The notes under the pieces are model-generated. The model was not told the origin of the DNA and did no database searches. It saw nothing but the letters and a program-made list of their open reading frames with translations. From IMG/VR virus record IMGVR_UViG_2974594041_000001, positions 4,449-68,448 of that record: 64,000 nucleotides of DNA; one strand, given 5' to 3'. Positions 1-64,000 of the stretch are shown here, piece by piece. A program made the translations under genes and the position numbers. The DNA is from a virus. Positions within the stretch are counted from its first letter, which is position 1; each line of letters begins with the position of its first letter.

Positions 1-3000
1 TCGTAGATTGCGAAACGTGCAACCAAGTCAGACAGTTGAGTCGTCTGGCTAAGGAATTTGTACGTTGCGGTGTCATGAGTCATGTAAATCTGCTTACCCA
101 GGGTGCGCAGACCTGCAGGAACTTTGTTGGTGTACTTCTCTACCTTACGGGCGAACTGAGCCTTGTAGGTGTAGCGACTGTCGTCAACTTCAACATCTTC
201 AACGATAGTAGGCATCAGACCTGCATCAACCAGTGGCTTAATCGGGTTACGTGCCAAACGGTCCTGAATCTCCAGGATTTCCGCATTAGCTGCGTCATTG
301 TTAGCGTAGTACCCAATTTCTACAGCTTGTTGCAGTTGCAGCAGGCGTTTCGAATCCTTACGGTAGTCGAGTGCACCTTTGATCGCAATTGCGTGAGAAG
401 AGGCAGCCTTCCGCAATGGAACACCTTCCCAAGCCAGGACAGTCATGTTGGACATGATGTTGCCGGCCAGAGTGACGATGTTCTTGATCACGAGGATGTC
501 TTTGATCTCTTTCACAATGGCTTGCATGATGTCTTCTGCTTGGCCTACACGCAGGCCAGCTTTGTCACCGTACAAGGCAGTTACGATAGAAACCATGGCC
601 TTCTCAGCAACGTTGCGATCCGCAGGGTCCGCATCAAATGCTTCGGTCAGACTGAACTTCCGGTAGCCCAGGATCATATCGACCTGGTCCGCAGGGATGT
701 ACATTGCATTGTCTTTCCAGACTTTTTTGATCTCCTGCTTGGTGCTTTCTGGCAGCAGGCGGTAAGCCTCAGCCAAGCCTTTGTCGGCACTGTCTTCTGC
801 AACACGCAGGTAGGACGATGGACGTGAGGTGTAATCAGCACGGTATTGGTCGTACATCGACCGCACAACATCAGCATTCTGTTGGGCCGAAGACACTTTG
901 TCCGCGACTTGACCAGCCATGACGCCCAGCACCTGATCCATTGAGTTATCGCGGTCCAAAAGGACATCGCGGTTTTGCTCAGTCATCATGTGACGGTAGT
1001 CAGCAATACGGCCGTCAGGCGCCAGGGTGGGGGCCATGTGCCCAGCTGCTGCGCGACGCGGATCATAAGACATCGGCCGGCTGAACAAATCAGCAATTGC
1101 TTGTGCTTTTTGCGTTGCAATTTGCTGACGAACAGCTGCCGAAGTCTGGTTGCCGCCCATCATATTGACCGCCTCGGTGATCGGGCTGGAGCCTTTGGCG
1201 TTCATCCCGGTAAACGAGATGGCACCGGTCAGCAACGCAGTCTGGCCGGCACCACGTCGGGTCATGAGCACACGCCCGTTCTGTGCCAAGCCAGTCACAT
1301 TAGGGTCCGACTGCAGCTCGGTACCCACGGTGTAGCCTGCTTTCAGATGTGCAGCCACGTCCTTCTTGGACACCAGCAGGACTTCGATCTTGTTGTCATG
1401 GATCTCTGCCACATAACCGGTCTGCTGCAACGCTTCAGTACCCTGGAACAGGTCAGTCTTAGCTTTGGATTGCAGGCCGGTGTGTAGCTTCAGCATGTAC
1501 TCAACGCCGTTGCCGTCGGTGCGGTTCATCTCGGTGCGCAATACCTCTTTGGCATTGCGAACGTCGACATCACCGCTGTACGCCAGGGCGTACACGCCCA
1601 CCAACTGGTCCAGCGCCTTGGACAAAGCAGCATTCGCAGTGCCTTTCTTCTTGGTGCCGAACATGGCCACGATGTTATCCACCGACAGCATCAGGTTGGC
1701 CGAAGTCGAGCCACCTACCACTTTGTGGTGAGCGAGGTCTTTTGCCTGGCTGATCATGTACAGGTGGTCCGGGGTAGCAGCAATCACCTGGTTTTCCAGA
1801 TCAGCACGGTACGCCGCCATTGCAGCAGGATCTTCCATCAGATCACGCAGTCCATCGATACCCTTCTCCGCAGCGATAGCCTGTGCGTTGGTGCGCAGGA
1901 ACACCCGGGTAAGCGCATCGCGCTGATCCTGAGTAATGCCCTGGCCCTGATTGGCAAACGCCTCATTCACGCTTGCAGCAGTCGTCTCGATCAGTTGCTT
2001 GCGGTCCTGCTCGTTACGCTTGGCACCTTTAAACAACTCGGCTGCCAACTGCCGGGAATCGTAGACACCGCGCCATTCAGTCAGCAGGCCCATAGCTACA
2101 CCGTGGCGGCTTTTCATTTCACGGTCACGGATGTTGGTGACAGCATCCAAAACAGCGTCAAGGCGATTACCGGCAGCCGTGGACACCGCAGCGCCAATAC
2201 CCGAGACATATGGGATCTTGGAGTTACGAATGAAGCCGGCTTTACCCAGTGCATCAGCTTTTTCCAGCACCGTGTTGCCCACATTGGCCAGCGCAGTTTC
2301 GAGCTGGTCAAAATGACCAATCTTGTCGCTGGCGATACGAGCTTTACGCTTGGCTTCGATATCCACCAGCTGCCCTACCAGGGTGCTCAGTGCGGCATTG
2401 CCGGCCATACCCGGGGTGACCTTGGTCGCCAGCCGGGATAGTACGGTCATTGCGCGACGGAACAGCTCAGTCAGCTTGCTGGCAATAGGCAGACCCTTCA
2501 ACGGGGTCTCAGCGTTGAAAGTCGAGAAGCCAAGGGCCGAACGTACTTCCTGCGAGGCCAAGCCAAGTGCAGCAAAACGTGCCAAGTAGTCATTCTTGCC
2601 TGTGGCCGTTTGTTGAGGACGGAATAGGAAGTCCCACTTCGCTTTCGCGATGTTCTTCTCATTCTGGCTTGCGGTAGCCCAATCACCAGAATGGAGGTTG
2701 CGACCATCCGCGTTCAACGTAGAACGTGCTTCCTTGAACAGGTTTTCCAGACCTTGGCGAACGAATACCGTTTCCTTGGTCTCCATCGCAGTGGCTACGG
2801 TAGCTTGCACCGATTCCAGCACAAAGGCTTCTTGCTGGGACAATACGAACTGCGAAGCAGTCGCTTGTGTGCTGAATGGCAGCTGGCCAGTGGCCGTTGC
2901 CTTCAAAAACACATCCAGTGGGGTCATTGCACGGTTTGCGGATGCGGTTTCCTTGAATGCACCATATGGGCCATAAACCGGGTCAACAGTCTGTGCCAAC

Positions 3001-6000
3001 AGGTCTTTCAAGTAGGCAGCGTGAGCCGGATCAGCTTTATGGTTGCCGACGGCTTCCAGTGCATCGAATACCTGCTCGGCAGTCATAGCGTTGACGTGAT
3101 CCACAGCATCTTCGTACTTGTGGGTCAGTGTCTCGCGCTTTGCCTGGGCAGCAGCGGATTCTTTGAACAGGACAGCGGAGTTGGCAACCAGGTTGGCCAT
3201 ACCATTGTTCAGCTTCACGTTGTTGTTACCAAACAGCATTTCGGTCAGCGACTTGATGAAACCTTTCAGACCGTCGAGGATCGACTTGTCTTTCTGCGCC
3301 ACGGTCACCTGGCCCAGGACTTCCTTTTGGAAATCTTGGTTGGTCAGGCCCCACGCCAGCAGCTCGTGCACGTTGGAGGTAGCATTGCGGTATTTAGCTG
3401 ACAGCTCACCATTGTTGGCGATGAAGTCTTCAGCAGCAGCACGCAGTGTCTCCAGTTGTGCAACAGCACGGCCAGACACGGTCTCTTTACCTTGGTTTGC
3501 GTCGATCAGGTTCGCCAGAGCAGCGTGGACCAGTTCATGGGTCAGCAGCTCAGGAGTGATACCGGATTCAACGAACTCAGGCGATTTGATAAACAGACCA
3601 GCCTTACCTTGGCGCTGTGCGTACCAACCACGGGACTTGTCCACACCTTCGCCGAACGCACCTTCAGGGCCGGTCTCGGAGGTGATGTAGGTCACTGGCA
3701 TGGAGGCGTCGAAGCCGCGCTTGGCCATTTTCAGCACAGTCTGCTGGAACGGGTCTTGAACGTACTCAACCAGCGAATCAGCCAGGTTGCGTGCAGTCAT
3801 TTGCGTGTTGCTCAGCATTTCGACCAGGTTTACGTCGGACTGCACAACTGGAGTGCCCAACTTGCCCCAAACAGACAGCTTGGCCTCGGATGCAGCGTTT
3901 ACTGCTTCAACCACGTCAGCAGCTTGATGTTCCGGTAGAGTTTGCAGGGCATCAGCCAGGGTGCGGTTACCTGAAACCATGGAGTCAATTACCTGGACCA
4001 CGGCCGGAGTTTGCTCCAGCGAAGCCAGGGTGTTGAGGGAAGTGGCCGGTGCCAGCGTGGTAACGGAGCGTGCCGACAGCTCAGCCTGCTTGCCAGCAAC
4101 GTAGGTCGCCGATTCGATACGAGCAGTGGCGTCCAGTTGGTTGGCAACCGATTCAGCCGCAGCGTTGAAGGTGGAGCCCACTTCACCCAACTTGGTTTGT
4201 GCCTTGGCACGATCCGCGTCGGTAACGAGGTAAGAGCCGCCGTCGGTGGCGTATTGGCCGATGGCCTGCATGTTGCCCAGCATTTCCAGCTTGTCGGTGT
4301 CTGCCTGACGGGCAGTTTCACGGATAGCGGTCAATTGCTCGGTGATGCTGCCACGCTTCTTCTCAGTACGGGCAACCATCTTCTCACGCAGCTTTGGTTG
4401 GATACGTGCGGCCAGAGTCGGGTCACGCATCACATTGGCTACGCCGGCCAGCACTTCATCGAGCATGTTGCTCATAGAGGTGGCGGACGAGTAGTCCAGC
4501 ATGGTGTTGAATGTGGCTTTGTTCAGTTCCTGGCCCACTTTCGCAACGTTGTTCAGGTCAACGCCTAGGGCGTCGTGAACGTTCAGCGCCTGCATAATGC
4601 CGTACACGGCAGAAGCAATTGCGGAGTCGCTGGAGTGAATGGAGGTAATGAACGGCATTACACCCGGGTCCACGTCTTGCACGCGAGAAGACGACAGACG
4701 AGTCGAACCGATACCGTTCATGGAGCCGTCAGGTGCGATGGTGTTCACCATTTCACCGAAAGCGACTTCTTGCTCGTAAGCGGCAGACGAGTCCATGGTC
4801 TTCTGCGACTTGGCCATGTACATGCCGGCTTCGCGCTGGCCTGAGGCCTGGGACATAGCAGTTTGCAGGATCGGAGCCATATCGCCCATGATCGAGTTCA
4901 CTTGGTCCTGTTGGGCCTTGGTCAGCGTGCGGATTGCGGCGCCAGCATTGTTGCGTGGCACATCAGGGCTGGAACCTTCAACGAACTCGGTTACACCTTC
5001 GCGAACGGCGTTGAACAGGTCAAACGACAGCTGGGCTGTCTGGTTGATCACGTTGCGGCGTGCGATGAAGGTTGCGTAGTTGTCGGCCAGCGCTTGCTCA
5101 GTTGGCTCACCCAGCAGCTCGTAGAACGAGTCTTTCAGGGCTTTCTGCTGTGTAGCATTCAGCTTGGTTTCCAGAGCCGCTTCGTAGCCAGTGTTCACGT
5201 CCAGGTTGTTCTTTGGGGAACGAATCAGGGTGTTCACGGCGCCGAACAGCTCAGCAACAGCAGCGTTGTCACGCTTGGCAGCAGCATCTTCGATACGGCT
5301 GTAGATCGCTTCAACGAAGCCGTCGGCCATACCTTCAACGGCAGTCTTCGGGTTCGAACCGAACATCAGTGCGGTCAGGGGCTTCTTGATGATGTTACGA
5401 CCTTTGGAGGTCACATTGCCTTCTGCGGTTTGCAGTTGGCCGGTGATTACCTGCATAGCGTTCAGCATGCCGACCTGACGGCCTTGAAGGCGGTTCAGGG
5501 CACCGGCAATGTTTGACTCGTACAGGTCGAGGTTGCCCTGGGCCTTGTAGTCGTTGAACTGCTCAAACGGGCTGTCCAGCTCAAAGAAACCACCTTGGTT
5601 CATGGTTTCGAAGCCTTTGGCACCCAGCATCAACAGGGAGAGCATCGGGCCGTTGGTTACGCCGTCCACTTCACCCATCATGGAAGTTTGGAACGAAGGC
5701 TTGCCATCCTGCTCAGCAATGCGCTGTTCAGCCAGGGCAACCATCGCGTCGAACGAATGGAACTTCTCGCCAGCGGCTTTCACGCCGTCAACGATTGCAG
5801 CTTCATTCACTTGACCATTGTCACGCAGAACGTCGACCAGTGCGTCGATACCAGCCTGAATGGCAGGAACTTGCACAGCCGCGTCGTAGCCGGCCAACAC
5901 TTTAGCAGTGGTGGTGGCTTCAGTCTTCTTACCGAACGCTTCCAGCACACGCAGCTTGAAGTTGTCCATTTCCGCTTTGTTGTCCAGGCGCACATCGGCA

Positions 6001-9000
6001 TTCCACTCGGACATGGCCAGCATGTGACGATGGATCTTCGAAGTCTGTGGGTTGATCACGTTTGCGGTCAAACCAACGCGCTGAGGCTTCCAAACGGAAC
6101 GACCGAAGAACAGTGGTTGCTCAAGACCCTGTGTGGAGCTATCGGCGGCCATCGCATTGATGAACGAGTCAAAGTTGTCCACTTGTTGGATCAGACCATC
6201 ATTCTTCGCCTGGCGGGAAGCCAGGTTCTCAACGTGGGTCGGTGAGTCGGTAGTCGACACGACGCCACCCATTTCGTACAGAGCTTGCTTCGACAGCTTG
6301 CCCCATACGTGCCACATGTTCTGACGCACGACGTGAGCTTTTTTGCTTTCGCCTTCCAGAACTTTGGCCAGAACCGACGGAACCTCTTGCCCGGTGCGCT
6401 TTGCGAATTCTTGGGTAAAAGACAGCGGTGTGTAGCTTGGCTCGACGCCCGCAGCCTCCACGGCGAACAGTTTTGCAACTGCCGACTGGGAACCGGTCGA
6501 ACGCTCACGAATACGCTTCACAACTGGTGCTGGTTGTAGTTTGCCATCAGCATCGGTCATCGAAGCCACGGCAATGAAGTTGTGGGTCAGTTTCGCATCA
6601 AATTCAGTGTTACCCATCAGGGCTTGTAGCTTCTGGTCAGCTAGTTGAGTACGGGTGACCATACCCAGCTTGACCATGGCCGCGATAGCGCGCTCGCCGA
6701 TAGAGGCTTCAAGCTTGCTCATTTCGGCACGAGTACCTTCCTGGCTTACTTGCAGGCCCAAGGCTTGCACGATACGACCACCAAGCTGCGACGCTACGAC
6801 CGACTCTCGGGTACCGATAGACGATAGCGCAGCATACGCAGCATTGGAGATTTCGTCGTCCAGGTCGCGCATCAGAATAGTGTTGATCGACTCAGGACTG
6901 TTACGCAGTTGAGTTGCGTTTTCGTTTGCCCACGAGAACATGCCATAAGACACGGCAGTCGCCAGGTTCTCATCAATTGTGCCGTCGGCATTCTGCAGAA
7001 ACTGCGCCATGTCCCGGTAGAAAAAGTCCGGACGTTTGGCACGAGTTGCAGTGACCTTGAATTGGTTGCGCACGGCTTGCTCAGCAAATTGAGCGAAGTT
7101 GAAAAATGCATTGAGTGCGGTGACTTGTGGGGCCGGCAGCGGGCCTTCTTGCTTAAGGAAGTCTTGCACGGTCACTTCGCCAGCCTTGATGGCGGATGCG
7201 AAGTCTTTGACAGCTACCAGCGGGCGTACGCTTGCGTCTGTGTCGGAACCGACCTTTTGGTCAAACAGTTCAGCGACCAGGTTCACATTACGGTAGTTGT
7301 CGGCAGTTACTGCTTCCCCAGTGCGACCGTCGAAGGTGGTGAGCTGGCCAGCATTTGCTGGGACAGACTCGGCCTTATCCGAGGTGTTTTCCGGGTTTAC
7401 GGCAGCTTCTTCGGCTACAGCAGTGTCAACAGTCTCATTCTGTGCCGGAGCTACCGGGGCAGTTTCAACAGTTGCAGATGGTGCAGCTTCTGGAGCTTGA
7501 GCAGTAACTTCACCCTGTTCAGCAGTCGGTTGCACAACCGGGGCAGCAACAGGTGTTGGAGCAGCATTTACCAGAGCTTCGAATGCGTCAGCAGTCTTCG
7601 CCAAAACGTCCGCTTCAGCAACTACACCGTCGCGCAGTTTGAAGGAACGGGCGGAAACTTCCAGGCCACCGGCTTCTTTCAGGGCTTTGCCCTTCAAGTC
7701 AGTCGGACCCCATTCGCCTTGCTCATTCCGCACCAGGGCAATCTTGTTGTCGGTACCTTTCACTTGCTCGTAGGCAGCGGTGATGGCATCGGCTTTGGAT
7801 TGCTGGCTGACAGCGAAACTGCGAATGCCATCGACTTGCGAGCGGGCTGCAGTTTCGTTGCCATCGGCCAGGGCCATACGGACAGCATTGCGATATTGCG
7901 AGATACCCTTGAAGCCGGGACCGCCAGTGGCGATTTCCGCGCTAACGCCAGACATGCCCTTCAAGGCATTGGCTGCCACCTGTGCTTCAGTGAAGAGGCG
8001 CATGGCGTTACGCTGCGGCTCAGTCAGGCTTTCACTCTGTGCGAGAGATTCAGCGACCGAGACGGGCACGGATTCAGGGTTGGTCATGGTCAGGGTCAAC
8101 AGGCGGTCATAAGACTCCTTGTCCCCTGTCTGTGCTTCGTTTGCAAGCGACTCGACCTCAGCCAGCTCAGGACTGGAGTCTACGCGCATGCGCTCACCGG
8201 CAGCGTGGATCTCACCCAACTGACTTTCCAGTTGAGCAGCTCGTGCCACATCAGCTTTACGTTGGGCAGGCGTGTACGACGATACAGCTTCATGGATCTC
8301 GCGCATTTCAGCGATATCGGCTTGGTTTACACCAGTGGCTTCCATCTGCTGGATGATTTGCGAGATTTGTTCAATACGCTCCGGAGAGGTGTTGTCCAGG
8401 CGAGCTTGGATCGAAGACAAGTCTGCGGTCACATCTTGCTGAATACGGTCGACCTGAGCGAGGTTTTCCTCGACTTTGGCACCATCTTGCAGGTTCATCT
8501 GGTGCAGCGCTTCAACAGCGCGGGCCGGATTATATGCAGGGGAAGTGCTGTCGGTCAGGGACGAAACGTCACCGGTTTCCACAGCCGAAGTGAATGCTTG
8601 TTCTACAGCTTTGCGTTGAGCCGGGGCAGTGCTTTTACCGCCAGCAATCTCAGCGCCCAGGTGGAAGTTACCGCCGACCAGCGCACCAATGGTGAAGCCT
8701 TCGACGATGTCCTCCAACGAGGTTTCTTTCAGCTGGGCGCGATTCTCTGCATAGGTTTGGTAGCCTTCGGTCACGCCTTCACGTGCACCGGCAGCACCAA
8801 TACCGGCAGCAGCAGCCATCGCTTTGTTGCCCGAGCCAGTACCAGCAGCACGCAAGCCTTTCAACAGGCTCACGTCGCCAATAGTTTCAGCAGCAGCGGC
8901 CGATGCAGCAAACAGACCCATTTCAGCCCGGGTGTCTGCATCAGGCAATTGCCCTTCGTTTTTTTCCGCGTACTCACGAATACCCTTGCGATATGCGTCA

Positions 9001-9773
9001 TAGCCGTAGCCGGCGTTAGATGCAGTCAGCAAACCAGGGTTATAAGCAGCAGCGATCAGCTGCGGGATGTTTTCCGCTACGTACTCGCCCACCGCCAGAG
9101 GATTCTTCAAACCAGCCTTCAAAGCTGGTCCTACTGTCTTACCCAGGCCCAACACACCTTCACCAGCCGCTTCCAGGTACTCGCCTTCGTCATAGGCCTC
9201 TTTGGCCCCACGGAGTTGAGCGGTACCGTCAGAAACAGCCTCACGGATGTCACGACTCAGCACATCACGCTGGTCATTGCTGACAATGCTGGAGATGTCG
9301 AAGAAATCAGCCACATCTTGGGAGACTTCTTGCAGACCCTGGGTGCCTTGCAGGCGCTCCAGATAAGTCTGCGGAATGCCGTCATCCAGTGGTGCAGTCT
9401 GGTTCAACAGAGCCATATCGGCTTCAGTTGCTTCGTTGGTTTTAAGACGGTTGAATGCCTGCACTTGTTCTTCAGGAACTGTGCCTTGGGCCATGCCAGA
9501 GATCAGATCGATAGGGAGGGTGGTGATATTGCCGACAGTGCGGCTGGCACCCGACGCAAAGGACGCAGCAAAGTTGATTGCCTGTCCGATGGTGTCATCT
9601 TGGTCAAACCCAATTTTTTCGATAAGAGACTGCTTCTTAGATTCAGAAGCTGCTGCAACCGATTCAGCTTTTGCCGAAAGGTCAAAGAGGGGCTTAAAGC
9701 CCCCCTCTGCTGCAGCAGGCACGCCGGCAGGAAACAATTCGTTGAAACCGAAGTTGTTATCGCCGTTTGCCAT
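1..9773 (-). CDS. Virion-encapsidated RNA polymerase (N4 gp50-like), C-terminus outside window
   Basis: ATG at 9773 with AGGAG RBS (MANGDNNFGF...). The frame was spot-checked and holds at RVG (~6070), motif A EVDGVTNGP (~5645-5672), motif B RNIIKKPLTALMFG (~5358-5399), motif C NVHDA (~4569-4583) and the left edge. About 3257 codons lie in the window. It is absent from the ORF track because no stop codon is in the window. Confidence 0.96.
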   Translation of the reverse strand, partial: MANGDNNFGFNELFPAGVPAAAEGGFKPLFDLSAKAESVAAASESKKQSLIEKIGFDQDDTIGQAINFAASFASGASRTVGNITTLPIDLISGMAQGTVPEEQVQAFNRLKTNEATEADMALLNQTAPLDDGIPQTYLERLQGTQGLQEVSQDVADFFDISSIVSNDQRDVLSRDIREAVSDGTAQLRGAKEAYDEGEYLEAAGEGVLGLGKTVGPALKAGLKNPLAVGEYVAENIPQLIAAAYNPGLLTASNAGYGYDAYRKGIREYAEKNEGQLPDADTRAEMGLFAASAAAAETIGDVSLLKGLRAAGTGSGNKAMAAAAGIGAAGAREGVTEGYQTYAENRAQLKETSLEDIVEGFTIGALVGGNFHLGAEIAGGKSTAPAQRKAVEQAFTSAVETGDVSSLTDSTSPAYNPARAVEALHQMNLQDGAKVEENLAQVDRIQQDVTADLSSIQARLDNTSPERIEQISQIIQQMEATGVNQADIAEMREIHEAVSSYTPAQRKADVARAAQLESQLGEIHAAGERMRVDSSPELAEVESLANEAQTGDKESYDRLLTLTMTNPESVPVSVAESLAQSESLTEPQRNAMRLFTEAQVAANALKGMSGVSAEIATGGPGFKGISQYRNAVRMALADGNETAARSQVDGIRSFAVSQQSKADAITAAYEQVKGTDNKIALVRNEQGEWGPTDLKGKALKEAGGLEVSARSFKLRDGVVAEADVLAKTADAFEALVNAAPTPVAAPVVQPTAEQGEVTAQAPEAAPSATVETAPVAPAQNETVDTAVAEEAAVNPENTSDKAESVPANAGQLTTFDGRTGEAVTADNYRNVNLVAELFDQKVGSDTDASVRPLVAVKDFASAIKAGEVTVQDFLKQEGPLPAPQVTALNAFFNFAQFAEQAVRNQFKVTATRAKRPDFFYRDMAQFLQNADGTIDENLATAVSYGMFSWANENATQLRNSPESINTILMRDLDDEISNAAYAALSSIGTRESVVASQLGGRIVQALGLQVSQEGTRAEMSKLEASIGERAIAAMVKLGMVTRTQLADQKLQALMGNTEFDAKLTHNFIAVASMTDADGKLQPAPVVKRIRERSTGSQSAVAKLFAVEAAGVEPSYTPLSFTQEFAKRTGQEVPSVLAKVLEGESKKAHVVRQNMWHVWGKLSKQALYEMGGVVSTTDSPTHVENLASRQAKNDGLIQQVDNFDSFINAMAADSSTQGLEQPLFFGRSVWKPQRVGLTANVINPQTSKIHRHMLAMSEWNADVRLDNKAEMDNFKLRVLEAFGKKTEATTTAKVLAGYDAAVQVPAIQAGIDALVDVLRDNGQVNEAAIVDGVKAAGEKFHSFDAMVALAEQRIAEQDGKPSFQTSMMGEVDGVTNGPMLSLLMLGAKGFETMNQGGFFELDSPFEQFNDYKAQGNLDLYESNIAGALNRLQGRQVGMLNAMQVITGQLQTAEGNVTSKGRNIIKKPLTALMFGSNPKTAVEGMADGFVEAIYSRIEDAAAKRDNAAVAELFGAVNTLIRSPKNNLDVNTGYEAALETKLNATQQKALKDSFYELLGEPTEQALADNYATFIARRNVINQTAQLSFDLFNAVREGVTEFVEGSSPDVPRNNAGAAIRTLTKAQQDQVNSIMGDMAPILQTAMSQASGQREAGMYMAKSQKTMDSSAAYEQEVAFGEMVNTIAPDGSMNGIGSTRLSSSRVQDVDPGVMPFITSIHSSDSAIASAVYGIMQALNVHDALGVDLNNVAKVGQELNKATFNTMLDYSSATSMSNMLDEVLAGVANVMRDPTLAARIQPKLREKMVARTEKKRGSITEQLTAIRETARQADTDKLEMLGNMQAIGQYATDGGSYLVTDADRAKAQTKLGEVGSTFNAAAESVANQLDATARIESATYVAGKQAELSARSVTTLAPATSLNTLASLEQTPAVVQVIDSMVSGNRTLADALQTLPEHQAADVVEAVNAASEAKLSVWGKLGTPVVQSDVNLVEMLSNTQMTARNLADSLVEYVQDPFQQTVLKMAKRGFDASMPVTYITSETGPEGAFGEGVDKSRGWYAQRQGKAGLFIKSPEFVESGITPELLTHELVHAALANLIDANQGKETVSGRAVAQLETLRAAAEDFIANNGELSAKYRNATSNVHELLAWGLTNQDFQKEVLGQVTVAQKDKSILDGLKGFIKSLTEMLFGNNNVKLNNGMANLVANSAVLFKESAAAQAKRETLTHKYEDAVDHVNAMTAEQVFDALEAVGNHKADPAHAAYLKDLLAQTVDPVYGPYGAFKETASANRAMTPLDVFLKATATGQLPFSTQATASQFVLSQQEAFVLESVQATVATAMETKETVFVRQGLENLFKEARSTLNADGRNLHSGDWATASQNEKNIAKAKWDFLFRPQQTATGKNDYLARFAALGLASQEVRSALGFSTFNAETPLKGLPIASKLTELFRRAMTVLSRLATKVTPGMAGNAALSTLVGQLVDIEAKRKARIASDKIGHFDQLETALANVGNTVLEKADALGKAGFIRNSKIPYVSGIGAAVSTAAGNRLDAVLDAVTNIRDREMKSRHGVAMGLLTEWRGVYDSRQLAAELFKGAKRNEQDRKQLIETTAASVNEAFANQGQGITQDQRDALTRVFLRTNAQAIAAEKGIDGLRDLMEDPAAMAAYRADLENQVIAATPDHLYMISQAKDLAHHKVVGGSTSANLMLSVDNIVAMFGTKKKGTANAALSKALDQLVGVYALAYSGDVDVRNAKEVLRTEMNRTDGNGVEYMLKLHTGLQSKAKTDLFQGTEALQQTGYVAEIHDNKIEVLLVSKKDVAAHLKAGYTVGTELQSDPNVTGLAQNGRVLMTRRGAGQTALLTGAISFTGMNAKGSSPITEAVNMMGGNQTSAAVRQQIATQKAQAIADLFSRPMSYDPRRAAAGHMAPTLAPDGRIADYRHMMTEQNRDVLLDRDNSMDQVLGVMAGQVADKVSSAQQNADVVRSMYDQYRADYTSRPSSYLRVAEDSADKGLAEAYRLLPESTKQEIKKVWKDNAMYIPADQVDMILGYRKFSLTEAFDADPADRNVAEKAMVSIVTALYGDKAGLRVGQAEDIMQAIVKEIKDILVIKNIVTLAGNIMSNMTVLAWEGVPLRKAASSHAIAIKGALDYRKDSKRLLQLQQAVEIGYYANNDAANAEILEIQDRLARNPIKPLVDAGLMPTIVEDVEVDDSRYTYKAQFARKVEKYTNKVPAGLRTLGKQIYMTHDTATYKFLSQTTQLSDLVARFAIY

Positions 9774-9785
9774 GTATTGTTACTC

Positions 9786-11096
9786 CTACTGGATGTTAAG
9801 TACCTGCCCTTTTGGTGGCCAAGAGTCAGGAATATCCTCGTCAGGGCCAGGCAGGAGATTTGGGTTTGACTTCGGAGAAGTGACCGGTTTATTGCCTGCC
9901 AGCTCAGCGAGTGCACTAACGATACCAGAAGTGTCCAGCGTAGAGCTAGACCCCAGGTGCGTTTTCGCCCGTTTAACTGTTTGCATGAAATTGTTCGCAG
10001 CAGCCCGTGCATCCTGGGCATCGCGCACTTTAGCGCGGTTACCCGCACCTTTATTACCCGATAGGCTATCTTTGAGTTCCGAACGGATGGCATCCATCGG
10101 GTTATCAAAGACGTTCCAGTTATTGCTGTGCGAGTTGATCACCTGCTGCAGGATTGCAGGGGGCACCTTATAGATCTCCCCATCTACCTCGATACCTTTC
10201 GATAACAGCTCGGTAACACCGGTCTGCATCTGCTTGTAGTCAGTGCTGTCGGAGTTGAAATAGGACTCAAAGTTCTTGAGACCTTTTGCCCCACCAAGCA
10301 ACACGGCCGCATCCTTCGCAGGATCATCCGAGGTTTTCGACCATTCGTTACCCTGGAGCCGAGTATTCAGGATTTCCTTGGCCTGGTTCGACGCATCATC
10401 CAGTACCTTGGCCCCGCGCTGGAATTGGCGTTGTTCGTTCCGATCTTGCCGCTCCTCGTTACGAATAATGCGGTTTTCCGCCGCAGCTGCCATGGACTCC
10501 TGAAATTGTGCGATTTGACGCGTCTCAGCTCGCCCCTGACGCGCCTGGTCTTCTGCCGCATAACCACGACGGGTTCGTGCATCAAGCACGCCCATCAGGT
10601 CTGTGGTGACCTTACCTTCGTTCAGAAACTTAGTATCGTCCAGAAGTTTAGCCACGCCTTGGGCATCGCCCGAACGCGCCAGCTCTAAGCCGTGGTCGAT
10701 GATGTAGCGCTGTTCCCGTTCCGTCGCTTGATCCTGGAACTGGTTTGCAGCCACGGTCTGCTTTTGAAGGTTGGCGACTCGGTTGTCGATAGCACCGCGA
10801 GTTGCATTGCGATCAATTGCGGCACCGTAGCCGGCACGCTCAGCTTCGAGGGCTGCACGCTGTTCAGGGTCTTGTAGTCCATCGAGTCCCGCCGCGTTTA
10901 CGGCGTCGAGGTACTTCGCCGTGTTGTTTGCCTGGACCGCCGCAGAGTTCTTTTCCTGCAGGCGAGCTTCGTTTTTGAAGATGTCCTGCAAAGCATTGAA
11001 GCTCTGCTGAACCTGCTGGTTGCCGAGGGAAAGCAAAGCGGTGGCGCTCCCGCCACCTCCCCCGCCAATGTTCCGCCAAGTGATAGGGCCGGCCAT
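9786..11096 (-). CDS. Internal virion/ejection protein (N4 gp51-like)
   Basis: 436 aa, Cys-free, Ala/Gln-rich and helical; lies directly upstream of vRNAP as in N4-like phages. Confidence 0.7.
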   Translation of the reverse strand: MAGPITWRNIGGGGGGSATALLSLGNQQVQQSFNALQDIFKNEARLQEKNSAAVQANNTAKYLDAVNAAGLDGLQDPEQRAALEAERAGYGAAIDRNATRGAIDNRVANLQKQTVAANQFQDQATEREQRYIIDHGLELARSGDAQGVAKLLDDTKFLNEGKVTTDLMGVLDARTRRGYAAEDQARQGRAETRQIAQFQESMAAAAENRIIRNEERQDRNEQRQFQRGAKVLDDASNQAKEILNTRLQGNEWSKTSDDPAKDAAVLLGGAKGLKNFESYFNSDSTDYKQMQTGVTELLSKGIEVDGEIYKVPPAILQQVINSHSNNWNVFDNPMDAIRSELKDSLSGNKGAGNRAKVRDAQDARAAANNFMQTVKRAKTHLGSSSTLDTSGIVSALAELAGNKPVTSPKSNPNLLPGPDEDIPDSWPPKGQVLNIQ

Positions 11097-11098
11097 GG

Positions 11099-11560
11099 TT
11101 ACACCGCGTTCTTCTTGAGGTAGGAGTCCACCGACTCATAAGCGCTGGAGTTTGACGCTACCCGGGCACGTTGACGATCTTCCAACTCAGTGTTGATCGA
11201 CTTGCGTTGCGCGTTGAAGTTAAGGTCGAACTGGCGTACCGATTCCTTGAACTGGTTTTCAGCCAACTTGGTAGCCTTATTACCCTGGAGTGCACCAAAT
11301 ACAGCTTGGCCTGCGCCCAGGGCAACAGGTGCCCAACCGCCCGTGGTGATACCGGTGTTTGGATCGGTACCACCGAACAGGCTTTGACGGCTGAACAAAC
11401 CAGGGGAGGCAGCAGGTGCGCCGCCAATCACGTTACCCATTTGGGTACCGAAACTGGATTGCTGGCCACCGAACAGGTTGCCAAACAGGCTGCCCCCGTT
11501 ACCGCTCCCGAGAATCTTGCTGAAGTCAAAGTTGAAGGGCAAAAAGCTATTATCAGCCAT
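11099..11560 (-). CDS. Small internal virion/ejection protein (N4 gp52-like)
   Basis: 153 aa, Gly-rich N-terminus, Cys-free, C-terminal 'RQFDLNFNAQRK..N..LEDRQRARVAS' segment; synteny. Confidence 0.7.
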   Translation of the reverse strand: MADNSFLPFNFDFSKILGSGNGGSLFGNLFGGQQSSFGTQMGNVIGGAPAASPGLFSRQSLFGGTDPNTGITTGGWAPVALGAGQAVFGALQGNKATKLAENQFKESVRQFDLNFNAQRKSINTELEDRQRARVASNSSAYESVDSYLKKNAV

Positions 11561-13838
11561 TAATGAAAGTCTCCCGCGTTTGATTGAATGTAGGGAGCTG
11601 CGTTTGCACAGCCACGTAGTTTTCGGTCATGTCGAAGCTTAATGCGCCGATATTGCCCGCGTGCACAGTACGATTGTAGTAATCCCCAGGAGATTCCCCC
11701 AATACGAGCTGTGGTCCCATTTTTACCACATCGAATGCCTCAAGTCCCACGATTGAGGGAATAAGGCCCAACTCCTGCATCTTAGCAGCAAGTCCATCAT
11801 ATTGATCCTGTGCCCATTCAGAAAATGACACAGCATCGTCTACGATGTTTTGAATACCCGCTGCTATCTGTTCTTGGCTTACTGTGGCAGCTTCGCTTAC
11901 CAGAGCTGTACCTACCTGAACAAGATTCTGTGCCCAGGACGAAGACAGCTGCGTAGAGGCTGCTGTGCTATTGCCATACAGCACCGCTACGATAGCCACA
12001 ATCAGGGCAAACTTAGGGCCGGCAACCTTCACAAACAGCTTCACAGCAAGCGAGACCATCACAGCTTGGACGATCAACGTGAGCACCGTGATAATCAACG
12101 CGGTCGCACCTAACGATGCTGCAGCGACGATAGACTGCCATGCGGTACCGCCTGAAAAGATGGTCACCACTACAGCGATAACCAACAGCACAATCTTGAA
12201 CGCGCTCGACGCATACCAAGGTGTTGTTGTTATCAGCACCGTGTTCACCACAAGGATCAGCGAGCGGCACAATAGTTGCTCGCGCGCAGGCACCGAAAGC
12301 GTTTTGACGATTTCAGAATCCAAGGGAATAAGTAGGTTGGTAGATTGTGCACCAGCCGCATAACCTTTCTTGCGGTGCACCTCATAGTTGGCCCGCAGCC
12401 CGTATACAATAATTTCTTCGTAAATCGTGTCAGTTACCTGGTATTGGTACACCCAACCAGGCTGATTTGAGATTGACGATCCAACTCCAGAACCTTCTGG
12501 CGTTTGTGTCAAAAAGCTTTGCTTATCCTGCGACATAATGCCGAAGTGCGAATTGTACGTACGAATCTTACCAATAGACCCAATTAAGCGACGTTTCGTA
12601 ATGCCGCTGAACTGCAGCGTCATTGCAAAGCGATTGTCTTGGATGCGCTGGTATTGCGAAGGGGATGACGTAAAGTTATCCATCCGCCCAGCTAAAGTAG
12701 GATCAAGCACAGATTGCGACTGCGCATTGGCGTGCAGAGCAGAAAAATGCTTAAACAAATACTCACGGCAGGCCTGGTTAGCGTTACCCGGTTTAACCGC
12801 CATCATCAGCAGGCTTTGTTCAACATCACCCAAGTTTGGGTCTTGCAGCACCCCATCGTGCAGAGTGTCGTAGTTAACCCCGATAGTGCTGCACCAATCA
12901 CGCATTTGCTTGATAGTTTCACGGGTCTCCACAAAAGTGACATCTTCACCCTGTAGGCGGAAGTAAACCCAAGGGAAGTAAGTACCCAGGGTGCTATCTT
13001 CCATAGCGTAAGCCAGGTCAATAGAAGGGTAAGTACCGCTGTTGTGCAGGTACGTGAAGAACCCGGTACGCCCTGTTGTGTCCACATAGCGACACATATG
13101 GTAGTCAGCGATGTTCTCAAACGCAGCCATGGACACAGTCATACCCCGTTGCACAAATGCACCGGAATCGTCCTGAAACTCGTATTCGATGGTGACGTAA
13201 TCTTCAGTGGCTACATCACTGACTTCAAATGCAGGTTGTTCAGCGTATTGCCCGATACCTGAGAGGACATTAAATGGGGCCGACGGGCGATACCCGGAAC
13301 GCGGGGAAGGTCCTAATTGGGCAAGCATACCCAGGTCATTGGTTTCCACCATCCAGTCATAGTCCGCACGCAGATACGTAGCGATGATATCTGTGAGGTA
13401 GCAGGGGAATCCCACTTGCGCGGACACCAGAGTCAGCTCATTGGTTTGCGCGTTGTAGCCAAGGGCGTCGTAGCAGTGTTGCCAACCAAAGTGCATAGAG
13501 TTGAGCGGACCCATGTAGTAGTACTCAGGGGTGATCGCTCGGCCGATGTTTGCGGAAATTGCTGCAACAACCTGGTCTTTTGCCTGGATGTAGGTAGCTA
13601 CCTGAGCTTTCGGAATACCTACGTTATAAGGCTTGGCCTTCGTGTTGAAAATGCCCGTCATAGCACGAATACCGATAGAACCAACAAGCTCGTCGAGCAT
13701 TGTGGGCACAATATCGGTTTCCTGCAGCACACCCTTGATAATGCCATTGAGTGCACTAGTAGGGATCTGTCCTTCTTCAAATACCGGCTGCGTCGTAACG
13801 TTCACCGTATATTTTTTCTTGTCGCTGAATAGCCCCAT
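11553..13838 (-). CDS. Virion structural protein (N4 gp53-like)
   Basis: ATG at 13838 with GGAG RBS (MGLFSDKKK...); about 761 aa with a hydrophobic C-terminal region; synteny. Confidence 0.7.
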   Translation of the reverse strand: MGLFSDKKKYTVNVTTQPVFEEGQIPTSALNGIIKGVLQETDIVPTMLDELVGSIGIRAMTGIFNTKAKPYNVGIPKAQVATYIQAKDQVVAAISANIGRAITPEYYYMGPLNSMHFGWQHCYDALGYNAQTNELTLVSAQVGFPCYLTDIIATYLRADYDWMVETNDLGMLAQLGPSPRSGYRPSAPFNVLSGIGQYAEQPAFEVSDVATEDYVTIEYEFQDDSGAFVQRGMTVSMAAFENIADYHMCRYVDTTGRTGFFTYLHNSGTYPSIDLAYAMEDSTLGTYFPWVYFRLQGEDVTFVETRETIKQMRDWCSTIGVNYDTLHDGVLQDPNLGDVEQSLLMMAVKPGNANQACREYLFKHFSALHANAQSQSVLDPTLAGRMDNFTSSPSQYQRIQDNRFAMTLQFSGITKRRLIGSIGKIRTYNSHFGIMSQDKQSFLTQTPEGSGVGSSISNQPGWVYQYQVTDTIYEEIIVYGLRANYEVHRKKGYAAGAQSTNLLIPLDSEIVKTLSVPAREQLLCRSLILVVNTVLITTTPWYASSAFKIVLLVIAVVVTIFSGGTAWQSIVAAASLGATALIITVLTLIVQAVMVSLAVKLFVKVAGPKFALIVAIVAVLYGNSTAASTQLSSSWAQNLVQVGTALVSEAATVSQEQIAAGIQNIVDDAVSFSEWAQDQYDGLAAKMQELGLIPSIVGLEAFDVVKMGPQLVLGESPGDYYNRTVHAGNIGALSFDMTENYVAVQTQLPTFNQTRETFING

Positions 13839-13848
13839 TATTTTCTCC

Positions 13849-13875
13849 AAAAGAAAAGGGGAACCTAAGTTCCCC
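13849..13875 (-). terminator. Rho-independent terminator after gp54-like gene
   Basis: GGGGAAC-4 nt-GTTCCCC hairpin followed by TTTTCTTTT on the - strand. Confidence 0.75.
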
Positions 13876-13893
13876 TATCCTAACACGCTTGGT

Positions 13894-14610
13894 TTAAGCG
13901 TTGACGCCGCCAAGCAGCGCATTTACTGCACGGCCTACGTTGGCATCGTTCAGCTGGTTGACTACGTCGGCTACGGTACCAACGTCCGTGGTACGACGTA
14001 CGTTCCACGAGTCGATCATCAGCTTAGCAGCCTTCTGCTCTGCATCACGCTGGAAGCCATCAGCCTGTGCAGTGTACAGCGCAATCTGCTTACCGATTAC
14101 CGAGTTTGGCTCGATAGCGATAGCGGATGTCTGCGCTTTCTCGGTTGCAACCTTCTGGTTGACCAGGGAAGTTTGAGCGACCGTCTGCAGGTTCGTCGAC
14201 AGGGCGATGTCAAAGTTCGCCTTGAGTACGCACTCTTCAGCCTTGAGGTTCTCGACTTGCTGTACCTGGACCGCAGTTTGAGCTGCAATCAGGTCACGGG
14301 TCAGAATCTCACGCTCCAGCTCGGCTTCAGCCAGCTTGATCTGCGCTTCGGTCAATCGTACCTGGGCTTCGACCAACTGCGCCTTGTAGGCCGCTTCGTC
14401 CTTTTGAAGCAAGAAGACCACGGCATTTTGCAATACCGGGGTCAGCGCTGTCAGATAGACATTGGCGTAGTCCGCGCCCCGCAGGCGGTTCTCTTGGAAC
14501 TCCTGATTGAGGTGCGCGGACATTGCACGCATGAGCGTGTCGAAAGCACCAGAACCGTCAATCTTGGCTTCGGTAAGCGAAGCCAGTGTGATTGGATCTG
14601 GAGTTGCCAT
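13894..14610 (-). CDS. Virion structural protein (N4 gp54-like)
   Basis: 238 aa; 'G.GAFD.LM.A...HL.QEF..NR..G..YA.VY' N-terminus and coiled coil; synteny. Confidence 0.75.
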   Translation of the reverse strand: MATPDPITLASLTEAKIDGSGAFDTLMRAMSAHLNQEFQENRLRGADYANVYLTALTPVLQNAVVFLLQKDEAAYKAQLVEAQVRLTEAQIKLAEAELEREILTRDLIAAQTAVQVQQVENLKAEECVLKANFDIALSTNLQTVAQTSLVNQKVATEKAQTSAIAIEPNSVIGKQIALYTAQADGFQRDAEQKAAKLMIDSWNVRRTTDVGTVADVVNQLNDANVGRAVNALLGGVNA

Positions 14611-14612
14611 CG

Positions 14613-15311
14613 TTATTCACCAGTCCCTGCGGCCATGGCCTGACGTTGGCCCAGGTCTTTCAGTTCGCCCTTGGTCAGAGGCGGCAGCACGCGAATGTTG
14701 TAAGCCTTCACATTACGCGGGACTTTGACTTCGATACCGGCGCGACCAGTCTTCTCGCTGTCGAACACCAGGTATTCTTTTTCGAGCAGCATATCGTAGA
14801 GCACTTTCTCGATGTGCCAGTCACGGTTGAACGGTACGAAGCGCTGGATAGTACCGAAGTTGCGGTTCGATACGCAAAGCAGGTCACCCTTCAGGTTTTT
14901 CTTCGAAGGGTCCATGCAACTGACGTTCACACGTACCAGGGCCTGGGCTTCACGGCGCAGTCGGTTTTTGCGTTGGCCTTCGGTTTCGTTCTCCGGGGCT
15001 ACTGCTTCAGAGGCAACGGAAGCCAGGCTCGGCATCAACGACGGAGTCGGCGCAACCGGCGACTTGATTTCGTCGGTGTCGACAGTTTCGGTCGGAGCAG
15101 GCGCAGCAGTTTCAGGCACTACTGGTGTAGCTGCAGGAGTTGGGGCCGGCGCTGTAACGGTATCGGTCTTCTCACCGGAGACGGCAGCGTTTACCACCTC
15201 GCGCAACTTTTCAACGCCCCAGCGGCCGTCGATGGTGATGTTCAACTGAGCGGCCCGCTTCTGCAGGGATTCGAGTTCAGTTGGGGTTTGTACTTCAGTT
15301 TGTTCGGTCAT
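14613..15311 (-). CDS. Conserved protein (N4 gp55-like)
   Basis: ATG at 15311 with AGGAG RBS; Pro/Ala/Thr-rich linker; C-terminal 'LPPLT..EL..L.QRQAMA.G'. Confidence 0.75.
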   Translation of the reverse strand: MTEQTEVQTPTELESLQKRAAQLNITIDGRWGVEKLREVVNAAVSGEKTDTVTAPAPTPAATPVVPETAAPAPTETVDTDEIKSPVAPTPSLMPSLASVASEAVAPENETEGQRKNRLRREAQALVRVNVSCMDPSKKNLKGDLLCVSNRNFGTIQRFVPFNRDWHIEKVLYDMLLEKEYLVFDSEKTGRAGIEVKVPRNVKAYNIRVLPPLTKGELKDLGQRQAMAAGTGE

Positions 15312-15345
15312 TGCGTTTCTCCTGGAAACGTTGATGGTTGTACCC

Positions 15346-15367
15346 AAAAGGGGAGCCGAAGCTCCCC
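15346..15367 (-). terminator. Terminator after major capsid gene
   Basis: GGGGAGC-TTCG-GCTCCCC-TTTT on the - strand. Confidence 0.85.
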
Positions 15368-15386
15368 AAATGGTATTACTTTGCCC

Positions 15387-16577
15387 TTACAGGCGCGCTA
15401 CGGTTTTTATCAGACCGATACGCTCGGAACGCAGGGTCATGAAGCCGTAGTACCACTTGATGGCCATGAAGCCCATCTCACCGTACGGGTCCAGACGGTC
15501 GGCGGTTTCAACGCCTGGCATCTTCTTGATGATCTTGAACTTGGTCGACTGGCCGTCAGTTTGGAAACCGATGGTAGTGAACGAGCCTTGACCGATGCAG
15601 AGCATTGGGAACACGTCGTAGTTGGTGCCGTTGTCGTGGTTGGACGCATCGCCCGCCTCGATAGCCGCGCCAGCACCAGCCCACTTCAGCATTTCCGGCA
15701 CGATGATGATACGGAACTCATCGATCTGGCCGATTTCGCCGATCAGGGTTTCACCGCCGGCCGCGTACTTCTCGACAGAGATGAAGGCCGGATTGCCGTG
15801 CATGTCCTTCATCGCTTTCAGCGTCGGGATCAGCTCGGAGCCGCAGTGCAGCGGACGGGCACCCGGGATGGTACGGGTGTCGGTCAGGCGAGTACCGTTG
15901 ATCTGCGTGATCTGACGTGGAGTGCGGTTGTTGGTCAGCTGAATGCCCAGGCGCAGCAGGTCATCGTAGGTGACCAGGTCATCTTTACCGATGGTTGCAG
16001 TGCTGGTGGCATCACCGGCATAACGGATCACGCCAGCGGCGTTGAGAATGTCGATCTGCAGGGCAGCTTCGGACATCTGGTGCGCACCGGTCACCATTTC
16101 ACGGGTGATGTGCATGTCCAGCTCGGCGTCGCTGTCGAAGTCCAGGGATTCCTGGGTGAATTCGTCGTAGAAACCGAATTTTTCCAGGGTACCTTCCAGC
16201 TCGATACGGGTGAAACCAACGCGGTTAACGCGGCCACCGGTTTCGGTCAAGGCCGGCAGCTTGCCCGGGATCAGACCGATGTCTTTGCTGGAGCCGTACA
16301 GGTTGCCGTTGGCAATGGTGGCGCCGTTGGCGTCAATGCCCTGATCGTTGACGTTGCGGTCGTCGAGCAGAGGAATGTAGTGGAACTTGGTGATCTTTTT
16401 GCCCATGTTTTTGGGCATGGTGGTCACGTCGGCCAGTTGGGTGAAGAACTGCTCTTTACGCGCTTCGATCAACGCCTGCTTCTGGTGAAACTCCTCATAG
16501 GCCTGCGGGCCGATGCTGGAAGGAGTGCCAGGCGGGGCGTTGTACTTAGCCGGTTTATAGAGGTCTGGAGCTGCCAT
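15387..16577 (-). CDS. Major capsid protein (N4 gp56-like)
   Basis: 396 aa; '[31 protein letters not shown]', '[14 protein letters not shown]'; strong RBS GGAGG; strong codon bias. Confidence 0.95.
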
Positions 16578-16592
16578 GTCGGAGGTATCCTT

Positions 16593-17738
16593 TTAACGTT
16601 TCAGGGTTTTCATGAAATCCTCGTCGCTCATAGCGAGAAACTTAGGATCTTTTACTTCTTCAGTTGCAGTCGTTACACCCTTCGACGGGGCAGCAGCGCG
16701 ACGGCGTTCTTCATCAGCTGGTTTAGCTGGAGAAGCTGGTTTGCCCGGAGTTACCAGTTTTTTCACTGGGCCCTTCGGAGCCGGGGCGTTAAAGGCACCA
16801 GCAGCGGCCATTTCTTGGCCAACCTGGTTGTACACTTGCATCAGCGGTACGCCTTTAAAGTTACCCAAAACTTGTTGGCGGTTCACTTCGTCCATGACTT
16901 TGTCATAAACGCCATTTTCCACCTGTTCGGTCAACTGTGCCAGCGACTGTGGGTGCTGACCAAGCAAAGCTTGCGATGCCTGGTCCCAACCCTTCATATC
17001 ACCGACAAGTCGCTCGAAATGTTCGTTACCGTTCAGATCAGCTACAACTTCTTCGATTGCCATAGTTGCTTCGGACGGTGCACGGGATTCCGAGCGGTAC
17101 GCTGCAACTTTGTCGTCGTCGAGGTCGTGTACATCAATCTTGCTATCTTTCAGCAACTTGCCGATAGCTTCCGGTTTTCCAGCCAACAAGTCAACCGCAA
17201 ACGACAACTTTTCGTGGTCAAGCATGCCGTTTTGTTCGAGAACGCGAACATATCCCAAGTTCTTCTTATCAGCGGCACGCTTCTGCGAATAGTTGGCGCC
17301 CATCTGGATAAGACGGATCGCTTCGTCAACAGTCTTCACCTGCATGTCGCGGCCGTTCGCACGGATAGTGCCGAAGATACGTTCGATACCTTCCGGCAAC
17401 TGAACAGCAGACTCAGCGGGTGTTGCAGCTTCTTTGGGTTTCGGCTCTACCGGGAGGCCATCAGCCCCAAGTTCTGGCTCGACTTCAGCATCTGCTGCAG
17501 CAAGGTCGAGAGCTGCTTGTTCTTCAGCAGTTGGGCTGCCTTCTTGCGGCGTTTCTGTTTCTTGCTCAACTTCTGCGGGCGTACCAGGGACAGCAGCAGG
17601 CTCAGTGACTTCTGCGGTGGCAGGTACTTCGGGAGTAGTTTCGACATGAGCTTCAGCCGCCGCTTGCACTTCGTGCAGTTTGGTTTGACCTGCGGACATA
17701 AAGTCCGCATCGGACATCGAGAGGAAATCACCGGACAT
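16593..17738 (-). CDS. N4 gp57-like protein (probable scaffold; often annotated 'tape measure')
   Basis: 381 aa, acidic and Pro/Ala-rich; lies between gp58 and capsid; terminal 'LAMSDEDF' repeats the N-terminal 'LSMSDADF'. Confidence 0.7.
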   Translation of the reverse strand: MSGDFLSMSDADFMSAGQTKLHEVQAAAEAHVETTPEVPATAEVTEPAAVPGTPAEVEQETETPQEGSPTAEEQAALDLAAADAEVEPELGADGLPVEPKPKEAATPAESAVQLPEGIERIFGTIRANGRDMQVKTVDEAIRLIQMGANYSQKRAADKKNLGYVRVLEQNGMLDHEKLSFAVDLLAGKPEAIGKLLKDSKIDVHDLDDDKVAAYRSESRAPSEATMAIEEVVADLNGNEHFERLVGDMKGWDQASQALLGQHPQSLAQLTEQVENGVYDKVMDEVNRQQVLGNFKGVPLMQVYNQVGQEMAAAGAFNAPAPKGPVKKLVTPGKPASPAKPADEERRRAAAPSKGVTTATEEVKDPKFLAMSDEDFMKTLKR

Positions 17739-17740
17739 GA

Positions 17741-18082
17741 TTAACCCTCCAGTTCTTCGCGCAGTTGAATTTCAAGCTCTTCTTCGTGGTCTTTCTTAGT
17801 ACGGGCAGCGACTTCGCCGGCCAGTCGTACCTTACGGAAGTAGGCGTTCAACTGTGCAACGGCAGACAGGTCACGCACGACGTTGGCCTGGCCTTGGGGA
17901 GTTTCACATGCAGGATCTGCGAGCATGAGGGTGAGACGGTGGGATTCCTTCTCCATGTAACCGGTCATGATCAGCGTGTTGAAATCGGGGTGTTGCAGAA
18001 GAGTTTCAAGGCAACGCGCCATTTCGATGCGTTCGTTGCACTGCTCGATGGTTACTTGAACTTCTTTAGTTGCATTGCCCAT
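17741..18082 (-). CDS. Conserved hypothetical protein (N4 gp58-like)
   Basis: 113 aa helical; synteny between portal and gp57. Confidence 0.7.
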   Translation of the reverse strand: MGNATKEVQVTIEQCNERIEMARCLETLLQHPDFNTLIMTGYMEKESHRLTLMLADPACETPQGQANVVRDLSAVAQLNAYFRKVRLAGEVAARTKKDHEEELEIQLREELEG

Positions 18083-18105
18083 TTGGGTTGCTCCAGGTTG
18101 TGTTG

Positions 18106-18129
18106 AAAGGGGACTTCGTTAGAAGTCCC
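18106..18129 (-). terminator. Probable terminator after portal
   Basis: GGGACTTC-4 nt-GAAGTCCC hairpin; short T tract. Confidence 0.55.
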
Positions 18130-18147
18130 GGATATTACCGTTTGTCG

Positions 18148-20301
18148 TTACAAAGCGCCAGGCTTATTCATCTGACTTGCTTCTTGTTGGCGAATTGCCG
18201 ACTGAACTGCCTGCAATCCTGCCTGACCTTGATGCTGCTTGTCCATAAGCTCTTTGTCACGCTCTTGTTTAACGCCCGACTCCTGTTCCAGGAAATCGAG
18301 GTTCGTTTTGTCAGCATTTGCATTCAATGCGTTTGCTTTAGCAACTTCGGTACCTTGTTTGACCTGATGCAGTGCAGCATTGCTGCCGTACTGTGCAGCT
18401 TTGGCCATCTCGGATGCGATCTGTGCTTCCAGCAACTTGATCTCCAATTGTGCCTTGGCTTGAGCGAGAGGGTCAGGTTGCGGCTGATAATCCTCAATAC
18501 GTTTGGCCAGGTCTGGCATTTTACGCAGGCGGGCGATATCCGACAGGATAATCGCAGTGACCTCCCATCCAGCGTTAGGGCCCACAGTCTGCAACATAAA
18601 CGACAACTCTTGAGCTTTGGCGTTGTCTTCTTCAGCAGTGCTGATACCCAAGCTGATATCGAAGTTACCTGCCAGGTCGTCGCGTCGGATATCTACAAAC
18701 GATTCGTTGGTAACCCGTATGACTTCCTTGTCTTCCAAGAACACTGCGTTCATGGCGATCAGCTTACGGCCGGCTTTGACTACACCGGAAGCCAGACGAC
18801 GAAGGATACCCAGCTCGCGCTTCGACGCAGCATCCAAAGCACCACGCACACCAGTAGCAGTATCACCCAACGAAGCTCCATTCAAACCAGCAGAGAAAGC
18901 CTGGACCCCCGTGATGGCCTCGGCCTGCCGGTTCTGAGACTCCAGCATTTGCCATGCCGACACAGGAATTTCCTGGAAGGTGTGCATATGGATAGCGGAC
19001 CGTGGATCGTTGCCTGGGTTGAACTCGTAGTTGCGGCCCTCATTGAATTTGCGGAGGTTGGGCGCATCTAGTGCGCCTTTGGCCATGCCGACTTGCCCGT
19101 TGGCAGACTTGGCGAACACGTCGATGATTCCGCGCTGCACAGCACCAACAGTTTTCTGGTTTTCGATTAAAAGCGAGCCGTCGCTTTCGCCATAAACCGA
19201 TTCATACACCGGAAGGTACGGAATGGCCACGAACGGCAGCTGCTCGTCGGGGAAGGGGTTCTTCTCCATGCGAATCAGCACATCGCCTACCCAAGTTGCA
19301 ACGAATGGCTGTACTTCACCGGAGCCGTCAAGATCACGGAAACCCCAGTACTCGTAAGCAATCATCTTGGTCCGCGCTTCATCCGCGAAGTTAAACGTTT
19401 TGTCCTTGGCGTTTACCGAGTAATCCGGCTCAGACAGAGGCTGGGCTTGGTCTTTAACGATCTTGTCCAGGTTCTTGTATCGGCCGTCCTTGCGCAGTTC
19501 AGACTTGCTCGTTTGAAACTTATGCACAATGAAGCCGGCGTTTTCGAGGATACCTTTGCAGGTAGGGTCGACAATGATGTTCTTGTGCGAAACCACCTCA
19601 ATAGAGGGGTGATTTTTAATCACATCCTCATGATCTTCTTCGATTGCGCCAACTTGTACGGGGGCGTACGGAATACCGTCAGTCTTGAAGGTTTCGTAGG
19701 CAAGGCGATAACCCTCGTCTACTTCGTAGTACTGAGACGGGGACTCCTGCTCAAGCTGGGCAATCTCCTGCATGATGTCCATGTATTCGCCGTTTGGCGT
19801 CAGCTCGTACTGTGGAACCATGCGTTTGACCTGCTTTACTTCACGCGTCCAGCCCGTCTTAAGGAACGCGACGCCGGTATCCACGGCACAACGCACCATC
19901 GTATCGATCAGGTGCTGCTTGTCGATGCGGGTATTAAGCTGGTTGTTCAGCAGAAGTCCGTTCTGAATAGCGGAACGGCGATCTTCCCAGGTCACCGGTT
20001 TCAATTCAAAGATGTCAGGCGATGACAGGAAAGGCTCAGACAACGAGGTATATCGCCACTCTGCTTGCTGCCGGATCAGCTTAGGCTGCGCCCGAGACTT
20101 GTTCTTGTCCGAGGGTGCGGCGCCTTTACCTTTCGTATGCAGAAAGTCCAACCAGAGATCAATCTGTTGAACTTGTGCGTTATGCGACACCATCGCGTTC
20201 TCTACGTCGAGCTTCAACTCACTTAACGTAGGTTCGTGCGACCAGTCGGTCAATTTATGCTGGGTCAACGTGACCAGCGGTTGTTGTTCATCTTGTGCCA
20301 T
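18148..20301 (-). CDS. Portal protein (N4 gp59-like)
   Basis: About 717 aa; 'PKLIRQQAEWRY..LSEPFLSS', 'DAASKRELGILRRLA'; GGGGA RBS 7 nt before ATG 20301. Confidence 0.92.
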   Translation of the reverse strand: MAQDEQQPLVTLTQHKLTDWSHEPTLSELKLDVENAMVSHNAQVQQIDLWLDFLHTKGKGAAPSDKNKSRAQPKLIRQQAEWRYTSLSEPFLSSPDIFELKPVTWEDRRSAIQNGLLLNNQLNTRIDKQHLIDTMVRCAVDTGVAFLKTGWTREVKQVKRMVPQYELTPNGEYMDIMQEIAQLEQESPSQYYEVDEGYRLAYETFKTDGIPYAPVQVGAIEEDHEDVIKNHPSIEVVSHKNIIVDPTCKGILENAGFIVHKFQTSKSELRKDGRYKNLDKIVKDQAQPLSEPDYSVNAKDKTFNFADEARTKMIAYEYWGFRDLDGSGEVQPFVATWVGDVLIRMEKNPFPDEQLPFVAIPYLPVYESVYGESDGSLLIENQKTVGAVQRGIIDVFAKSANGQVGMAKGALDAPNLRKFNEGRNYEFNPGNDPRSAIHMHTFQEIPVSAWQMLESQNRQAEAITGVQAFSAGLNGASLGDTATGVRGALDAASKRELGILRRLASGVVKAGRKLIAMNAVFLEDKEVIRVTNESFVDIRRDDLAGNFDISLGISTAEEDNAKAQELSFMLQTVGPNAGWEVTAIILSDIARLRKMPDLAKRIEDYQPQPDPLAQAKAQLEIKLLEAQIASEMAKAAQYGSNAALHQVKQGTEVAKANALNANADKTNLDFLEQESGVKQERDKELMDKQHQGQAGLQAVQSAIRQQEASQMNKPGAL

Positions 20302-20331
20302 GTGCACATCCCCTAAACCAGTAAAGAGAGC

Positions 20332-20871
20332 ATGTTAATGGAAATCATCAAAATTCACCCGGATTTAATCACCCCAGTTCGGGGAACTGACGGTGCCGCA
20401 GGCTATGACTTGTTCATGCCAGAAGCCGGCTACGTTTACTCCGGCTCGCACGACAAGACTACACTTGTGGGTCTTGGCTTCGCGGCCAAGGTGCCCGTTG
20501 GCTTCGTCGCCTTGATTCTGCCACGTTCCAGCTCTGGTGTGAAAGCCGGCCTGCACTTGGGGAATACCATCGGTGTGATCGACAGCGACTACGAAGGCGA
20601 GTGGAAAGTGAACATCCGCCAGCACGACAATGACAATGTCGAGTGGGGCGCAGGTGACCGCCTGTTCCAGTTTGTTGTGGTACCCGTTGGCACGCCTACG
20701 CTGGTGTTTGTTGACGAGTTCAGCACAACCAGCAAACGGGGCATTGGTGGTTTTGGCAGCACCAATGAAGCCCCACTCGTAGACTTTGTTTTGCAGGATG
20801 ACAATGGAATAGTTCGTGCCCTGGGCAAAGGCATTCCTGCAGGGCAAGTACAAGTTATTCCTCACAAGTAA
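20332..20871 (+). CDS. dut: Trimeric dUTPase
   Basis: Motifs AGYDL, PRSS, GVIDSDYEGE, GDRLFQ and RGIGGFGST, plus a ~35 aa C-terminal extension. Confidence 0.95.
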   Translation: MLMEIIKIHPDLITPVRGTDGAAGYDLFMPEAGYVYSGSHDKTTLVGLGFAAKVPVGFVALILPRSSSGVKAGLHLGNTIGVIDSDYEGEWKVNIRQHDNDNVEWGAGDRLFQFVVVPVGTPTLVFVDEFSTTSKRGIGGFGSTNEAPLVDFVLQDDNGIVRALGKGIPAGQVQVIPHK

Positions 20872-20893
20872 AGAAAAGGGGCCATTTGGCCCC
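20870..20893 (-). terminator. Terminator between convergent gp67 and dut
   Basis: GGGGCC-4 nt-GGCCCC hairpin; TTTTCTTT on the - strand. Confidence 0.7.
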
Positions 20894-20902
20894 GAATCTC
20901 TG

Positions 20903-21568
20903 TTATGCCCACCCGCCTTGGCGGAATTGGTTGGAATCGACCACACTTTCGAGGTCCATTCCCGCTTCCTCCAGGCGGTTGCACTCCGCGTTGAACAGCC
21001 CCAGGAATGCGTTGGTACGATAGGTACCGTCCTGCAAACCTACTGGGGTATGTAAACGGCTGGCCACATACAGGCACAACGCCCAAATGTACATCACCGG
21101 CAGATCAACTTCGATCATTTCCGGGTCAATATCACCGTAACAATCCCCAATTTTCTTTGGCAGCGCGCGGTACTGCACTGTCAAACGCCGCACCGGGTAC
21201 ACCGTACGCAAGTACTCAGGTACCTCCATTACCAAAGCGGAACGGAAGTTCACACCCTGGTTGTTAAAAGCGTTCACCGACAGCGGCCGGCCACACTCGT
21301 CCTTCACATCGTGGATCTGCATGAAGCGCCCACGAATCTGAGGGTCGAACTTGGTCAGGTCGTATACTCCCACGGCCTGGTCGATGGGTACTTCGACTTT
21401 ACCGATCTGGAACTTGAACCGGGTGTTCAAGTCGACCAAACCTTGGTTCATTACATCGACGATAGCCTGGTACTTCTCTGGCTTGATCTTCTTTGTGGTC
21501 TGGTCCACGCAGCTGAGTTGATTCAGCTCGGTGGTTTCCATTTGGCTAAAAACAGTTGAAAGACGCAT
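20903..21568 (-). CDS. Virion head-tail/adaptor protein (N4 gp67-like)
   Basis: 221 aa downstream of terminase; 'AL.LYVASR.H.PVG' C-terminal segment; synteny. Confidence 0.7.
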   Translation of the reverse strand: MRLSTVFSQMETTELNQLSCVDQTTKKIKPEKYQAIVDVMNQGLVDLNTRFKFQIGKVEVPIDQAVGVYDLTKFDPQIRGRFMQIHDVKDECGRPLSVNAFNNQGVNFRSALVMEVPEYLRTVYPVRRLTVQYRALPKKIGDCYGDIDPEMIEVDLPVMYIWALCLYVASRLHTPVGLQDGTYRTNAFLGLFNAECNRLEEAGMDLESVVDSNQFRQGGWA

Positions 21569-21575
21569 TGTTACC

Positions 21576-23237
21576 TCACGCTAAGTAGTTGGATAGAGGG
21601 CTGGATACAGCCACGATATCATCATCCCACATACCTCCTCCGGTGCGCGACTCCACCTCTTGCGCGGTAGGTGCGATAGGCTTCATCACGGAAAGCATCG
21701 AGATCGTGTCAATGAAGTCATCTTTCTTTGACCGGAAACCCGAACTGGATGCAAGACTCAGCTCGTTTACCATTTCCATCATGATTGCCCCGGTTTTCAT
21801 CTCTATCGGGAAGTAGATCTTATACAGCTTGAACAGTGGGATAACTGTGTTAAATCGGACCATTTTGTTGGTATTAGGGCGAATACCCGGCTTATTGCTA
21901 TTACCCTCACTGGTCAGGTTGAAATAGACATTCTTCTGCATCATCTGGTCCTGAATCCAAGGAATGAAACCAGATTGTTGACCAGACACCTCGACACCAA
22001 CACCCAAGGGGCGCCACTTCGAAACCAGGGAGAAAAGATCAGAGATGTTAGCCGACATGTCTTGCCGCTTACAGATCCCGTCTACCCAGTACCAATCCCC
22101 GTTGTAGTTGTACGCCCACACACTGATCACGCTGAAGTCAGCCGCTTGCTTCTCGGAAGTGGCAAAGTCTGTCGTGATGTAGAAGTTGAAGTGGGACTTG
22201 AACTCCATCACGTTCTTATGGCGATACCAGCCGATCTCCCCATCTTGAATCAGGCGATCTTCCTCGGACATGATGCGAAGCATCAGCTCTTGGTTGAACG
22301 TGTCGACTTTGCCTACCTTCATTGCGGTGTCGTACTTCTTTTTCACGAAGCTGTACGTAAACCGGTCAGGCCAGGCACCAACGAAGTCTTCTTCAGCACA
22401 AGGGAACTGGTTGCACACAGGGTACACGTTCACTCGCCAAGCGCCCGACTCCACCGCTTTATACAGCGGATCTTTCGCATTGAAGGGTGTACCGGACCAG
22501 ATGATCATGTTCCGCTCAGGATGCAATGCGTGGTCGACTGCCTTGTAGATTGTGTCCTCTACAGCAGCAATAACCGTCGGCGAGCGTGCATCATCGTCAG
22601 AAAGCAAGTCATCGAGCACGGCAAGACGCGGCCGCTTACCCATTTCCTTGGAACCCCGGACACCTGTCTTGGCGCCGTAACCTTTGACGATGAAGATGTT
22701 GCCGTCCAGGTTACGGAACTTCCAGCGCATATCCGTGAACTCAGTACCATTAGGGCACTCAGGAGACTTCTTCGGCATGTACTTCTGCAGGAATTCGCTT
22801 TCCTCGTAGCGGAACTCCAAGTTCTTGCGCATGTTCTTCACGCCGTTCTCCATGGAGTCCGATACGTAGAGAGCCAGCTCAATCCGGCCGAAGTTGGGCA
22901 GCCCACCGTACATTCCGATGTACAAGAACAGATATTCGCCCATCAGCGTGGTCTTTGCCGCACCACGGAAAACCATGTTGGCAAGACGGGGGAACTTGTT
23001 CAGCTCACCCTTTTCGTTGTACTCAAGGTCGTCGATGTTGTCCAACATCTTCAAGTGAAGCACGGGCGTGATGTTTTCCTCGCCCTGGCCCCCGTTCACC
23101 ATCTTGATGAAGTTCACGAACTCGAAAGCGAACTGGCTGGGCACATACATCGGATCGTCGCTGTAATCGACCGAATCCAACCACCCATCCACAGAACGTT
23201 GGACCTCGTCTACAGGAACTTCGACAATTGTCGTCAT
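21576..23237 (-). CDS. Terminase large subunit (N4 gp68-like)
   Basis: 553 aa; FRGAAKTT, LAVLDD (Walker B), nuclease TTDFATS...DDFIDT. Confidence 0.93.
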   Translation of the reverse strand: MTTIVEVPVDEVQRSVDGWLDSVDYSDDPMYVPSQFAFEFVNFIKMVNGGQGEENITPVLHLKMLDNIDDLEYNEKGELNKFPRLANMVFRGAAKTTLMGEYLFLYIGMYGGLPNFGRIELALYVSDSMENGVKNMRKNLEFRYEESEFLQKYMPKKSPECPNGTEFTDMRWKFRNLDGNIFIVKGYGAKTGVRGSKEMGKRPRLAVLDDLLSDDDARSPTVIAAVEDTIYKAVDHALHPERNMIIWSGTPFNAKDPLYKAVESGAWRVNVYPVCNQFPCAEEDFVGAWPDRFTYSFVKKKYDTAMKVGKVDTFNQELMLRIMSEEDRLIQDGEIGWYRHKNVMEFKSHFNFYITTDFATSEKQAADFSVISVWAYNYNGDWYWVDGICKRQDMSANISDLFSLVSKWRPLGVGVEVSGQQSGFIPWIQDQMMQKNVYFNLTSEGNSNKPGIRPNTNKMVRFNTVIPLFKLYKIYFPIEMKTGAIMMEMVNELSLASSSGFRSKKDDFIDTISMLSVMKPIAPTAQEVESRTGGGMWDDDIVAVSSPLSNYLA

Positions 23238-23926
23238 TGAGCAGCCTCGGCTTCAAACGGCAGGCGCAAGGCAGCCACTTCCTTGGCGTTCGCAAACCCA
23301 CTTTGGATATGGCTTCGCTGTTGGTCAGCCAAGTCCTGCATCTGCTTACGCACAGCCGCCATGGTGTCGCCCACTTCCTCGGACACGTCCAAGGTGATCT
23401 TGGTCTTCTCCGGCTGCTTGAGCTGCGTCAGCACGCTGTTAAGCGCCTCCACGCGCACCTTCTCGCTGGCAGCATTCATACCCAGGTCAAACTGCGCATT
23501 CAACGCCTGCTGGTACATATCAGCATTGCCGACCCACGCCGGGATTAAAGCCTGCTCCATGATCTTCGTCACGAGCTTCGACTTCTTGAACGCACTCACA
23601 TAGCTGCTGATATCTTTCTGGCTTACACCCCGGGCGGCAAAGTCCTGGTACTTCGCAGGAAACGTACAGATATATGCATCAATATCACTCTTATTCATCA
23701 TCTTCTGCGTGACGAACTTCACCGCAGCCAGATAACTCTCAAGCTTGAACTTCCCTTCCCGCAAGACAGACGTGTGCCCAATCATGCGCTCACGGTACGC
23801 TTCGGCCAGATCAGGGTCAGCCAACAACGCATTGACTCCATCCATCACCTCCTGGCTCACATTACCCCGGAACTGCGCAGGTAGTGCCAGTTTAAAGTCG
23901 TCCGGGCTCATTACCTCAGTAGTCAT
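23234..23926 (-). CDS. N4 gp69-like protein (putative terminase small subunit)
   Basis: 230 aa immediately upstream of TerL with ATGA overlap; 'SEKVRVEA.NS.LT.LK.PE'. Confidence 0.65.
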   Translation of the reverse strand: MTTEVMSPDDFKLALPAQFRGNVSQEVMDGVNALLADPDLAEAYRERMIGHTSVLREGKFKLESYLAAVKFVTQKMMNKSDIDAYICTFPAKYQDFAARGVSQKDISSYVSAFKKSKLVTKIMEQALIPAWVGNADMYQQALNAQFDLGMNAASEKVRVEALNSVLTQLKQPEKTKITLDVSEEVGDTMAAVRKQMQDLADQQRSHIQSGFANAKEVAALRLPFEAEAAQ

Positions 23927-24114
23927 AGCACGCTCTCCCGAACAGCTTTCACCAGTTCCTGTTCACGCTGCCGCACTAAAGCTTGCGCATCAAGATCTGC
24001 GTGTTCAGCAGAATCACGCACTGCACTGGCTTCAGCCAAGTTGAACTGCGCTGTGCATGCAGCTGTGTTGGCTTCCTGCAATTTACCGATAGCGAACTGA
24101 ATGTTCTCGTTCAT
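23923..24114 (-). CDS. Hypothetical protein
   Basis: 63 aa, coupled by ATGA overlaps. Confidence 0.6.
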   Translation of the reverse strand: MNENIQFAIGKLQEANTAACTAQFNLAEASAVRDSAEHADLDAQALVRQREQELVKAVRESVL

Positions 24115-24401
24115 ACAACCTCCGCGTAAGTCTGCTCAAAGATGTCAGGCTTGCATGGGTAGCATTCGCCTTGTACTCCTTTGATGATCCAATCCCCTAC
24201 GGACGCTGACATAGCTCCCTCTAAGGTGTAGATTTTGAGACCTTCACGGGCAACCAGGCTTTCGTAATCACCCCACTTATCAACGGCCATGCTGCTGGAT
24301 AAGTCAGGAGTTCCGTCAGTAAAGCTGATGACTTCGTGCAAGTTCTGCCCTGTCCACAGGACAGCCTCGATAACCACAGGCTTTTTCACAAACTTTTTCA
24401 T
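24111..24401 (-). CDS. Conserved phage hypothetical protein (KKPVVIEA...GDW family)
   Basis: 'MKKFVKKPVVIEAV.W', 'TLEG.M.AS.GDWIIKGV.GE.YPCKPDIF'. Confidence 0.8.
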   Translation of the reverse strand: MKKFVKKPVVIEAVLWTGQNLHEVISFTDGTPDLSSSMAVDKWGDYESLVAREGLKIYTLEGAMSASVGDWIIKGVQGECYPCKPDIFEQTYAEVV

Positions 24402-24701
24402 TTATACCTTCTCCCATACCTTTATGAAGTCTTCGTGCTCAACGTGGAAGATCATGAACTGCGCGGTCAGCCAGCCTTGATCTTTGTCACGTCTTTGCAC
24501 AACCACCCAATCTCCCGGCATAACCAGAGCCCAGGCCCCCGTAATCGTAGTAACTTCGACATTACCGTCGCTATCGAACCGCATTAGACCCAACTCTACC
24601 ATGGAACGAAACCAATGAGGTAAAGGTTCCATCGTCGAGCCCATCTGTGCCGCGATGTACTTATAGGGCTTGTCTACCCGCCGATACTGGAATTCTGTCA
24701 T
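24402..24701 (-). CDS. Hypothetical protein, likely paralog of 24111-24401
   Basis: 'YRR..KP...IAAQ', 'PGDWVV', 'EDF.K.WEKV'. Confidence 0.65.
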   Translation of the reverse strand: MTEFQYRRVDKPYKYIAAQMGSTMEPLPHWFRSMVELGLMRFDSDGNVEVTTITGAWALVMPGDWVVVQRRDKDQGWLTAQFMIFHVEHEDFIKVWEKV

Positions 24702-24764
24702 TTGTGCCGTCCGTCGATAGAATATAGTAAGCTTAACTCAAACCAACCAGTTAAAGGGTATCAG

Positions 24765-25127
24765 ATGAAAAAGAAGAAGGATTGGCTATCGATCGTACCG
24801 CCTCTGTTCACAGCTGGCCGTATCGAGATCCATACGAACAGCAAACGCCTGATCAAACATATGCGTGCAACCGGTGCCGATGTAGCTGACGATTTCTTGG
24901 ATGAGAGTGCAGGTGTGTGCGTGTATGACAGCTTGCCTGCCGTTGGGGTGATGTACATTTACGTAGGCGATGGAAGGCTGACAACCCTGGTACACGAGTG
25001 CTTCCACGGGGCAGTCAGGTACCTGGCTTACATGGGTGTGCCCCTGGAGACAGACAAGGCAAATGAGACCTATGCCTACTTCCTGGAGCACCTGGTAGGT
25101 GTGGGGCTACCACTCGTCAAAGGGTGA
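24765..25127 (+). CDS. Small HExxH protein (putative Zn-metallopeptidase-like)
   Basis: AAGGG RBS; 'TLVHECFHGA' and downstream 'NETYAY'. Confidence 0.6.
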   Translation: MKKKKDWLSIVPPLFTAGRIEIHTNSKRLIKHMRATGADVADDFLDESAGVCVYDSLPAVGVMYIYVGDGRLTTLVHECFHGAVRYLAYMGVPLETDKANETYAYFLEHLVGVGLPLVKG

Positions 25128-25270
25128 CATACCGTTCGTCGCAGTAGGCCAGAAAAATTTTATAGACTGGTCAAGTCAGGACGTCTAGGGCCGAGCCCCA
25201 ATCTGCCGACCTCCCCCCCGGGGTCTGACCTTCACTCACTTTCCTCAAAGCCTACGCCTCTGTGCCTGAC
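25128..25270. other. Candidate physical genome end / terminal-repeat boundary
   Basis: Non-coding junction between the late block and first early promoter; AAAAATTTT (25153-61) and C7G4 (25213-23); N4-like phages have direct terminal repeats at this position. Confidence 0.4.
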
Positions 25271-25271
25271 C

Positions 25272-25284
25272 GGGCCTTCGGCCC
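25272..25284 (+). promoter_or_regulatory. vRNAP-type hairpin promoter
   Basis: GGGCC-TTC-GGCCC; the template strand gives a C(GAA)G triloop hairpin like N4 early promoters. Confidence 0.6.
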
Positions 25285-25324
25285 TGCAACGGTACAATCC
25301 TGTGCCATCCATGGAGGTACAACT

Positions 25325-25414
25325 ATGTTAGTAGAACTCGCATGCATTGCTGCTTGTCTGCTTGTTGCAGGTGATATGTCACATACGGCATGGAAGCTGT
25401 GTCGTAAGCGCTAA
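25325..25414 (+). CDS. 29-aa hydrophobic peptide
   Basis: GGAGG RBS; MLVELACIAACLLVAGDMSHTAWKLCRKR. Confidence 0.5.
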   Translation: MLVELACIAACLLVAGDMSHTAWKLCRKR

Positions 25415-25425
25415 GCCTTCGGCTT
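25413..25425 (+). promoter_or_regulatory. vRNAP-type hairpin promoter
   Basis: AAGCC-TTC-GGCTT; predicted +1 is G at 25430. Confidence 0.65.
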
Positions 25426-25482
25426 TGAGGTGGATACCATCCTGGTGTCTGCCTCTCATATCCCTAGCTAGGAGTTACACCC

Positions 25483-25779
25483 ATGTTCAAGCAAATCTTC
25501 GCAATGATCGCTCAAGCTGCACTGATGCTGACCAACCTGTTCGCTGCGGGCACCAAACTGTCCAATGCTGCCGTGCATACTGCTGCTTTCGTCGAAGGTG
25601 CTGCCGAGGGCTTCAATGAAATCGCTTCCCTGGAACGCAACGAGAAACTCGAAGCTCTCCGTGGCAAGTACGACATCAACACCCGTATCCGTGCCGTTGA
25701 ATCCCAACTGGCCGCTTCCGACGCCGAGTCCAAACTCAAGCTGCTCCGCGCTGAAGCCTCCAACACTGCTGCTGCCTAA
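25483..25779 (+). CDS. N4 gp1-like early protein
   Basis: First substantial early gene; amphipathic N-terminus 'MFKQIFAM...LF.AG.KL' and a helical charged C-terminus; recalled similarity only. Confidence 0.55.
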   Translation: MFKQIFAMIAQAALMLTNLFAAGTKLSNAAVHTAAFVEGAAEGFNEIASLERNEKLEALRGKYDINTRIRAVESQLAASDAESKLKLLRAEASNTAAA

Positions 25780-25789
25780 CCAACCAATA

Positions 25790-25803
25790 GGGCCTTCGGG
25801 CCC
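25790..25803 (+). promoter_or_regulatory. Stable hairpin (promoter variant or RNA stabiliser)
   Basis: GGGCC-TTCG-GGCCC with no U tract. Confidence 0.4.
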
Positions 25804-25820
25804 ACTCTAGGAGTATATCC

Positions 25821-25955
25821 ATGTATCTCGTCAAAGAACTCTGGGCAATGTACGACACCTGGGCCAATGCTGGCATCGTATCCCCATACACCAAACGTGC
25901 AGCTCTGCGCTTGCAAGCTAAAGCGCTCATCGCTGAAGACCGTCACTCTCGCTAA
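25821..25955 (+). CDS. 44-aa hypothetical protein
   Basis: GGAGTATATCC-ATG leader; MYLVKELWAMYDTWANAG... Confidence 0.6.
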   Translation: MYLVKELWAMYDTWANAGIVSPYTKRAALRLQAKALIAEDRHSR

Positions 25956-26101
25956 CATAGGGGAGTGGCATCTCTTTTTTAAGAACACACAACAACATCA
26001 CACATCAAGAGCACACATCGGGACCGCTTTGAGACAGTAGGCTAGGAAGACACCCTTTGCTCGCCATTGGCGTGCACTTACCACTCATCGACACAGTATG
26101 T

Positions 26102-26123
26102 GAGGGAATAGGGAGGGAATAGG
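26102..26123. repeat. Tandem 11-bp direct repeat in non-coding early region
   Basis: GAGGGAATAGG x2. Confidence 0.8.
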
Positions 26124-26255
26124 AGTGAAACAGTGGTTCATGTCGGCTTAACTTGCAGGTTTCCCCTTTCCTGTATCCTATCAACACCATTCGTCATTCC
26201 TATGTGTACCTATGTCCTATCGGACCTGTTATGGTATTCATTATGAGGTGTTCCC

Positions 26256-26405
26256 ATGCATATTCGTGTAACTAATCCTGTTGGTATCGTTTGGCGGCAT
26301 GAGCTGGTTGATTGGGTCACAGCTGGTATGGTCCTGGCCATTCTTGCTGATCTGCGTAAGAAGCTGCCTGAAAATCAGTATCAGTTTTGTTGGGGTACTC
26401 CCTGA
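26256..26405 (+). CDS. 49-aa hypothetical protein
   Basis: GAGG RBS; TGATG coupling to the next gene. Confidence 0.55.
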   Translation: MHIRVTNPVGIVWRHELVDWVTAGMVLAILADLRKKLPENQYQFCWGTP

Positions 26406-26644
26406 TGGAATATATGCTGCTTGTGGATGGTAGCGTGAATGTCACGCTTGAATTGCCCAATCGTGCTGCTGTCATGTCAGCACTGATAAGTGAAGGCGGT
26501 GATGCACATTACTGGCGTGAACCTGGCGGTCGTTGGTGCTGTATCAAGAACACAGGTGTATTCAAGGGCTTGGATGATGTTGATGTAGCTATCAAGTATG
26601 TTGATGTGCCTGATGTTGTTAAACTTGCTGTTATGCTGGAGTAG
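26405..26644 (+). CDS. Small early protein, C-terminal motif family
   Basis: Ends VPDVVKLAVMLE. Confidence 0.8.
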   Translation: MEYMLLVDGSVNVTLELPNRAAVMSALISEGGDAHYWREPGGRWCCIKNTGVFKGLDDVDVAIKYVDVPDVVKLAVMLE

Positions 26645-26646
26645 TT

Positions 26647-26874
26647 ATGGAATATGTATTGTTTGATGACGGTTATATTGTAGTTGTCGAAGATACCCTG
26701 GACTACAAACAGATCCATGAAATACTGGTAACTGTTAAAGGTGCACTTGAATATTATTGGTTAGATCCCGGTAGAGGTTGGCACCGCTTAACAAGTGACA
26801 GCACTTCATCTCTGCGCGCCTATGATTCAATAGAACCACCAGAGATTATCAAACTTGTACACATGTTGGGGTAA
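26647..26874 (+). CDS. Small early protein, C-terminal motif family
   Basis: Ends PPEIIKLVHMLG. Confidence 0.8.
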   Translation: MEYVLFDDGYIVVVEDTLDYKQIHEILVTVKGALEYYWLDPGRGWHRLTSDSTSSLRAYDSIEPPEIIKLVHMLG

Positions 26875-26876
26875 TC

Positions 26877-27131
26877 ATGGAATATGTACTATTTAATGAT
26901 GGCTATGTTGTAGCCATAGATGATTCATTGGAGTATTCACAACTGCTCGCCATTCTTACAACTGTTGAGGGTGCCGTGGGGTACTACTGGAAGCCAGGGA
27001 GTGAATATCTCTGGCGGTGTATATCTCCGCTGTCTGGTGTCAACGAAACTACGGAAGCAGTAGATAGGACTAAAAATACAGTCGTAGACGAGCCACCCGA
27101 CGTTATTAAACTGGCAATCATGCTATCGTAA
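26877..27131 (+). CDS. Small early protein, C-terminal motif family
   Basis: Ends PPDVIKLAIMLS; N-terminus near-identical to the previous gene (MEYVLF.DGY). Confidence 0.8.
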   Translation: MEYVLFNDGYVVAIDDSLEYSQLLAILTTVEGAVGYYWKPGSEYLWRCISPLSGVNETTEAVDRTKNTVVDEPPDVIKLAIMLS

Positions 27132-27132
27132 T

Positions 27133-27150
27133 TCCCCTTCGGGGATAAAG
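27133..27150 (+). promoter_or_regulatory. vRNAP-type hairpin promoter
   Basis: TCCCC-TTC-GGGGA, AT-rich -4..-1 (TAAA), +1 G at 27150. Confidence 0.7.
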
Positions 27151-27184
27151 TAGGCATTTGCCATCACTTATAGGAGTTATATCC

Positions 27185-27448
27185 ATGCGTACATTGTCTC
27201 GGATTGAATGCTTTGCTGTTGGTTGCTCCAATGAGGCTGCTGTGAAGGTCAATGATGATCTGCTGTGCTATCAGTGCTCCAAGCATGAAGTGCCTACATC
27301 CCCTGAGGACATCATGGTCTGGCCTTGTGCAACTTGGTGCTACCGTGAAGAACTATCTAGCATGTCCCACATGTCTGACGATTACGAAATCTTGTGGTTC
27401 GATACCGAAGCCTACAACGAGTTCCTTGCTGTTAATGGCCTTATTTAG
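27185..27448 (+). CDS. Cys-rich hypothetical protein
   Basis: GGAGTTATATCC-ATG; CxxxxC...CxxC; acidic C-terminus. Confidence 0.7.
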   Translation: MRTLSRIECFAVGCSNEAAVKVNDDLLCYQCSKHEVPTSPEDIMVWPCATWCYREELSSMSHMSDDYEILWFDTEAYNEFLAVNGLI

Positions 27449-27459
27449 GAGTTATATCC

Positions 27460-27909
27460 ATGTTCCGCATTAATCTGTGTCAAACACTCGATGTAACTAC
27501 CGATGCGTTCACTTACAAACAGATTGGCTCTACTGGCCCAGTCTATGTTGTAGATAGCGGCGCGCACCTCTATAAAGATGGTATGTGCATTGGTAAGTTC
27601 CAACTGGGTGATGCTCAATGGCACCTGTACATTGGCGACAAACTGTATCGTTCAGGCCCTGCCAATGGACTGTTCAAGCTGCCTGAGTTTGAACTGTCTG
27701 CACTTACTGCTCTGGCTAACGGCTTGCCTGGTATTGATCCGACTCGCAGTCCTGAACAAGCACTGAAAGAAATCGCTGCTCAGCTGGTGCCCATGGGTGC
27801 AAGGGCTGGCAGTGTGTATCAAGAACTGCTGTCGCTCGGGTATCTTGTACCTGTTGAAGACTGCAAAGCTGAAGTTGATAGCTTACTTGCGGAGTTACAC
27901 CATGTTTAA
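27460..27909 (+). CDS. Hypothetical protein
   Basis: 149 aa; same leader as the previous gene. Confidence 0.75.
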   Translation: MFRINLCQTLDVTTDAFTYKQIGSTGPVYVVDSGAHLYKDGMCIGKFQLGDAQWHLYIGDKLYRSGPANGLFKLPEFELSALTALANGLPGIDPTRSPEQALKEIAAQLVPMGARAGSVYQELLSLGYLVPVEDCKAEVDSLLAELHHV

Positions 27910-28108
27910 CGATAAAGAAATGACTGCGCAGTGTGCTGTTGTCAGTGCAGAGGCTGCCCGTAAACGTAAAGCTAATCGTCTTGTTAAGGCTTATGATAAA
28001 GCATGCCGTGAGTTGGCTGCTTGTGGGCCCTGGGATATAAATATCCATTCGTGTAAGGCAGAGTACAAACGCACTCGTGCAAACCTCCTGGCCTTCATGG
28101 GGGTGTGA
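27902..28108 (+). CDS. Hypothetical protein
   Basis: GGAG RBS; 68 aa. Confidence 0.65.
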   Translation: MFNDKEMTAQCAVVSAEAARKRKANRLVKAYDKACRELAACGPWDINIHSCKAEYKRTRANLLAFMGV

Positions 28109-28109
28109 G

Positions 28110-28277
28110 TTGTTCACACCATTCTTCTGCATATTCATGTTGGTAGCTTTGGCCGTGTCGGTTGAAGCTACCCGTGAATCAGGCTTATCACTGTGGCCAC
28201 GCACTTATGTGTGCATCTACACATCTGTTGTAACAGCGTGTGCAATTGCATACGTTCTATCTAAATTGATCAAATAA
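28110..28277 (+). CDS. Small membrane protein
   Basis: Two hydrophobic segments; start uncertain (TTG). Confidence 0.45.
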   Translation: MFTPFFCIFMLVALAVSVEATRESGLSLWPRTYVCIYTSVVTACAIAYVLSKLIK

Positions 28278-28288
28278 GGAATATTCCT

Positions 28289-28426
28289 ATGCCTTCCAAC
28301 ATGAACGATTACAACACCGGTTACGAAGCTTTCATGGACTCCGAGGAGTTCGATACCAACCAGTCGCAAGATTGGCAAGACGGTTACTTGGATGCTCAAG
28401 CAGCAGATTGTGCAGGAGCCTGCTAA
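28289..28426 (+). CDS. 45-aa highly acidic protein
   Basis: MPSNMNDYNTGYEAFMDSEEFDTNQSQDWQDGYLDAQAADCAGAC; 10 D/E and no K/R; TAATG coupling. Confidence 0.65.
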   Translation: MPSNMNDYNTGYEAFMDSEEFDTNQSQDWQDGYLDAQAADCAGAC

Positions 28427-28722
28427 TGTTCTCTGCATACTTTCTTACTTGCATGCTAAGCCTGCAAGGAAACCAAGGTTGTAATGTGGCCTTCACTGAA
28501 ATGCCTGAGTGGGTAACTACCCAGGAAGAGTGTGACCGCGTTACTGAACAGATGCATGACACTGTCTTGTTTCAAGTTCAAATCGAGCACCCGAGCATGT
28601 ACCTGTTCCGTAAAGAACATGGCTGCTACGGCGGTCCCTTGTCGGCCGGCGAAATCGCACGTGATGAGCATGCCAAGCTGCTGAATGCGGGCATTGATGC
28701 ATCCCTGTCGGATATTCCATAA
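28426..28722 (+). CDS. Hypothetical protein
   Basis: 98 aa, coupled start. Confidence 0.6.
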   Translation: MFSAYFLTCMLSLQGNQGCNVAFTEMPEWVTTQEECDRVTEQMHDTVLFQVQIEHPSMYLFRKEHGCYGGPLSAGEIARDEHAKLLNAGIDASLSDIP

Positions 28723-28821
28723 CCGATATTCTAATAAATACAAAATTGCCATATTCGGCGATGAAAACCATACCGCTATGCGCTCAAAACGAGCGCTGGC
28801 GATATCCTAACTGAGGTCTGT

Positions 28822-29082
28822 ATGAGTACTGCAAAGAAGCCTGAATCGTTTGCTTCCAACTGTCTTGACAGCTTGAAGGGCACCATTGCCCGTCAGATTC
28901 GTCATCAGATCACCACCCACCGTATGAAATATCCGGTTGCTGAGCAAATCTTCGGTTTGAGTGGTGCAAGCCTGTCTCGCATCATGAATCACAAAGAAAA
29001 CTTGATTTCGTTCGAAACGCTACACAATGCAGCTGTAACTGCTGGTATGTCTGTCAGTATGGTGCTGACAGTACCTGATTAA
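28822..29082 (+). CDS. XRE-like HTH protein
   Basis: 'AEQIFGLSGASLSRIMNHK.N.ISFETL..AA...GM.V' pattern; GAGG RBS. Confidence 0.65.
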   Translation: MSTAKKPESFASNCLDSLKGTIARQIRHQITTHRMKYPVAEQIFGLSGASLSRIMNHKENLISFETLHNAAVTAGMSVSMVLTVPD

Positions 29083-29092
29083 GATCAAAAGC

Positions 29093-29103
29093 GGCCTTCG
29101 GCC
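29093..29103 (+). promoter_or_regulatory. vRNAP-type hairpin upstream of drc (or terminator)
   Basis: GGCC-TTC-GGCC, extendable with a bulge. Confidence 0.5.
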
Positions 29104-29161
29104 CTTTAAAGGCAATTGTGCCAATAAACTCATCCTTTTCCGTTATTCTGGAGTATTTCCC

Positions 29162-29494
29162 ATGGCTGTTGAACGCAAAACCACCCAAGCTGCACCTGCT
29201 ACCTCCGAGCGCAACGAGCGTACCGCTAAGAAGACCCTCGGCTTCTTCAACGTGAACATCGAAACCCGGGCCGGAGCGCCTGTGCGTCTGGAAGGTATCC
29301 GCTTCATCGAAGGCAACAAGCAGCACGAGCAACTGGCTGCTTACCTCTCGGTGACCCAGGCCAGCGACAAGGACTTCACGCCTGAACAAATCGTTGAAGA
29401 AAAGGCACGCCGCCTGGCTGTTGTCGCCACCAAGCTGACCTACAGCTTCAACGCAACCCGCACTGACGAAGAGTCGATGCTGGACCTGGTGTAA
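29162..29494 (+). CDS. drc: ssDNA-binding RNAPII cofactor, Drc-like (functional analogue of N4 gp2)
   Basis: Aligns to the LUZ7 Drc sequence as I recall it: F.N...TR.G..VRL, H.QL..(Y/F)L.V, C-terminal TR(S/T)(E/D)EE..LDL. Confidence 0.65.
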   Translation: MAVERKTTQAAPATSERNERTAKKTLGFFNVNIETRAGAPVRLEGIRFIEGNKQHEQLAAYLSVTQASDKDFTPEQIVEEKARRLAVVATKLTYSFNATRTDEESMLDLV

Positions 29495-29500
29495 TCCTTT

Positions 29501-29536
29501 GGCCATCATCCCATTGGGGTGGTGGCCTCACTTTTT
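29501..29536 (+). terminator. Terminator after drc
   Basis: 12-bp imperfect stem GGCCATCATCCC/GGGGTGGTGGCC followed by a T run. Confidence 0.7.
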
Positions 29537-29644
29537 AAAGGCATAAACCAGTGATAAAAAGCATTGGCAGTATCGCTTGGCGAATCCTCGCCGCAATCCT
29601 CGTATTCACCTATCTCGCACTACAATTCATCTAGGAGATTCAAA

Positions 29645-30382
29645 ATGGACATCAATACTGTATTAATGATCCTCGGCGCTGCTGTATTCATCCTTCCTTG
29701 TGTGTATCTGCTGGGCTATGCCCGTCGTGAGAAGCAACAAGAAGGCTGGGCTGCGGATTCTCGCGCAGGCTTCAATAAAGAACGTGGTGCGCTGCAAGCG
29801 TACCATGCTGCCGAAATGCAGAAGGAACGTAACGTCGTACGTGAGTTGGAGATCAGCTTGCTGAAAGCAGGTGAGGCTATTGAATGCAGTGAACGTGATG
29901 TCGCGAAAATGACCAAACGTTGGGAATACGCCGATAACTATCGCGCAGCCATCGTTGAAGTCGTACATGGCCTTGGCCTGTGGAACTTCAAGGTACACGC
30001 TGACGATCCTCGTCTGATGTTGCAGGTGTTGGTCGATCATGCTTCGAAAGAAGCTGTTGATCCGGCGACAAGCAAGAAAGCCAAAAGCCTGATCACTCGT
30101 GGTGTCCGTAAGGGCGCCAAGCAGGGCCGTGAGCAAATGCGCAAGCTGATGCAGAAGTCCATCGACAATCAGGCAACGACCATCGAAATGCTGAGAGCTG
30201 ACCTTAAGTCAGCAGAAGAAGACGTGGCCTACGCTGTAAAGCGTAAGGACATCAGCGTCCAAGCTGTTCGTAACGTCCTTGCGGATAAAGTTGCACTGCC
30301 TGGCGTGCGCCGCTCGCTCAGTCAAGCAATCATCGTAGAAACCGGTCGTCTGCGTCAAATCGCAGCAACTAAAGGGGAATAA
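29645..30382 (+). CDS. Membrane-anchored coiled-coil protein
   Basis: N-terminal TM helix and long heptad region; GGAG RBS. Confidence 0.75.
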   Translation: MDINTVLMILGAAVFILPCVYLLGYARREKQQEGWAADSRAGFNKERGALQAYHAAEMQKERNVVRELEISLLKAGEAIECSERDVAKMTKRWEYADNYRAAIVEVVHGLGLWNFKVHADDPRLMLQVLVDHASKEAVDPATSKKAKSLITRGVRKGAKQGREQMRKLMQKSIDNQATTIEMLRADLKSAEEDVAYAVKRKDISVQAVRNVLADKVALPGVRRSLSQAIIVETGRLRQIAATKGE

Positions 30383-30385
30383 ACC

Positions 30386-30721
30386 ATGCAAACCTTCATC
30401 AACGTAATGACTGTGCTCATTCTGTTGGCGTTCCTAGCATTGATGCTGCGTGAACTGGCTCGTAGCCAGAAATCGGCAGAACTGCCCAAGGATCACTTCA
30501 AGTACGTGATGCATATCCAGTATGTTGCGGTGAAAGGTGAAGAGCCCGTCATTCGCCGACATTCTGCGAACAGCCTGCAATATATGCAGGAAACGCTGAA
30601 CAACGTGGTGTTTCATGCCATCGACAATGCAGTTGTGTTCTGTGCGGGGCGTGTAACGCACCGTATGGATAAAACCAGTGGTGTACTGTGCGAGGTTCCG
30701 TCCGATGCTAACCGTATTTGA
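30386..30721 (+). CDS. Hypothetical protein with N-terminal TM helix
   Basis: 111 aa; GGGG RBS. Confidence 0.7.
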   Translation: MQTFINVMTVLILLAFLALMLRELARSQKSAELPKDHFKYVMHIQYVAVKGEEPVIRRHSANSLQYMQETLNNVVFHAIDNAVVFCAGRVTHRMDKTSGVLCEVPSDANRI

Positions 30722-30737
30722 CGAGGTAGAAGATCCC

Positions 30738-31049
30738 ATGGCCTTGAACAACCACGTTGTATCCCGTGCGCACATCAAAGCAGAGGTGATCTGCGCTGTG
30801 CTCCAGAATGGCGATGCTGTCCACTTTGAGTCCCGTCAGGGTTTCAACGGTGGCGAGTATGCCAAGCAGGCCTTTCAGAAGTTCGGGAAGTGTCGTGTCA
30901 TCTTCTATCAGCCCAATGATCACCACATGTGGCGTGAAGTGCGCTGGAAGAACGCAAACGTAGGTACTCTGTATCGTCGTCCGTCTTTCAAGACGCTCAG
31001 CGATGCTGATGTGCCTGATCATCTACAAGTTGCAGCGATGCTGTTGTGA
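30738..31049 (+). CDS. Small early protein, C-terminal motif family
   Basis: Ends VPDHLQVAAMLL. Confidence 0.75.
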   Translation: MALNNHVVSRAHIKAEVICAVLQNGDAVHFESRQGFNGGEYAKQAFQKFGKCRVIFYQPNDHHMWREVRWKNANVGTLYRRPSFKTLSDADVPDHLQVAAMLL

Positions 31050-31387
31050 TCGTAACCCGTCCTGACGGTACCATAGAAGTGTACGACGATTCGGGTAAAG
31101 TCAGGTTGCGGCTGGGAGATTTAAGCAAGGGGACTATAATGGCTGAAATGTATCACATGACGAAGGATGGGCAGTACGTTACTGGTGAAATAGCTACCCA
31201 CGATATGAGTCAAGTGACTCAATGGGCACAACTGCGTGAAACTTACGCAGGAATGCAGTCTTGGTGTAAAACCGGCAACAATAGCTGGCATACAGTGGCA
31301 GCTTGCGACATTGGACGGGGTCGTTGGGAAAGCGTATTTGAAAATATCGTCCCTGAATCCGTTCGTATGGCAGAAATGCTCCGATGA
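31046..31387 (+). CDS. Small early protein, C-terminal motif family (alternative ATG at 31139)
   Basis: Ends VPESVRMAEMLR; two plausible starts. Confidence 0.7.
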   Translation: MIVTRPDGTIEVYDDSGKVRLRLGDLSKGTIMAEMYHMTKDGQYVTGEIATHDMSQVTQWAQLRETYAGMQSWCKTGNNSWHTVAACDIGRGRWESVFENIVPESVRMAEMLR

Positions 31388-31445
31388 CTGCATTCCTGCA
31401 AACCCACCAGAAGTGTTGCTTATGGCTAAGTTACTGGAGATTTGA
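31383..31445 (+). pseudogene. Orphan 3' fragment of a C-terminal motif family gene
   Basis: Encodes DDCIPANPPEVLLMAKLLEI* with no in-frame start of its own. Confidence 0.6.
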
Positions 31446-31446
31446 C

Positions 31447-31884
31447 ATGAAAGAGGTAAATCGCGGAGATATGATGGATGTCTTCGACAAAGTCGATCAT
31501 TTCATCATTACTGTTGGCAGTAAGCTGAGATCAGAGAACAATGAGTTAATCATGTTAAATGGTCTCTCCGGGGCGTTGGGTCTTAAATACCCTACCCTAA
31601 AGGTGAAGATGGGAGCGTGGATCGCGGGGGAGTGTGGTAGTGAAGGTGAGTTCTACCTTCGTGTCTCGGGGAAGGTTGGCATGCTACAGCATAGCCAGGC
31701 GCCTCGACAAGGGGTCAGCATTTCAATTCTGTCCACTGGCCTCCGTTTACTGGCAGAGCTGGCAGAGGACAACCCCGGGAAGTCCTACGCCCTGGAATGG
31801 CCAGGCACAAACCAAATCGAGAAGCTGGTAAACCAGATGATTGAGCGGTTGCCAGCCAACGTCCAAGTGTGGCGGCCAGCGTGA
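31447..31884 (+). CDS. Degenerate macrodomain (ADP-ribose-binding fold) protein
   Basis: 'GDM...FIIT.GS...NNELIM.NG...AL..KYP.L...MG.WI', 'L..LA....GKSYAL.WPG'; resembles phage Macro/Poa1p-like proteins. Confidence 0.5.
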   Translation: MKEVNRGDMMDVFDKVDHFIITVGSKLRSENNELIMLNGLSGALGLKYPTLKVKMGAWIAGECGSEGEFYLRVSGKVGMLQHSQAPRQGVSISILSTGLRLLAELAEDNPGKSYALEWPGTNQIEKLVNQMIERLPANVQVWRPA

Positions 31885-32126
31885 GCGTCATGATCATGTC
31901 TGCTCGCTACGACACGGCTGCGAACGTCTTGATGGACGTGTCTACCTCTTGGGTAGGCCGTCCGCTGACCGACAGGGAGAAGGTCTATGCCCTGTTCGAC
32001 CGTGCGGGAACCCCGTTAGAGGGTAAAGAACCGTGGTACGTCTACGGAATTTCCCATGACGCTATCCACATAAAATATGAGGACTTACCGGAGGTAGTGC
32101 GCATGGCGTATCTATTAATGCAATGA
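31881..32126 (+). CDS. Small early protein, C-terminal motif family
   Basis: GTGA coupling; ends LPEVVRMAYLLMQ. Confidence 0.75.
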   Translation: MSVMIMSARYDTAANVLMDVSTSWVGRPLTDREKVYALFDRAGTPLEGKEPWYVYGISHDAIHIKYEDLPEVVRMAYLLMQ

Positions 32127-32338
32127 GCACTAAACGTGTTGGCTGGTGCCGACTTACCGAAGAACTGGTGCTGGATGTTCAGATTCTGAATATTCCGTAC
32201 CTCCGTGACGATATGGACGTTTACGTCTGTGACGAGAACCGTTGGTTGTGTTGGGCGCCTGAACATCAGGCGTATAACGTAATTGACCCAACTCTCGTTC
32301 CTGACGTGATCAAAATGGCAATGGTGATGCTTGAATGA
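32123..32338 (+). CDS. Small early protein, C-terminal motif family
   Basis: Ends VPDVIKMAMVMLE. Confidence 0.8.
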   Translation: MSTKRVGWCRLTEELVLDVQILNIPYLRDDMDVYVCDENRWLCWAPEHQAYNVIDPTLVPDVIKMAMVMLE

Positions 32339-32625
32339 GAACTTTCACGGCAGCAGCCCCATTTGGGGAAATGACCATGGGGATTTTATATCTCGTGGTC
32401 AATGAGGTTCCGGAGGTGTGTCACAACACCTACTTTAAAACCAATCTGAGCATTGCGAAGGAGGCGTACCAAAATGACCCGTTTGCGATTGTATATCTAT
32501 TCACTGAGCAAGGACGTTGGTTCAAAGGTGAATATTGCTACTCAAACCAGCGGCATCACTTCACTCCTGTGGGTATGGCAGCAGTACCTGACTTAATCCT
32601 GACGATGAGGTTGATGCAACCATGA
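32335..32625 (+). CDS. Small early protein, C-terminal motif family
   Basis: Ends VPDLILTMRLMQP. Confidence 0.75.
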   Translation: MRTFTAAAPFGEMTMGILYLVVNEVPEVCHNTYFKTNLSIAKEAYQNDPFAIVYLFTEQGRWFKGEYCYSNQRHHFTPVGMAAVPDLILTMRLMQP

Positions 32626-32933
32626 AAACCCTTTGGGTGATCCTAAACGACGACAAGTCTGCTGTTGTTGAGGTGTTTGAAACCGAAGACGTTGATTCGC
32701 ATAGACATTGGGGCAAGTTCTTCCAGCATCGTGCAGGAAACGTGTTCTGTCGTCGTGTCCATAAACTTACCCCACAATCTACCAAGCCCTCAGATATTGA
32801 GACTGCCTGGTACGCAAACTACTTCTACTGGACGAATACGTCCTCTTGGGGGTACGGAGAGCCTAGTGGTATGGCCTGGTCTGCATGTATGGCTTTGCCT
32901 GAGCCGCTAAAAATGCTGGAGTTCCTGGAATGA
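32622..32933 (+). CDS. Small early protein, C-terminal motif family
   Basis: Ends LPEPLKMLEFLE. Confidence 0.75.
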   Translation: MKTLWVILNDDKSAVVEVFETEDVDSHRHWGKFFQHRAGNVFCRRVHKLTPQSTKPSDIETAWYANYFYWTNTSSWGYGEPSGMAWSACMALPEPLKMLEFLE

Positions 32934-33202
32934 GTAAAGAACTATCGATAGGTCTGCTTGATGGCGAAATTACGGATGTATTCACAACCTGGATGACCCC
33001 AACTGAGCTGGATAGACACTTTAGCCTCGGTGAAGTGTATACGCTGGCTAAAGAACCTCAGGGCATGCAATGGCGTGTGTTGCAACGCGCCACTAAGACA
33101 GGTGCAAGCTCCGGGCTTATAGGTACATGGGCAGCATTGTTGCCTATAAATGCTGAGCAAGTACCTGAAATTGTACGAATGGCTGCGCTTATGCGCGACT
33201 GA
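32930..33202 (+). CDS. Small early protein, C-terminal motif family
   Basis: Ends VPEIVRMAALMRD. Confidence 0.8.
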   Translation: MSKELSIGLLDGEITDVFTTWMTPTELDRHFSLGEVYTLAKEPQGMQWRVLQRATKTGASSGLIGTWAALLPINAEQVPEIVRMAALMRD

Positions 33203-33210
33203 GGTGACAA

Positions 33211-33441
33211 ATGGCAGTATCAGGCAAAACCCACTTACTTTACCTATTCAGAGGCAGGTTAGAAATTGAGGATGTCTCTTGGTATGAGGCTTCCCTCCGC
33301 ATGCGGGCAATTCAAGGATGTACACGGGCAGATGTTTACCGTTTAGATCCTGACGGTACCTTGTGTGAGTATTACGGGAATTATTGGCGAATTGCCAAAA
33401 ATGTACCAGACGAAATCAAACTAGCAGCAATGCTGCTGTAG
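33211..33441 (+). CDS. Small early protein, C-terminal motif family
   Basis: Ends VPDEIKLAAMLL. Confidence 0.8.
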   Translation: MAVSGKTHLLYLFRGRLEIEDVSWYEASLRMRAIQGCTRADVYRLDPDGTLCEYYGNYWRIAKNVPDEIKLAAMLL

Positions 33442-33449
33442 GGGACTAT

Positions 33450-33686
33450 ATCCGAATCTTTATCCTGAAGTTTGATGGTAGCGTTGAGGTAACTGACGCA
33501 ACTAACAACTTTGCATATTACATGCATAAAAACTACCCTAAAGGTCAAGTATTTGCTGAACAGGAGGTGAAAACGCGCATGTACTGGCGTGTACTGCACA
33601 GAGATCACAAGGGTAATGGGCCTGCTTGGATTTATGCTGAAAAAGTACCAAAAGAAGTGCTATTTGCACGAATGCTTATAGATTAG
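33450..33686 (+). CDS. C-terminal motif family protein with no canonical start (ATC at 33450?)
   Basis: Ends VPKEVLFARMLID; GGGGA RBS precedes ATC-CGA-ATC. Confidence 0.55.
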   Translation: MRIFILKFDGSVEVTDATNNFAYYMHKNYPKGQVFAEQEVKTRMYWRVLHRDHKGNGPAWIYAEKVPKEVLFARMLID

Positions 33687-33696
33687 GGGATTATCC

Positions 33697-33915
33697 ATGG
33701 TACTGCTGGTTATTGTGACCAAAAAAGAAGAACTGTTTCATGTTTACGTAAATCCTGAATCTTCGTGGAATACTGCAAAAGGGGCAGAGCAAGTAGGACT
33801 TAAAGCTTACGTGTACGAGAGCGGTTCCGGGCTTTTTACCGAAGTTGGTGAGTACGGCTGGAGACACTGCCGGAATCCCCCTGAAATTGTAAAAATGACT
33901 CAAATGTTGTACTAA
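33697..33915 (+). CDS. Small early protein, C-terminal motif family
   Basis: Ends PPEIVKMTQMLY. Confidence 0.8.
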   Translation: MVLLVIVTKKEELFHVYVNPESSWNTAKGAEQVGLKAYVYESGSGLFTEVGEYGWRHCRNPPEIVKMTQMLY

Positions 33916-33928
33916 CAGGAGAATATCC

Positions 33929-34858
33929 ATGAAACCGACTCACATGCTTACTGACGACATGCAAAAGGCGAACGAATATCGCTTTGCCAAACAGCATATC
34001 GACAAGTACATGCGTGACTACGTGCTGTCTGACGTGGAAGTGCTACCTCTGTTGGACAAAGGCGTGGAGTTGCTCACCGCCTGGGTCGATACCGAGTTCA
34101 GCTACGAATCGAAGAACAACCGTGTCAGCGCCCTACGCGGCATGGACCTGCGTCAGCTGGTTGTCGACCTGGTTGTGGCCTCGGCCTACTGCCAGACCGA
34201 AGAACTGTTCACCAGCTTCACGGCGCGCATGGCCGGCGTCCTCGGCTGGGACGACAAGAAGGCCAGCATCACCACCATCGCGGAAATCACCGCAGTGCTG
34301 TGCGACACCGACCTCTATGACCTGACCCAGGCCAACCGGTTCGGCAGCTGGAACATCATCAGCAACATCACCCTTTCCCTGCAATTGCAGGAGTACATCG
34401 CCAATTGTGCCTACCTGCCTCCGCTGGTGCACAAGCCGAAGAAGCTGCGCCACAACAAGGACACGCCGTATCTGACCATCGGCCAAGACTCGGTGATTCT
34501 GAATAAGGGCCATCACAATGACGACGTGTGCCTTGATGTGCTGGATTCGAAGAACTCTGTGGCCCTGTGCCTGGATCTGGAATTTCTGAGTTCTCACGAG
34601 GAAGTTCCGACCAAGGAGTTCGACACACCAGAGCAGCAAACCATGTGGTTGAACATGAAGCGCCAGTCGCACGAGTTCTACCTACTCATGGCCGGCCAAG
34701 GCAACAAGTTCTACCTGCACCACAAATACGATAAGCGTGGGCGTATCTACGCCAACGGTTATCACATCTCGACTCAAGGGGCCCCTTACAAGAAGGCGAT
34801 GCTGGAATTCGCCAACAAAGAAGTCGTTTCTGACATTCCACAGGAGTTTGCTCTATGA
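33929..34858 (+). CDS. RNA polymerase II subunit 1 (N4 gp15-like)
   Basis: 309 aa; 'HKYDKRGRIYA.GYHI..QG' (T/DxxGR motif). Confidence 0.92.
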   Translation: MKPTHMLTDDMQKANEYRFAKQHIDKYMRDYVLSDVEVLPLLDKGVELLTAWVDTEFSYESKNNRVSALRGMDLRQLVVDLVVASAYCQTEELFTSFTARMAGVLGWDDKKASITTIAEITAVLCDTDLYDLTQANRFGSWNIISNITLSLQLQEYIANCAYLPPLVHKPKKLRHNKDTPYLTIGQDSVILNKGHHNDDVCLDVLDSKNSVALCLDLEFLSSHEEVPTKEFDTPEQQTMWLNMKRQSHEFYLLMAGQGNKFYLHHKYDKRGRIYANGYHISTQGAPYKKAMLEFANKEVVSDIPQEFAL

Positions 34859-35148
34859 ACAAGTTGACTTATGCAGAAAAACCTCGGTTGCAGTTGCTCA
34901 AGCGCGACAACATGTACTTGGTTCAGTACGTCGACTGCAGTGGCCACGTTTGGCGAGGTGTGGGGCCTACTTGGATGAGTGCCTATTATGCGCTGGAGGC
35001 GCTGACGAAACGGCGCCAAGTTGCAAAACACAGGCAGGAAATCCAACAAGACAAATTCCGACCCGATACAGGCCTTGGGCCTTCCGATCTCATTGAACCT
35101 GTGCCGACTGAAAAGTGGCGCTGGATGCGTAAATTATTCCGAATGTAG
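34855..35148 (+). CDS. Hypothetical protein
   Basis: 97 aa; ATGA coupling. Confidence 0.7.
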   Translation: MNKLTYAEKPRLQLLKRDNMYLVQYVDCSGHVWRGVGPTWMSAYYALEALTKRRQVAKHRQEIQQDKFRPDTGLGPSDLIEPVPTEKWRWMRKLFRM

Positions 35149-35158
35149 GGAAATACCT

Positions 35159-35335
35159 ATGATCCGTAACATCCTGACAAAAACGTTCACTGTACTGAAA
35201 ATCCTTGTGTGTGCTCTAGTAGCCGGTCTCCGTGCACTGCCTAAAGCGTGCGAAGACCTCCGTAAGGCCGCAGAGAACATCGAAACCCGCAGCAAGTTGC
35301 TGCATCTCAAACACAAGGACGATTACCGTGACTAA
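35159..35335 (+). CDS. 58-aa hypothetical protein
   Basis: AGGG RBS; hydrophobic N-half. Confidence 0.55.
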   Translation: MIRNILTKTFTVLKILVCALVAGLRALPKACEDLRKAAENIETRSKLLHLKHKDDYRD

Positions 35336-35474
35336 AGCAACTGTTAAAACCCCAACCCGCGTCGGTTCGATGCGTTTCTCTAAATGCGGCACTTTTCGAG
35401 GCTTTAAAGATGGCGAGATTGTTCATACGCCACCAACCGGTGATGTGTACCGTCCAGCAAGGAAAAACCAGTAA
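35328..35474 (+). CDS. 48-aa hypothetical protein
   Basis: GTG start overlapping the previous gene. Confidence 0.45.
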   Translation: MTKATVKTPTRVGSMRFSKCGTFRGFKDGEIVHTPPTGDVYRPARKNQ

Positions 35475-35700
35475 TCATGTATTTCTTGTGCGCCGTGATG
35501 TACTTACGGCGCATGGGATTAGATTAGATTCATATCTTCTTGATTGTGCTTACGTATGCGTAGCACATGACGGTCAAATATGGGCAGCAAGGAATTTGTG
35601 GGCCCGCCCAGATAGCCTTATTGTTCGCTTGCAGTGTGTATTGATGGAAGACCAGCCTTGCGTGCAGCAAATGCTGCTGGCCGACATGATCCTGAACTGA
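35410..35700 (+). CDS. Hypothetical protein, start uncertain
   Basis: Fills the gap before 35708; may be a distant relative of the motif family. Confidence 0.45.
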   Translation: MARLFIRHQPVMCTVQQGKTSNHVFLVRRDVLTAHGIRLDSYLLDCAYVCVAHDGQIWAARNLWARPDSLIVRLQCVLMEDQPCVQQMLLADMILN

Positions 35701-35707
35701 GGTGCCT

Positions 35708-35986
35708 ATGGGATGGCTTTTCTACAAAGGGGAGTTCATTAAAGAAGTTGTCTCCCCTGTAATGACCCAAGGTGATATAAACGGCAAAGTACCCGCAACA
35801 TGGCCTCAAGAATGGGGCCGTGATGCTATTGTCGTGACCGAACAAGACTCCGGCTATATGTTGCATTGGGTAGGTATCACTTACCACATTATAGGCGGTG
35901 AATTACAATTCATTAGCCTATATCCCACATTTGATCGCCATAAATGGCGTGATCTGATAAATCTCTGGTTTATGCTCAAACCCTGA
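35708..35986 (+). CDS. Hypothetical protein
   Basis: GAGG RBS; 92 aa. Confidence 0.65.
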   Translation: MGWLFYKGEFIKEVVSPVMTQGDINGKVPATWPQEWGRDAIVVTEQDSGYMLHWVGITYHIIGGELQFISLYPTFDRHKWRDLINLWFMLKP

Positions 35987-36007
35987 CCACAATTAAGGAC
36001 TATTCCT

Positions 36008-37261
36008 ATGAAAACTTACACCCCGTTCGAATTCCTGTGCATTGACATTGCAAACCAAGGTTATGACGACAAGAAGCTGTTCGAAGAACGAATCCAGTGG
36101 GTGAAGGAGAACTTCAACCGCCTGCTGTTCCTCGAAACTGGCAAGAAAGAGCGCCCGCTCTACGTCAAGGCTGTGACCGCCCTGTACCGCGCCTGCCGTG
36201 GTGAGGCCATCGGTCACATGGTTGGCCTGGACGCCACCTGCTCTGGCATGAGCATCATGTCCGTGGTCACCAAGTGCTACAAGGGCTGCCTAGCCACCAA
36301 CCTGATCGACCCGGACGTGCGCAACGATGCGTACACCATGGTCACCGACGAAGCTGGCAACATGCTGGACGGCGATCTGATCGTGACCCGGGGCGATGCC
36401 AAAGACGCCACCATGACCACGCTGTACGGCTCTCAGGCCAAACCGCGTGAGATCTTCGGCACTGATACCGAGGAGTTGGATGCGTTCTACGCTGGCCTCG
36501 TGGCTGTTGCACCGCGTGCGGTGGAGCTGCTGGGTGACCTGCGCATGGCATGGCAACCGTTCGCCCTGGAACACCGTTGGGTGTGCCCGGACAACTTCAA
36601 CGTCCGCATCAAGGTGATGCAGAAGGTTGAAGGCGAGCGCGTCGAGGTTGACGAGCTGGACGGCGCCTCGTTCACCTACGAGTATTACGTGAACGAAGGC
36701 ACCAAGTCCGACCTGAAACTGGTAGCGAACGTGACCCACAGCCTCGACGCATATCTGCTCCGCTCCATGGAGCGCCGCTGCAACTACAACCCGGACGACG
36801 TTCGCCTGTCCTACAACCTGTTGATGGATGAGCAGGTTGAGCGTCATATGGGTTACCGGATCGAGCAAGACCTGACTGAAGCATCCAACATTGCACAACA
36901 ACTGATTGCTGTGTGGGGAGGCTGCGAAATGCCAGAAGCTCGTCTGTTCACTCACCTGAGCCGCGCAGACGCGCAGTTCATGAGTGATAAGCACATCCAA
37001 CAGATGCTGGATTTGGCAACTCAGCTGCTTGAGCGTGAACCGTTCGAAATCGTGACCGTTCACGATGAGTTCAAGTGCCACGCCAACAACTGTAACTGGA
37101 TGCGCCTCACTTACGTGCAAATCATGGCCGATCTGGCCCGTGCGCGCGTACTGGAGGACATCTACGAGCAGATCACCGGCCTGACGCCGACTTACGAAGG
37201 CCAAATGGACGGAGACGAGCTTGCAGCTCTGATCATGGGTTCCAACTACGCACTAAGCTAA
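36008..37261 (+). CDS. RNA polymerase II subunit 2 (N4 gp16-like)
   Basis: Motif A DATCSG, motif B RGDAKDATMTTLYGS, motif C VHDEF. Confidence 0.95.
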   Translation: MKTYTPFEFLCIDIANQGYDDKKLFEERIQWVKENFNRLLFLETGKKERPLYVKAVTALYRACRGEAIGHMVGLDATCSGMSIMSVVTKCYKGCLATNLIDPDVRNDAYTMVTDEAGNMLDGDLIVTRGDAKDATMTTLYGSQAKPREIFGTDTEELDAFYAGLVAVAPRAVELLGDLRMAWQPFALEHRWVCPDNFNVRIKVMQKVEGERVEVDELDGASFTYEYYVNEGTKSDLKLVANVTHSLDAYLLRSMERRCNYNPDDVRLSYNLLMDEQVERHMGYRIEQDLTEASNIAQQLIAVWGGCEMPEARLFTHLSRADAQFMSDKHIQQMLDLATQLLEREPFEIVTVHDEFKCHANNCNWMRLTYVQIMADLARARVLEDIYEQITGLTPTYEGQMDGDELAALIMGSNYALS

Positions 37262-37269
37262 GAAGAGTG

Positions 37270-37330
37270 ACTGCGGTCCCCGCAGTTTGATGATCCTTCC
37301 CCTCACGGGGGAGGAGATTCTTTTTTTTCT
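37270..37330 (+). terminator. Double hairpin terminator after RNAPII
   Basis: ACTGCGG/CCGCAGT stem, then TCCTTCCCC/GGGGGAGGA stem, then a long T run. Confidence 0.75.
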
Positions 37331-37369
37331 TGAGAAGACGCCCTAGAAGAGGGCTGAGGTGAGTAAACC

Positions 37370-37861
37370 ATGCACATTCGTGTTAAATGGGAGATCGACG
37401 TTGAATTGCCCACGGAAAAAACCATTCGCAAAGCGGTAGAAGAGGTCGCACGCGATAACTTCCGTACGCGCATTGCTGTAGGTACCGAAGGTTCGGCCTG
37501 CGTGTTCGACGTTGTGTCGGTTGGCGATGATGGCACTGAGCATGAAGCCGGCCGTATTGACTTGCAAGACAGCTTGGGACTGGGACCAAATCAGTCATTG
37601 TCACAAGTGTGCGCTGATACCATCGAAGAATTGGTTACCGAAGACGAATTGATTCGTGCCTTCCTAGGTACCAACTTCGGCGGTACACCAAACCGTATCA
37701 TTGTGCGCCAAGCACTGTTGAAAGCTGCCGTTGGCTGGCATCAGGGCTATACCAGTACATGCATCTTGAAAGAGCTGGGCTTGTTGGAAGACGACTACGT
37801 CTTGACCTCCAAGGGCCGCATGTACCTCTGGCTGCTGCACAAAGAACCCAATCACGTATAA
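37370..37861 (+). CDS. Hypothetical protein
   Basis: 163 aa; GAGGTG RBS. Confidence 0.75.
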   Translation: MHIRVKWEIDVELPTEKTIRKAVEEVARDNFRTRIAVGTEGSACVFDVVSVGDDGTEHEAGRIDLQDSLGLGPNQSLSQVCADTIEELVTEDELIRAFLGTNFGGTPNRIIVRQALLKAAVGWHQGYTSTCILKELGLLEDDYVLTSKGRMYLWLLHKEPNHV

Positions 37862-37870
37862 GGAGCCCCC

Positions 37871-38095
37871 ATGGCCCTGCAAGACAGTCAAACCCTCGAC
37901 GAAACGCAAACCAATAAGGTAACTACCTGGGCTTGCACCACTCCTTCGTTCACTTTGGACTCGTTGTCCGGGCAGATTCACCGTCTGCGTGATTTTATAG
38001 GCGACGCTCATAGCGAAGCCCGGGATCTGATCCATCAGTGGAAACGCCAGGGTAAAATCAAATTTGTCCGTGGTTACTGGAAGTGGCAGTTCTAA
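37871..38095 (+). CDS. Hypothetical protein
   Basis: 74 aa; AGGAG RBS. Confidence 0.7.
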   Translation: MALQDSQTLDETQTNKVTTWACTTPSFTLDSLSGQIHRLRDFIGDAHSEARDLIHQWKRQGKIKFVRGYWKWQF

Positions 38096-38102
38096 CGTGG
38101 CA

Positions 38103-38378
38103 ATGCACGCAACCAAGATCATTGAGCAGTATGAACGAATCACAGGGGAATCTTTCCAGGCCGCGTTGATTCGCATGGCCAAAGAGAACCGGACTGGTAC
38201 GTATGCTGCTGAATTCATTGGTTTCTGCGACAAGCAGCGCCTTGACATAGTAATCAAACGCCTTGGGTATGAACCGGTTCAGTTTCGCGGCCGGCGTATG
38301 CCTGGAATGTCCAAATCGGCACAACGTGCCCGGAGAGCAAAACAACGTGAAGAAGATCGGCGAACCACGTCGTCATGA
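38103..38378 (+). CDS. Basic hypothetical protein (possible DNA-binding)
   Basis: 91 aa; Arg-rich C-terminus. Confidence 0.6.
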   Translation: MHATKIIEQYERITGESFQAALIRMAKENRTGTYAAEFIGFCDKQRLDIVIKRLGYEPVQFRGRRMPGMSKSAQRARRAKQREEDRRTTSS

Positions 38379-38628
38379 AATTGACGAAGTGCAAGTTCAA
38401 CGTATCGCGTTCCTCGTTGAGGAATCGGACGTTGGCAAGACCCAAAAGATGTACTTGGGTAAAGACCCGTACACCTTCCTGCCCGACGACGTAGGTCGTC
38501 TGTTGGAAGTGGTTAAAAACAAGTCCCCCGGCTTTATGTCGTGGGGTTTCGGCTCGGCGTTCGCGGACCTGCGAAAGCAGTATCCAGAAACCAAACCTTA
38601 CATCGGTGCCCCGAGTGCACAGGAGTAG
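38347..38628 (+). CDS. Hypothetical protein
   Basis: GTG start; 93 aa. Confidence 0.55.
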   Translation: MKKIGEPRRHEIDEVQVQRIAFLVEESDVGKTQKMYLGKDPYTFLPDDVGRLLEVVKNKSPGFMSWGFGSAFADLRKQYPETKPYIGAPSAQE

Positions 38629-38630
38629 CC

Positions 38631-39086
38631 ATGACCACCAACCAAACGATTGACGACGTGCCGCGTGGACTGCTGGAGAACTTCGCCAGCTACGCCGAGG
38701 GATCTGCAAGCGGTGAGGTGCAACTGTGGGCCAAGAAGCTGCGCGCCCTGCTGGATGCAAACCCTGAAAAACAGTTCAATCCACAAGGCTGGAGCATCGA
38801 CCATTCGGCTGGGCGACCGATCCTGATGCACAATAATTGCAGCGTGATCGAAGCTGAGCAGGCTTATGGCCTCCTTGAGCTGATCAAGTCAGCCGCCCAG
38901 CCCCAGGGCGAGCCGGTGGCGAGACTTGGAGTGCATCACGTTCTTGGCGCCATCCATAACGTACCGGGATTCCCTGGCGTCAAAGGCAATCACATACACG
39001 ACCTGACGACACTGCTAAACGGTGTTCTGGCTAGCGCCGAGCAGCCCGCACCGGTAGCGGCAGAGGTGGTGTTGCCAGATGCCTAA
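38631..39086 (+). CDS. Pseudomonas-prophage-type modular accessory protein
   Basis: 'MTTNQTID.VPR.LLE...LRALLDA', 'AQPQGEPVA', 'AEQPAPVA' linkers typical of temperate Pseudomonas phage genes. Confidence 0.7.
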   Translation: MTTNQTIDDVPRGLLENFASYAEGSASGEVQLWAKKLRALLDANPEKQFNPQGWSIDHSAGRPILMHNNCSVIEAEQAYGLLELIKSAAQPQGEPVARLGVHHVLGAIHNVPGFPGVKGNHIHDLTTLLNGVLASAEQPAPVAAEVVLPDA

Positions 39087-39261
39087 ATTGAAAAAGTACA
39101 GCGTGGTTTGGTTTGACAACGGCAATTGTGAAATTGCTGTCGTCAAAATCGAAGCATGTACCATACCGGGCGCATTTGCGCCTGCCTACAACGGGTTGAC
39201 CCGTAAACAGTTCGCGGCTGTCCAGAATGAAGCCGTATCCGTCGAAGTTAAGGAAATCTGA
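39079..39261 (+). CDS. Hypothetical protein
   Basis: 60 aa; coupled. Confidence 0.6.
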   Translation: MPKLKKYSVVWFDNGNCEIAVVKIEACTIPGAFAPAYNGLTRKQFAAVQNEAVSVEVKEI

Positions 39262-39599
39262 TGAGCAAAAACAACCAGCGCAATTTGTCCGAAATCAACC
39301 TGGGCAACGAGACTTACAACCGTGGCTATGCCGACGGCTCGGCCGGCAACCCCAAGACCATCAAGAAGTCCCACCGTCACGCGCATCGTTACCATATCGG
39401 CTATCGCCATGGCCAAGATCAAGCCAAGCGCGAAACTGGACCAGCGTTTGAAGTGCTTGACGGCAATGATGTGGTCCGCGTTCATCACCGTATCCGTAGT
39501 GCCAGCCTGGCTAACAACTTTGCCCCGGCGCATGACTTGTACCCCAGCGGTAAGCCTCGTGGCTTCTGGGCCAAGTTCAAGGCCTGGCTGAAAGGTTGA
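39261..39599 (+). CDS. Hypothetical protein
   Basis: 112 aa; TGATG coupling; two YxxGY motifs. Confidence 0.7.
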   Translation: MSKNNQRNLSEINLGNETYNRGYADGSAGNPKTIKKSHRHAHRYHIGYRHGQDQAKRETGPAFEVLDGNDVVRVHHRIRSASLANNFAPAHDLYPSGKPRGFWAKFKAWLKG

Positions 39600-39603
39600 G
39601 CCC

Positions 39604-39622
39604 CTGCCCTCCGGGCAGTCTG
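39604..39622 (+). promoter_or_regulatory. N4 P2-like hairpin
   Basis: CTGCCC-TCC-GGGCAG (template C(GGA)G loop); predicted +1 G at 39622; intergenic; no U tract. Confidence 0.45.
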
Positions 39623-39678
39623 GTGACCCTTCCCTAAATCAAGTGCCTGGGTTCGCCCAGGCCACAGGAGCATTATCC

Positions 39679-40068
39679 ATGCGTTACATCTGCATCTGCT
39701 GTGGTGCCTCTGGCGCCGATGGCGGTGGCCATACCTCCACTGTTGGGCCGTATTCGTACAAGTGCCATATGTGCGACAAATACCGGACCATGTGGCCGGA
39801 ATTTCAAGCCAACAAGTACACCAAGACAGTCACTGCGCTGCAAGAAGGCCATGGCAAGGACGATGCTGATCGCCGCACCATTGCAAGCCTGCAAGAACAG
39901 CTGAACCAGCAACGTGAGGCTATGGCTTCCGCGTCCCTGGTCGTCGAGAGCTTGAATGCCACCATTGAATTGGGGCTGAAGATCATCGACCAAATCCTGC
40001 CGCAAGCCGGCGCAATTTCCATCGACGCGGGTGCCGTGAATGAGTTCTGTATGCGTGCCCGAAAGTAG
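39679..40068 (+). CDS. Zn-ribbon plus coiled-coil protein
   Basis: CICC...CHMC, then heptads. Confidence 0.7.
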   Translation: MRYICICCGASGADGGGHTSTVGPYSYKCHMCDKYRTMWPEFQANKYTKTVTALQEGHGKDDADRRTIASLQEQLNQQREAMASASLVVESLNATIELGLKIIDQILPQAGAISIDAGAVNEFCMRARK

Positions 40069-40291
40069 CTGCGAAGTCTGCGGGGAGCCCAATATGGGCG
40101 GTATTATCGACCCGCGCCTATCGCATTGCTGCTTCGATTGCGTTGAAGAAGGTCAGGCTGCCATTGCCGAAGGTGACGAGGTATACAGGGCAATCCTGAG
40201 TTGCGGCTGTGGCGAAAGCGGGGCCGTCAACTACGATGATGGTGAACGCATCGGTTATTTCTGTGGCGGCTCGTATCGCTGCATCCCTTAA
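40040..40291 (+). CDS. Cys-rich hypothetical protein
   Basis: CxxC...CxxC...CxC; start uncertain. Confidence 0.5.
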   Translation: MSSVCVPESSCEVCGEPNMGGIIDPRLSHCCFDCVEEGQAAIAEGDEVYRAILSCGCGESGAVNYDDGERIGYFCGGSYRCIP

Positions 40292-40307
40292 AAAATCAGG
40301 TACTTAT

Positions 40308-40727
40308 ATGGCCAAGCCTCAAAATCTCCCGGTCCCGAAGAAAGCCGTGGATAAATTCATAGCTTCAATGAACGGCAACATGTCACCGGCCGAACAGGCA
40401 ACCGCAGCGCGGGAACTGATCGACGCATTGAAGAAAGCAACCGCCCTGGTGGAGAAAGGCATTAACCGCAAAGAGTTGACCGTCTGTGACGTGAAACTGG
40501 GTTATGTGTGTCCAAATGATGTAGATCGCTTCCTTCGTGAGGAAATTCCTCGACTAACGGTGTATCGTAGCAAGAAGCACGCCCGCAACATGGGCGTATT
40601 CTCGCAACGGCCGCCTAAGGCGCATAAGGAACGACAAGCATGCAAGACCCAGAAAAAGAGTACCGTCAATACTACTACGGGGACTCGCAGAAGGGCTGCA
40701 AAGCCAAGCGCATCGTCTACGCAGTAG
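40308..40727 (+). CDS. Hypothetical protein
   Basis: AGGT RBS; 3' end overlaps the next gene by 88 nt. Confidence 0.6.
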   Translation: MAKPQNLPVPKKAVDKFIASMNGNMSPAEQATAARELIDALKKATALVEKGINRKELTVCDVKLGYVCPNDVDRFLREEIPRLTVYRSKKHARNMGVFSQRPPKAHKERQACKTQKKSTVNTTTGTRRRAAKPSASSTQ

Positions 40728-41005
40728 CAGACGAAAAGCAGGTTCACATTCACTACATGCGTCACGATAACGTGATGGATGTGGTATCTACCAACGAAAC
40801 GTCGTTGTTGCAGATGCTCGCTGCCCACCCGGGCAGTTTTGTGCACAGCAACCGACATATAATCATCCGTAAGCGTTTCTTGCTCAGTTATGGCCCCCAG
40901 GCGCACAACCCGAAGCAATTCGAGTGCTCTGTGCGTTTTGTCAACGAACCGCTGGAAATTTCCCGGCGCCGTATCCGACTGGTGAGAGACGCCTTAATCA
41001 AATAG
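40640..41005 (+). CDS. Stand-alone LytTR DNA-binding domain protein (AlgR-like)
   Basis: IVYAVADEKQV, ETSL..M...HPGSFVHSNRHII, EPLEISRRRIRLVR match the LytTR pattern of the AlgR C-terminus; no receiver domain. Confidence 0.75.
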   Translation: MQDPEKEYRQYYYGDSQKGCKAKRIVYAVADEKQVHIHYMRHDNVMDVVSTNETSLLQMLAAHPGSFVHSNRHIIIRKRFLLSYGPQAHNPKQFECSVRFVNEPLEISRRRIRLVRDALIK

Positions 41006-41012
41006 AGAACTT

Positions 41013-41222
41013 GTGCTTAAACCCAACTATATCCGCCATCTGAAAATTCGTTCCGAGAAGCTGCGTGCCATCATGCATGACATGTGGATTCTCGGAAACG
41101 ACTCGTTCAACTTCCCTACTGATCCAGCAGGTGAAGCTGAGCGTCGACAGGCCATCACCGACCGCCTGGTCAAAGAAGGCTACGCCACCCTCGTAGAAGT
41201 TCCCGATCCCCAACCGGAGTAA
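41013..41222 (+). CDS. Hypothetical protein
   Basis: 69 aa. Confidence 0.6.
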   Translation: MLKPNYIRHLKIRSEKLRAIMHDMWILGNDSFNFPTDPAGEAERRQAITDRLVKEGYATLVEVPDPQPE

Positions 41223-41227
41223 TACCC

Positions 41228-41560
41228 ATGTGGGCAATCCGCGATTCCGACGGGGCTGAGACCCTGCATTCGATTTACCCTAGCTGGGCAGACAGTCTGG
41301 AGCACCTGACGGTGGTCACCTACGTCACCCAAGCCCGCTATGAAGCCGCCATCGCAGAACTGACCGAAACCAAGAAAGCATTGGAGGTCGCGCAGAAGTT
41401 TGCTCGTCGCCACATGGCCGTGCTCAAGAACAACGCTGAGCGCATGCGTCAGGTCGAGTCTGCCAACAACCGCTACTACTCCATCCTCCAGCGTTACAAC
41501 CTCATTGGCGCACTGCCTGAGCAGCTGGATGACACTCCAATCATCGACGTGAAGGTGTAA
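41228..41560 (+). CDS. Hypothetical coiled-coil protein
   Basis: GGAG RBS; 110 aa. Confidence 0.7.
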   Translation: MWAIRDSDGAETLHSIYPSWADSLEHLTVVTYVTQARYEAAIAELTETKKALEVAQKFARRHMAVLKNNAERMRQVESANNRYYSILQRYNLIGALPEQLDDTPIIDVKV

Positions 41561-41563
41561 ACC

Positions 41564-42046
41564 ATGGCTTATTTGAAAGGACGTATCCCTTCCGACAAAG
41601 TGTCCTTGTTTGCGGAGCATTTGGTGCTGGGCGGGTTTGATATTCGCCCAAGCCCTGCGCAGTACGAGTTATTGCAAGTGCGAATCCTTAATCGCTGGTT
41701 GGCTATCACCATCGACAGTAAAGGAGTGGTAGGGCTGCCAGAAGAGCTGGTCGGTCATGCTGAAGATTTCCTGCGTGGAACCTTCACGCCGGAGCCTGTA
41801 GGTATCACCGATACCGAACGTCTGGACTTTATGTTGCGCAAGAGCCGCAAGGTTGTTGTGGAAATTGAAGGCTGGGGCAGCGAAGGCCGGCACTATGCTG
41901 TGTATGTCGAAGAAGGCTTTATGGCCGACAAGACCTACAGCGCGGTGCGCTTCACGCAAGAAGAAGACTTCAACGGCGTCGACCCCCATGGCGTCAAAAT
42001 CAAACGTGAGGCCATCGACCTCGCAATCAACGAAACCAAGGTGTAA
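41564..42046 (+). CDS. Hypothetical protein
   Basis: 160 aa; 'ITDTERLDFM' motif common in phage accessory proteins. Confidence 0.7.
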   Translation: MAYLKGRIPSDKVSLFAEHLVLGGFDIRPSPAQYELLQVRILNRWLAITIDSKGVVGLPEELVGHAEDFLRGTFTPEPVGITDTERLDFMLRKSRKVVVEIEGWGSEGRHYAVYVEEGFMADKTYSAVRFTQEEDFNGVDPHGVKIKREAIDLAINETKV

Positions 42047-42050
42047 ACCA

Positions 42051-42845
42051 ATGAAAAAAGCAATCAACAAGACCGAACGTGACGAGATCATCATCGCGTT
42101 GGTTTCTGCTGCATCGACCAAGTCGGCGCAGACTATCGTGGACAAGCTGGGCGCCTTGCGCAAAGAGATGTTCACGCTGCTGCACAACCACTGGCAGGAC
42201 CAGTTCCCGGGTATCAGCCGCACCGACCAGAATGCTCTGCTGCAGTCAGGCGGCGCGCACTCGTTGAAGTTTCAACCCACGGTTTTTACCAAAGACCTGA
42301 CCAGCAAAAACGATTCGGTAAGGTCGAACGGTGAGTTCGGCAAGATCGGCTGGCGCAACGAAGGTACCGACAGTGCCAAGGCTATTCGCAGCCGTATTGC
42401 AACCCAGATCTTCCGCAACTGCACTGGGGTAGACGGAGTGGTGTCTGACGGCATCGACACCAGTTTCATGTCGACATTGAACATCAGCACGCAATATCCA
42501 AGCATCATTGCGGGCAGTCAGCCGAAGTACCTCTACGACACCACCACGACTCTGCCTGATGATGTTGATCCGGTGCATAACGACTTGTTGCTGGCCGTGC
42601 ACACCAAAATCACCACATTGCTCACTGAGCTGCGTGAGCTGGTGGAATCAGCAGAAGCCATGTACGAAACCGTAGGTGCCGCTATCGCTCCAGTGAAGAC
42701 CGCGCATGCCCTGGCTGAACTGATGCCAGAAGCTGTGAAACACTTCCCCACGTCCCTGACCTACGTCAAACCCACCCAGGAAATCGCCGACCCTAAGGCG
42801 ATCAACGACATTCGCGCCAAGCTGAAAGCCGGCTTGCCGATCTAA
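42051..42845 (+). CDS. Nmad5-like protein (nucleotide-modification-associated domain 5)
   Basis: N-terminal 'K.ERDEII..L', C-terminal 'T..ALAELMPEAVKHFP' pattern as I recall it for Nmad5. Confidence 0.45.
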   Translation: MKKAINKTERDEIIIALVSAASTKSAQTIVDKLGALRKEMFTLLHNHWQDQFPGISRTDQNALLQSGGAHSLKFQPTVFTKDLTSKNDSVRSNGEFGKIGWRNEGTDSAKAIRSRIATQIFRNCTGVDGVVSDGIDTSFMSTLNISTQYPSIIAGSQPKYLYDTTTTLPDDVDPVHNDLLLAVHTKITTLLTELRELVESAEAMYETVGAAIAPVKTAHALAELMPEAVKHFPTSLTYVKPTQEIADPKAINDIRAKLKAGLPI

Positions 42846-42859
42846 CAGAAGAAGCGATT

Positions 42860-43051
42860 ATGCGTCAGGAAATCCCACCTGTGCACAATCCCGTCTTTCC
42901 AACGTACGAAAGCCTCCATGACGTGCTCATGGAGGCTTCGTATGCTCTGGAAGATGGTGTGTTGAGCACCAACCGTTTACGGCAGCTGTTTGGCAGCTAT
43001 CACAACACCCTTATTGCTTCCATGCAGAAACAGAAGGAACAGCTGCCTTAA
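42860..43051 (+). CDS. Conserved small N4-like-phage protein
   Basis: 'FPT.ESL..V...A...L.....N.L..L...YHNTL'. Confidence 0.7.
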   Translation: MRQEIPPVHNPVFPTYESLHDVLMEASYALEDGVLSTNRLRQLFGSYHNTLIASMQKQKEQLP

Positions 43052-43766
43052 CTTCAGCAATATCAGACAGTAAAACAGTCATCATGCCTTCAAGGCGTTG
43101 AATGTCCTGTCGGCGTTCTTCTGCTTCCATATTCAGAGCAATTTCAAGATCATTAATCCGCAAAGTTAACGCTTGGTTTTGATCGAGTAATGTTAGGTAC
43201 TGCGAAGACATATTTTCGTTCATCGACCGTAAAGAGTTGTCCATGTACGCTTCTTGCTGTTGCGCACGCTGGTCGGTGTAACCTTTCGCCTCTTTGACAG
43301 CCTCAGCTTGTGCTTTATCAATTTCTGGTTGCATATTAGGCAAAGAATTCAAAACCGCATAGATTTCTGTGAGGTTTTCATCTACACGGGCAATTTCTTT
43401 TTGCCAGTCAGCAGGTGCCGGCCCCGGGCCTTCACCGCCGCCAATTCCAAACATTGTGTGTACACCAATGTCACCACGCACCATGGCTTGCATCGGCACT
43501 TCACCTGCCAGCATGCTACCGTAAATTTCCCAACCTTGGTCCAACAACTGTTCGACTTGGGTGGAAAGCTTCAGCTGTCCTGTCTTTTCAACCAAAATGT
43601 ACTCAGGATTGCTGGCCGGCTTGTCAGCCTGGATCATCAGCTGCGCTGGGACGTTAGAAACCAATGTAGGCGAGCCAGCCAGGACAAAACCCAGCTTAGC
43701 TGCATTTTCAACCAGTTCTGCCATAGGTACCTGGCCAATTTTCTGGATAAAGCGCACTTCGTTCAT
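43011..43766 (-). CDS. Tandem DUF1737-like domains plus coiled coil
   Basis: 'V..LLDQGWEIYGS.......QAMV' plus a degenerate first copy; GAGG RBS. Confidence 0.6.
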   Translation of the reverse strand: MNEVRFIQKIGQVPMAELVENAAKLGFVLAGSPTLVSNVPAQLMIQADKPASNPEYILVEKTGQLKLSTQVEQLLDQGWEIYGSMLAGEVPMQAMVRGDIGVHTMFGIGGGEGPGPAPADWQKEIARVDENLTEIYAVLNSLPNMQPEIDKAQAEAVKEAKGYTDQRAQQQEAYMDNSLRSMNENMSSQYLTLLDQNQALTLRINDLEIALNMEAEERRQDIQRLEGMMTVLLSDIAEVKAAVPSVSAWKQ

Positions 43767-43786
43767 AAACACCTCGAATTTAAGAC

Positions 43787-43811
43787 AAAAGAAAACCACC
43801 CGAAGGTGGTT
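43787..43811 (-). terminator. Terminator within the inverted cassette
   Basis: AACCACC-TTCG-GGTGGTT-TTCTTTT on the - strand. Confidence 0.75.
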
Positions 43812-43854
43812 CTCAGTGTGCAACCCTAATTGGGGTTGTACCCGCTGTCGGGGG

Positions 43855-44388
43855 TCAAGCCCCCGCCTGGTTTCCCACGACGACCTGGTTCAACAGAACC
43901 TGGGTAGCAGTGTGGCCAGCCTGGTTTTTGCACTCGCTCAGACCGATGCGCAGCTCGGTAGCGCGGGTACGCTCAGCGTCCAGAGCTTGTTGCAGAGCCA
44001 GCTCACGCGAGGCAGCGCCTTGCATCAGGATGGCTTGGTTCACAGCTGCGAAACCCTGAGTCATGGCGCCGGAGAGGCCACAGAGGCTCAGGGCGTTCTG
44101 CGAAGCAGCAGTAGTAACGGCGTCTTTGACGCCAGTGATACCCAGAGCCAGGCCGCCTGCGGCCAGGCCGATATCCTTGCTGATACCGTTGATGCTTTCC
44201 GACAGGTTTTCACGCTGCAGGGAACCTTGCAGGTTGCCCAGGGCAGTGCCCAGCTGGTCAGGAGTAACGCCCGGAGCAGTGGCAGCATTGCCGTTTTTGT
44301 TGAAAATGCCGTTCTCACCCAGCAGCAAACCAGCAACACCAGCTGCCAGAGGGCCCCACGCGGAGTTCGAATTGGTAGTGTCAGTCAT
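43855..44388 (-). CDS. Gly/Ala-rich protein with hydrophobic N-terminus and coiled-coil C-terminus
   Basis: AAGGA RBS; 177 aa; 'LAAGVAGLLLG...VTPDQL'. Confidence 0.75.
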   Translation of the reverse strand: MTDTTNSNSAWGPLAAGVAGLLLGENGIFNKNGNAATAPGVTPDQLGTALGNLQGSLQRENLSESINGISKDIGLAAGGLALGITGVKDAVTTAASQNALSLCGLSGAMTQGFAAVNQAILMQGAASRELALQQALDAERTRATELRIGLSECKNQAGHTATQVLLNQVVVGNQAGA

Positions 44389-44568
44389 GTCACGTTCCTT
44401 CTGTGGTTCAGGAGTGCCAACTTCGTTGGCGTTTTCGGCCCGTCGTTCACGGGCTCGTTGCTCAAGTGAGGCGAGATCCACGATCACTCCAGATTTCCGT
44501 TGCAAGACACCGTTGTCCCGCCCCGCTATCATATAAAGGCACCGTATTACGGAAAAGGAGCCAATACG

Positions 44569-44745
44569 ATGAAAGCTGGCAGACCTCGCATTTACGAGGC
44601 AGAATCAACGGCGATGAAGGTGTTTTCGGTACGACTTAACGTATTACACGAAAAAGCCGCATTGAAGTTAGGCAAAGGGAATATGAGTGTTGGCATCCGC
44701 CTCGCTCTGGAAAACGTACTACAGAAGAAGGAAAACGCGGTATGA
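44569..44745 (+). CDS. Ribbon-helix-helix-like DNA-binding protein
   Basis: AAGGAG RBS; 'AGRP' hook, 'FSVRL' strand, helix-G-x-x-N-x-S-x-G-I-R helix. Confidence 0.55.
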   Translation: MKAGRPRIYEAESTAMKVFSVRLNVLHEKAALKLGKGNMSVGIRLALENVLQKKENAV

Positions 44746-45068
44746 ACTTGCAAACTTTGTTGCCATTTGTGTCATCTGTCGTTGGTCGTGATGTTACGGC
44801 CGAAGCGCAGATGCTTAATCGTGGTTATGAGGCCGTAGGTAAAGCAATGAGCCCGGAAGGGCAGAAGTTCATTATTGGTCACTGGCGCGGCCTCGCCGAC
44901 TTCATGGAGTCGCCTGCCGGCCGTGATGCAATCGTTGGTTTCGTGAATGCCTGGATTGTGGGTACTTATCCACAACTGGCGCCTCCACCGAAACCAGAAA
45001 TCCCAAGACTCAATCTTCCCGAGGCTCCAGCCTCCCAACCTGAGCCGCCACCCAGCTTGCTCACTTAA
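44742..45068 (+). CDS. Hypothetical protein with Pro-rich tail
   Basis: 108 aa; 'DFMESPAGRDAI'; ATGA coupling. Confidence 0.7.
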   Translation: MNLQTLLPFVSSVVGRDVTAEAQMLNRGYEAVGKAMSPEGQKFIIGHWRGLADFMESPAGRDAIVGFVNAWIVGTYPQLAPPPKPEIPRLNLPEAPASQPEPPPSLLT

Positions 45069-45076
45069 CCCCAACG

Positions 45077-45103
45077 AATCCCGCCCATCTGGCGGGATTT
45101 TTT
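45077..45103 (+). terminator. Rho-independent terminator
   Basis: AATCCCGCC-5 nt-GGCGGGATT followed by a T run. Confidence 0.85.
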
Positions 45104-45122
45104 ATTCTCCAGGAGCAAAACG

Positions 45123-45950
45123 ATGTCCGTTAAGACTATCGCCCAAGTTCGCCGTATTCTCGAAATTCACCATGCATCCCAGGCGATCATTCGCCCGCAT
45201 TTCTTCCTGACCGGTCCATCCGGTTCAGGCAAGACGTACAACGTCGAAGGCCTGTGCGACGAGCTGATGATGCCGATGTACGAAATCAATTGCGCGCAAT
45301 TGACCAAAGAAGGGCTGTCCGGCAATTCGTTGTCCAAAGCCCTGGCCCCAATCGCCAATAGCGCAATGTCGCCTTGCGTCGTGTTCTTCGACGAATTCGA
45401 CAAGCTGTTCATACGTGGCAACTCCAACTCTGACCTGGCAGACGATTCGACTACCAGTATTCAGAACGAGCTGCTCAAAATCCTGGAAGGTCGCACCACC
45501 AGCGTCTACACCGGCAAATATGGCCAGTACGAAGACATCACCATCAATCACTGCCTGTTCATCTTTGGCGGTGCCTGGAATGGCGAAGCTGACATCGACC
45601 TGGACCGTCTGCGCGCTTTTGGCGTAAAGACCGAACTCCTGGGGCGTGTAGGCCTGATCTACTCCATGGAAAAGGTGCAGCTGGACGCACTGCTGAAGGC
45701 TGTTGAGACCAGCGAACTGTTGGACAACTACCTGAAGATCTACACGGATGTGGATCGCGCCGAAGTCGTGGGCCTGGTGCAAGAAGTGGTTCGTGAGAAC
45801 TACGAGTTGAACACCCTGGGTTATCGCCAGATCTCGGCACTGCTGCACCAATACTTCATCAACGGCTCCCTCAAAACCGAGAAGAAGCAACCAGTGTTTC
45901 GCCGCGCGTTGTCACTGCCGAAAGACGAAAGTCTGTTCGCTGGTGCCTGA
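45123..45950 (+). CDS. Minimal ClpX/HslU-like AAA+ ATPase
   Basis: GPSGSGKT, VFFDEFDKL, IQNELLKILEG, LFIFGGA, FG.K.ELLGR. Confidence 0.85.
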   Translation: MSVKTIAQVRRILEIHHASQAIIRPHFFLTGPSGSGKTYNVEGLCDELMMPMYEINCAQLTKEGLSGNSLSKALAPIANSAMSPCVVFFDEFDKLFIRGNSNSDLADDSTTSIQNELLKILEGRTTSVYTGKYGQYEDITINHCLFIFGGAWNGEADIDLDRLRAFGVKTELLGRVGLIYSMEKVQLDALLKAVETSELLDNYLKIYTDVDRAEVVGLVQEVVRENYELNTLGYRQISALLHQYFINGSLKTEKKQPVFRRALSLPKDESLFAGA

Positions 45951-46167
45951 TCAAGGGCCGGTGCATCGTGGCCATATCCATTACGGGTTGACCGAGGCTG
46001 AGATGCAGCGCAAGACCGGCTCCAACGGTCATTTCCAAGGACCAATGCCCATTTGTGGTTACGGTTCGTGGCACACCCACACAACGCGGAACCTCCGCAA
46101 CATTACCTGCCCGGTCTGCAAAGAGCGACTGGCTTCCCAACCCCCATATCTTTTAAAGGTGCAATAA
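45943..46167 (+). CDS. Small Cys/His protein
   Basis: 74 aa; 'ICG...T....ITCPVC'. Confidence 0.55.
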   Translation: MPDQGPVHRGHIHYGLTEAEMQRKTGSNGHFQGPMPICGYGSWHTHTTRNLRNITCPVCKERLASQPPYLLKVQ

Positions 46168-46170
46168 ACC

Positions 46171-47238
46171 ATGGCAACTATGCTCGCTGACTTCCAAATC
46201 CCTATGGGCGAAGCAACTGAACACGTTCGTGACATCCTGCTGGCCGGCCTAGTGCCAATGCTTCGCGGCAGCCCGGGCATTACCAAATCGGCGGTGATCC
46301 AAGAGATCGCTGACGATATGAACCTGCTCCTGATCGACAACCGTTTTGCCGGCTTCGATCCGACCGACATGAACGGCTTCCCTGGCCTGGACATGGAAAA
46401 GGGCGTGGCCCGTTACTACCCACTGGAAAACTTCCCGCTCGATACCGACGAGTTACCAATCAACCCGAAAACCGGTGAAAAGTACGCCGGTTGGTTGGTA
46501 TTCTGTGACGAGTTGACTTCGGCGCCGGAAATGGTCCAAGCGGCCAGCTACAAGTTCTTCCTCGACCGTATGGTTGGCCAGCGCAAGCTTCACCCTCTGG
46601 CGCACATCGCGGCAGCAGGTAACCATGACGATGACCAGGCTGTGACAGTTCAAATGTCTACGGCCTTGATCTCCCGTCTGGTGAACCTGTCGGTCACCGA
46701 AGACATGGAGCACTGGATGCATTGGGCACAAAAAGGCAACATCCGTTCGCTGATCACTTCGTACCTGGAGTGGCGCCCGAACGCCTTCTACACCTTCGAC
46801 AACAAGAACCCGGATCAGCCTTTCGCCTGCCCGCGTTCGTGGACTTTCGTCAACAAGTTGCTGGACGTGTGGGGTGGTAATCCCAAAGGCAAACTGCCGG
46901 TCATTGCCGGCTGTGTGAACGCAATCGCGCACGAGTTCATCGCTTTCGCGGGTATGCGTGTCGATCTGCCGAAAAAAGCTGATGTTCTGGCCAACCCTAA
47001 AACTGCAAAGGTACCGAGCCCATTTGAGCCTGGTCCTTTGTACGCGTTGACCGGTGCCCTGGGCGACTGGTTCGATAAGGACAACGCCGTGGTTATGATG
47101 GAATACATCGAGCGCATTCCGGCCGAGTTCCAAATCGTGACCATGCGTAACATCACTCGCCGTCAAGGCATGGCGGTGTTGGGCAATCCTGCGGTTTCCG
47201 CATGGATGAAGGCCAATGCTAAAGACTTCACGGGCTAA
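46171..47238 (+). CDS. MoxR-like AAA+ ATPase (N4 gp24-like)
   Basis: GSPGITKS, LVFCDEL, AAGNH, STALISR, CPRSW. Confidence 0.88.
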   Translation: MATMLADFQIPMGEATEHVRDILLAGLVPMLRGSPGITKSAVIQEIADDMNLLLIDNRFAGFDPTDMNGFPGLDMEKGVARYYPLENFPLDTDELPINPKTGEKYAGWLVFCDELTSAPEMVQAASYKFFLDRMVGQRKLHPLAHIAAAGNHDDDQAVTVQMSTALISRLVNLSVTEDMEHWMHWAQKGNIRSLITSYLEWRPNAFYTFDNKNPDQPFACPRSWTFVNKLLDVWGGNPKGKLPVIAGCVNAIAHEFIAFAGMRVDLPKKADVLANPKTAKVPSPFEPGPLYALTGALGDWFDKDNAVVMMEYIERIPAEFQIVTMRNITRRQGMAVLGNPAVSAWMKANAKDFTG

Positions 47239-47257
47239 TCACGTAGGAAGACCTGGC

Positions 47258-47695
47258 ATGGCAACGACATTCTTTGCGTTCCATCCTGACGACTGTGTAG
47301 AGGTACTGGAGGCACTCGATGTAAAGCGAATGCCTTCGGTACTGCGTACCGTTGGCGACCTGATGGTGCTGTTCCGTAGCGGGCAAGCAGGCAAATTGAC
47401 ACAGTTGTTGGAAGACCGTGGTATTTCATTCAACTATGCCAGTTACGCCTGGGCGCAATCCATGTCTGCCAGTCAGGCTGGGCAAGTGCGCTTCGGGCAT
47501 GATGGAACAGTTCAGCTCACCAATCTGGTACCGGATCCCCAGATGTCCGCGCTATACAACCGAAACCTACCAGGCGAGGAACTACTCGACGATATTCAAC
47601 GCATACGGATCTGTTTCGTGTGTTGCGGGCAGGAACCCTGGGATGACCGGGAAGCGAACGGGCAAATGCACAGAATGCGTCTGCTACTCACCTAA
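47258..47695 (+). CDS. Hypothetical protein between AAA and VWA genes
   Basis: AGGA RBS; 145 aa. Confidence 0.7.
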   Translation: MATTFFAFHPDDCVEVLEALDVKRMPSVLRTVGDLMVLFRSGQAGKLTQLLEDRGISFNYASYAWAQSMSASQAGQVRFGHDGTVQLTNLVPDPQMSALYNRNLPGEELLDDIQRIRICFVCCGQEPWDDREANGQMHRMRLLLT

Positions 47696-47719
47696 TCAAA
47701 TGCCTTGGAGGCAAACCAA

Positions 47720-48892
47720 GTGACAAATAACGAAGAGTTCTTGAAAGCCCTTACCAAGGCGCGGTTGGACCTGATGCAGATGCCCAGTGCGACGTTCCTG
47801 ACCACCCTGGCCCTGATGATGAAACAGAAGGTCGACGACGTGAACTGCCAAACGGCAGCCACCGACGGCCTCTGCATTTTTTACAACACCGGCTTCTTTT
47901 TGAAGCTGACCCGTAAGCAGCGGCCAACCCTGATTGCCCATGAGGCAATGCATGCAGCTCTGGACCACCTGGTCCTGGCCAAGGCACACAAGATCACCCC
48001 GGAGCAACACCAGCGCTTTAACAGGGCAGCAGATTTCGTGATTAACGATTTCCTGGTGCTTTCTGGCTTCGAGCCAATTGAAAACTGGTGCCATGACGTG
48101 AAATACCGTGGTCAAACAACCATGGAGGTTTATCGTCAGCTGCAAGAGGAGGAAGCCGAAAGTGGTGGTGCTGGTGGTAGCCAGGGCGACCCATTTGATG
48201 ACCTGATGGACCCGGGCTCAAGTGAGCCAGGCCTGTCGGAATCCGAGGTAAACCAGCAGGTGAAGTCCAACGTCACCGCAGCGGCCACGGCCACGAAAAT
48301 GAAAGGCGGCGATGCCTCGGGAACCATCCCGGCAGACGTTCAAGTTTTCATCGACGGTCTGCTGAAACCGAAACTGCCGATGGCTGCGCACTTGCGCAAA
48401 TTCTTCACTGCCATCGACAAATCGAACTACAGTTGGAAAAAACTGAACCGTCGGTTCTACCCGCAGCTCATGCCTGGGCTTCAAGGCAAAAAGTTGGGCC
48501 ACATCGCTTTCGCCTTCGACATGTCGAGTTCGGTGAGCGATGCTGATATCAAGCGCTACGTCAGTGAGCTGTATGCCGTAGTGCGCAACCTTAAGCCTGA
48601 CCGCATCAGCCTCGTTCAGTTCACCTGTGAGCTGAAGTCAGTACATCGCATCAAGACTGTACGTGAACTGGCTGAGATGGAGCTACGCGGACGCGGGGGC
48701 ACTGACATCGAGCCGTTGATGGAATGGGCAAAAGCTAACAAGCCGACGGCGCTTTGCGTATTCACGGATGGCGAGTATGCGCATCCTTCTTTCAACCCAG
48801 GTTGCCCAATCATGTGGATGATCCACGGATACCGTAAGGATATGTTCGAATGTGATTTCGGCACCACAATCAGGTTCGACGTGGATGAGTAA
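47720..48892 (+). CDS. HExxH metallopeptidase-like plus VWA protein (N4 gp25/DUF2201-like)
   Basis: TAATDG, AHEAMH, MIDAS DMSSS, GRGGTD, FTDGE. Confidence 0.88.
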   Translation: MTNNEEFLKALTKARLDLMQMPSATFLTTLALMMKQKVDDVNCQTAATDGLCIFYNTGFFLKLTRKQRPTLIAHEAMHAALDHLVLAKAHKITPEQHQRFNRAADFVINDFLVLSGFEPIENWCHDVKYRGQTTMEVYRQLQEEEAESGGAGGSQGDPFDDLMDPGSSEPGLSESEVNQQVKSNVTAAATATKMKGGDASGTIPADVQVFIDGLLKPKLPMAAHLRKFFTAIDKSNYSWKKLNRRFYPQLMPGLQGKKLGHIAFAFDMSSSVSDADIKRYVSELYAVVRNLKPDRISLVQFTCELKSVHRIKTVRELAEMELRGRGGTDIEPLMEWAKANKPTALCVFTDGEYAHPSFNPGCPIMWMIHGYRKDMFECDFGTTIRFDVDE

Positions 48893-50132
48893 ATTCAACC
48901 TCACGCCCAGCCAGACACGAGGGTACGACACGTTTTTGCCCTTCTATCTGGACCCGAATCAGTCGGTAATGCTGCTCAAGGGGTACTCCGGCACAGGAAA
49001 GACCACCTTGGTACGGTATTTGATGGAGCAATTGCCCATCATGGATGAAATGGCGAAACTCGTGGCCCCTGGCTATGTGCCGCCTGAAATCCTGCTGACT
49101 GCAACCACAAACCAGGCAGCTGAAGCTTTTTCCCTGGCGGTGAACTATCAGCCTGTCGCTACCACGATTTACAAGGCCTGCCAGCTCCGGCTGGTGCGGG
49201 ACTACAAGACTAAAGAGTCGCACCTCATTCCCTACGGAGATGGTGTTGAAAACAAGCTCTTGTTTATCGACGAAGCGTCCTTCCTTGATTCCGAGGCGTT
49301 GGGCAAGATTTTGGCTCAATGCCGCAACTGCAAGATCGTTTTTATCGGAGATCCCGCACAATTAACCCCAGTTGGTTCAGAACAGATGCCTGTGTTCGAA
49401 ATGAACGCCTGTGAGATCGAACTGACCGACTTAGTACGGTTTACGGGCGGTGTGATGGAGTCCTTTATGGGCACCTTGCGCGCCGCTGTAATGGAAGGCA
49501 ATTGGTCTAAATTTCCGCTTACCCCTGGTGTTATCGACCGCCTTGATCGGCCGGCGTTTAACGCAGAAGCTTTGCGGCTGTTTACCGAGGAAAAAGACAA
49601 ACACGTCAAGATCCTAGCCTACACCAACGACCGAGTCACCGCGTTCAACAACTGGCTGTCCCAAAAGATTTTAGGGTCTACAATCCCGATTGTAGGACAG
49701 AAAATGTTGGTCAATGAAGCTGTGCAGAGCAACACCTGCAGACTGACTGCCAACGAAGAAGTGACCATCGAAACAATCGAACCAAGCACTGAATATTCTA
49801 CGCCTGGGCACACGATTCGCTTCCTTGGAAAAGGTGGGTACTTTTTCATGCCGTTGCAACGCAACGACAAAGAAGCAGCTCACGCTACAGCTGTAAAAGA
49901 AGACGATTACCAAGCTATGAAGATCATCCTGGACACCTGGGTTGAACTTCGGCCGGCATTCGCGCAAACCATCAACAAGTCGCAAGGCTCGACCTACGAC
50001 ATCATTATGATTGACCTGGATGACGTGTGTTCTATGTCCCGGACACTGGAACAGCTCGCGCGCCTGCTTTATGTAGGCCTGAGTCGTGCACGCATGCGGA
50101 TCATCATGACCGGAGATCTTCGGAGGAAATAA
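48885..50132 (+). CDS. SF1B Dda/RecD-like DNA helicase (N4 gp37-like)
   Basis: GYSGTGKT, FIDEAS, GDPAQL, TINKSQGST, LYVGLSRA. Confidence 0.93.
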   Translation: MSKFNLTPSQTRGYDTFLPFYLDPNQSVMLLKGYSGTGKTTLVRYLMEQLPIMDEMAKLVAPGYVPPEILLTATTNQAAEAFSLAVNYQPVATTIYKACQLRLVRDYKTKESHLIPYGDGVENKLLFIDEASFLDSEALGKILAQCRNCKIVFIGDPAQLTPVGSEQMPVFEMNACEIELTDLVRFTGGVMESFMGTLRAAVMEGNWSKFPLTPGVIDRLDRPAFNAEALRLFTEEKDKHVKILAYTNDRVTAFNNWLSQKILGSTIPIVGQKMLVNEAVQSNTCRLTANEEVTIETIEPSTEYSTPGHTIRFLGKGGYFFMPLQRNDKEAAHATAVKEDDYQAMKIILDTWVELRPAFAQTINKSQGSTYDIIMIDLDDVCSMSRTLEQLARLLYVGLSRARMRIIMTGDLRRK

Positions 50133-50656
50133 TGGATCGCCGTACCCAGGCTTTGTTCAAGTGGAAAGTTCGTGAGGCGTTGCTCGCATTCATCTATGGC
50201 CCTGTGCTGAAGAGGAATGAGCTGCGTCTCAAGGAGCTGATTGACGAGAATGACGCCTTGGTTGGCGTCCAATACTACGGATTCGTCTACCGTAACAAGT
50301 TCCACACGCAATCCCAATATGCTCGACCGCCCCAAAACATACCCCGCTTGTTTAGCAGCCTTCATGCTCGCATGGACGAAATTCTCGAAGAAGAACGACT
50401 CATTGAGCGTGAAGAACGCCCCCTGATCGTAGGCTACTTGCAAAAGTGGCTTAATTCGTCAGACGACGCAGTCGTGTTGTTTCAGCGGCTACCCACAGCA
50501 CTCCGGGCCCCCTTCACCGAGTTACTGTCCACCGAGGGGATTAAACTCACCGATGTGGACATGGATGACGCGGCTACCGAAATGGGCATCGGAGAGCGGT
50601 CATTGGACGCACTAAAAATTCGTTTAATGACTAACCTCATCAGAGGGGACAGTTAA
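50132..50656 (+). CDS. Conserved protein (N4 gp38-like)
   Basis: 174 aa between helicase and polymerase; TAATG coupling. Confidence 0.7.
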   Translation: MDRRTQALFKWKVREALLAFIYGPVLKRNELRLKELIDENDALVGVQYYGFVYRNKFHTQSQYARPPQNIPRLFSSLHARMDEILEEERLIEREERPLIVGYLQKWLNSSDDAVVLFQRLPTALRAPFTELLSTEGIKLTDVDMDDAATEMGIGERSLDALKIRLMTNLIRGDS

Positions 50657-53290
50657 ATGCGCCACCACGTGTTTTTCGATAAAAATCAATCAGGCGAGTA
50701 CCCAGTCGCCGTATTGATGAAACAATACACGTTTGATCAGCACCTGATGTTCAAACACTACGTCGCACCGCTCCAAGAGCGCGGCATCAAGCAAGAAGAC
50801 TGCATCGCGTTCACCCTTTCGTATGAAAATGCGAAGAAAGTATCCGCGCAGCAGGTCCGGGAGTATTCCGCGCGCCTGTTGCAGGTGCTGGAGCGAACCA
50901 AGACTAAGTTCATCTACTGCACCGACGGTACGTACTTCAAGTACCTCACCGGCCAGAAGAAGTCCGAAGTTCACCTGGGCTACGCACTGCCTTGCGCCAT
51001 CAAGGGCTACGAGCACATGCAAGTAGTCCTGGGCGTCAACTACCAGGTTCTGGTGTACGCACCAGACAAGAAGGCGCATCTGGATCAGGGACTGGATGCG
51101 CTTTGCGGTGTGGCACTGGGTAACTACGTTCCGCCCGGCGACAAAATCATCCATTCGGAATTCTACCCGAAGACCCCAAACGAAATCCGCAATGCCCTGA
51201 TGGAACTGCACAAGTTCCCGCACTTAGCGATGGACATTGAGGGTTACAGCCTGCGCTTAGACGAATGCGGTATCGCTACGTTCGCGCTGGCCTGGACCCA
51301 CCATGACTTCATCGCTTTCCCCGTTGACTTGAACGACTTGGGTGCGAAGGACGAAGACGGCAATTACCACTACCGAAAAGATAACGCCGAGGTGCGCGAG
51401 ATCCTCAAGGACTTCCTTAAGAAGTACATGGGGTCTAAGCGGTTCCACAGTGCCACGTTTGACGTGAAGCACCTGATCTACAACCTCTGGATGCGTGATC
51501 CCCTGGATTACAAGAGTTGCCTGGAAGGTTTGGATATCATGTGTGCCAATCTCGACTGCACGAAGATCCTCAGCTACCTGGCGGTCAATTCCTGTTCCGG
51601 CAACACGCTGGGCTTGAAATACCAGTCCCAGGAGTTCACCGGCAACTATGCCGAGGACGACATCAAGGACATACGCAAAATCGCCTTGCCGAACCTGCTC
51701 CGCTACAACGGTGTGGACTGCATGGCGACGAACTACACCTACGACAAGCATATGCCTGTCGTGGTGCAGGATCAGCAGCTGGATCTGTACAATGGCCTTA
51801 TGAAGGACTCCCTGAAGCTGATCATCAACGTCGAGTTGGTGGGCCTGCCGATGGACCCGAAGAAGGTCACGGAAACCAAGGAAAAGCTGGAGAAGATGCA
51901 GGAAGAATACCTGCTGATAATCCAAAGTGACCCGACGGTCGCCAAGCTGAACTACTTGCTGCAAGTGTCGGCAATGGAGGCGGCAAACGCCAAGTTGAAG
52001 ACGAAGCAACACCCAATCGAGAAATTCAGCGATACGGTGTTCAACCCTGGGTCCAACCTCCAGTTGCAACGCCTGCTGTACGAATTGCTCGACTTGCCGA
52101 TCCTGTCCCGGACGCCTACCAAGGCGCCGGCCACAGGCGGCAAAATCATCAAGCAATTGCTCGATCACGAAAAGGCTGCCCCATATAAAGCACTGCTGCA
52201 AGCGCTGATCGACTATTCGGCGGTGACCAAGATTATCCAGGCATTTATGCCTGCTTTCGAGAATGGCATCCTCAAAGCCGACGGCATGCGCTATCTGCAT
52301 GGGGTTTTCAACCTCGGCGGTACGGTATCGGGCCGGCTTTCCTCCAGCGACCCAAATATGCAAAACCTTCCGGCTGGTAGTGCTTACGGCAAGCTGATCA
52401 AGGAATTGTTTATGGGACCCCCCGGATGGATCTTTGCCGGTGCTGACTTCAACAGCCTGGAGGATTACATCTCCGCGCTGACGACCCGCGACCCGAACAA
52501 ACTGAAGGTGTACATCGACGGCTACGATGGTCATTGCTTGCGTGCTTATGCGTACTTCCAGGACCAAATGCCGGACATTGACCCGACTTCGGTCGAGTCG
52601 ATCAACAGCATCGCCGATAAGTACCCGGAGCTGCGCCAGGAATCGAAAGCACCAACTTTTGCCCTGACGTACCAGGGAACCTTCGCCACGCTGATGAAAA
52701 ACCTCGGCTGGCCAGAGGCCAAGGCCAAACGGATCGAGAAGAACTTCCACGACCTCTACAAGAAGTCGACGGAGTACATCATGGACCGTTTGCACCAGGC
52801 TACCCACGACGGCTATGTAACTGTGGCATTTGGTTTGCGTTTGCGCACTCCAATGCTTGGCCGGTCGGTTCTAGGTCTGGATTGCACCCCGAAAGAGGTT
52901 GCAGCCGAAGGGCGCACCGCAGGTAACGCAATGGGTCAGTCATATGGCCTATTGAACAACCGAGCTGCCGCCGCGTTCATGAAGCGTGTGCACGCCAGCC
53001 CGTTCCGCTACGACATCAAACCAGTTGCGTTGATTCACGACGCCATCTACATCCTGATCAAAAATGATCCAGTAGTGGTCGAGTTCGCCAACCGCGTGCT
53101 GATTGAAGAAATGTCCTGGCAGGATCTGCCGGAGCTTGAACACGACACCGTGAAACTGGGTGCAGCACTGGACCTGTTCTACCCGAACTGGGCAACTCCC
53201 GTGACTCTGCCAGTAAACGCGGACATCCCAACCATTCGTGCCGTGTGCAAGAAGCACATGGACAAAATCCGTGAAAAGGAGGCTGCGTAA
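50657..53290 (+). CDS. DNA polymerase family A with 3'-5' exonuclease (N4 gp39-like)
   Basis: DIEG, ATFDVK, YNGVD exonuclease motifs; SGRLSSSDPNMQN, GADFNSLE, RQESKAPTFALTYQG, IHDA; uninterrupted. Confidence 0.96.
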   Translation: MRHHVFFDKNQSGEYPVAVLMKQYTFDQHLMFKHYVAPLQERGIKQEDCIAFTLSYENAKKVSAQQVREYSARLLQVLERTKTKFIYCTDGTYFKYLTGQKKSEVHLGYALPCAIKGYEHMQVVLGVNYQVLVYAPDKKAHLDQGLDALCGVALGNYVPPGDKIIHSEFYPKTPNEIRNALMELHKFPHLAMDIEGYSLRLDECGIATFALAWTHHDFIAFPVDLNDLGAKDEDGNYHYRKDNAEVREILKDFLKKYMGSKRFHSATFDVKHLIYNLWMRDPLDYKSCLEGLDIMCANLDCTKILSYLAVNSCSGNTLGLKYQSQEFTGNYAEDDIKDIRKIALPNLLRYNGVDCMATNYTYDKHMPVVVQDQQLDLYNGLMKDSLKLIINVELVGLPMDPKKVTETKEKLEKMQEEYLLIIQSDPTVAKLNYLLQVSAMEAANAKLKTKQHPIEKFSDTVFNPGSNLQLQRLLYELLDLPILSRTPTKAPATGGKIIKQLLDHEKAAPYKALLQALIDYSAVTKIIQAFMPAFENGILKADGMRYLHGVFNLGGTVSGRLSSSDPNMQNLPAGSAYGKLIKELFMGPPGWIFAGADFNSLEDYISALTTRDPNKLKVYIDGYDGHCLRAYAYFQDQMPDIDPTSVESINSIADKYPELRQESKAPTFALTYQGTFATLMKNLGWPEAKAKRIEKNFHDLYKKSTEYIMDRLHQATHDGYVTVAFGLRLRTPMLGRSVLGLDCTPKEVAAEGRTAGNAMGQSYGLLNNRAAAAFMKRVHASPFRYDIKPVALIHDAIYILIKNDPVVVEFANRVLIEEMSWQDLPELEHDTVKLGAALDLFYPNWATPVTLPVNADIPTIRAVCKKHMDKIREKEAA

Positions 53291-53457
53291 TGCAAGTAGT
53301 GATCCAAGTCGTCCTTGAGGTGCCAGAAGGCACCGGCAAGGAACAAACCGGCGACCGTTACGAAGAGCTGGTCGACAATCTGCTGAGCCTCGAAATCGAG
53401 GCCGGCAATCTCCCGGGGGTGGCTTTTGCCACCACCACTTTCGAGGACTGCGTATGA
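53290..53457 (+). CDS. 55-aa hypothetical protein
   Basis: TAATG and ATGA coupling on both sides. Confidence 0.6.
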   Translation: MQVVIQVVLEVPEGTGKEQTGDRYEELVDNLLSLEIEAGNLPGVAFATTTFEDCV

Positions 53458-53972
53458 CCGTTATTAACCGCAGTTACCTTCTCGCGGCGAAGCCCATTGT
53501 CGACATGCACGGCAAGAAGCTCACCGGCCCGGGTGGCACGTCCTATGGCCTGGGTGAGGCCGGTTACGACATTCGTATCAAGCAATCCATCAAATTTACG
53601 AGTGATGGCAGGCGGCGGATAGTGGTAACTCGTGAACACGAAGACGACAAAGCAGGCGATATGGTGTATGGGCGCTTCTCTCTGGCCTCCGCCATGGAGG
53701 CCTTCACCATGCCCCCAGACCTGATGGGCATTGTCCACGACAAGTCCACCTGGGCGCGGCGCGGGCTGTCTGTGTTCAACACCGTCATCGAGCCAGGCTG
53801 GAACGGCTTTCTGACGCTGGAGCTGGTCTACCACGGCGAAAGCGAGCTGGTCATCCCGGCCGGCTCAGGTATCGCTCAGGTAATCTTCCACGAGGTGGAG
53901 GAAAAGGCCTGGTATCGCGGTAAATATCAAAACCAAGGTGACGAACCCGTCGCCTCAATCGATTCGGAGTAA
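53454..53972 (+). CDS. dcd: dCTP deaminase
   Basis: GYDIR, KSTWARRGL, TVIEPGWNGFLTLEL, YxGKYQ. Confidence 0.92.
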   Translation: MTVINRSYLLAAKPIVDMHGKKLTGPGGTSYGLGEAGYDIRIKQSIKFTSDGRRRIVVTREHEDDKAGDMVYGRFSLASAMEAFTMPPDLMGIVHDKSTWARRGLSVFNTVIEPGWNGFLTLELVYHGESELVIPAGSGIAQVIFHEVEEKAWYRGKYQNQGDEPVASIDSE

Positions 53973-53974
53973 TC

Positions 53975-54220
53975 ATGACAGCACAGAAGATTTGGGTATC
54001 TCGTTGGGCCTTGTCCAAAGGCATCTTCGAGGTGGCTGCCCAACTTTCCCATAATGGGAAAATGGCAACCTATAGCGAAGAAAACTGGACCGTTTATGTA
54101 CACGGAAACGACTTCCAACTCACTGAGGCAGAGGCTCGAGAAGTAGCCAACACCAAGGTAGCGAAGAAGATCGCGGCCATCGAAAAACAACTGGTCAAGC
54201 TGAAAAAGCTGACCTTCTAA
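53975..54220 (+). CDS. Hypothetical protein
   Basis: 81 aa; GGAG RBS. Confidence 0.75.
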   Translation: MTAQKIWVSRWALSKGIFEVAAQLSHNGKMATYSEENWTVYVHGNDFQLTEAEAREVANTKVAKKIAAIEKQLVKLKKLTF

Positions 54221-54234
54221 ACCAAGGAAACAAC

Positions 54235-54618
54235 ATGGCAAAGTCTCAGCACGCACCCGGCAAATTCGGTAACGCACCGGTCAATGGCCGGTATTTCTTC
54301 GTTCATCGTTCCAGCCGCTGTGTGCGTAGCTGGGACATGGCCAGTCTACCGGTCCCCTCAGGCTGGGAACAGGTTTCGCTCGAAGAATGGAACCTGTTCC
54401 GCAAAGAAACTCTGCTGATTCCGCTCAAGAAGCGGAAGGCACTTCACGCAACCCTCTACGGAGAGAAATCATGCAAGTCAAAGCAAGCGTCACCTTCACC
54501 ACCTACTTCGAAATCCCCGACGGCATCACGCTCCAAGAAGTCCGCAACGAAGCCCTCGGCGAAATCAACGAAGCGATCACCTCGGACGAAGTCGGTGAGT
54601 CCGTCGAAAACCAAATGA
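54235..54618 (+). CDS. Hypothetical protein with overlapping Lys/Ser-rich tail
   Basis: AAGGA RBS; last 148 nt overlap the next gene. Confidence 0.6.
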   Translation: MAKSQHAPGKFGNAPVNGRYFFVHRSSRCVRSWDMASLPVPSGWEQVSLEEWNLFRKETLLIPLKKRKALHATLYGEKSCKSKQASPSPPTSKSPTASRSKKSATKPSAKSTKRSPRTKSVSPSKTK

Positions 54619-54698
54619 GCAGCCTGCTCGGCAACTCGATCAAACTCGGCATAGCCGAACGCGACTCTGTTGAAATCTCGATCCAAAAGGCCGAGTGA
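54471..54698 (+). CDS. Acidic hypothetical protein
   Basis: GGAG RBS; 75 aa. Confidence 0.7.
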   Translation: MQVKASVTFTTYFEIPDGITLQEVRNEALGEINEAITSDEVGESVENQMSSLLGNSIKLGIAERDSVEISIQKAE

Positions 54699-54859
54699 TG
54701 AGCGAAGCCGACGAAGTAGCTGCCTCTATCAAAGAGCAGCACCCCGAATACTTCCCGCTCACTTCCCGGCACCAGGCTGTTAGCATTGCTACTGGCCAGA
54801 TGCCCGAAGAGAGCATCACCATCATCCAGGCGGTGGCCGACGCCCTTATGGAGTTGTAA
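54698..54859 (+). CDS. 53-aa hypothetical protein
   Basis: TGATG coupling. Confidence 0.6.
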   Translation: MSEADEVAASIKEQHPEYFPLTSRHQAVSIATGQMPEESITIIQAVADALMEL

Positions 54860-54861
54860 CC

Positions 54862-55383
54862 ATGCAGGTATCCTCCCGCATCACGCAAGAACACACCATT
54901 ACCGATGACGAAGGTTTTCGCGTAGCAGTGGTGAATTTGTCCGACGAAGCCCCTGGCAAGGGTCGTTTTATGATCGTCGCCAACGGCATGAGCTATTCCT
55001 GCTACTGGGGTAGTATGGGTGACCATACTGTGTTGGACTTCTTCAAACTGACCACAGACAACTATGTCATGGGTTGTTTGGACCCGTTTGGCACTATGTT
55101 CCGTCGTATCGACCCGCAGATCCTCAAAGGCATCATCGCCCAGGACATCAGCGAGTCGGGTCAACTCGACGACGACAAAAAGCTCGCCTTGACTGCGCGA
55201 CTGGCTGAACTGTCGCCGATCTCCGACGTGAACGGTTTGATCGCCCTCAACGGCCCACTGATGGTCGAAATCTACGGCCCCATGTGGACCAACCAGGTAA
55301 ACGAACGTTTCCTGGGACAACACCCAAGCTACCGCGACCTTTTGTCGACAGTGGTCAAGATCCGCGCTGCTTTGGCGGGTTAA
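54862..55383 (+). CDS. Conserved phage hypothetical protein
   Basis: 'PGKG...I..G.S.S.YWG.MG...V.DFF' pattern. Confidence 0.75.
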   Translation: MQVSSRITQEHTITDDEGFRVAVVNLSDEAPGKGRFMIVANGMSYSCYWGSMGDHTVLDFFKLTTDNYVMGCLDPFGTMFRRIDPQILKGIIAQDISESGQLDDDKKLALTARLAELSPISDVNGLIALNGPLMVEIYGPMWTNQVNERFLGQHPSYRDLLSTVVKIRAALAG

Positions 55384-55458
55384 TTGTTCCTCTCCAGTCA
55401 AATAGCCACTATTATGTCCTACGGCCATTTGGAGGCCTTTTTTGACTGGAGTGTCACT

Positions 55459-55782
55459 ATGCCTTGGAAAGACGATCCAGCACTAACTGGCTGGATTCTT
55501 GCGTTGGTCATCAGCCTGGGTACCGGCATTTTGTCTGTTGCCCAGGCACTCGCAGGAGGCCAGAAGTTCTCTATTTTCTGGCTTATCGCGCAGATGCTCG
55601 GCGCCGTAATTGCAGGCTGGTTGGTGTGGGATATGTACCCGGCTATTGCCGTTAATGATGGTGTACCTGCTTGGTTGACTCAACCAATCGCTACTTCCAT
55701 CGCCGCCCACTTGGGGGGCAAATTATTCAACATCGTCGAGTTTGTTCTCGGCAAACGAATCGGGTACACACCCACCAACTAA
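55459..55782 (+). CDS. Putative holin
   Basis: 107 aa; 2-3 TM segments; C-terminal 'IA..LGGK' resembling LydA-type holins; GGAG RBS. Confidence 0.65.
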   Translation: MPWKDDPALTGWILALVISLGTGILSVAQALAGGQKFSIFWLIAQMLGAVIAGWLVWDMYPAIAVNDGVPAWLTQPIATSIAAHLGGKLFNIVEFVLGKRIGYTPTN

Positions 55783-55785
55783 CCG

Positions 55786-55807
55786 AAGCCCCGAAAGGGG
55801 CTTTTTT
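55786..55807 (+). terminator. Terminator after holin
   Basis: AAGCCCC-GAAA-GGGGCTT followed by a T run. Confidence 0.85.
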
Positions 55808-55822
55808 ACGTCTGGAGTTTTT

Positions 55823-56104
55823 ATGAGTGAAATCAAAGCAGGAAAGCGCTTTTTCAGCGTCGTGTTCGAAGTGACCAACCCGGAACAGTTCCAGGTACTG
55901 GCGGCAGGCTTCAGCGGGCAACAAGCCAGCGAGAAAGAAGGCGGCGGTGCTAAGGTCAACGCATGCGGTTGGGGCGATTACGCCACGTCGTATGATGCAC
56001 TTGAACATCATGTGAGTGCCCACGGCTACGATGCCGATGATCTGATCGAAGAGTACGTGCGGGAACAGGAATTGAACGTGTTGTCACGGGATATCACCGG
56101 ATGA
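55823..56104 (+). CDS. Hypothetical protein
   Basis: GGAG RBS; 93 aa. Confidence 0.7.
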   Translation: MSEIKAGKRFFSVVFEVTNPEQFQVLAAGFSGQQASEKEGGGAKVNACGWGDYATSYDALEHHVSAHGYDADDLIEEYVREQELNVLSRDITG

Positions 56105-56127
56105 AAAACGGGGCCTATTGGCCCCGT
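56104..56127 (-). terminator. Terminator of the inverted lysis/tail operon
   Basis: ACGGGGCC-4 nt-GGCCCCGT-TTTT on the - strand. Confidence 0.75.
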
Positions 56128-56600
56128 GCTTTGTCGTAACGTTTCTCCAGTGCTAGCCCTCGGGCGTGAGATTCGTCAAACGCTCCTGCGAGTTCCGATC
56201 TTTCTGCGCTACAGCTGCTGAACATGTCGGAGAGCACCATTGCGGCTTTGGTTGCTGACGATAGCTGGAATCCAGCGCCGGAAGCGTCAACTGGTTGGTT
56301 TCGCAGTCGAGTTTGTAATTTTGCGAGTTCACCCCGCAGGCTGTCAGAAGAAGCGCGGTCGTGATCAGCAGCACGTTGCAAATTGCCCATTTCTTCAAGA
56401 TGTACATCGGTCAGTTCCTTTGCTTGGGTATCAAGCAATTGTTGCTGGTTAATTTGTGCATTCTTGGCTTCGGCTCTGGCCGTGGCCAATTCTGCTGTTA
56501 ATGTTGCGACTTTCAATTCCCCTTTGAGTTCCCCTTGGTTGTATACCCAAACCAGGAGGAAAAGGAGGAGGGCCGCAGCCCCCAACACCTTCCACTTCAT
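56115..56600 (-). CDS. Rz: i-spanin (Rz-like)
   Basis: N-terminal TM helix and periplasmic coiled coil; follows the endolysin. Confidence 0.85.
   Translation of the reverse strand: MKWKVLGAAALLLFLLVWVYNQGELKGELKVATLTAELATARAEAKNAQINQQQLLDTQAKELTDVHLEEMGNLQRAADHDRASSDSLRGELAKLQTRLRNQPVDASGAGFQLSSATKAAMVLSDMFSSCSAERSELAGAFDESHARGLALEKRYDKARGQ
56153..56407 (-). CDS. Rz1: o-spanin lipoprotein embedded in Rz
   Basis: AAGGA RBS; lipobox LLTAC; Pro-rich; fully nested in an alternative frame. Confidence 0.8.
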   Translation of the reverse strand: MYILKKWAICNVLLITTALLLTACGVNSQNYKLDCETNQLTLPALDSSYRQQPKPQWCSPTCSAAVAQKDRNSQERLTNLTPEG

Positions 56601-57134
56601 CTACACCCCCAATTCTTTGCGGGCCTGTGCGTAGAACGCATCCCAGGTCTCACGGTGAGGCTTACCCGGGCGCCAGGTGCGAATAGCGTAGCATTCCCAT
56701 GCACCGTCTACATCACCAATCTTTGGAAGGGCCTTAGCGTCGCTCAAAAGCAGCAAGCGCGCAAACGCAGCCGCCAGTACGTCATTGGTCTCCATCGCCA
56801 GCCAGACAGTCTCTGCGTCGGCCTTAAGACCTTGCCCACGGCAGATCTCTTGGGCGAGCGGGCCAACCCGATAGTGGTTGAGAACGCCCCACACCCCACC
56901 TTTCGATACAGCATTGCCTTTTTCGAACTGCCAAAAACCAATTGCTGGCCCTTCAGGGACCAATACCCTCTTGCCGTCCACAACCTTGCTGATCAGCTGC
57001 CGCCGGCTGGTAAAGCGAGATTCTTGCAGCCCGATGGTCAGCATGAGGAGTCGCACAGCCAGACTGTCGTAATGCGCCGGAAATAGGCGAAATGCCTGTT
57101 TAAAAACCTTGTTTACTACGTCATTGAGATTCAT
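56601..57134 (-). CDS. Endolysin, lysozyme-like/SLT fold
   Basis: 'TIGLQES' catalytic Glu and 'GPAIGFWQFE' GxxQ motif; upstream of spanins. Confidence 0.8.
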   Translation of the reverse strand: MNLNDVVNKVFKQAFRLFPAHYDSLAVRLLMLTIGLQESRFTSRRQLISKVVDGKRVLVPEGPAIGFWQFEKGNAVSKGGVWGVLNHYRVGPLAQEICRGQGLKADAETVWLAMETNDVLAAAFARLLLLSDAKALPKIGDVDGAWECYAIRTWRPGKPHRETWDAFYAQARKELGV

Positions 57135-57136
57135 TG

Positions 57137-60100
57137 TTAACTCCAAGCTAAAAGTTCAATTTGGGATGTAAAGTTTGCGGGTGTTACACCTAAGGTGGTA
57201 CCCCCAGTATTAACGATGATAATACCGCCGTTACCAATGTTCAGGGAAAAGCTGGTAGATGTAATGTTAGCAGCCTGAACACCATAAGATGCTGCTGCAC
57301 TACCACCATAACTACCATTACTAACTGGAATTTTGAAAGTTGTTCCTACGGGCCACCCCCCTTGCGCGGTAGTAAGCGTCATTTTTACATGGATGAGGTC
57401 AGGTATTGTTCCTAGTGTGTGGTTAATGACAACAGGAGCAGCTGTTATACTTACGTTTGCTGAGGTCCAACGCTTAACTTTAATTGCATCAAGCGCAGCA
57501 ATCTGTGCGTTTTGGTTATTGACGGTAGAAGCCAGGGCAGTAACATCTACAGAACCTGGATTCACTGCTGCAGCGGCGCCATGCACACACCAAATTACAG
57601 TCTCGTTCGCCGAGCGGGTTTCGGTACCAGCTCGGGCAATTCTGGAAGCATCGAAACTTACCTGGCTAGCCTGGTTTGTCGCTGCTGCGCTACCCGAGTC
57701 AGCATTAGCAAGGCCGGTACCCTGGAACGCCCCCGCAAACGCTGCTGGGTTGAATCGCGTGGCGTTGGTGGATCCCGAGAATGTACCAGTAATATTTTGC
57801 AGCTGGTCAGCCTGATGTAGGCCAGGTGTACCAGCCGAGTTCTTGCCGTCACCACGCAAAACCATTGCCGCAATAGTATTCCCATCGGCATGTTTACCAT
57901 TGGTGTCTGGCATGCGGAATGTGGTAGTACCATTACCTTTGGAAGGCAAACCACGAGACGTATAAGGGGCAGCCAGCCAGACAGAATCATCCACGGCCAC
58001 AGTGGAGTAAAGAGCCCACAAATCAGGCCAGGTAGCACGGTCAACAAGCTGACCATCCTTAGGGAGGCTGCCTGCTGGGATAGTAGCCCGGGAGACTGTC
58101 CAGGCATAAGTCATGCCTACAGACATACCTGTGCCGCCAGCCTCCACTTCACGCCAGATACCATCGTCACACAGATACTTAGGCTTGGCTCCCTTGATAG
58201 CAGGTGCAGGAACCATACCGGCTACACCAGCAGCAACCGCAGTTGCACCCTGGAACGTAGGCAGGTTGGCGACATCCATTACCGTAGTGCCGGATGGGTA
58301 GGTGACCAGTTCTGTGAACTGAGTCAATGCACCCGCAGTCATGCGTCGAACACCTGCACGAACAGGATTGCTGCGTGAAAAAAGCAACTGGGTGAACTCA
58401 GTGGCCGCAGACGAAGGGATAACGTACGACTGAGAACCTGCCGGGAAACCAGCAATAGGATTGGTAGTGCCGGAGGTTGTCCACGAAGGGCCGGACTGAG
58501 CAGGTGCAGAAAGATTGGCAATGGAAGGCGCCATCCAACCTGTAATGGCCCACTGTAATTTAGCCAAGGCAGTCAATACGGAATCAGCCGAGGTGACCTG
58601 CGCCGCCGCTACTGTAGGCAGCGTGAAACCAGTCAGCAAACTAGCCAGAGTACGGGCGTTGGTCCAGTACTTATTGTTGGCGCCCTCAACCAAATTATCA
58701 GTGCTTTGCAGGCTGGTTTTATCAATTTTAGCGTCAAGCGCGGCTTGTTGAGCCACAGATACAGGCTTTGCTGTATCAGGGGTGTTATCTGCCAGAGGCA
58801 GGCCAACATCTGCCTTTGCCAGCACGACTACGCCAGTTTTGCCGTTTACCGACGAAACTGCTTCCGTGTTGTCGATCTTGTAGAACTGATCAAGGGTTTT
58901 GGAATAAACCAAGGAATCGCCGATTCCGTAGTCAACACCGCTTACCACACCGCCTACAGTTACCTTCCAGATACCGGCTACCGCAGGCTTTGGAGGATAT
59001 GCGTTGGACGATAGGTCAATACCCCCCATCTCAACTAGGGCACCCGCAATCGAAGCAGCAGCATCAACAGCCTGATCTCGGGCAGTTTTTGCTTCAGCTG
59101 CATTCTGTGCTGTATTAGCCGCATTAAGTGCTACTTCCTCAGCGGAAGCTTCTACCAAATTGGCCGCAGCAGTAACAGCAGTACGATCCAAGCCAGTTTG
59201 CGTAGCATTCTGCGTAGACGTTTCTTCTGCTTGAATTGCCGCGTCAGCTGCAGCCGTGGCGACCGTGGCAGCATTACTTGCAATACCGGCATTCGTTGCT
59301 ACTTCAGCTTTGGCTTGAGATGCAGTCAAAGCATCAGCCGCAGCCGAGTCTTCGCTGTTTTTGGCAGCAGTGGCAGACAGGCCGGCAGCCGATTCGCTAG
59401 CTTCAGCACGTTCTGCCGATAAGGTGGCTGCTTGCGTAGCGGAGACTGCAATGCCCGCCTGCTCGGATGCAATCGTAGACGCGGAAGTTGCCGCCTCCTC
59501 AGATGCTTGAGCATGTTCGGCATGCATTGCAGAAGCCGTTTCACTGAGACCAGATGCGGTCTCACTCAGCTTGGCTTGCGCAGCAGCTTCAACGGCTTGC
59601 TCAGCGCTGTTAATTGCCGTCTGTGCCAACTCAGCAGCATGTGCAGCAAGTACAGCGTCCTCGGCAGCCTGAGCTGCAGCGTCACGGGCGTCTTGTGCAT
59701 CGCTCGCCACAGTATCTTCAGATGCCTTGGCCCGTACAGCAGAGTCCTCGGCCGCAGTAGCAGCCGCAGTAGAGGCAGCTTTAGCATCAATGATGATAGC
59801 CAGAGCCGCTTCATCCCACGGACGGGACCAGGTAGGGGTGGATACGATCAGCGTTTCTACTTTTACGGGCACTACCGAGTCAGGCACCAGGAACTTATAC
59901 CGCAGACCAGACATGCAACCATCAGTGCTTTCTTCAGCCTGTGGGAGATCCATGATCAGGTAGTAAAGGGCATTGCCCGGAGGCAGTTCAAGCGTGCACT
60001 CACCTTGCGCATCCGTCAGGCCTGTAACATCACCAGGCAGCAGAATCCCTGCGTTGGTGGTCTCGTCAAAGCTGGGCTTTCGGACAGTGACAACAAACGG

Positions 60101-60157
60101 GGCATTTGCCACCGGATCGCCGTCGGGCTGTTGAAATTTGAAAATAACGGCAGTCAT
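57137..60157 (-). CDS. Long tail fibre protein
   Basis: AGGAG RBS; lambda-stf-like N-terminus, Ala-rich coiled coil, tail-collar domain ('PAGSLPKDGQLVDRATWPDLW...FRMPD'). Confidence 0.88.
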   Translation of the reverse strand: MTAVIFKFQQPDGDPVANAPFVVTVRKPSFDETTNAGILLPGDVTGLTDAQGECTLELPPGNALYYLIMDLPQAEESTDGCMSGLRYKFLVPDSVVPVKVETLIVSTPTWSRPWDEAALAIIIDAKAASTAAATAAEDSAVRAKASEDTVASDAQDARDAAAQAAEDAVLAAHAAELAQTAINSAEQAVEAAAQAKLSETASGLSETASAMHAEHAQASEEAATSASTIASEQAGIAVSATQAATLSAERAEASESAAGLSATAAKNSEDSAAADALTASQAKAEVATNAGIASNAATVATAAADAAIQAEETSTQNATQTGLDRTAVTAAANLVEASAEEVALNAANTAQNAAEAKTARDQAVDAAASIAGALVEMGGIDLSSNAYPPKPAVAGIWKVTVGGVVSGVDYGIGDSLVYSKTLDQFYKIDNTEAVSSVNGKTGVVVLAKADVGLPLADNTPDTAKPVSVAQQAALDAKIDKTSLQSTDNLVEGANNKYWTNARTLASLLTGFTLPTVAAAQVTSADSVLTALAKLQWAITGWMAPSIANLSAPAQSGPSWTTSGTTNPIAGFPAGSQSYVIPSSAATEFTQLLFSRSNPVRAGVRRMTAGALTQFTELVTYPSGTTVMDVANLPTFQGATAVAAGVAGMVPAPAIKGAKPKYLCDDGIWREVEAGGTGMSVGMTYAWTVSRATIPAGSLPKDGQLVDRATWPDLWALYSTVAVDDSVWLAAPYTSRGLPSKGNGTTTFRMPDTNGKHADGNTIAAMVLRGDGKNSAGTPGLHQADQLQNITGTFSGSTNATRFNPAAFAGAFQGTGLANADSGSAAATNQASQVSFDASRIARAGTETRSANETVIWCVHGAAAAVNPGSVDVTALASTVNNQNAQIAALDAIKVKRWTSANVSITAAPVVINHTLGTIPDLIHVKMTLTTAQGGWPVGTTFKIPVSNGSYGGSAAASYGVQAANITSTSFSLNIGNGGIIIVNTGGTTLGVTPANFTSQIELLAWS

Positions 60158-60221
60158 CGACTGTCTCCTGAAAAATGAGCGAATTTCCGCGAAAAGTATC
60201 GCATAACCCCTGGAGGTTTGC

Positions 60222-60467
60222 ATGAAATATGTGATTGTGCTTATTGGTCTGGCCTTGCTTTACGGGTGCTACAGTAACCAGGCGCGCTGGGCCGCATTTG
60301 CAGACAAAAACCAGTGTGTTGCAACAGGAAGGAAGAAAGAACTTCTGGCGGGATCGATTTATAAAATACCGCAGCGACGTGTAGTCTTTGAGTTCCAATG
60401 CGGTGACCAGAAGGTTTGGTCCGACTTGGGCAACTACACGCGCTATAACGAGTGGTTGGAGCTTTAA
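60222..60467 (+). CDS. Small lipoprotein antisense within the tail module (Cor/Llp-like position)
   Basis: GGAGG RBS; signal peptide with LLYG-C lipobox; two further Cys. Confidence 0.65.
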   Translation: MKYVIVLIGLALLYGCYSNQARWAAFADKNQCVATGRKKELLAGSIYKIPQRRVVFEFQCGDQKVWSDLGNYTRYNEWLEL

Positions 60468-61126
60468 TTGCCCGCAATAAAACCCATAGGAAAGTAAGCA
60501 GTCTTTCCCTGCAGCTGGTTAGCTGATGGGTTGATTGTATCCCCGATAGTCATACGCAGTTCTGTACGGGCTGCGTTGACTTTGATCAAGTAGGACTCTT
60601 GATAGGACAGATCGCCACCTCCTGCAACGATAGCTCGCGTCAGTGTTGCCTGGCTAACATTAATCCACGGCATTTGTTGCCAACCTGCCAATGGAGCAAC
60701 ACCCTGGATAATACTCCCTGAGTTGTTAACAACAGGACCTGGTATAGGCACAATTGTGGTAATACGAGCAAAACGGTTATTCGTGCTAAACAGAAGGCTC
60801 CCATCTCCCTTGAAGGTTTCCAAACCAAAAGTACGAACACCACCTGGGTTCCAGCTAGTAGGGGAGCAGCACATCACCCAGTCAAAGTTACCCTTGCAGT
60901 AAACCAGCAGCTGATTATTGCGACGCTGGTAGATAGTGAAACCTCCGCACCAAGATTCAGCAGCCGGCCGAATAAAAACAGTAGGAGGTTCAGGCCAAGC
61001 CGGCCATGTACGTTGAATACTCAGGTTGGACTGATTGCCTGAATAAACAACGTTCATCATGGGATCAGTATCGTTAACGATCTCAATGTTGTCTTTATTG
61101 TTAATCTGAAAAGTAACACCTGTCAT
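60464..61126 (-). CDS. Tail tip / receptor-binding accessory protein
   Basis: 220 aa, beta-rich; position downstream of the J-like gene. Confidence 0.6.
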   Translation of the reverse strand: MTGVTFQINNKDNIEIVNDTDPMMNVVYSGNQSNLSIQRTWPAWPEPPTVFIRPAAESWCGGFTIYQRRNNQLLVYCKGNFDWVMCCSPTSWNPGGVRTFGLETFKGDGSLLFSTNNRFARITTIVPIPGPVVNNSGSIIQGVAPLAGWQQMPWINVSQATLTRAIVAGGGDLSYQESYLIKVNAARTELRMTIGDTINPSANQLQGKTAYFPMGFIAGN

Positions 61127-61446
61127 AACTGCATCACCGTATAAAAAACGTCAGGGCCTTCTTTTTCCCATGGGTTAGTGTCATCCCACTCCCAAAAGTC
61201 GATCCGCTCGTAGCGGAAGTAACCATCGTATATCTCGACAATACAGCTACCTGTAGCGTTTACAAACCAGGTGCCGTCATTCTTAATGCCCGGGATAACT
61301 ACAGTGCGCACACCAGAACCTGGCGGATAGACAGCGGGGACACTCAGTTGTCCCCGTGCAACGAATCGGGTCAGACGGTCAGTGACCGCAATCTGCCCGC
61401 TGCCGTCGGCATACCACGTCTCTACTCCAGCGAAATCGTCTGCCAT
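61123..61446 (-). CDS. Small tail tip protein
   Basis: 107 aa; 'G.E.WYADGS..I..TDRL.RF' pattern typical of post-J genes. Confidence 0.6.
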   Translation of the reverse strand: MADDFAGVETWYADGSGQIAVTDRLTRFVARGQLSVPAVYPPGSGVRTVVIPGIKNDGTWFVNATGSCIVEIYDGYFRYERIDFWEWDDTNPWEKEGPDVFYTVMQL

Positions 61447-61447
61447 A

Positions 61448-62737
61448 TTACCCCCAAATACCCAGGCGTACGCGCAGTACGTTGTTGCTGTCAAATACCT
61501 GAATCAGGCGGTTAGTCATAGTCAAACGGCCACCCCCGGCAGCAGGACCGTTGAATTCTAAGTCGCCGTTGGCGCGCAGCACCCAACCGGATACACCTGC
61601 AACGTAATTCAAAGATTGGGCCTGGTTTACAATCAAGGAGTCAACTTGAAGGTAATCAGCACGGATCTTGCCGTTTTCCACAATGAACGAACCAGATTCG
61701 TCTCGAAGCTTGCTGAAGGTCAACTGACGAATCGCCGCATCATCGATATAGACAATGTCGTTCTCGATGATGAAGGGTTTACGCTTATTGCCATTAGTGC
61801 GGCCAACCCAAAACCGGTCGACATCAAACCCTGCTTCTACCGTGGTGCCATCGTTGTAAACACCGAAGCCACCAATCAAACCGTTCACGTTCACTTGTGC
61901 TGTGTATAGCGCACCAATAGCCACAACCTTGCCATCGACCACGTCGATCTTGGTTTGCATGGTTTGTAGTACCTGGGCTAGGTCTTCGCCTACTTGGGTC
62001 TCCAGTCGTGTGAGTTGCTCGGCCATCGCCTGCACTTCGTTGGACAAAGCAGTTTGCTGCACCTGAATAGACGCAAGTCCGCTGCTGGTCTCAGCCCACA
62101 AGGTGTTGACCGTAGAAACAAAGGCGCTGCCCTGCGTGGTGCGCGCAAGCACTTCTTCCTGCAGCAATGCCCGCGTTTCATCGGAATGCGCACCTACTAC
62201 GTTTACTTGTGCCCCTAAGGCCTCGTCCTCACTCTGCCGAGCCAAAATCTCCTGAGTAATACCCAAGGCGTTCAATTCGATGCGGGCAATATCATTTTTG
62301 AGGGCAGGAGCCAAAACACCGTTGTCGATCTTACCGGTGAGGTCTTCCAGCATCTGATCGATACGGGGCTTCGCTACTGTAGTTGCCGGTCCGATCAGTT
62401 CCGATTTAGTGCCGTAGATCGAAGTCAGGAGAATCCAGTAGTAATAAGCAGTCGGAAACTCGTTGGTTGTCTTGTCGTAGAAGAAGTTGCCCGCAGCTGC
62501 CGCTACATGTGTGGTAGCTGCCATAAAGTCTGGCGTAGTGCCGCGATAGATCGTGGTGTACGCAACAGCTTCCGGGTAGGTGTCGGGCCACGTCCAGTTT
62601 ACGTCGATACCACCATAAGCAGGCACAGCCGTAATAAGAATGTCCGAAGTGTTCGGATCACCCGGCTTTGGGCCATTCCACAGCCCAGTACCGCAGACGT
62701 ATTCGCCTGTTGCGGTAACTACACAAACTTGGCTCAT
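61448..62737 (-). CDS. Truncated J-like central fibre (FN3, coiled coil, DUF1983-like)
   Basis: FN3-like N-terminus; 'YTAQVNVNG.IGGFG', 'PFIIEND.VYIDDA.I', terminal 'VFDSNNVLRVRLG'. Confidence 0.75.
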   Translation of the reverse strand: MSQVCVVTATGEYVCGTGLWNGPKPGDPNTSDILITAVPAYGGIDVNWTWPDTYPEAVAYTTIYRGTTPDFMAATTHVAAAAGNFFYDKTTNEFPTAYYYWILLTSIYGTKSELIGPATTVAKPRIDQMLEDLTGKIDNGVLAPALKNDIARIELNALGITQEILARQSEDEALGAQVNVVGAHSDETRALLQEEVLARTTQGSAFVSTVNTLWAETSSGLASIQVQQTALSNEVQAMAEQLTRLETQVGEDLAQVLQTMQTKIDVVDGKVVAIGALYTAQVNVNGLIGGFGVYNDGTTVEAGFDVDRFWVGRTNGNKRKPFIIENDIVYIDDAAIRQLTFSKLRDESGSFIVENGKIRADYLQVDSLIVNQAQSLNYVAGVSGWVLRANGDLEFNGPAAGGGRLTMTNRLIQVFDSNNVLRVRLGIWG

Positions 62738-62785
62738 AAAGCCCCCTTATCATATTTGAACGCGATTCTACACCCCTTTTCCCTA

Positions 62786-62864
62786 GCAAACACCATCCGT
62801 CGTCCCACCCAACCGAGTGAGCGAAGCGAACGAGGGCCGGGATGGGTAAGACGGTGGGGTTTGC
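62786..62864 (+). other. Long hairpin with pas/ssi-like loop
   Basis: About 20-bp imperfect stem (GCAAAC..GTTTGC, CCGTC..GACGG, CCCA..TGGG); loop contains GTGAGCG and GCGAAGC. Confidence 0.55.
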
Positions 62865-62868
62865 GTGC

Positions 62869-62897
62869 TTGACGCTTGTCATATTCCGTAATACTCT
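62869..62897 (+). promoter_or_regulatory. Putative sigma70 promoter
   Basis: TTGACG-17 nt-TACTCT. Confidence 0.45.
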
Positions 62898-62956
62898 AAT
62901 TCCACGGTCAGCAGCAAAACCTTATCTTTCTTCTTGAAAATCAGTGCTCTAGACCC

Positions 62957-62985
62957 AAACCCGCCACTACTCTGGCGGGTTTTTT
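62957..62985 (+). terminator. Rho-independent terminator
   Basis: AAACCCGCCA-6 nt-TGGCGGGTTT followed by TTT. Confidence 0.8.
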
Positions 62986-63122
62986 GTTGTCTATTTTTTA
63001 TTGTTCTTCTGGTCTCTCCCCGCCTACGCTCTCGTGCTCGCTTGCGCGCGCCTGCGGCGTGCTCGCGGCACTTCGCTCGGCGTGTCGAGCCCACTTCTGG
63101 TGGTGGGTGAGTGAGGGGAGTC

Positions 63123-63137
63123 GCTCCCTCCGGGAGC
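63123..63137 (+). promoter_or_regulatory. N4 P2-like hairpin
   Basis: GCTCCC-TCC-GGGAGC, same CCC-TCC-GGG core as 39604. Confidence 0.4.
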
Positions 63138-63230
63138 CTTCATGATCGCATAGCGAATCGGGGAGGAGAGTCCCCTCTTATATACATGGGTCCGTTTCGA
63201 TTGGACAAAAATTAACCACAGGTAACCCCT

Positions 63231-63716
63231 ATGAATCTGCAAGATGAGTACCCAAACCTTGCCGCTTCCCTGGGGCAATCTGGAACGGATCGAGTGAACA
63301 TGCACTTGCAACGTGACTACGCCCCCAGCTCCAACCGTGTGCGGTTCCTACACAATCCACACCATCAGCGATTTGCCTTCTTCAAGCGCCTGGGCGACAA
63401 CCCCCTAATCGAAAACATCGTCACAGGGGTATGCACCCTGGACCATGGTTCCGGTGGCAATCTGTCACCGACGCGCCTGTTCGTTGTGCTGTCCTACATG
63501 GAGAGCATTTCCAGCGAACACCTGGCCAGCGTGCTATGCCTATCGGATCGCCAAGCGCGCCGGTATATGGCAGCGGCGAAGCTGGTCATACTCCGTATGA
63601 CGAAGCACTTGGCACCTCGCGTGCTGGTACGTCATGAACCATCGTTGGCCGAACTGCGCCGACTCCACCAACTGAAAAAGGAAACCGTGCATGCAGTACA
63701 ACACGAATGTCCGTGA
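63231..63716 (+). CDS. HTH DNA-binding protein
   Basis: 'ISSEHLASVLCLSDRQARRYM' HTH signature; AGGT RBS. Confidence 0.65.
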   Translation: MNLQDEYPNLAASLGQSGTDRVNMHLQRDYAPSSNRVRFLHNPHHQRFAFFKRLGDNPLIENIVTGVCTLDHGSGGNLSPTRLFVVLSYMESISSEHLASVLCLSDRQARRYMAAAKLVILRMTKHLAPRVLVRHEPSLAELRRLHQLKKETVHAVQHECP

Positions 63717-64000
63717 CACTGACGGCAACGTTTTGCACCAAGACCACCTGTATCGCATAAACAATACAGGGGGGCTGATTAACTACGGGCTTATGCAGGA
63801 AAACACAGTAGTTGCCAAAAACGATGAGGAAGCTGAGCAGATGGCCCGGGACTTCCCAGCCTACTGGAAAAAGCTGCCTGAGCATTGGACGGCCATCGAC
63901 ACCTACCGCGTCAACCGGCTGTTCCCTGTCGACGATCCATCCGGGCAGTTGCTGCACAGCCGTAAGAAGCTGCTGGTGCCCGGTTGCCGCACTGGTGGTA
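63691..64000 (+). CDS. Conserved phage hypothetical protein (partial)
   Basis: AAGGA RBS; 'IDTYRVNRLF.V.DP...LLHSRKKLLVPG.R.GG'; runs off the edge. Confidence 0.7.
   Translation, partial: MQYNTNVRDTDGNVLHQDHLYRINNTGGLINYGLMQENTVVAKNDEEAEQMARDFPAYWKKLPEHWTAIDTYRVNRLFPVDDPSGQLLHSRKKLLVPGCRTGG

Follow-up and report, generated by a model that had tools for sequence, protein, structure and literature searches.

A family of small proteins with a common C-terminal motif

The window, the whole 64,000-nucleotide stretch of DNA analysed here, matches Pseudomonas phage phCDa (Schitoviridae, Shizishanvirus) and is identical to it in the proteins checked. An earlier note on this DNA had described 13 small open reading frames (ORFs) in two arrays with a common C-terminal motif, and all 13 were found on the + strand at the noted positions. 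They encode proteins of 71-113 amino acids and represent a previously undescribed family, present in this N4-like phage as 13 diverged copies and one deletion remnant. The first array (26405-27131) comprises three genes and the second (30738-33915) ten, with an unrelated 145-aa gene interposed at 31447-31884. The fourteenth copy consists only of an out-of-frame tail (31389-31445).

26405..26644, + strand: member 1, 79 aa, MEY subfamily; tail VPDVVKLAVMLE; its ATG shares one base with the stop of an upstream 49-aa ORF (26256-26405); 100% identical to phCDa protein A0A2Z5H8H8; AF2 model (model 1), pLDDT 85.8
26647..26874, + strand: member 2, 75 aa, MEY subfamily; tail PPEIIKLVHMLG; starts 2 nt past the member 1 stop; BFVD model of the 75-aa phCDa protein against model 1, TM 0.71/0.75
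26877..27131, + strand: member 3, 84 aa, MEY subfamily; tail PPDVIKLAIMLS; followed by a CCCC-TTCG-GGGG hairpin, with no coupled gene downstream
30738..31049, + strand: member 4, 103 aa; ATG at 30738 (alternative starts 30678 and 30705); tail VPDHLQVAAMLL; pI 9.3
31046..31387, + strand: member 5, 113 aa; GTG start within a GTGA overlap; tail VPESVRMAEMLR; BFVD model of the 113-aa phCDa protein, TM 0.60
31389..31445, + strand: deletion scar, orphan tail ..NPPEVLLMAKLLEI without a usable start; its CTGGAG is the Shine-Dalgarno (SD) sequence for the gene at 31447; intact orthologue in L005 (8001-8222), L012, L010 and L002
31869..32126, + strand: member 6, 85 aa; GTG at 31869, start uncertain; tail LPEVVRMAYLLMQ
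32123..32338, + strand: member 7, 71 aa; ATGA overlap; tail VPDVIKMAMVMLE; BFVD 71-aa model, TM 0.54/0.59
32335..32625, + strand: member 8, 96 aa; ATGA overlap; tail VPDLILTMRLMQP; BFVD 96-aa model, TM 0.66/0.56
32622..32933, + strand: member 9, 103 aa, six Trp; ATGA overlap; tail LPEPLKMLEFLE; identical to phCDa A0A2Z5H966; AF2 model (model 2), pLDDT 87.8
32930..33202, + strand: member 10, 90 aa; ATGA overlap; tail VPEIVRMAALMRD; BFVD 90-aa model against both AF2 models, TM 0.50-0.57
33211..33441, + strand: member 11, 76 aa; tail VPDEIKLAAMLL
33384..33686, + strand: member 12, 100 aa; TTG at 33384, 58-nt overlap with member 11; tail VPKEVLFARMLID; pI 9.3
33697..33915, + strand: member 13, 72 aa; tail PPEIVKMTQMLY; BFVD 72-aa model, TM 0.54/0.58; a 13-nt spacer containing a separate GGAG leads to the RNAP1 gene (33929-34858)

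Translational coupling, as the note had proposed, is borne out by the 2-nt spacers or 4-nt ATGA/GTGA overlaps at seven junctions. The ATG of the member 12 orthologues P0009 and P0017 aligns with ATC at 33450 here, a start that would give a protein of 78 aa.

All 13 ORFs and the tail-only scar share the ending P-[DE]-x-Φ-[KR]-[LM]-A-x-[ML]-[LM]. The proline is invariant, 11-12 residues before the stop in 13/13 members. The consensus originally proposed is correct in outline but looser than written, with K once at position 2, L or Q three times at position 5, and V, M, L or T four times at position 7; positions x3 and x8 and the final 1-3 residues are free to vary. Position 5 is almost always basic, and this residue is probably exposed. 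A relaxed C-terminal pattern, drawn up post hoc from the same data in which it was counted, matched 14 ORFs in the window and none in 200 codon-shuffled windows. All 13 members satisfy a family definition of 70-115 aa, an invariant Trp and the C-terminal helix motif, and this single Trp is also invariant in 38 diverse members. The members' surfaces are highly varied, with pI from 4.1 to 9.3 and loops of variable length. The family has 40 database representatives, three of them the window's own proteins, all 72-113 aa long and matching over their full length.

Leave-one-out HMMs recovered 9/13 members at E<0.01. When the last 14 residues were removed, only 2/13 were recovered at this threshold, both from the first array. 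Sequence similarity among the paralogues is therefore concentrated in the tail, in agreement with the original description of a conserved tail on otherwise highly divergent proteins. Most tail-less paralogues are mutually unrecognisable by sequence, an outcome that a modular design would also give. Searches of Pfam-A with 10 members returned no family at E<=1. No member had a PHROG match at E<=0.01, and 12 had none at E<=0.1; the exception, member 12, had a chance-level match to an unannotated PHROG (E 0.036).

Genomic context and relatives in other phages

The arrays belong to an early-type gene block that immediately precedes the N4-type RNA polymerase genes. A 'host takeover' PHROG lies on the upstream side, and directly downstream is an N4-like RNAP1 (phrog_2166, E 2e-106). 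By synteny with N4, the family is probably expressed early in infection. Syntenic arrays are present in nine related metagenomic phage loci, with 9-16 copies and both gains and losses. Presence/absence differences affect about 17 orthologue groups, and the present genome bears a deletion scar; MEY genes number one in L002 and four in L012. Mean identity within orthologue groups is 43-59%, compared with 85-92% for RNAP1 in those of the loci that come from IMG/VR. Thus, the paralogues are well conserved among orthologues yet evolve far faster than the polymerase genes.

A search of Schitoviridae with the family HMM, as the note had suggested, identified relatives in Littlefixvirus phages (E 3e-12 to ~0.1): Littlefix gp49-gp52 and gp54-gp56 plus an unannotated ORF (NC_048697 35244-35489), and 98PfluR60PP gp66, gp81-gp83 and gp85-gp86. 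These proteins occupy the same position, flanking a 'phosphatase'-like gene just upstream of RNAP1, and have the same size and aromatic/Trp pattern and a C-terminal helix P-x-x-Φ-[KQR]-M-x-x-L-[VI]-G; their BFVD models have TM 0.49-0.66. They differ in ending L-[VI]-G-x-x rather than M-L-x and in having fewer copies (~8-9). All carry hypothetical annotations, and none is known to have been studied; the Littlefix relatives had no significant PHROG match.

In Litunavirus, PA26 gp18, gp20 and gp21 and two phi176 proteins flank the RNAP1 gene and have tail-like endings (..VPAEIRAQSLLFD, ..LPADLKAMLVIWSL.., ..IPKELQALLTIYGL). These proteins fall below detection by the family HMM (E 0.09 or worse), and BFVD models of the phi176 proteins have TM 0.44-0.53 against the family models. 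Motif, synteny and weak structural similarity suggest a possible kinship with the family. The family HMM found nothing in N4, Piffle or ZC03; the N4 gp3-like and gp70/gp71 right-end families, to which the window members are not linked by HMM or by a PHROG match at E<=0.01, are likewise tandem, fast-evolving, copy-number-variable small Schitoviridae proteins.

The tail is predicted to be the last helix of a compact domain

Two divergent members, 1 and 9, were modelled with AF2, each with its own orthologues. Model 1 (E2-6 E11-14 H20-30 E32-38 E44-48 E60-63 H70-78; pLDDT 85.8, tail block 90) and model 2 (E3-8 E15-21 H27-33 E41-48 E59-69 E83-88 H94-102; pLDDT 87.8) are predicted to have the same order of elements, β-β-α-β-β-β-α. 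In both, a compact domain of five strands and two helices ends in the tail helix, which is modelled with confidence equal to that of the core (pLDDT ~87-90). BFVD models of seven other phCDa members matched model 1 over approximately their full length (TM 0.54-0.75), and Littlefix, 98PfluR60PP and phi176 proteins matched it with TM 0.47-0.66. These models indicate that the family shares a common predicted β-β-α-β-β-β-α fold.

Homology also reaches upstream of the tail. An hhalign comparison of subfamilies A2 and A3 aligned 37 columns, from the YYW..W strands to the end (P=1.9e-4), rather than the tail alone, and BLAST connects the MEY, MSTK and FILKF subfamilies across 60% or more of their length. 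In one orthologue group, 14 invariant positions lie in the body and two in the tail. Collectively, these data run against the note's proposal of variable heads joined to a constant docking tail; most probably, the tail forms the closing helix of a single compact fold common to the family and is not a detachable tag. Judging from pLDDT, pTM and the full-length superpositions, the helix probably packs on the sheet. A structural explanation is available for every conserved position: Pro and the acidic residue would cap the helix N-terminus, and the conserved Ala would lie on a hydrophobic face. Since the helix has a broad hydrophobic arc (ΦΦxΦΦxΦΦ), it could also be an intermolecular interface.

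PDB searches with the two models found no recognisable relative (best Z 4.0 and 5.0), and none of the fold neighbours listed gave a functional hint. The WWE domain, which binds ADP-ribose, appeared only in weak Foldseek rows (TM 0.28-0.31, probability 0.08-0.10) and had no Pfam match. The highest-ranked structural neighbours of model 1 included AcrIF9 (7chr; Z 4.0, rmsd 3.5 Å over 56 residues) and T4 Dmd (5hy3_B; Z 3.5, rmsd 2.2 Å over 47 residues), both below the search's usual noise level. They resemble the family in size, α/β build and early expression and have no sequence similarity to it, making this an analogy of kind only.

Selection on the tail and the role of the family

Could the tails be kept at the nucleotide level, as ribosome-binding or coupling signals or as recombination linkers for gene shuffling? 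SD-like GGAG, GGGG or GAGG sequences do lie within the last 2-4 codons at ~6 of the 14 junctions, what survives in the scar is precisely the stretch feeding the next gene, and short nucleotide repeats (61-86%) connect some tails. However, the SD-like sequences fall in the codons for the most variable residues of the motif, and the conserved core is located 12-33 nt before the stop. In the tail, information content is up to 2.0 bits at codon positions 1 and 2 and 0.05-0.85 bits at position 3, and the proline is encoded by CCT, CCA, CCC and CCG. Because third positions are nearly random, overlap with ribosome-binding sites cannot explain the P-[DE]...K-L-A core; as the note had anticipated, it accounts for the last codons only, and the core is selected as protein. 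Furthermore, members 3 and 13 keep the motif without ribosome-binding duty, in the case of member 3 because a hairpin and not a coupled gene comes next, and the sequences are too dissimilar at the nucleotide level for homologous exchange. The codon analysis thus already largely refutes a nucleotide-level explanation, which we regard as very improbable. The suggestion that the hydrophobic C-terminus is a degron, sending early proteins to ClpXP or another protease for timed removal, fares equally poorly. The segment is hydrophobic and a ClpX-type AAA_2 ATPase gene is present in the same genome and its relatives. By contrast, conservation is lowest over the terminal 1-3 residues; the 13 members end in E, G, S, L, R, Q, E, P, E, D, L, D and Y, and an Ala-Ala ending is absent. 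Several orthologues continue for 3-11 residues past the helix (P0066-P0070; L010, L012) and Littlefix gp54 extends 25 residues beyond it. An ssrA-like ClpX degron would have conserved end residues with a free alpha-carboxylate on an unstructured, accessible tail; here the conserved part is a predicted structured helix within a compact domain. Both ssrA-type ClpX degrons and the T4 internal-protein capsid targeting sequence are short conserved terminal elements on dissimilar proteins, unlike the element described here, which is not always terminal and has variable ends. These observations contradict the degron idea, which we consider highly unlikely.

Two explanations assign the helix a partner. 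As an adaptor, a constant helix would dock each paralogue's specific body onto one common partner, such as a host factor, the adjoining phage RNA polymerase II, the AAA+ ATPase or a membrane or scaffold protein. In sequence, all paralogues have nothing but the tail in common, its nearly invariant K/R and acidic residue are candidate contacts, its hydrophobic face is wider than a simple surface helix needs, and the family adjoins RNAPII genes in Shizishanvirus, Littlefixvirus and, by motif, Litunavirus. Set against this are the core-like confidence of the helix inside a compact domain in two models, the homology upstream of the tail and the free variation of the solvent-facing x3, x8 and last residues, and we judge such docking unlikely. 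It is distinctly unlikely that 13-16 paralogues plug via the same helix into one partner, a host hub or the phage RNA polymerase II, as an interchangeable, accordion-like adaptor set. Alternatively, the helix may be half buried and half a homo- or heterodimer interface among members made equally through translational coupling. The tight coupling of the genes and a ΦΦxΦΦxΦΦ pattern with a strictly small Ala in its middle, as at helix-helix crossings, are consistent with this idea; fixed hetero-complexes are unlikely because copy number and membership differ between close relatives, as the MEY genes illustrate, and oligomerisation seems to us quite doubtful.

On balance, we lean towards a lineage-specific, tandemly amplified single-domain family in which the tail is the last helix and whose members probably act as early binders of host or host-defence proteins. 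Hydrophobic Φ4, L/M6, A7, M/L9 and L/M10 and the invariant Trp would form a common core, with the helix buried in the domain and its N-terminus capped by the Pro and Asp/Glu. Because helix and Trp would form this core, the helix would stay recognisable while strands and loops diverge past sequence detection. A pattern of constant tail on variable heads can thus arise from a single fold whose last helix diverges slowest. Copy number shifts between close relatives by duplication and deletion. Produced as infection begins, the members would most likely bind or inhibit, stoichiometrically, a range of host or host-defence proteins. The retention of 9-16 copies across a clade of Pseudomonas N4-like phages and an evolution several times faster than that of core genes are typical of host- or defence-directed proteins. 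Broad resistance to bacterial immunity is a noted feature of N4-like phages, whose early genes are, to our knowledge, almost entirely uncharacterised. In the present phage ~3.4 kb, close to 5% of the 72.8-kb genome, is devoted to this one undescribed family without a recognisable fold relative, and because the family is present in the cultured phages phCDa, Littlefix and 98PfluR60PP, it is directly testable.

A conserved C-terminal tail in two arrays of small proteins

The earlier note described 13 small ORFs in two arrays that share a C-terminal motif, and its description held. All 13 were located on the + strand, three in 26405-27131 (members 1-3) and ten in 30738-33915 (members 4-13), and a family HMM run genome-wide against every stop-to-stop ORF recovered the same 13, one further fragment consisting of a tail alone (31389-31445, the scar) and nothing more. 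A relaxed version of the C-terminal pattern matched 14 times in the window compared with 0 matches in 200 shuffles. The tail proline is invariant and lies 11-12 residues before the stop; a single tryptophan is likewise invariant, in 13/13 members and across 38 diverse members.

The same note had cautioned that overlap with ribosome-binding sites might account for part of this conservation. SD-like sequences are present but confined to the last 2-4 codons, at ~6 of 14 junctions. Codon positions 1 and 2 of the tail carry up to 2 bits of information and third positions 0.05-0.85 bits. Because third positions are nearly uninformative, SD-like sequence is restricted to the last codons, and members 3 and 13 keep the motif despite having no downstream coupling duty, the tail is conserved at the protein level. 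The caveat thus applies to the final codons but not to the core. Gene conversion or concerted evolution of the tails was rejected since third codon positions are randomised.

Leave-one-out HMMs that included the tail recovered 9/13 members at E<0.01, while those without it recovered only 2, both from the first array. Judged from these HMMs, the similarity detectable between paralogues is concentrated in the tail, in agreement with the divergent bodies and conserved tails originally reported. Members also differ in pI (4.1-9.3) and in loop lengths. The start of member 12 (33384-33460) is unusual. Its orthologues begin M-R-I-F with ATG; here the corresponding codon is ATC (33450), with no canonical start there, 5 nt downstream of the RBS-like TAGGGGACTAT. 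The sole canonical in-frame start, TTG 33384, creates a 58-nt overlap with member 11. Either member 12 begins at a non-canonical codon or its N-terminus is extended.

The tail is predicted to be the last helix of a shared fold

Members 1 and 9, which are mutually unrecognisable outside the C-terminal part, were modelled with AlphaFold2, each from its own orthologue alignment. The predicted elements (E, strand; H, helix) were:

Member 1 (pLDDT 85.8, pTM 0.73): E2-6 E11-14 H20-30 E32-38 E44-48 E60-63 H70-78
Member 9 (pLDDT 87.8, pTM 0.77): E3-8 E15-21 H27-33 E41-48 E59-69 E83-88 H94-102

The element order is identical, and the tail forms the final helix. Unrelated folds, a possible outcome raised by the earlier note, were therefore not what the models gave. 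In both, the tail helix has a confidence of about 87-90, equal to that of the core, and low confidence is confined to the variable loop preceding the last strand. In BFVD fold searches, members 1 and 9 each matched a 100%-identical protein of Pseudomonas phage phCDa (Schitoviridae, genus Shizishanvirus). For seven further phCDa members, independent public models matched model 1 with TM scores of 0.54-0.75 over alignments of approximately protein length, and Littlefix, 98PfluR60PP and phi176 proteins matched one or other model at 0.44-0.66 (BFVD). When the profiles of the two subfamilies were compared, the alignment began at the YYW..W strands and continued to the end of the tail (37 columns, P 1.9e-4), and BLAST connected three subfamilies across 60% or more of their length.

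Beyond the family, model 1 had no convincing relative in the PDB (Foldseek), 48,161 PDB representatives (VIA), AFDB clusters or the ESM Atlas (member 1 look-up), nor did model 2 among PDB representatives and the ESM Atlas. The top PDB Z scores, 4.0 (AcrIF9) and 5.0 (phage P1 connector protein), are both lower than the noise level usual for this type of search. Searching PDB sequences with HMMs of two subfamily alignments (A2, A3) gave chance matches only, and no member significantly matched a Pfam or PHROG profile.

The family belongs to one clade of N4-like phages and turns over rapidly

The parent viral record is 72,821 bp with terminal repeats, and the window covers its bases 4449-68448. 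Three genes identify an N4-like phage:

Minus strand: ORF of >3,257 aa, N4-like marker
33929-34858: N4-type RNAP1 gene (phrog_2166, E 2e-106)
36008-37261: RNAP2 gene, N4-like marker

Among other cultured phages, Pseudomonas phages Littlefix and 98PfluR60PP are the closest (RNAP2 identity 63%). In blastn and megablast searches of the phage collection, which appears to lack the window's own record, the sole match was a dCTP deaminase fragment of phage Piffle.

When 1.84 billion representatives were searched exhaustively with a profile, 40 proteins of 72-113 aa emerged, all of them full-length matches encoded on metagenomic contigs that measure 73-78 kb. Three of the 40 belong to the window itself, and none is a fusion protein. 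A broader profile of 38 sequences, too diffuse for wider reach, gave 11 matches among 5.8 billion proteins, all in the same phage clade. Nine related loci (L002, L005, L007-L013) have the gene order of the window and 9-16 copies each. Clustering yielded about 17 orthologue groups whose presence differs between loci: the 'VPEMVRLAV' group is absent from the window but present in 8/9 related loci, the 'PPDVVxMAxLL' group is reduced to the scar, and member 13 (33697-33915) has no detected orthologue. Mean identity within groups is 43-59%; RNAP1 from seven IMG/VR loci among these relatives is 85-92% identical to that of the window. In one group of 23 orthologues, 14 positions are invariant in the body compared with 2 in the tail.

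In Littlefix and 98PfluR60PP, about 8-9 copies occupy the corresponding slot, with the variant tail P-x-x-Φ-[KQR]-M-x-x-L-[VI]-G-x-x. In Littlefix (L006, NC_048697), an unannotated 82-codon open frame at locus positions 5244-5489, between annotated gp34 and gp35, ends in the family-type tail EVPQLILMAHLIGV (HMM E 1.8e-5) and is probably a missed gene. The search for relatives that the earlier note proposed thus succeeded in these phages and the nine loci; the family HMM had no significant match in N4, Piffle, PA26 or ZC03, and tblastn with protein P0013 found none in phages. Three proteins around the RNAP1 gene of PA26 (L015, NC_041907; Litunavirus), non-significant by the family HMM, have tail-like endings and may be distant members:

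5569-5877: ending VPAEIRAQSLLFD
6834-7094: ending LPADLKAMLVIWSLDQLLE
7451-7657: ending IPKELQALLTIYGL

Database entries list the member genes as hypothetical proteins of a cultured phage, and literature searches covering Littlefix, phCDa, LUZ7 early proteins, N4-like phages and the early genes of Schitoviridae turned up no description of the family. This ORFan family is large, accessible to experiment and without a recognisable fold relative.

One duplicated domain as the simplest reading

The simplest reading, and the one towards which we lean, is a single small α/β domain duplicated many times. The conserved tail positions fit the needs of a C-terminal helix that would pack into the domain: the first turn would be capped by the proline and acidic residue, and the hydrophobic face that comes next includes a strictly small alanine. 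Variation is free at positions 3 and 8 and at the last residues, as expected of solvent-facing sites. Only the helix and one tryptophan would stay recognisable between paralogues because β-strands tolerate many hydrophobic substitutions and quickly lose sequence signal. Each paralogue is itself constrained, charge and loop lengths differ and the set turns over fast, the usual signature of phage binders of host or defence components. The proposed modular effector, a variable head on a constant tail, is not supported: the tail is predicted, with core-like confidence, to be the last helix, and homology reaches beyond it.

A weak point of this reading is that the hydrophobic arc of the helix is broad enough to double as an interface. 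A constant helix that docks the paralogues on one common partner would fit the nearly invariant basic residue at tail position 5 and the constant adjacency of the family to the genes of the phage RNA polymerase (RNAPII), yet we regard this as unlikely. Use of the helix for oligomerisation seems less likely again, and variable membership makes fixed hetero-complexes improbable. We give very little credence to the suggested ClpX degron, as the end residues vary and some orthologues continue for 3-25 residues past the helix, and equally little to nucleotide-level explanations, which the codon analysis contradicts. A membrane-targeting amphipathic helix was rejected: the tail helix is net acidic or neutral, with one basic residue only.

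Neighbouring genes and elements

We infer early expression from position and orientation relative to the N4 early block and the RNAPII genes. A look-up of sequencing runs containing this DNA listed a single one, probably the source sample, and none of RNA. The second array is interrupted by one unrelated gene:

31447-31884: 145-aa gene, phrog_335 'phosphatase' (E 1.6e-6)

This gene is syntenic with Littlefix gp53, 98PfluR60PP gp84 and PA26 gp17, and all four products end ..LP-x-NV-x-[VI]W-[RS]-[RP]. In each of the three genera it has family members on its flanks, so genes adjoining it may be the origin from which the array expanded. Between the arrays, 29162-29494 encodes a 110-aa early protein (phrog_6271 'toxin / host takeover', E 2.7e-11) with annotated counterparts in Littlefix (gp46), 98PfluR60PP (gp78) and PA26 (gp13).

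A 49-aa ORF (26256-26405) is joined to member 1 by a one-base TGATG overlap, and the preceding ~300 nt (25960-26255), with no obvious gene, could hold an early promoter. Scans for σ70 promoters and terminators found no excess over shuffled expectation, and an Rfam scan of the window had no match. The early-type block is interspersed with four GC-rich TTCG-loop hairpins (25273-25292, 25789-25803, 27131-27147 and 29093-29112; GGGCC-TTCG-GGCCC and CCCC-TTCG-GGGG are examples), which also mark the end of the first array. Candidate functions for them are RNA stabilisation, termination and signalling to the virion RNAP. At 29501-29527 there is a stronger hairpin that resembles a terminator and has a T run. 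Finally, one long and almost invariant cassette for translation initiation, TAGGAGTTATATCC-ATG, precedes several non-family early genes (25469-25485, 27171-27187, 27446-27462), with further sites at 25806-25822, 33441-33455 and 33684-33699, and degenerate forms follow some family tails.
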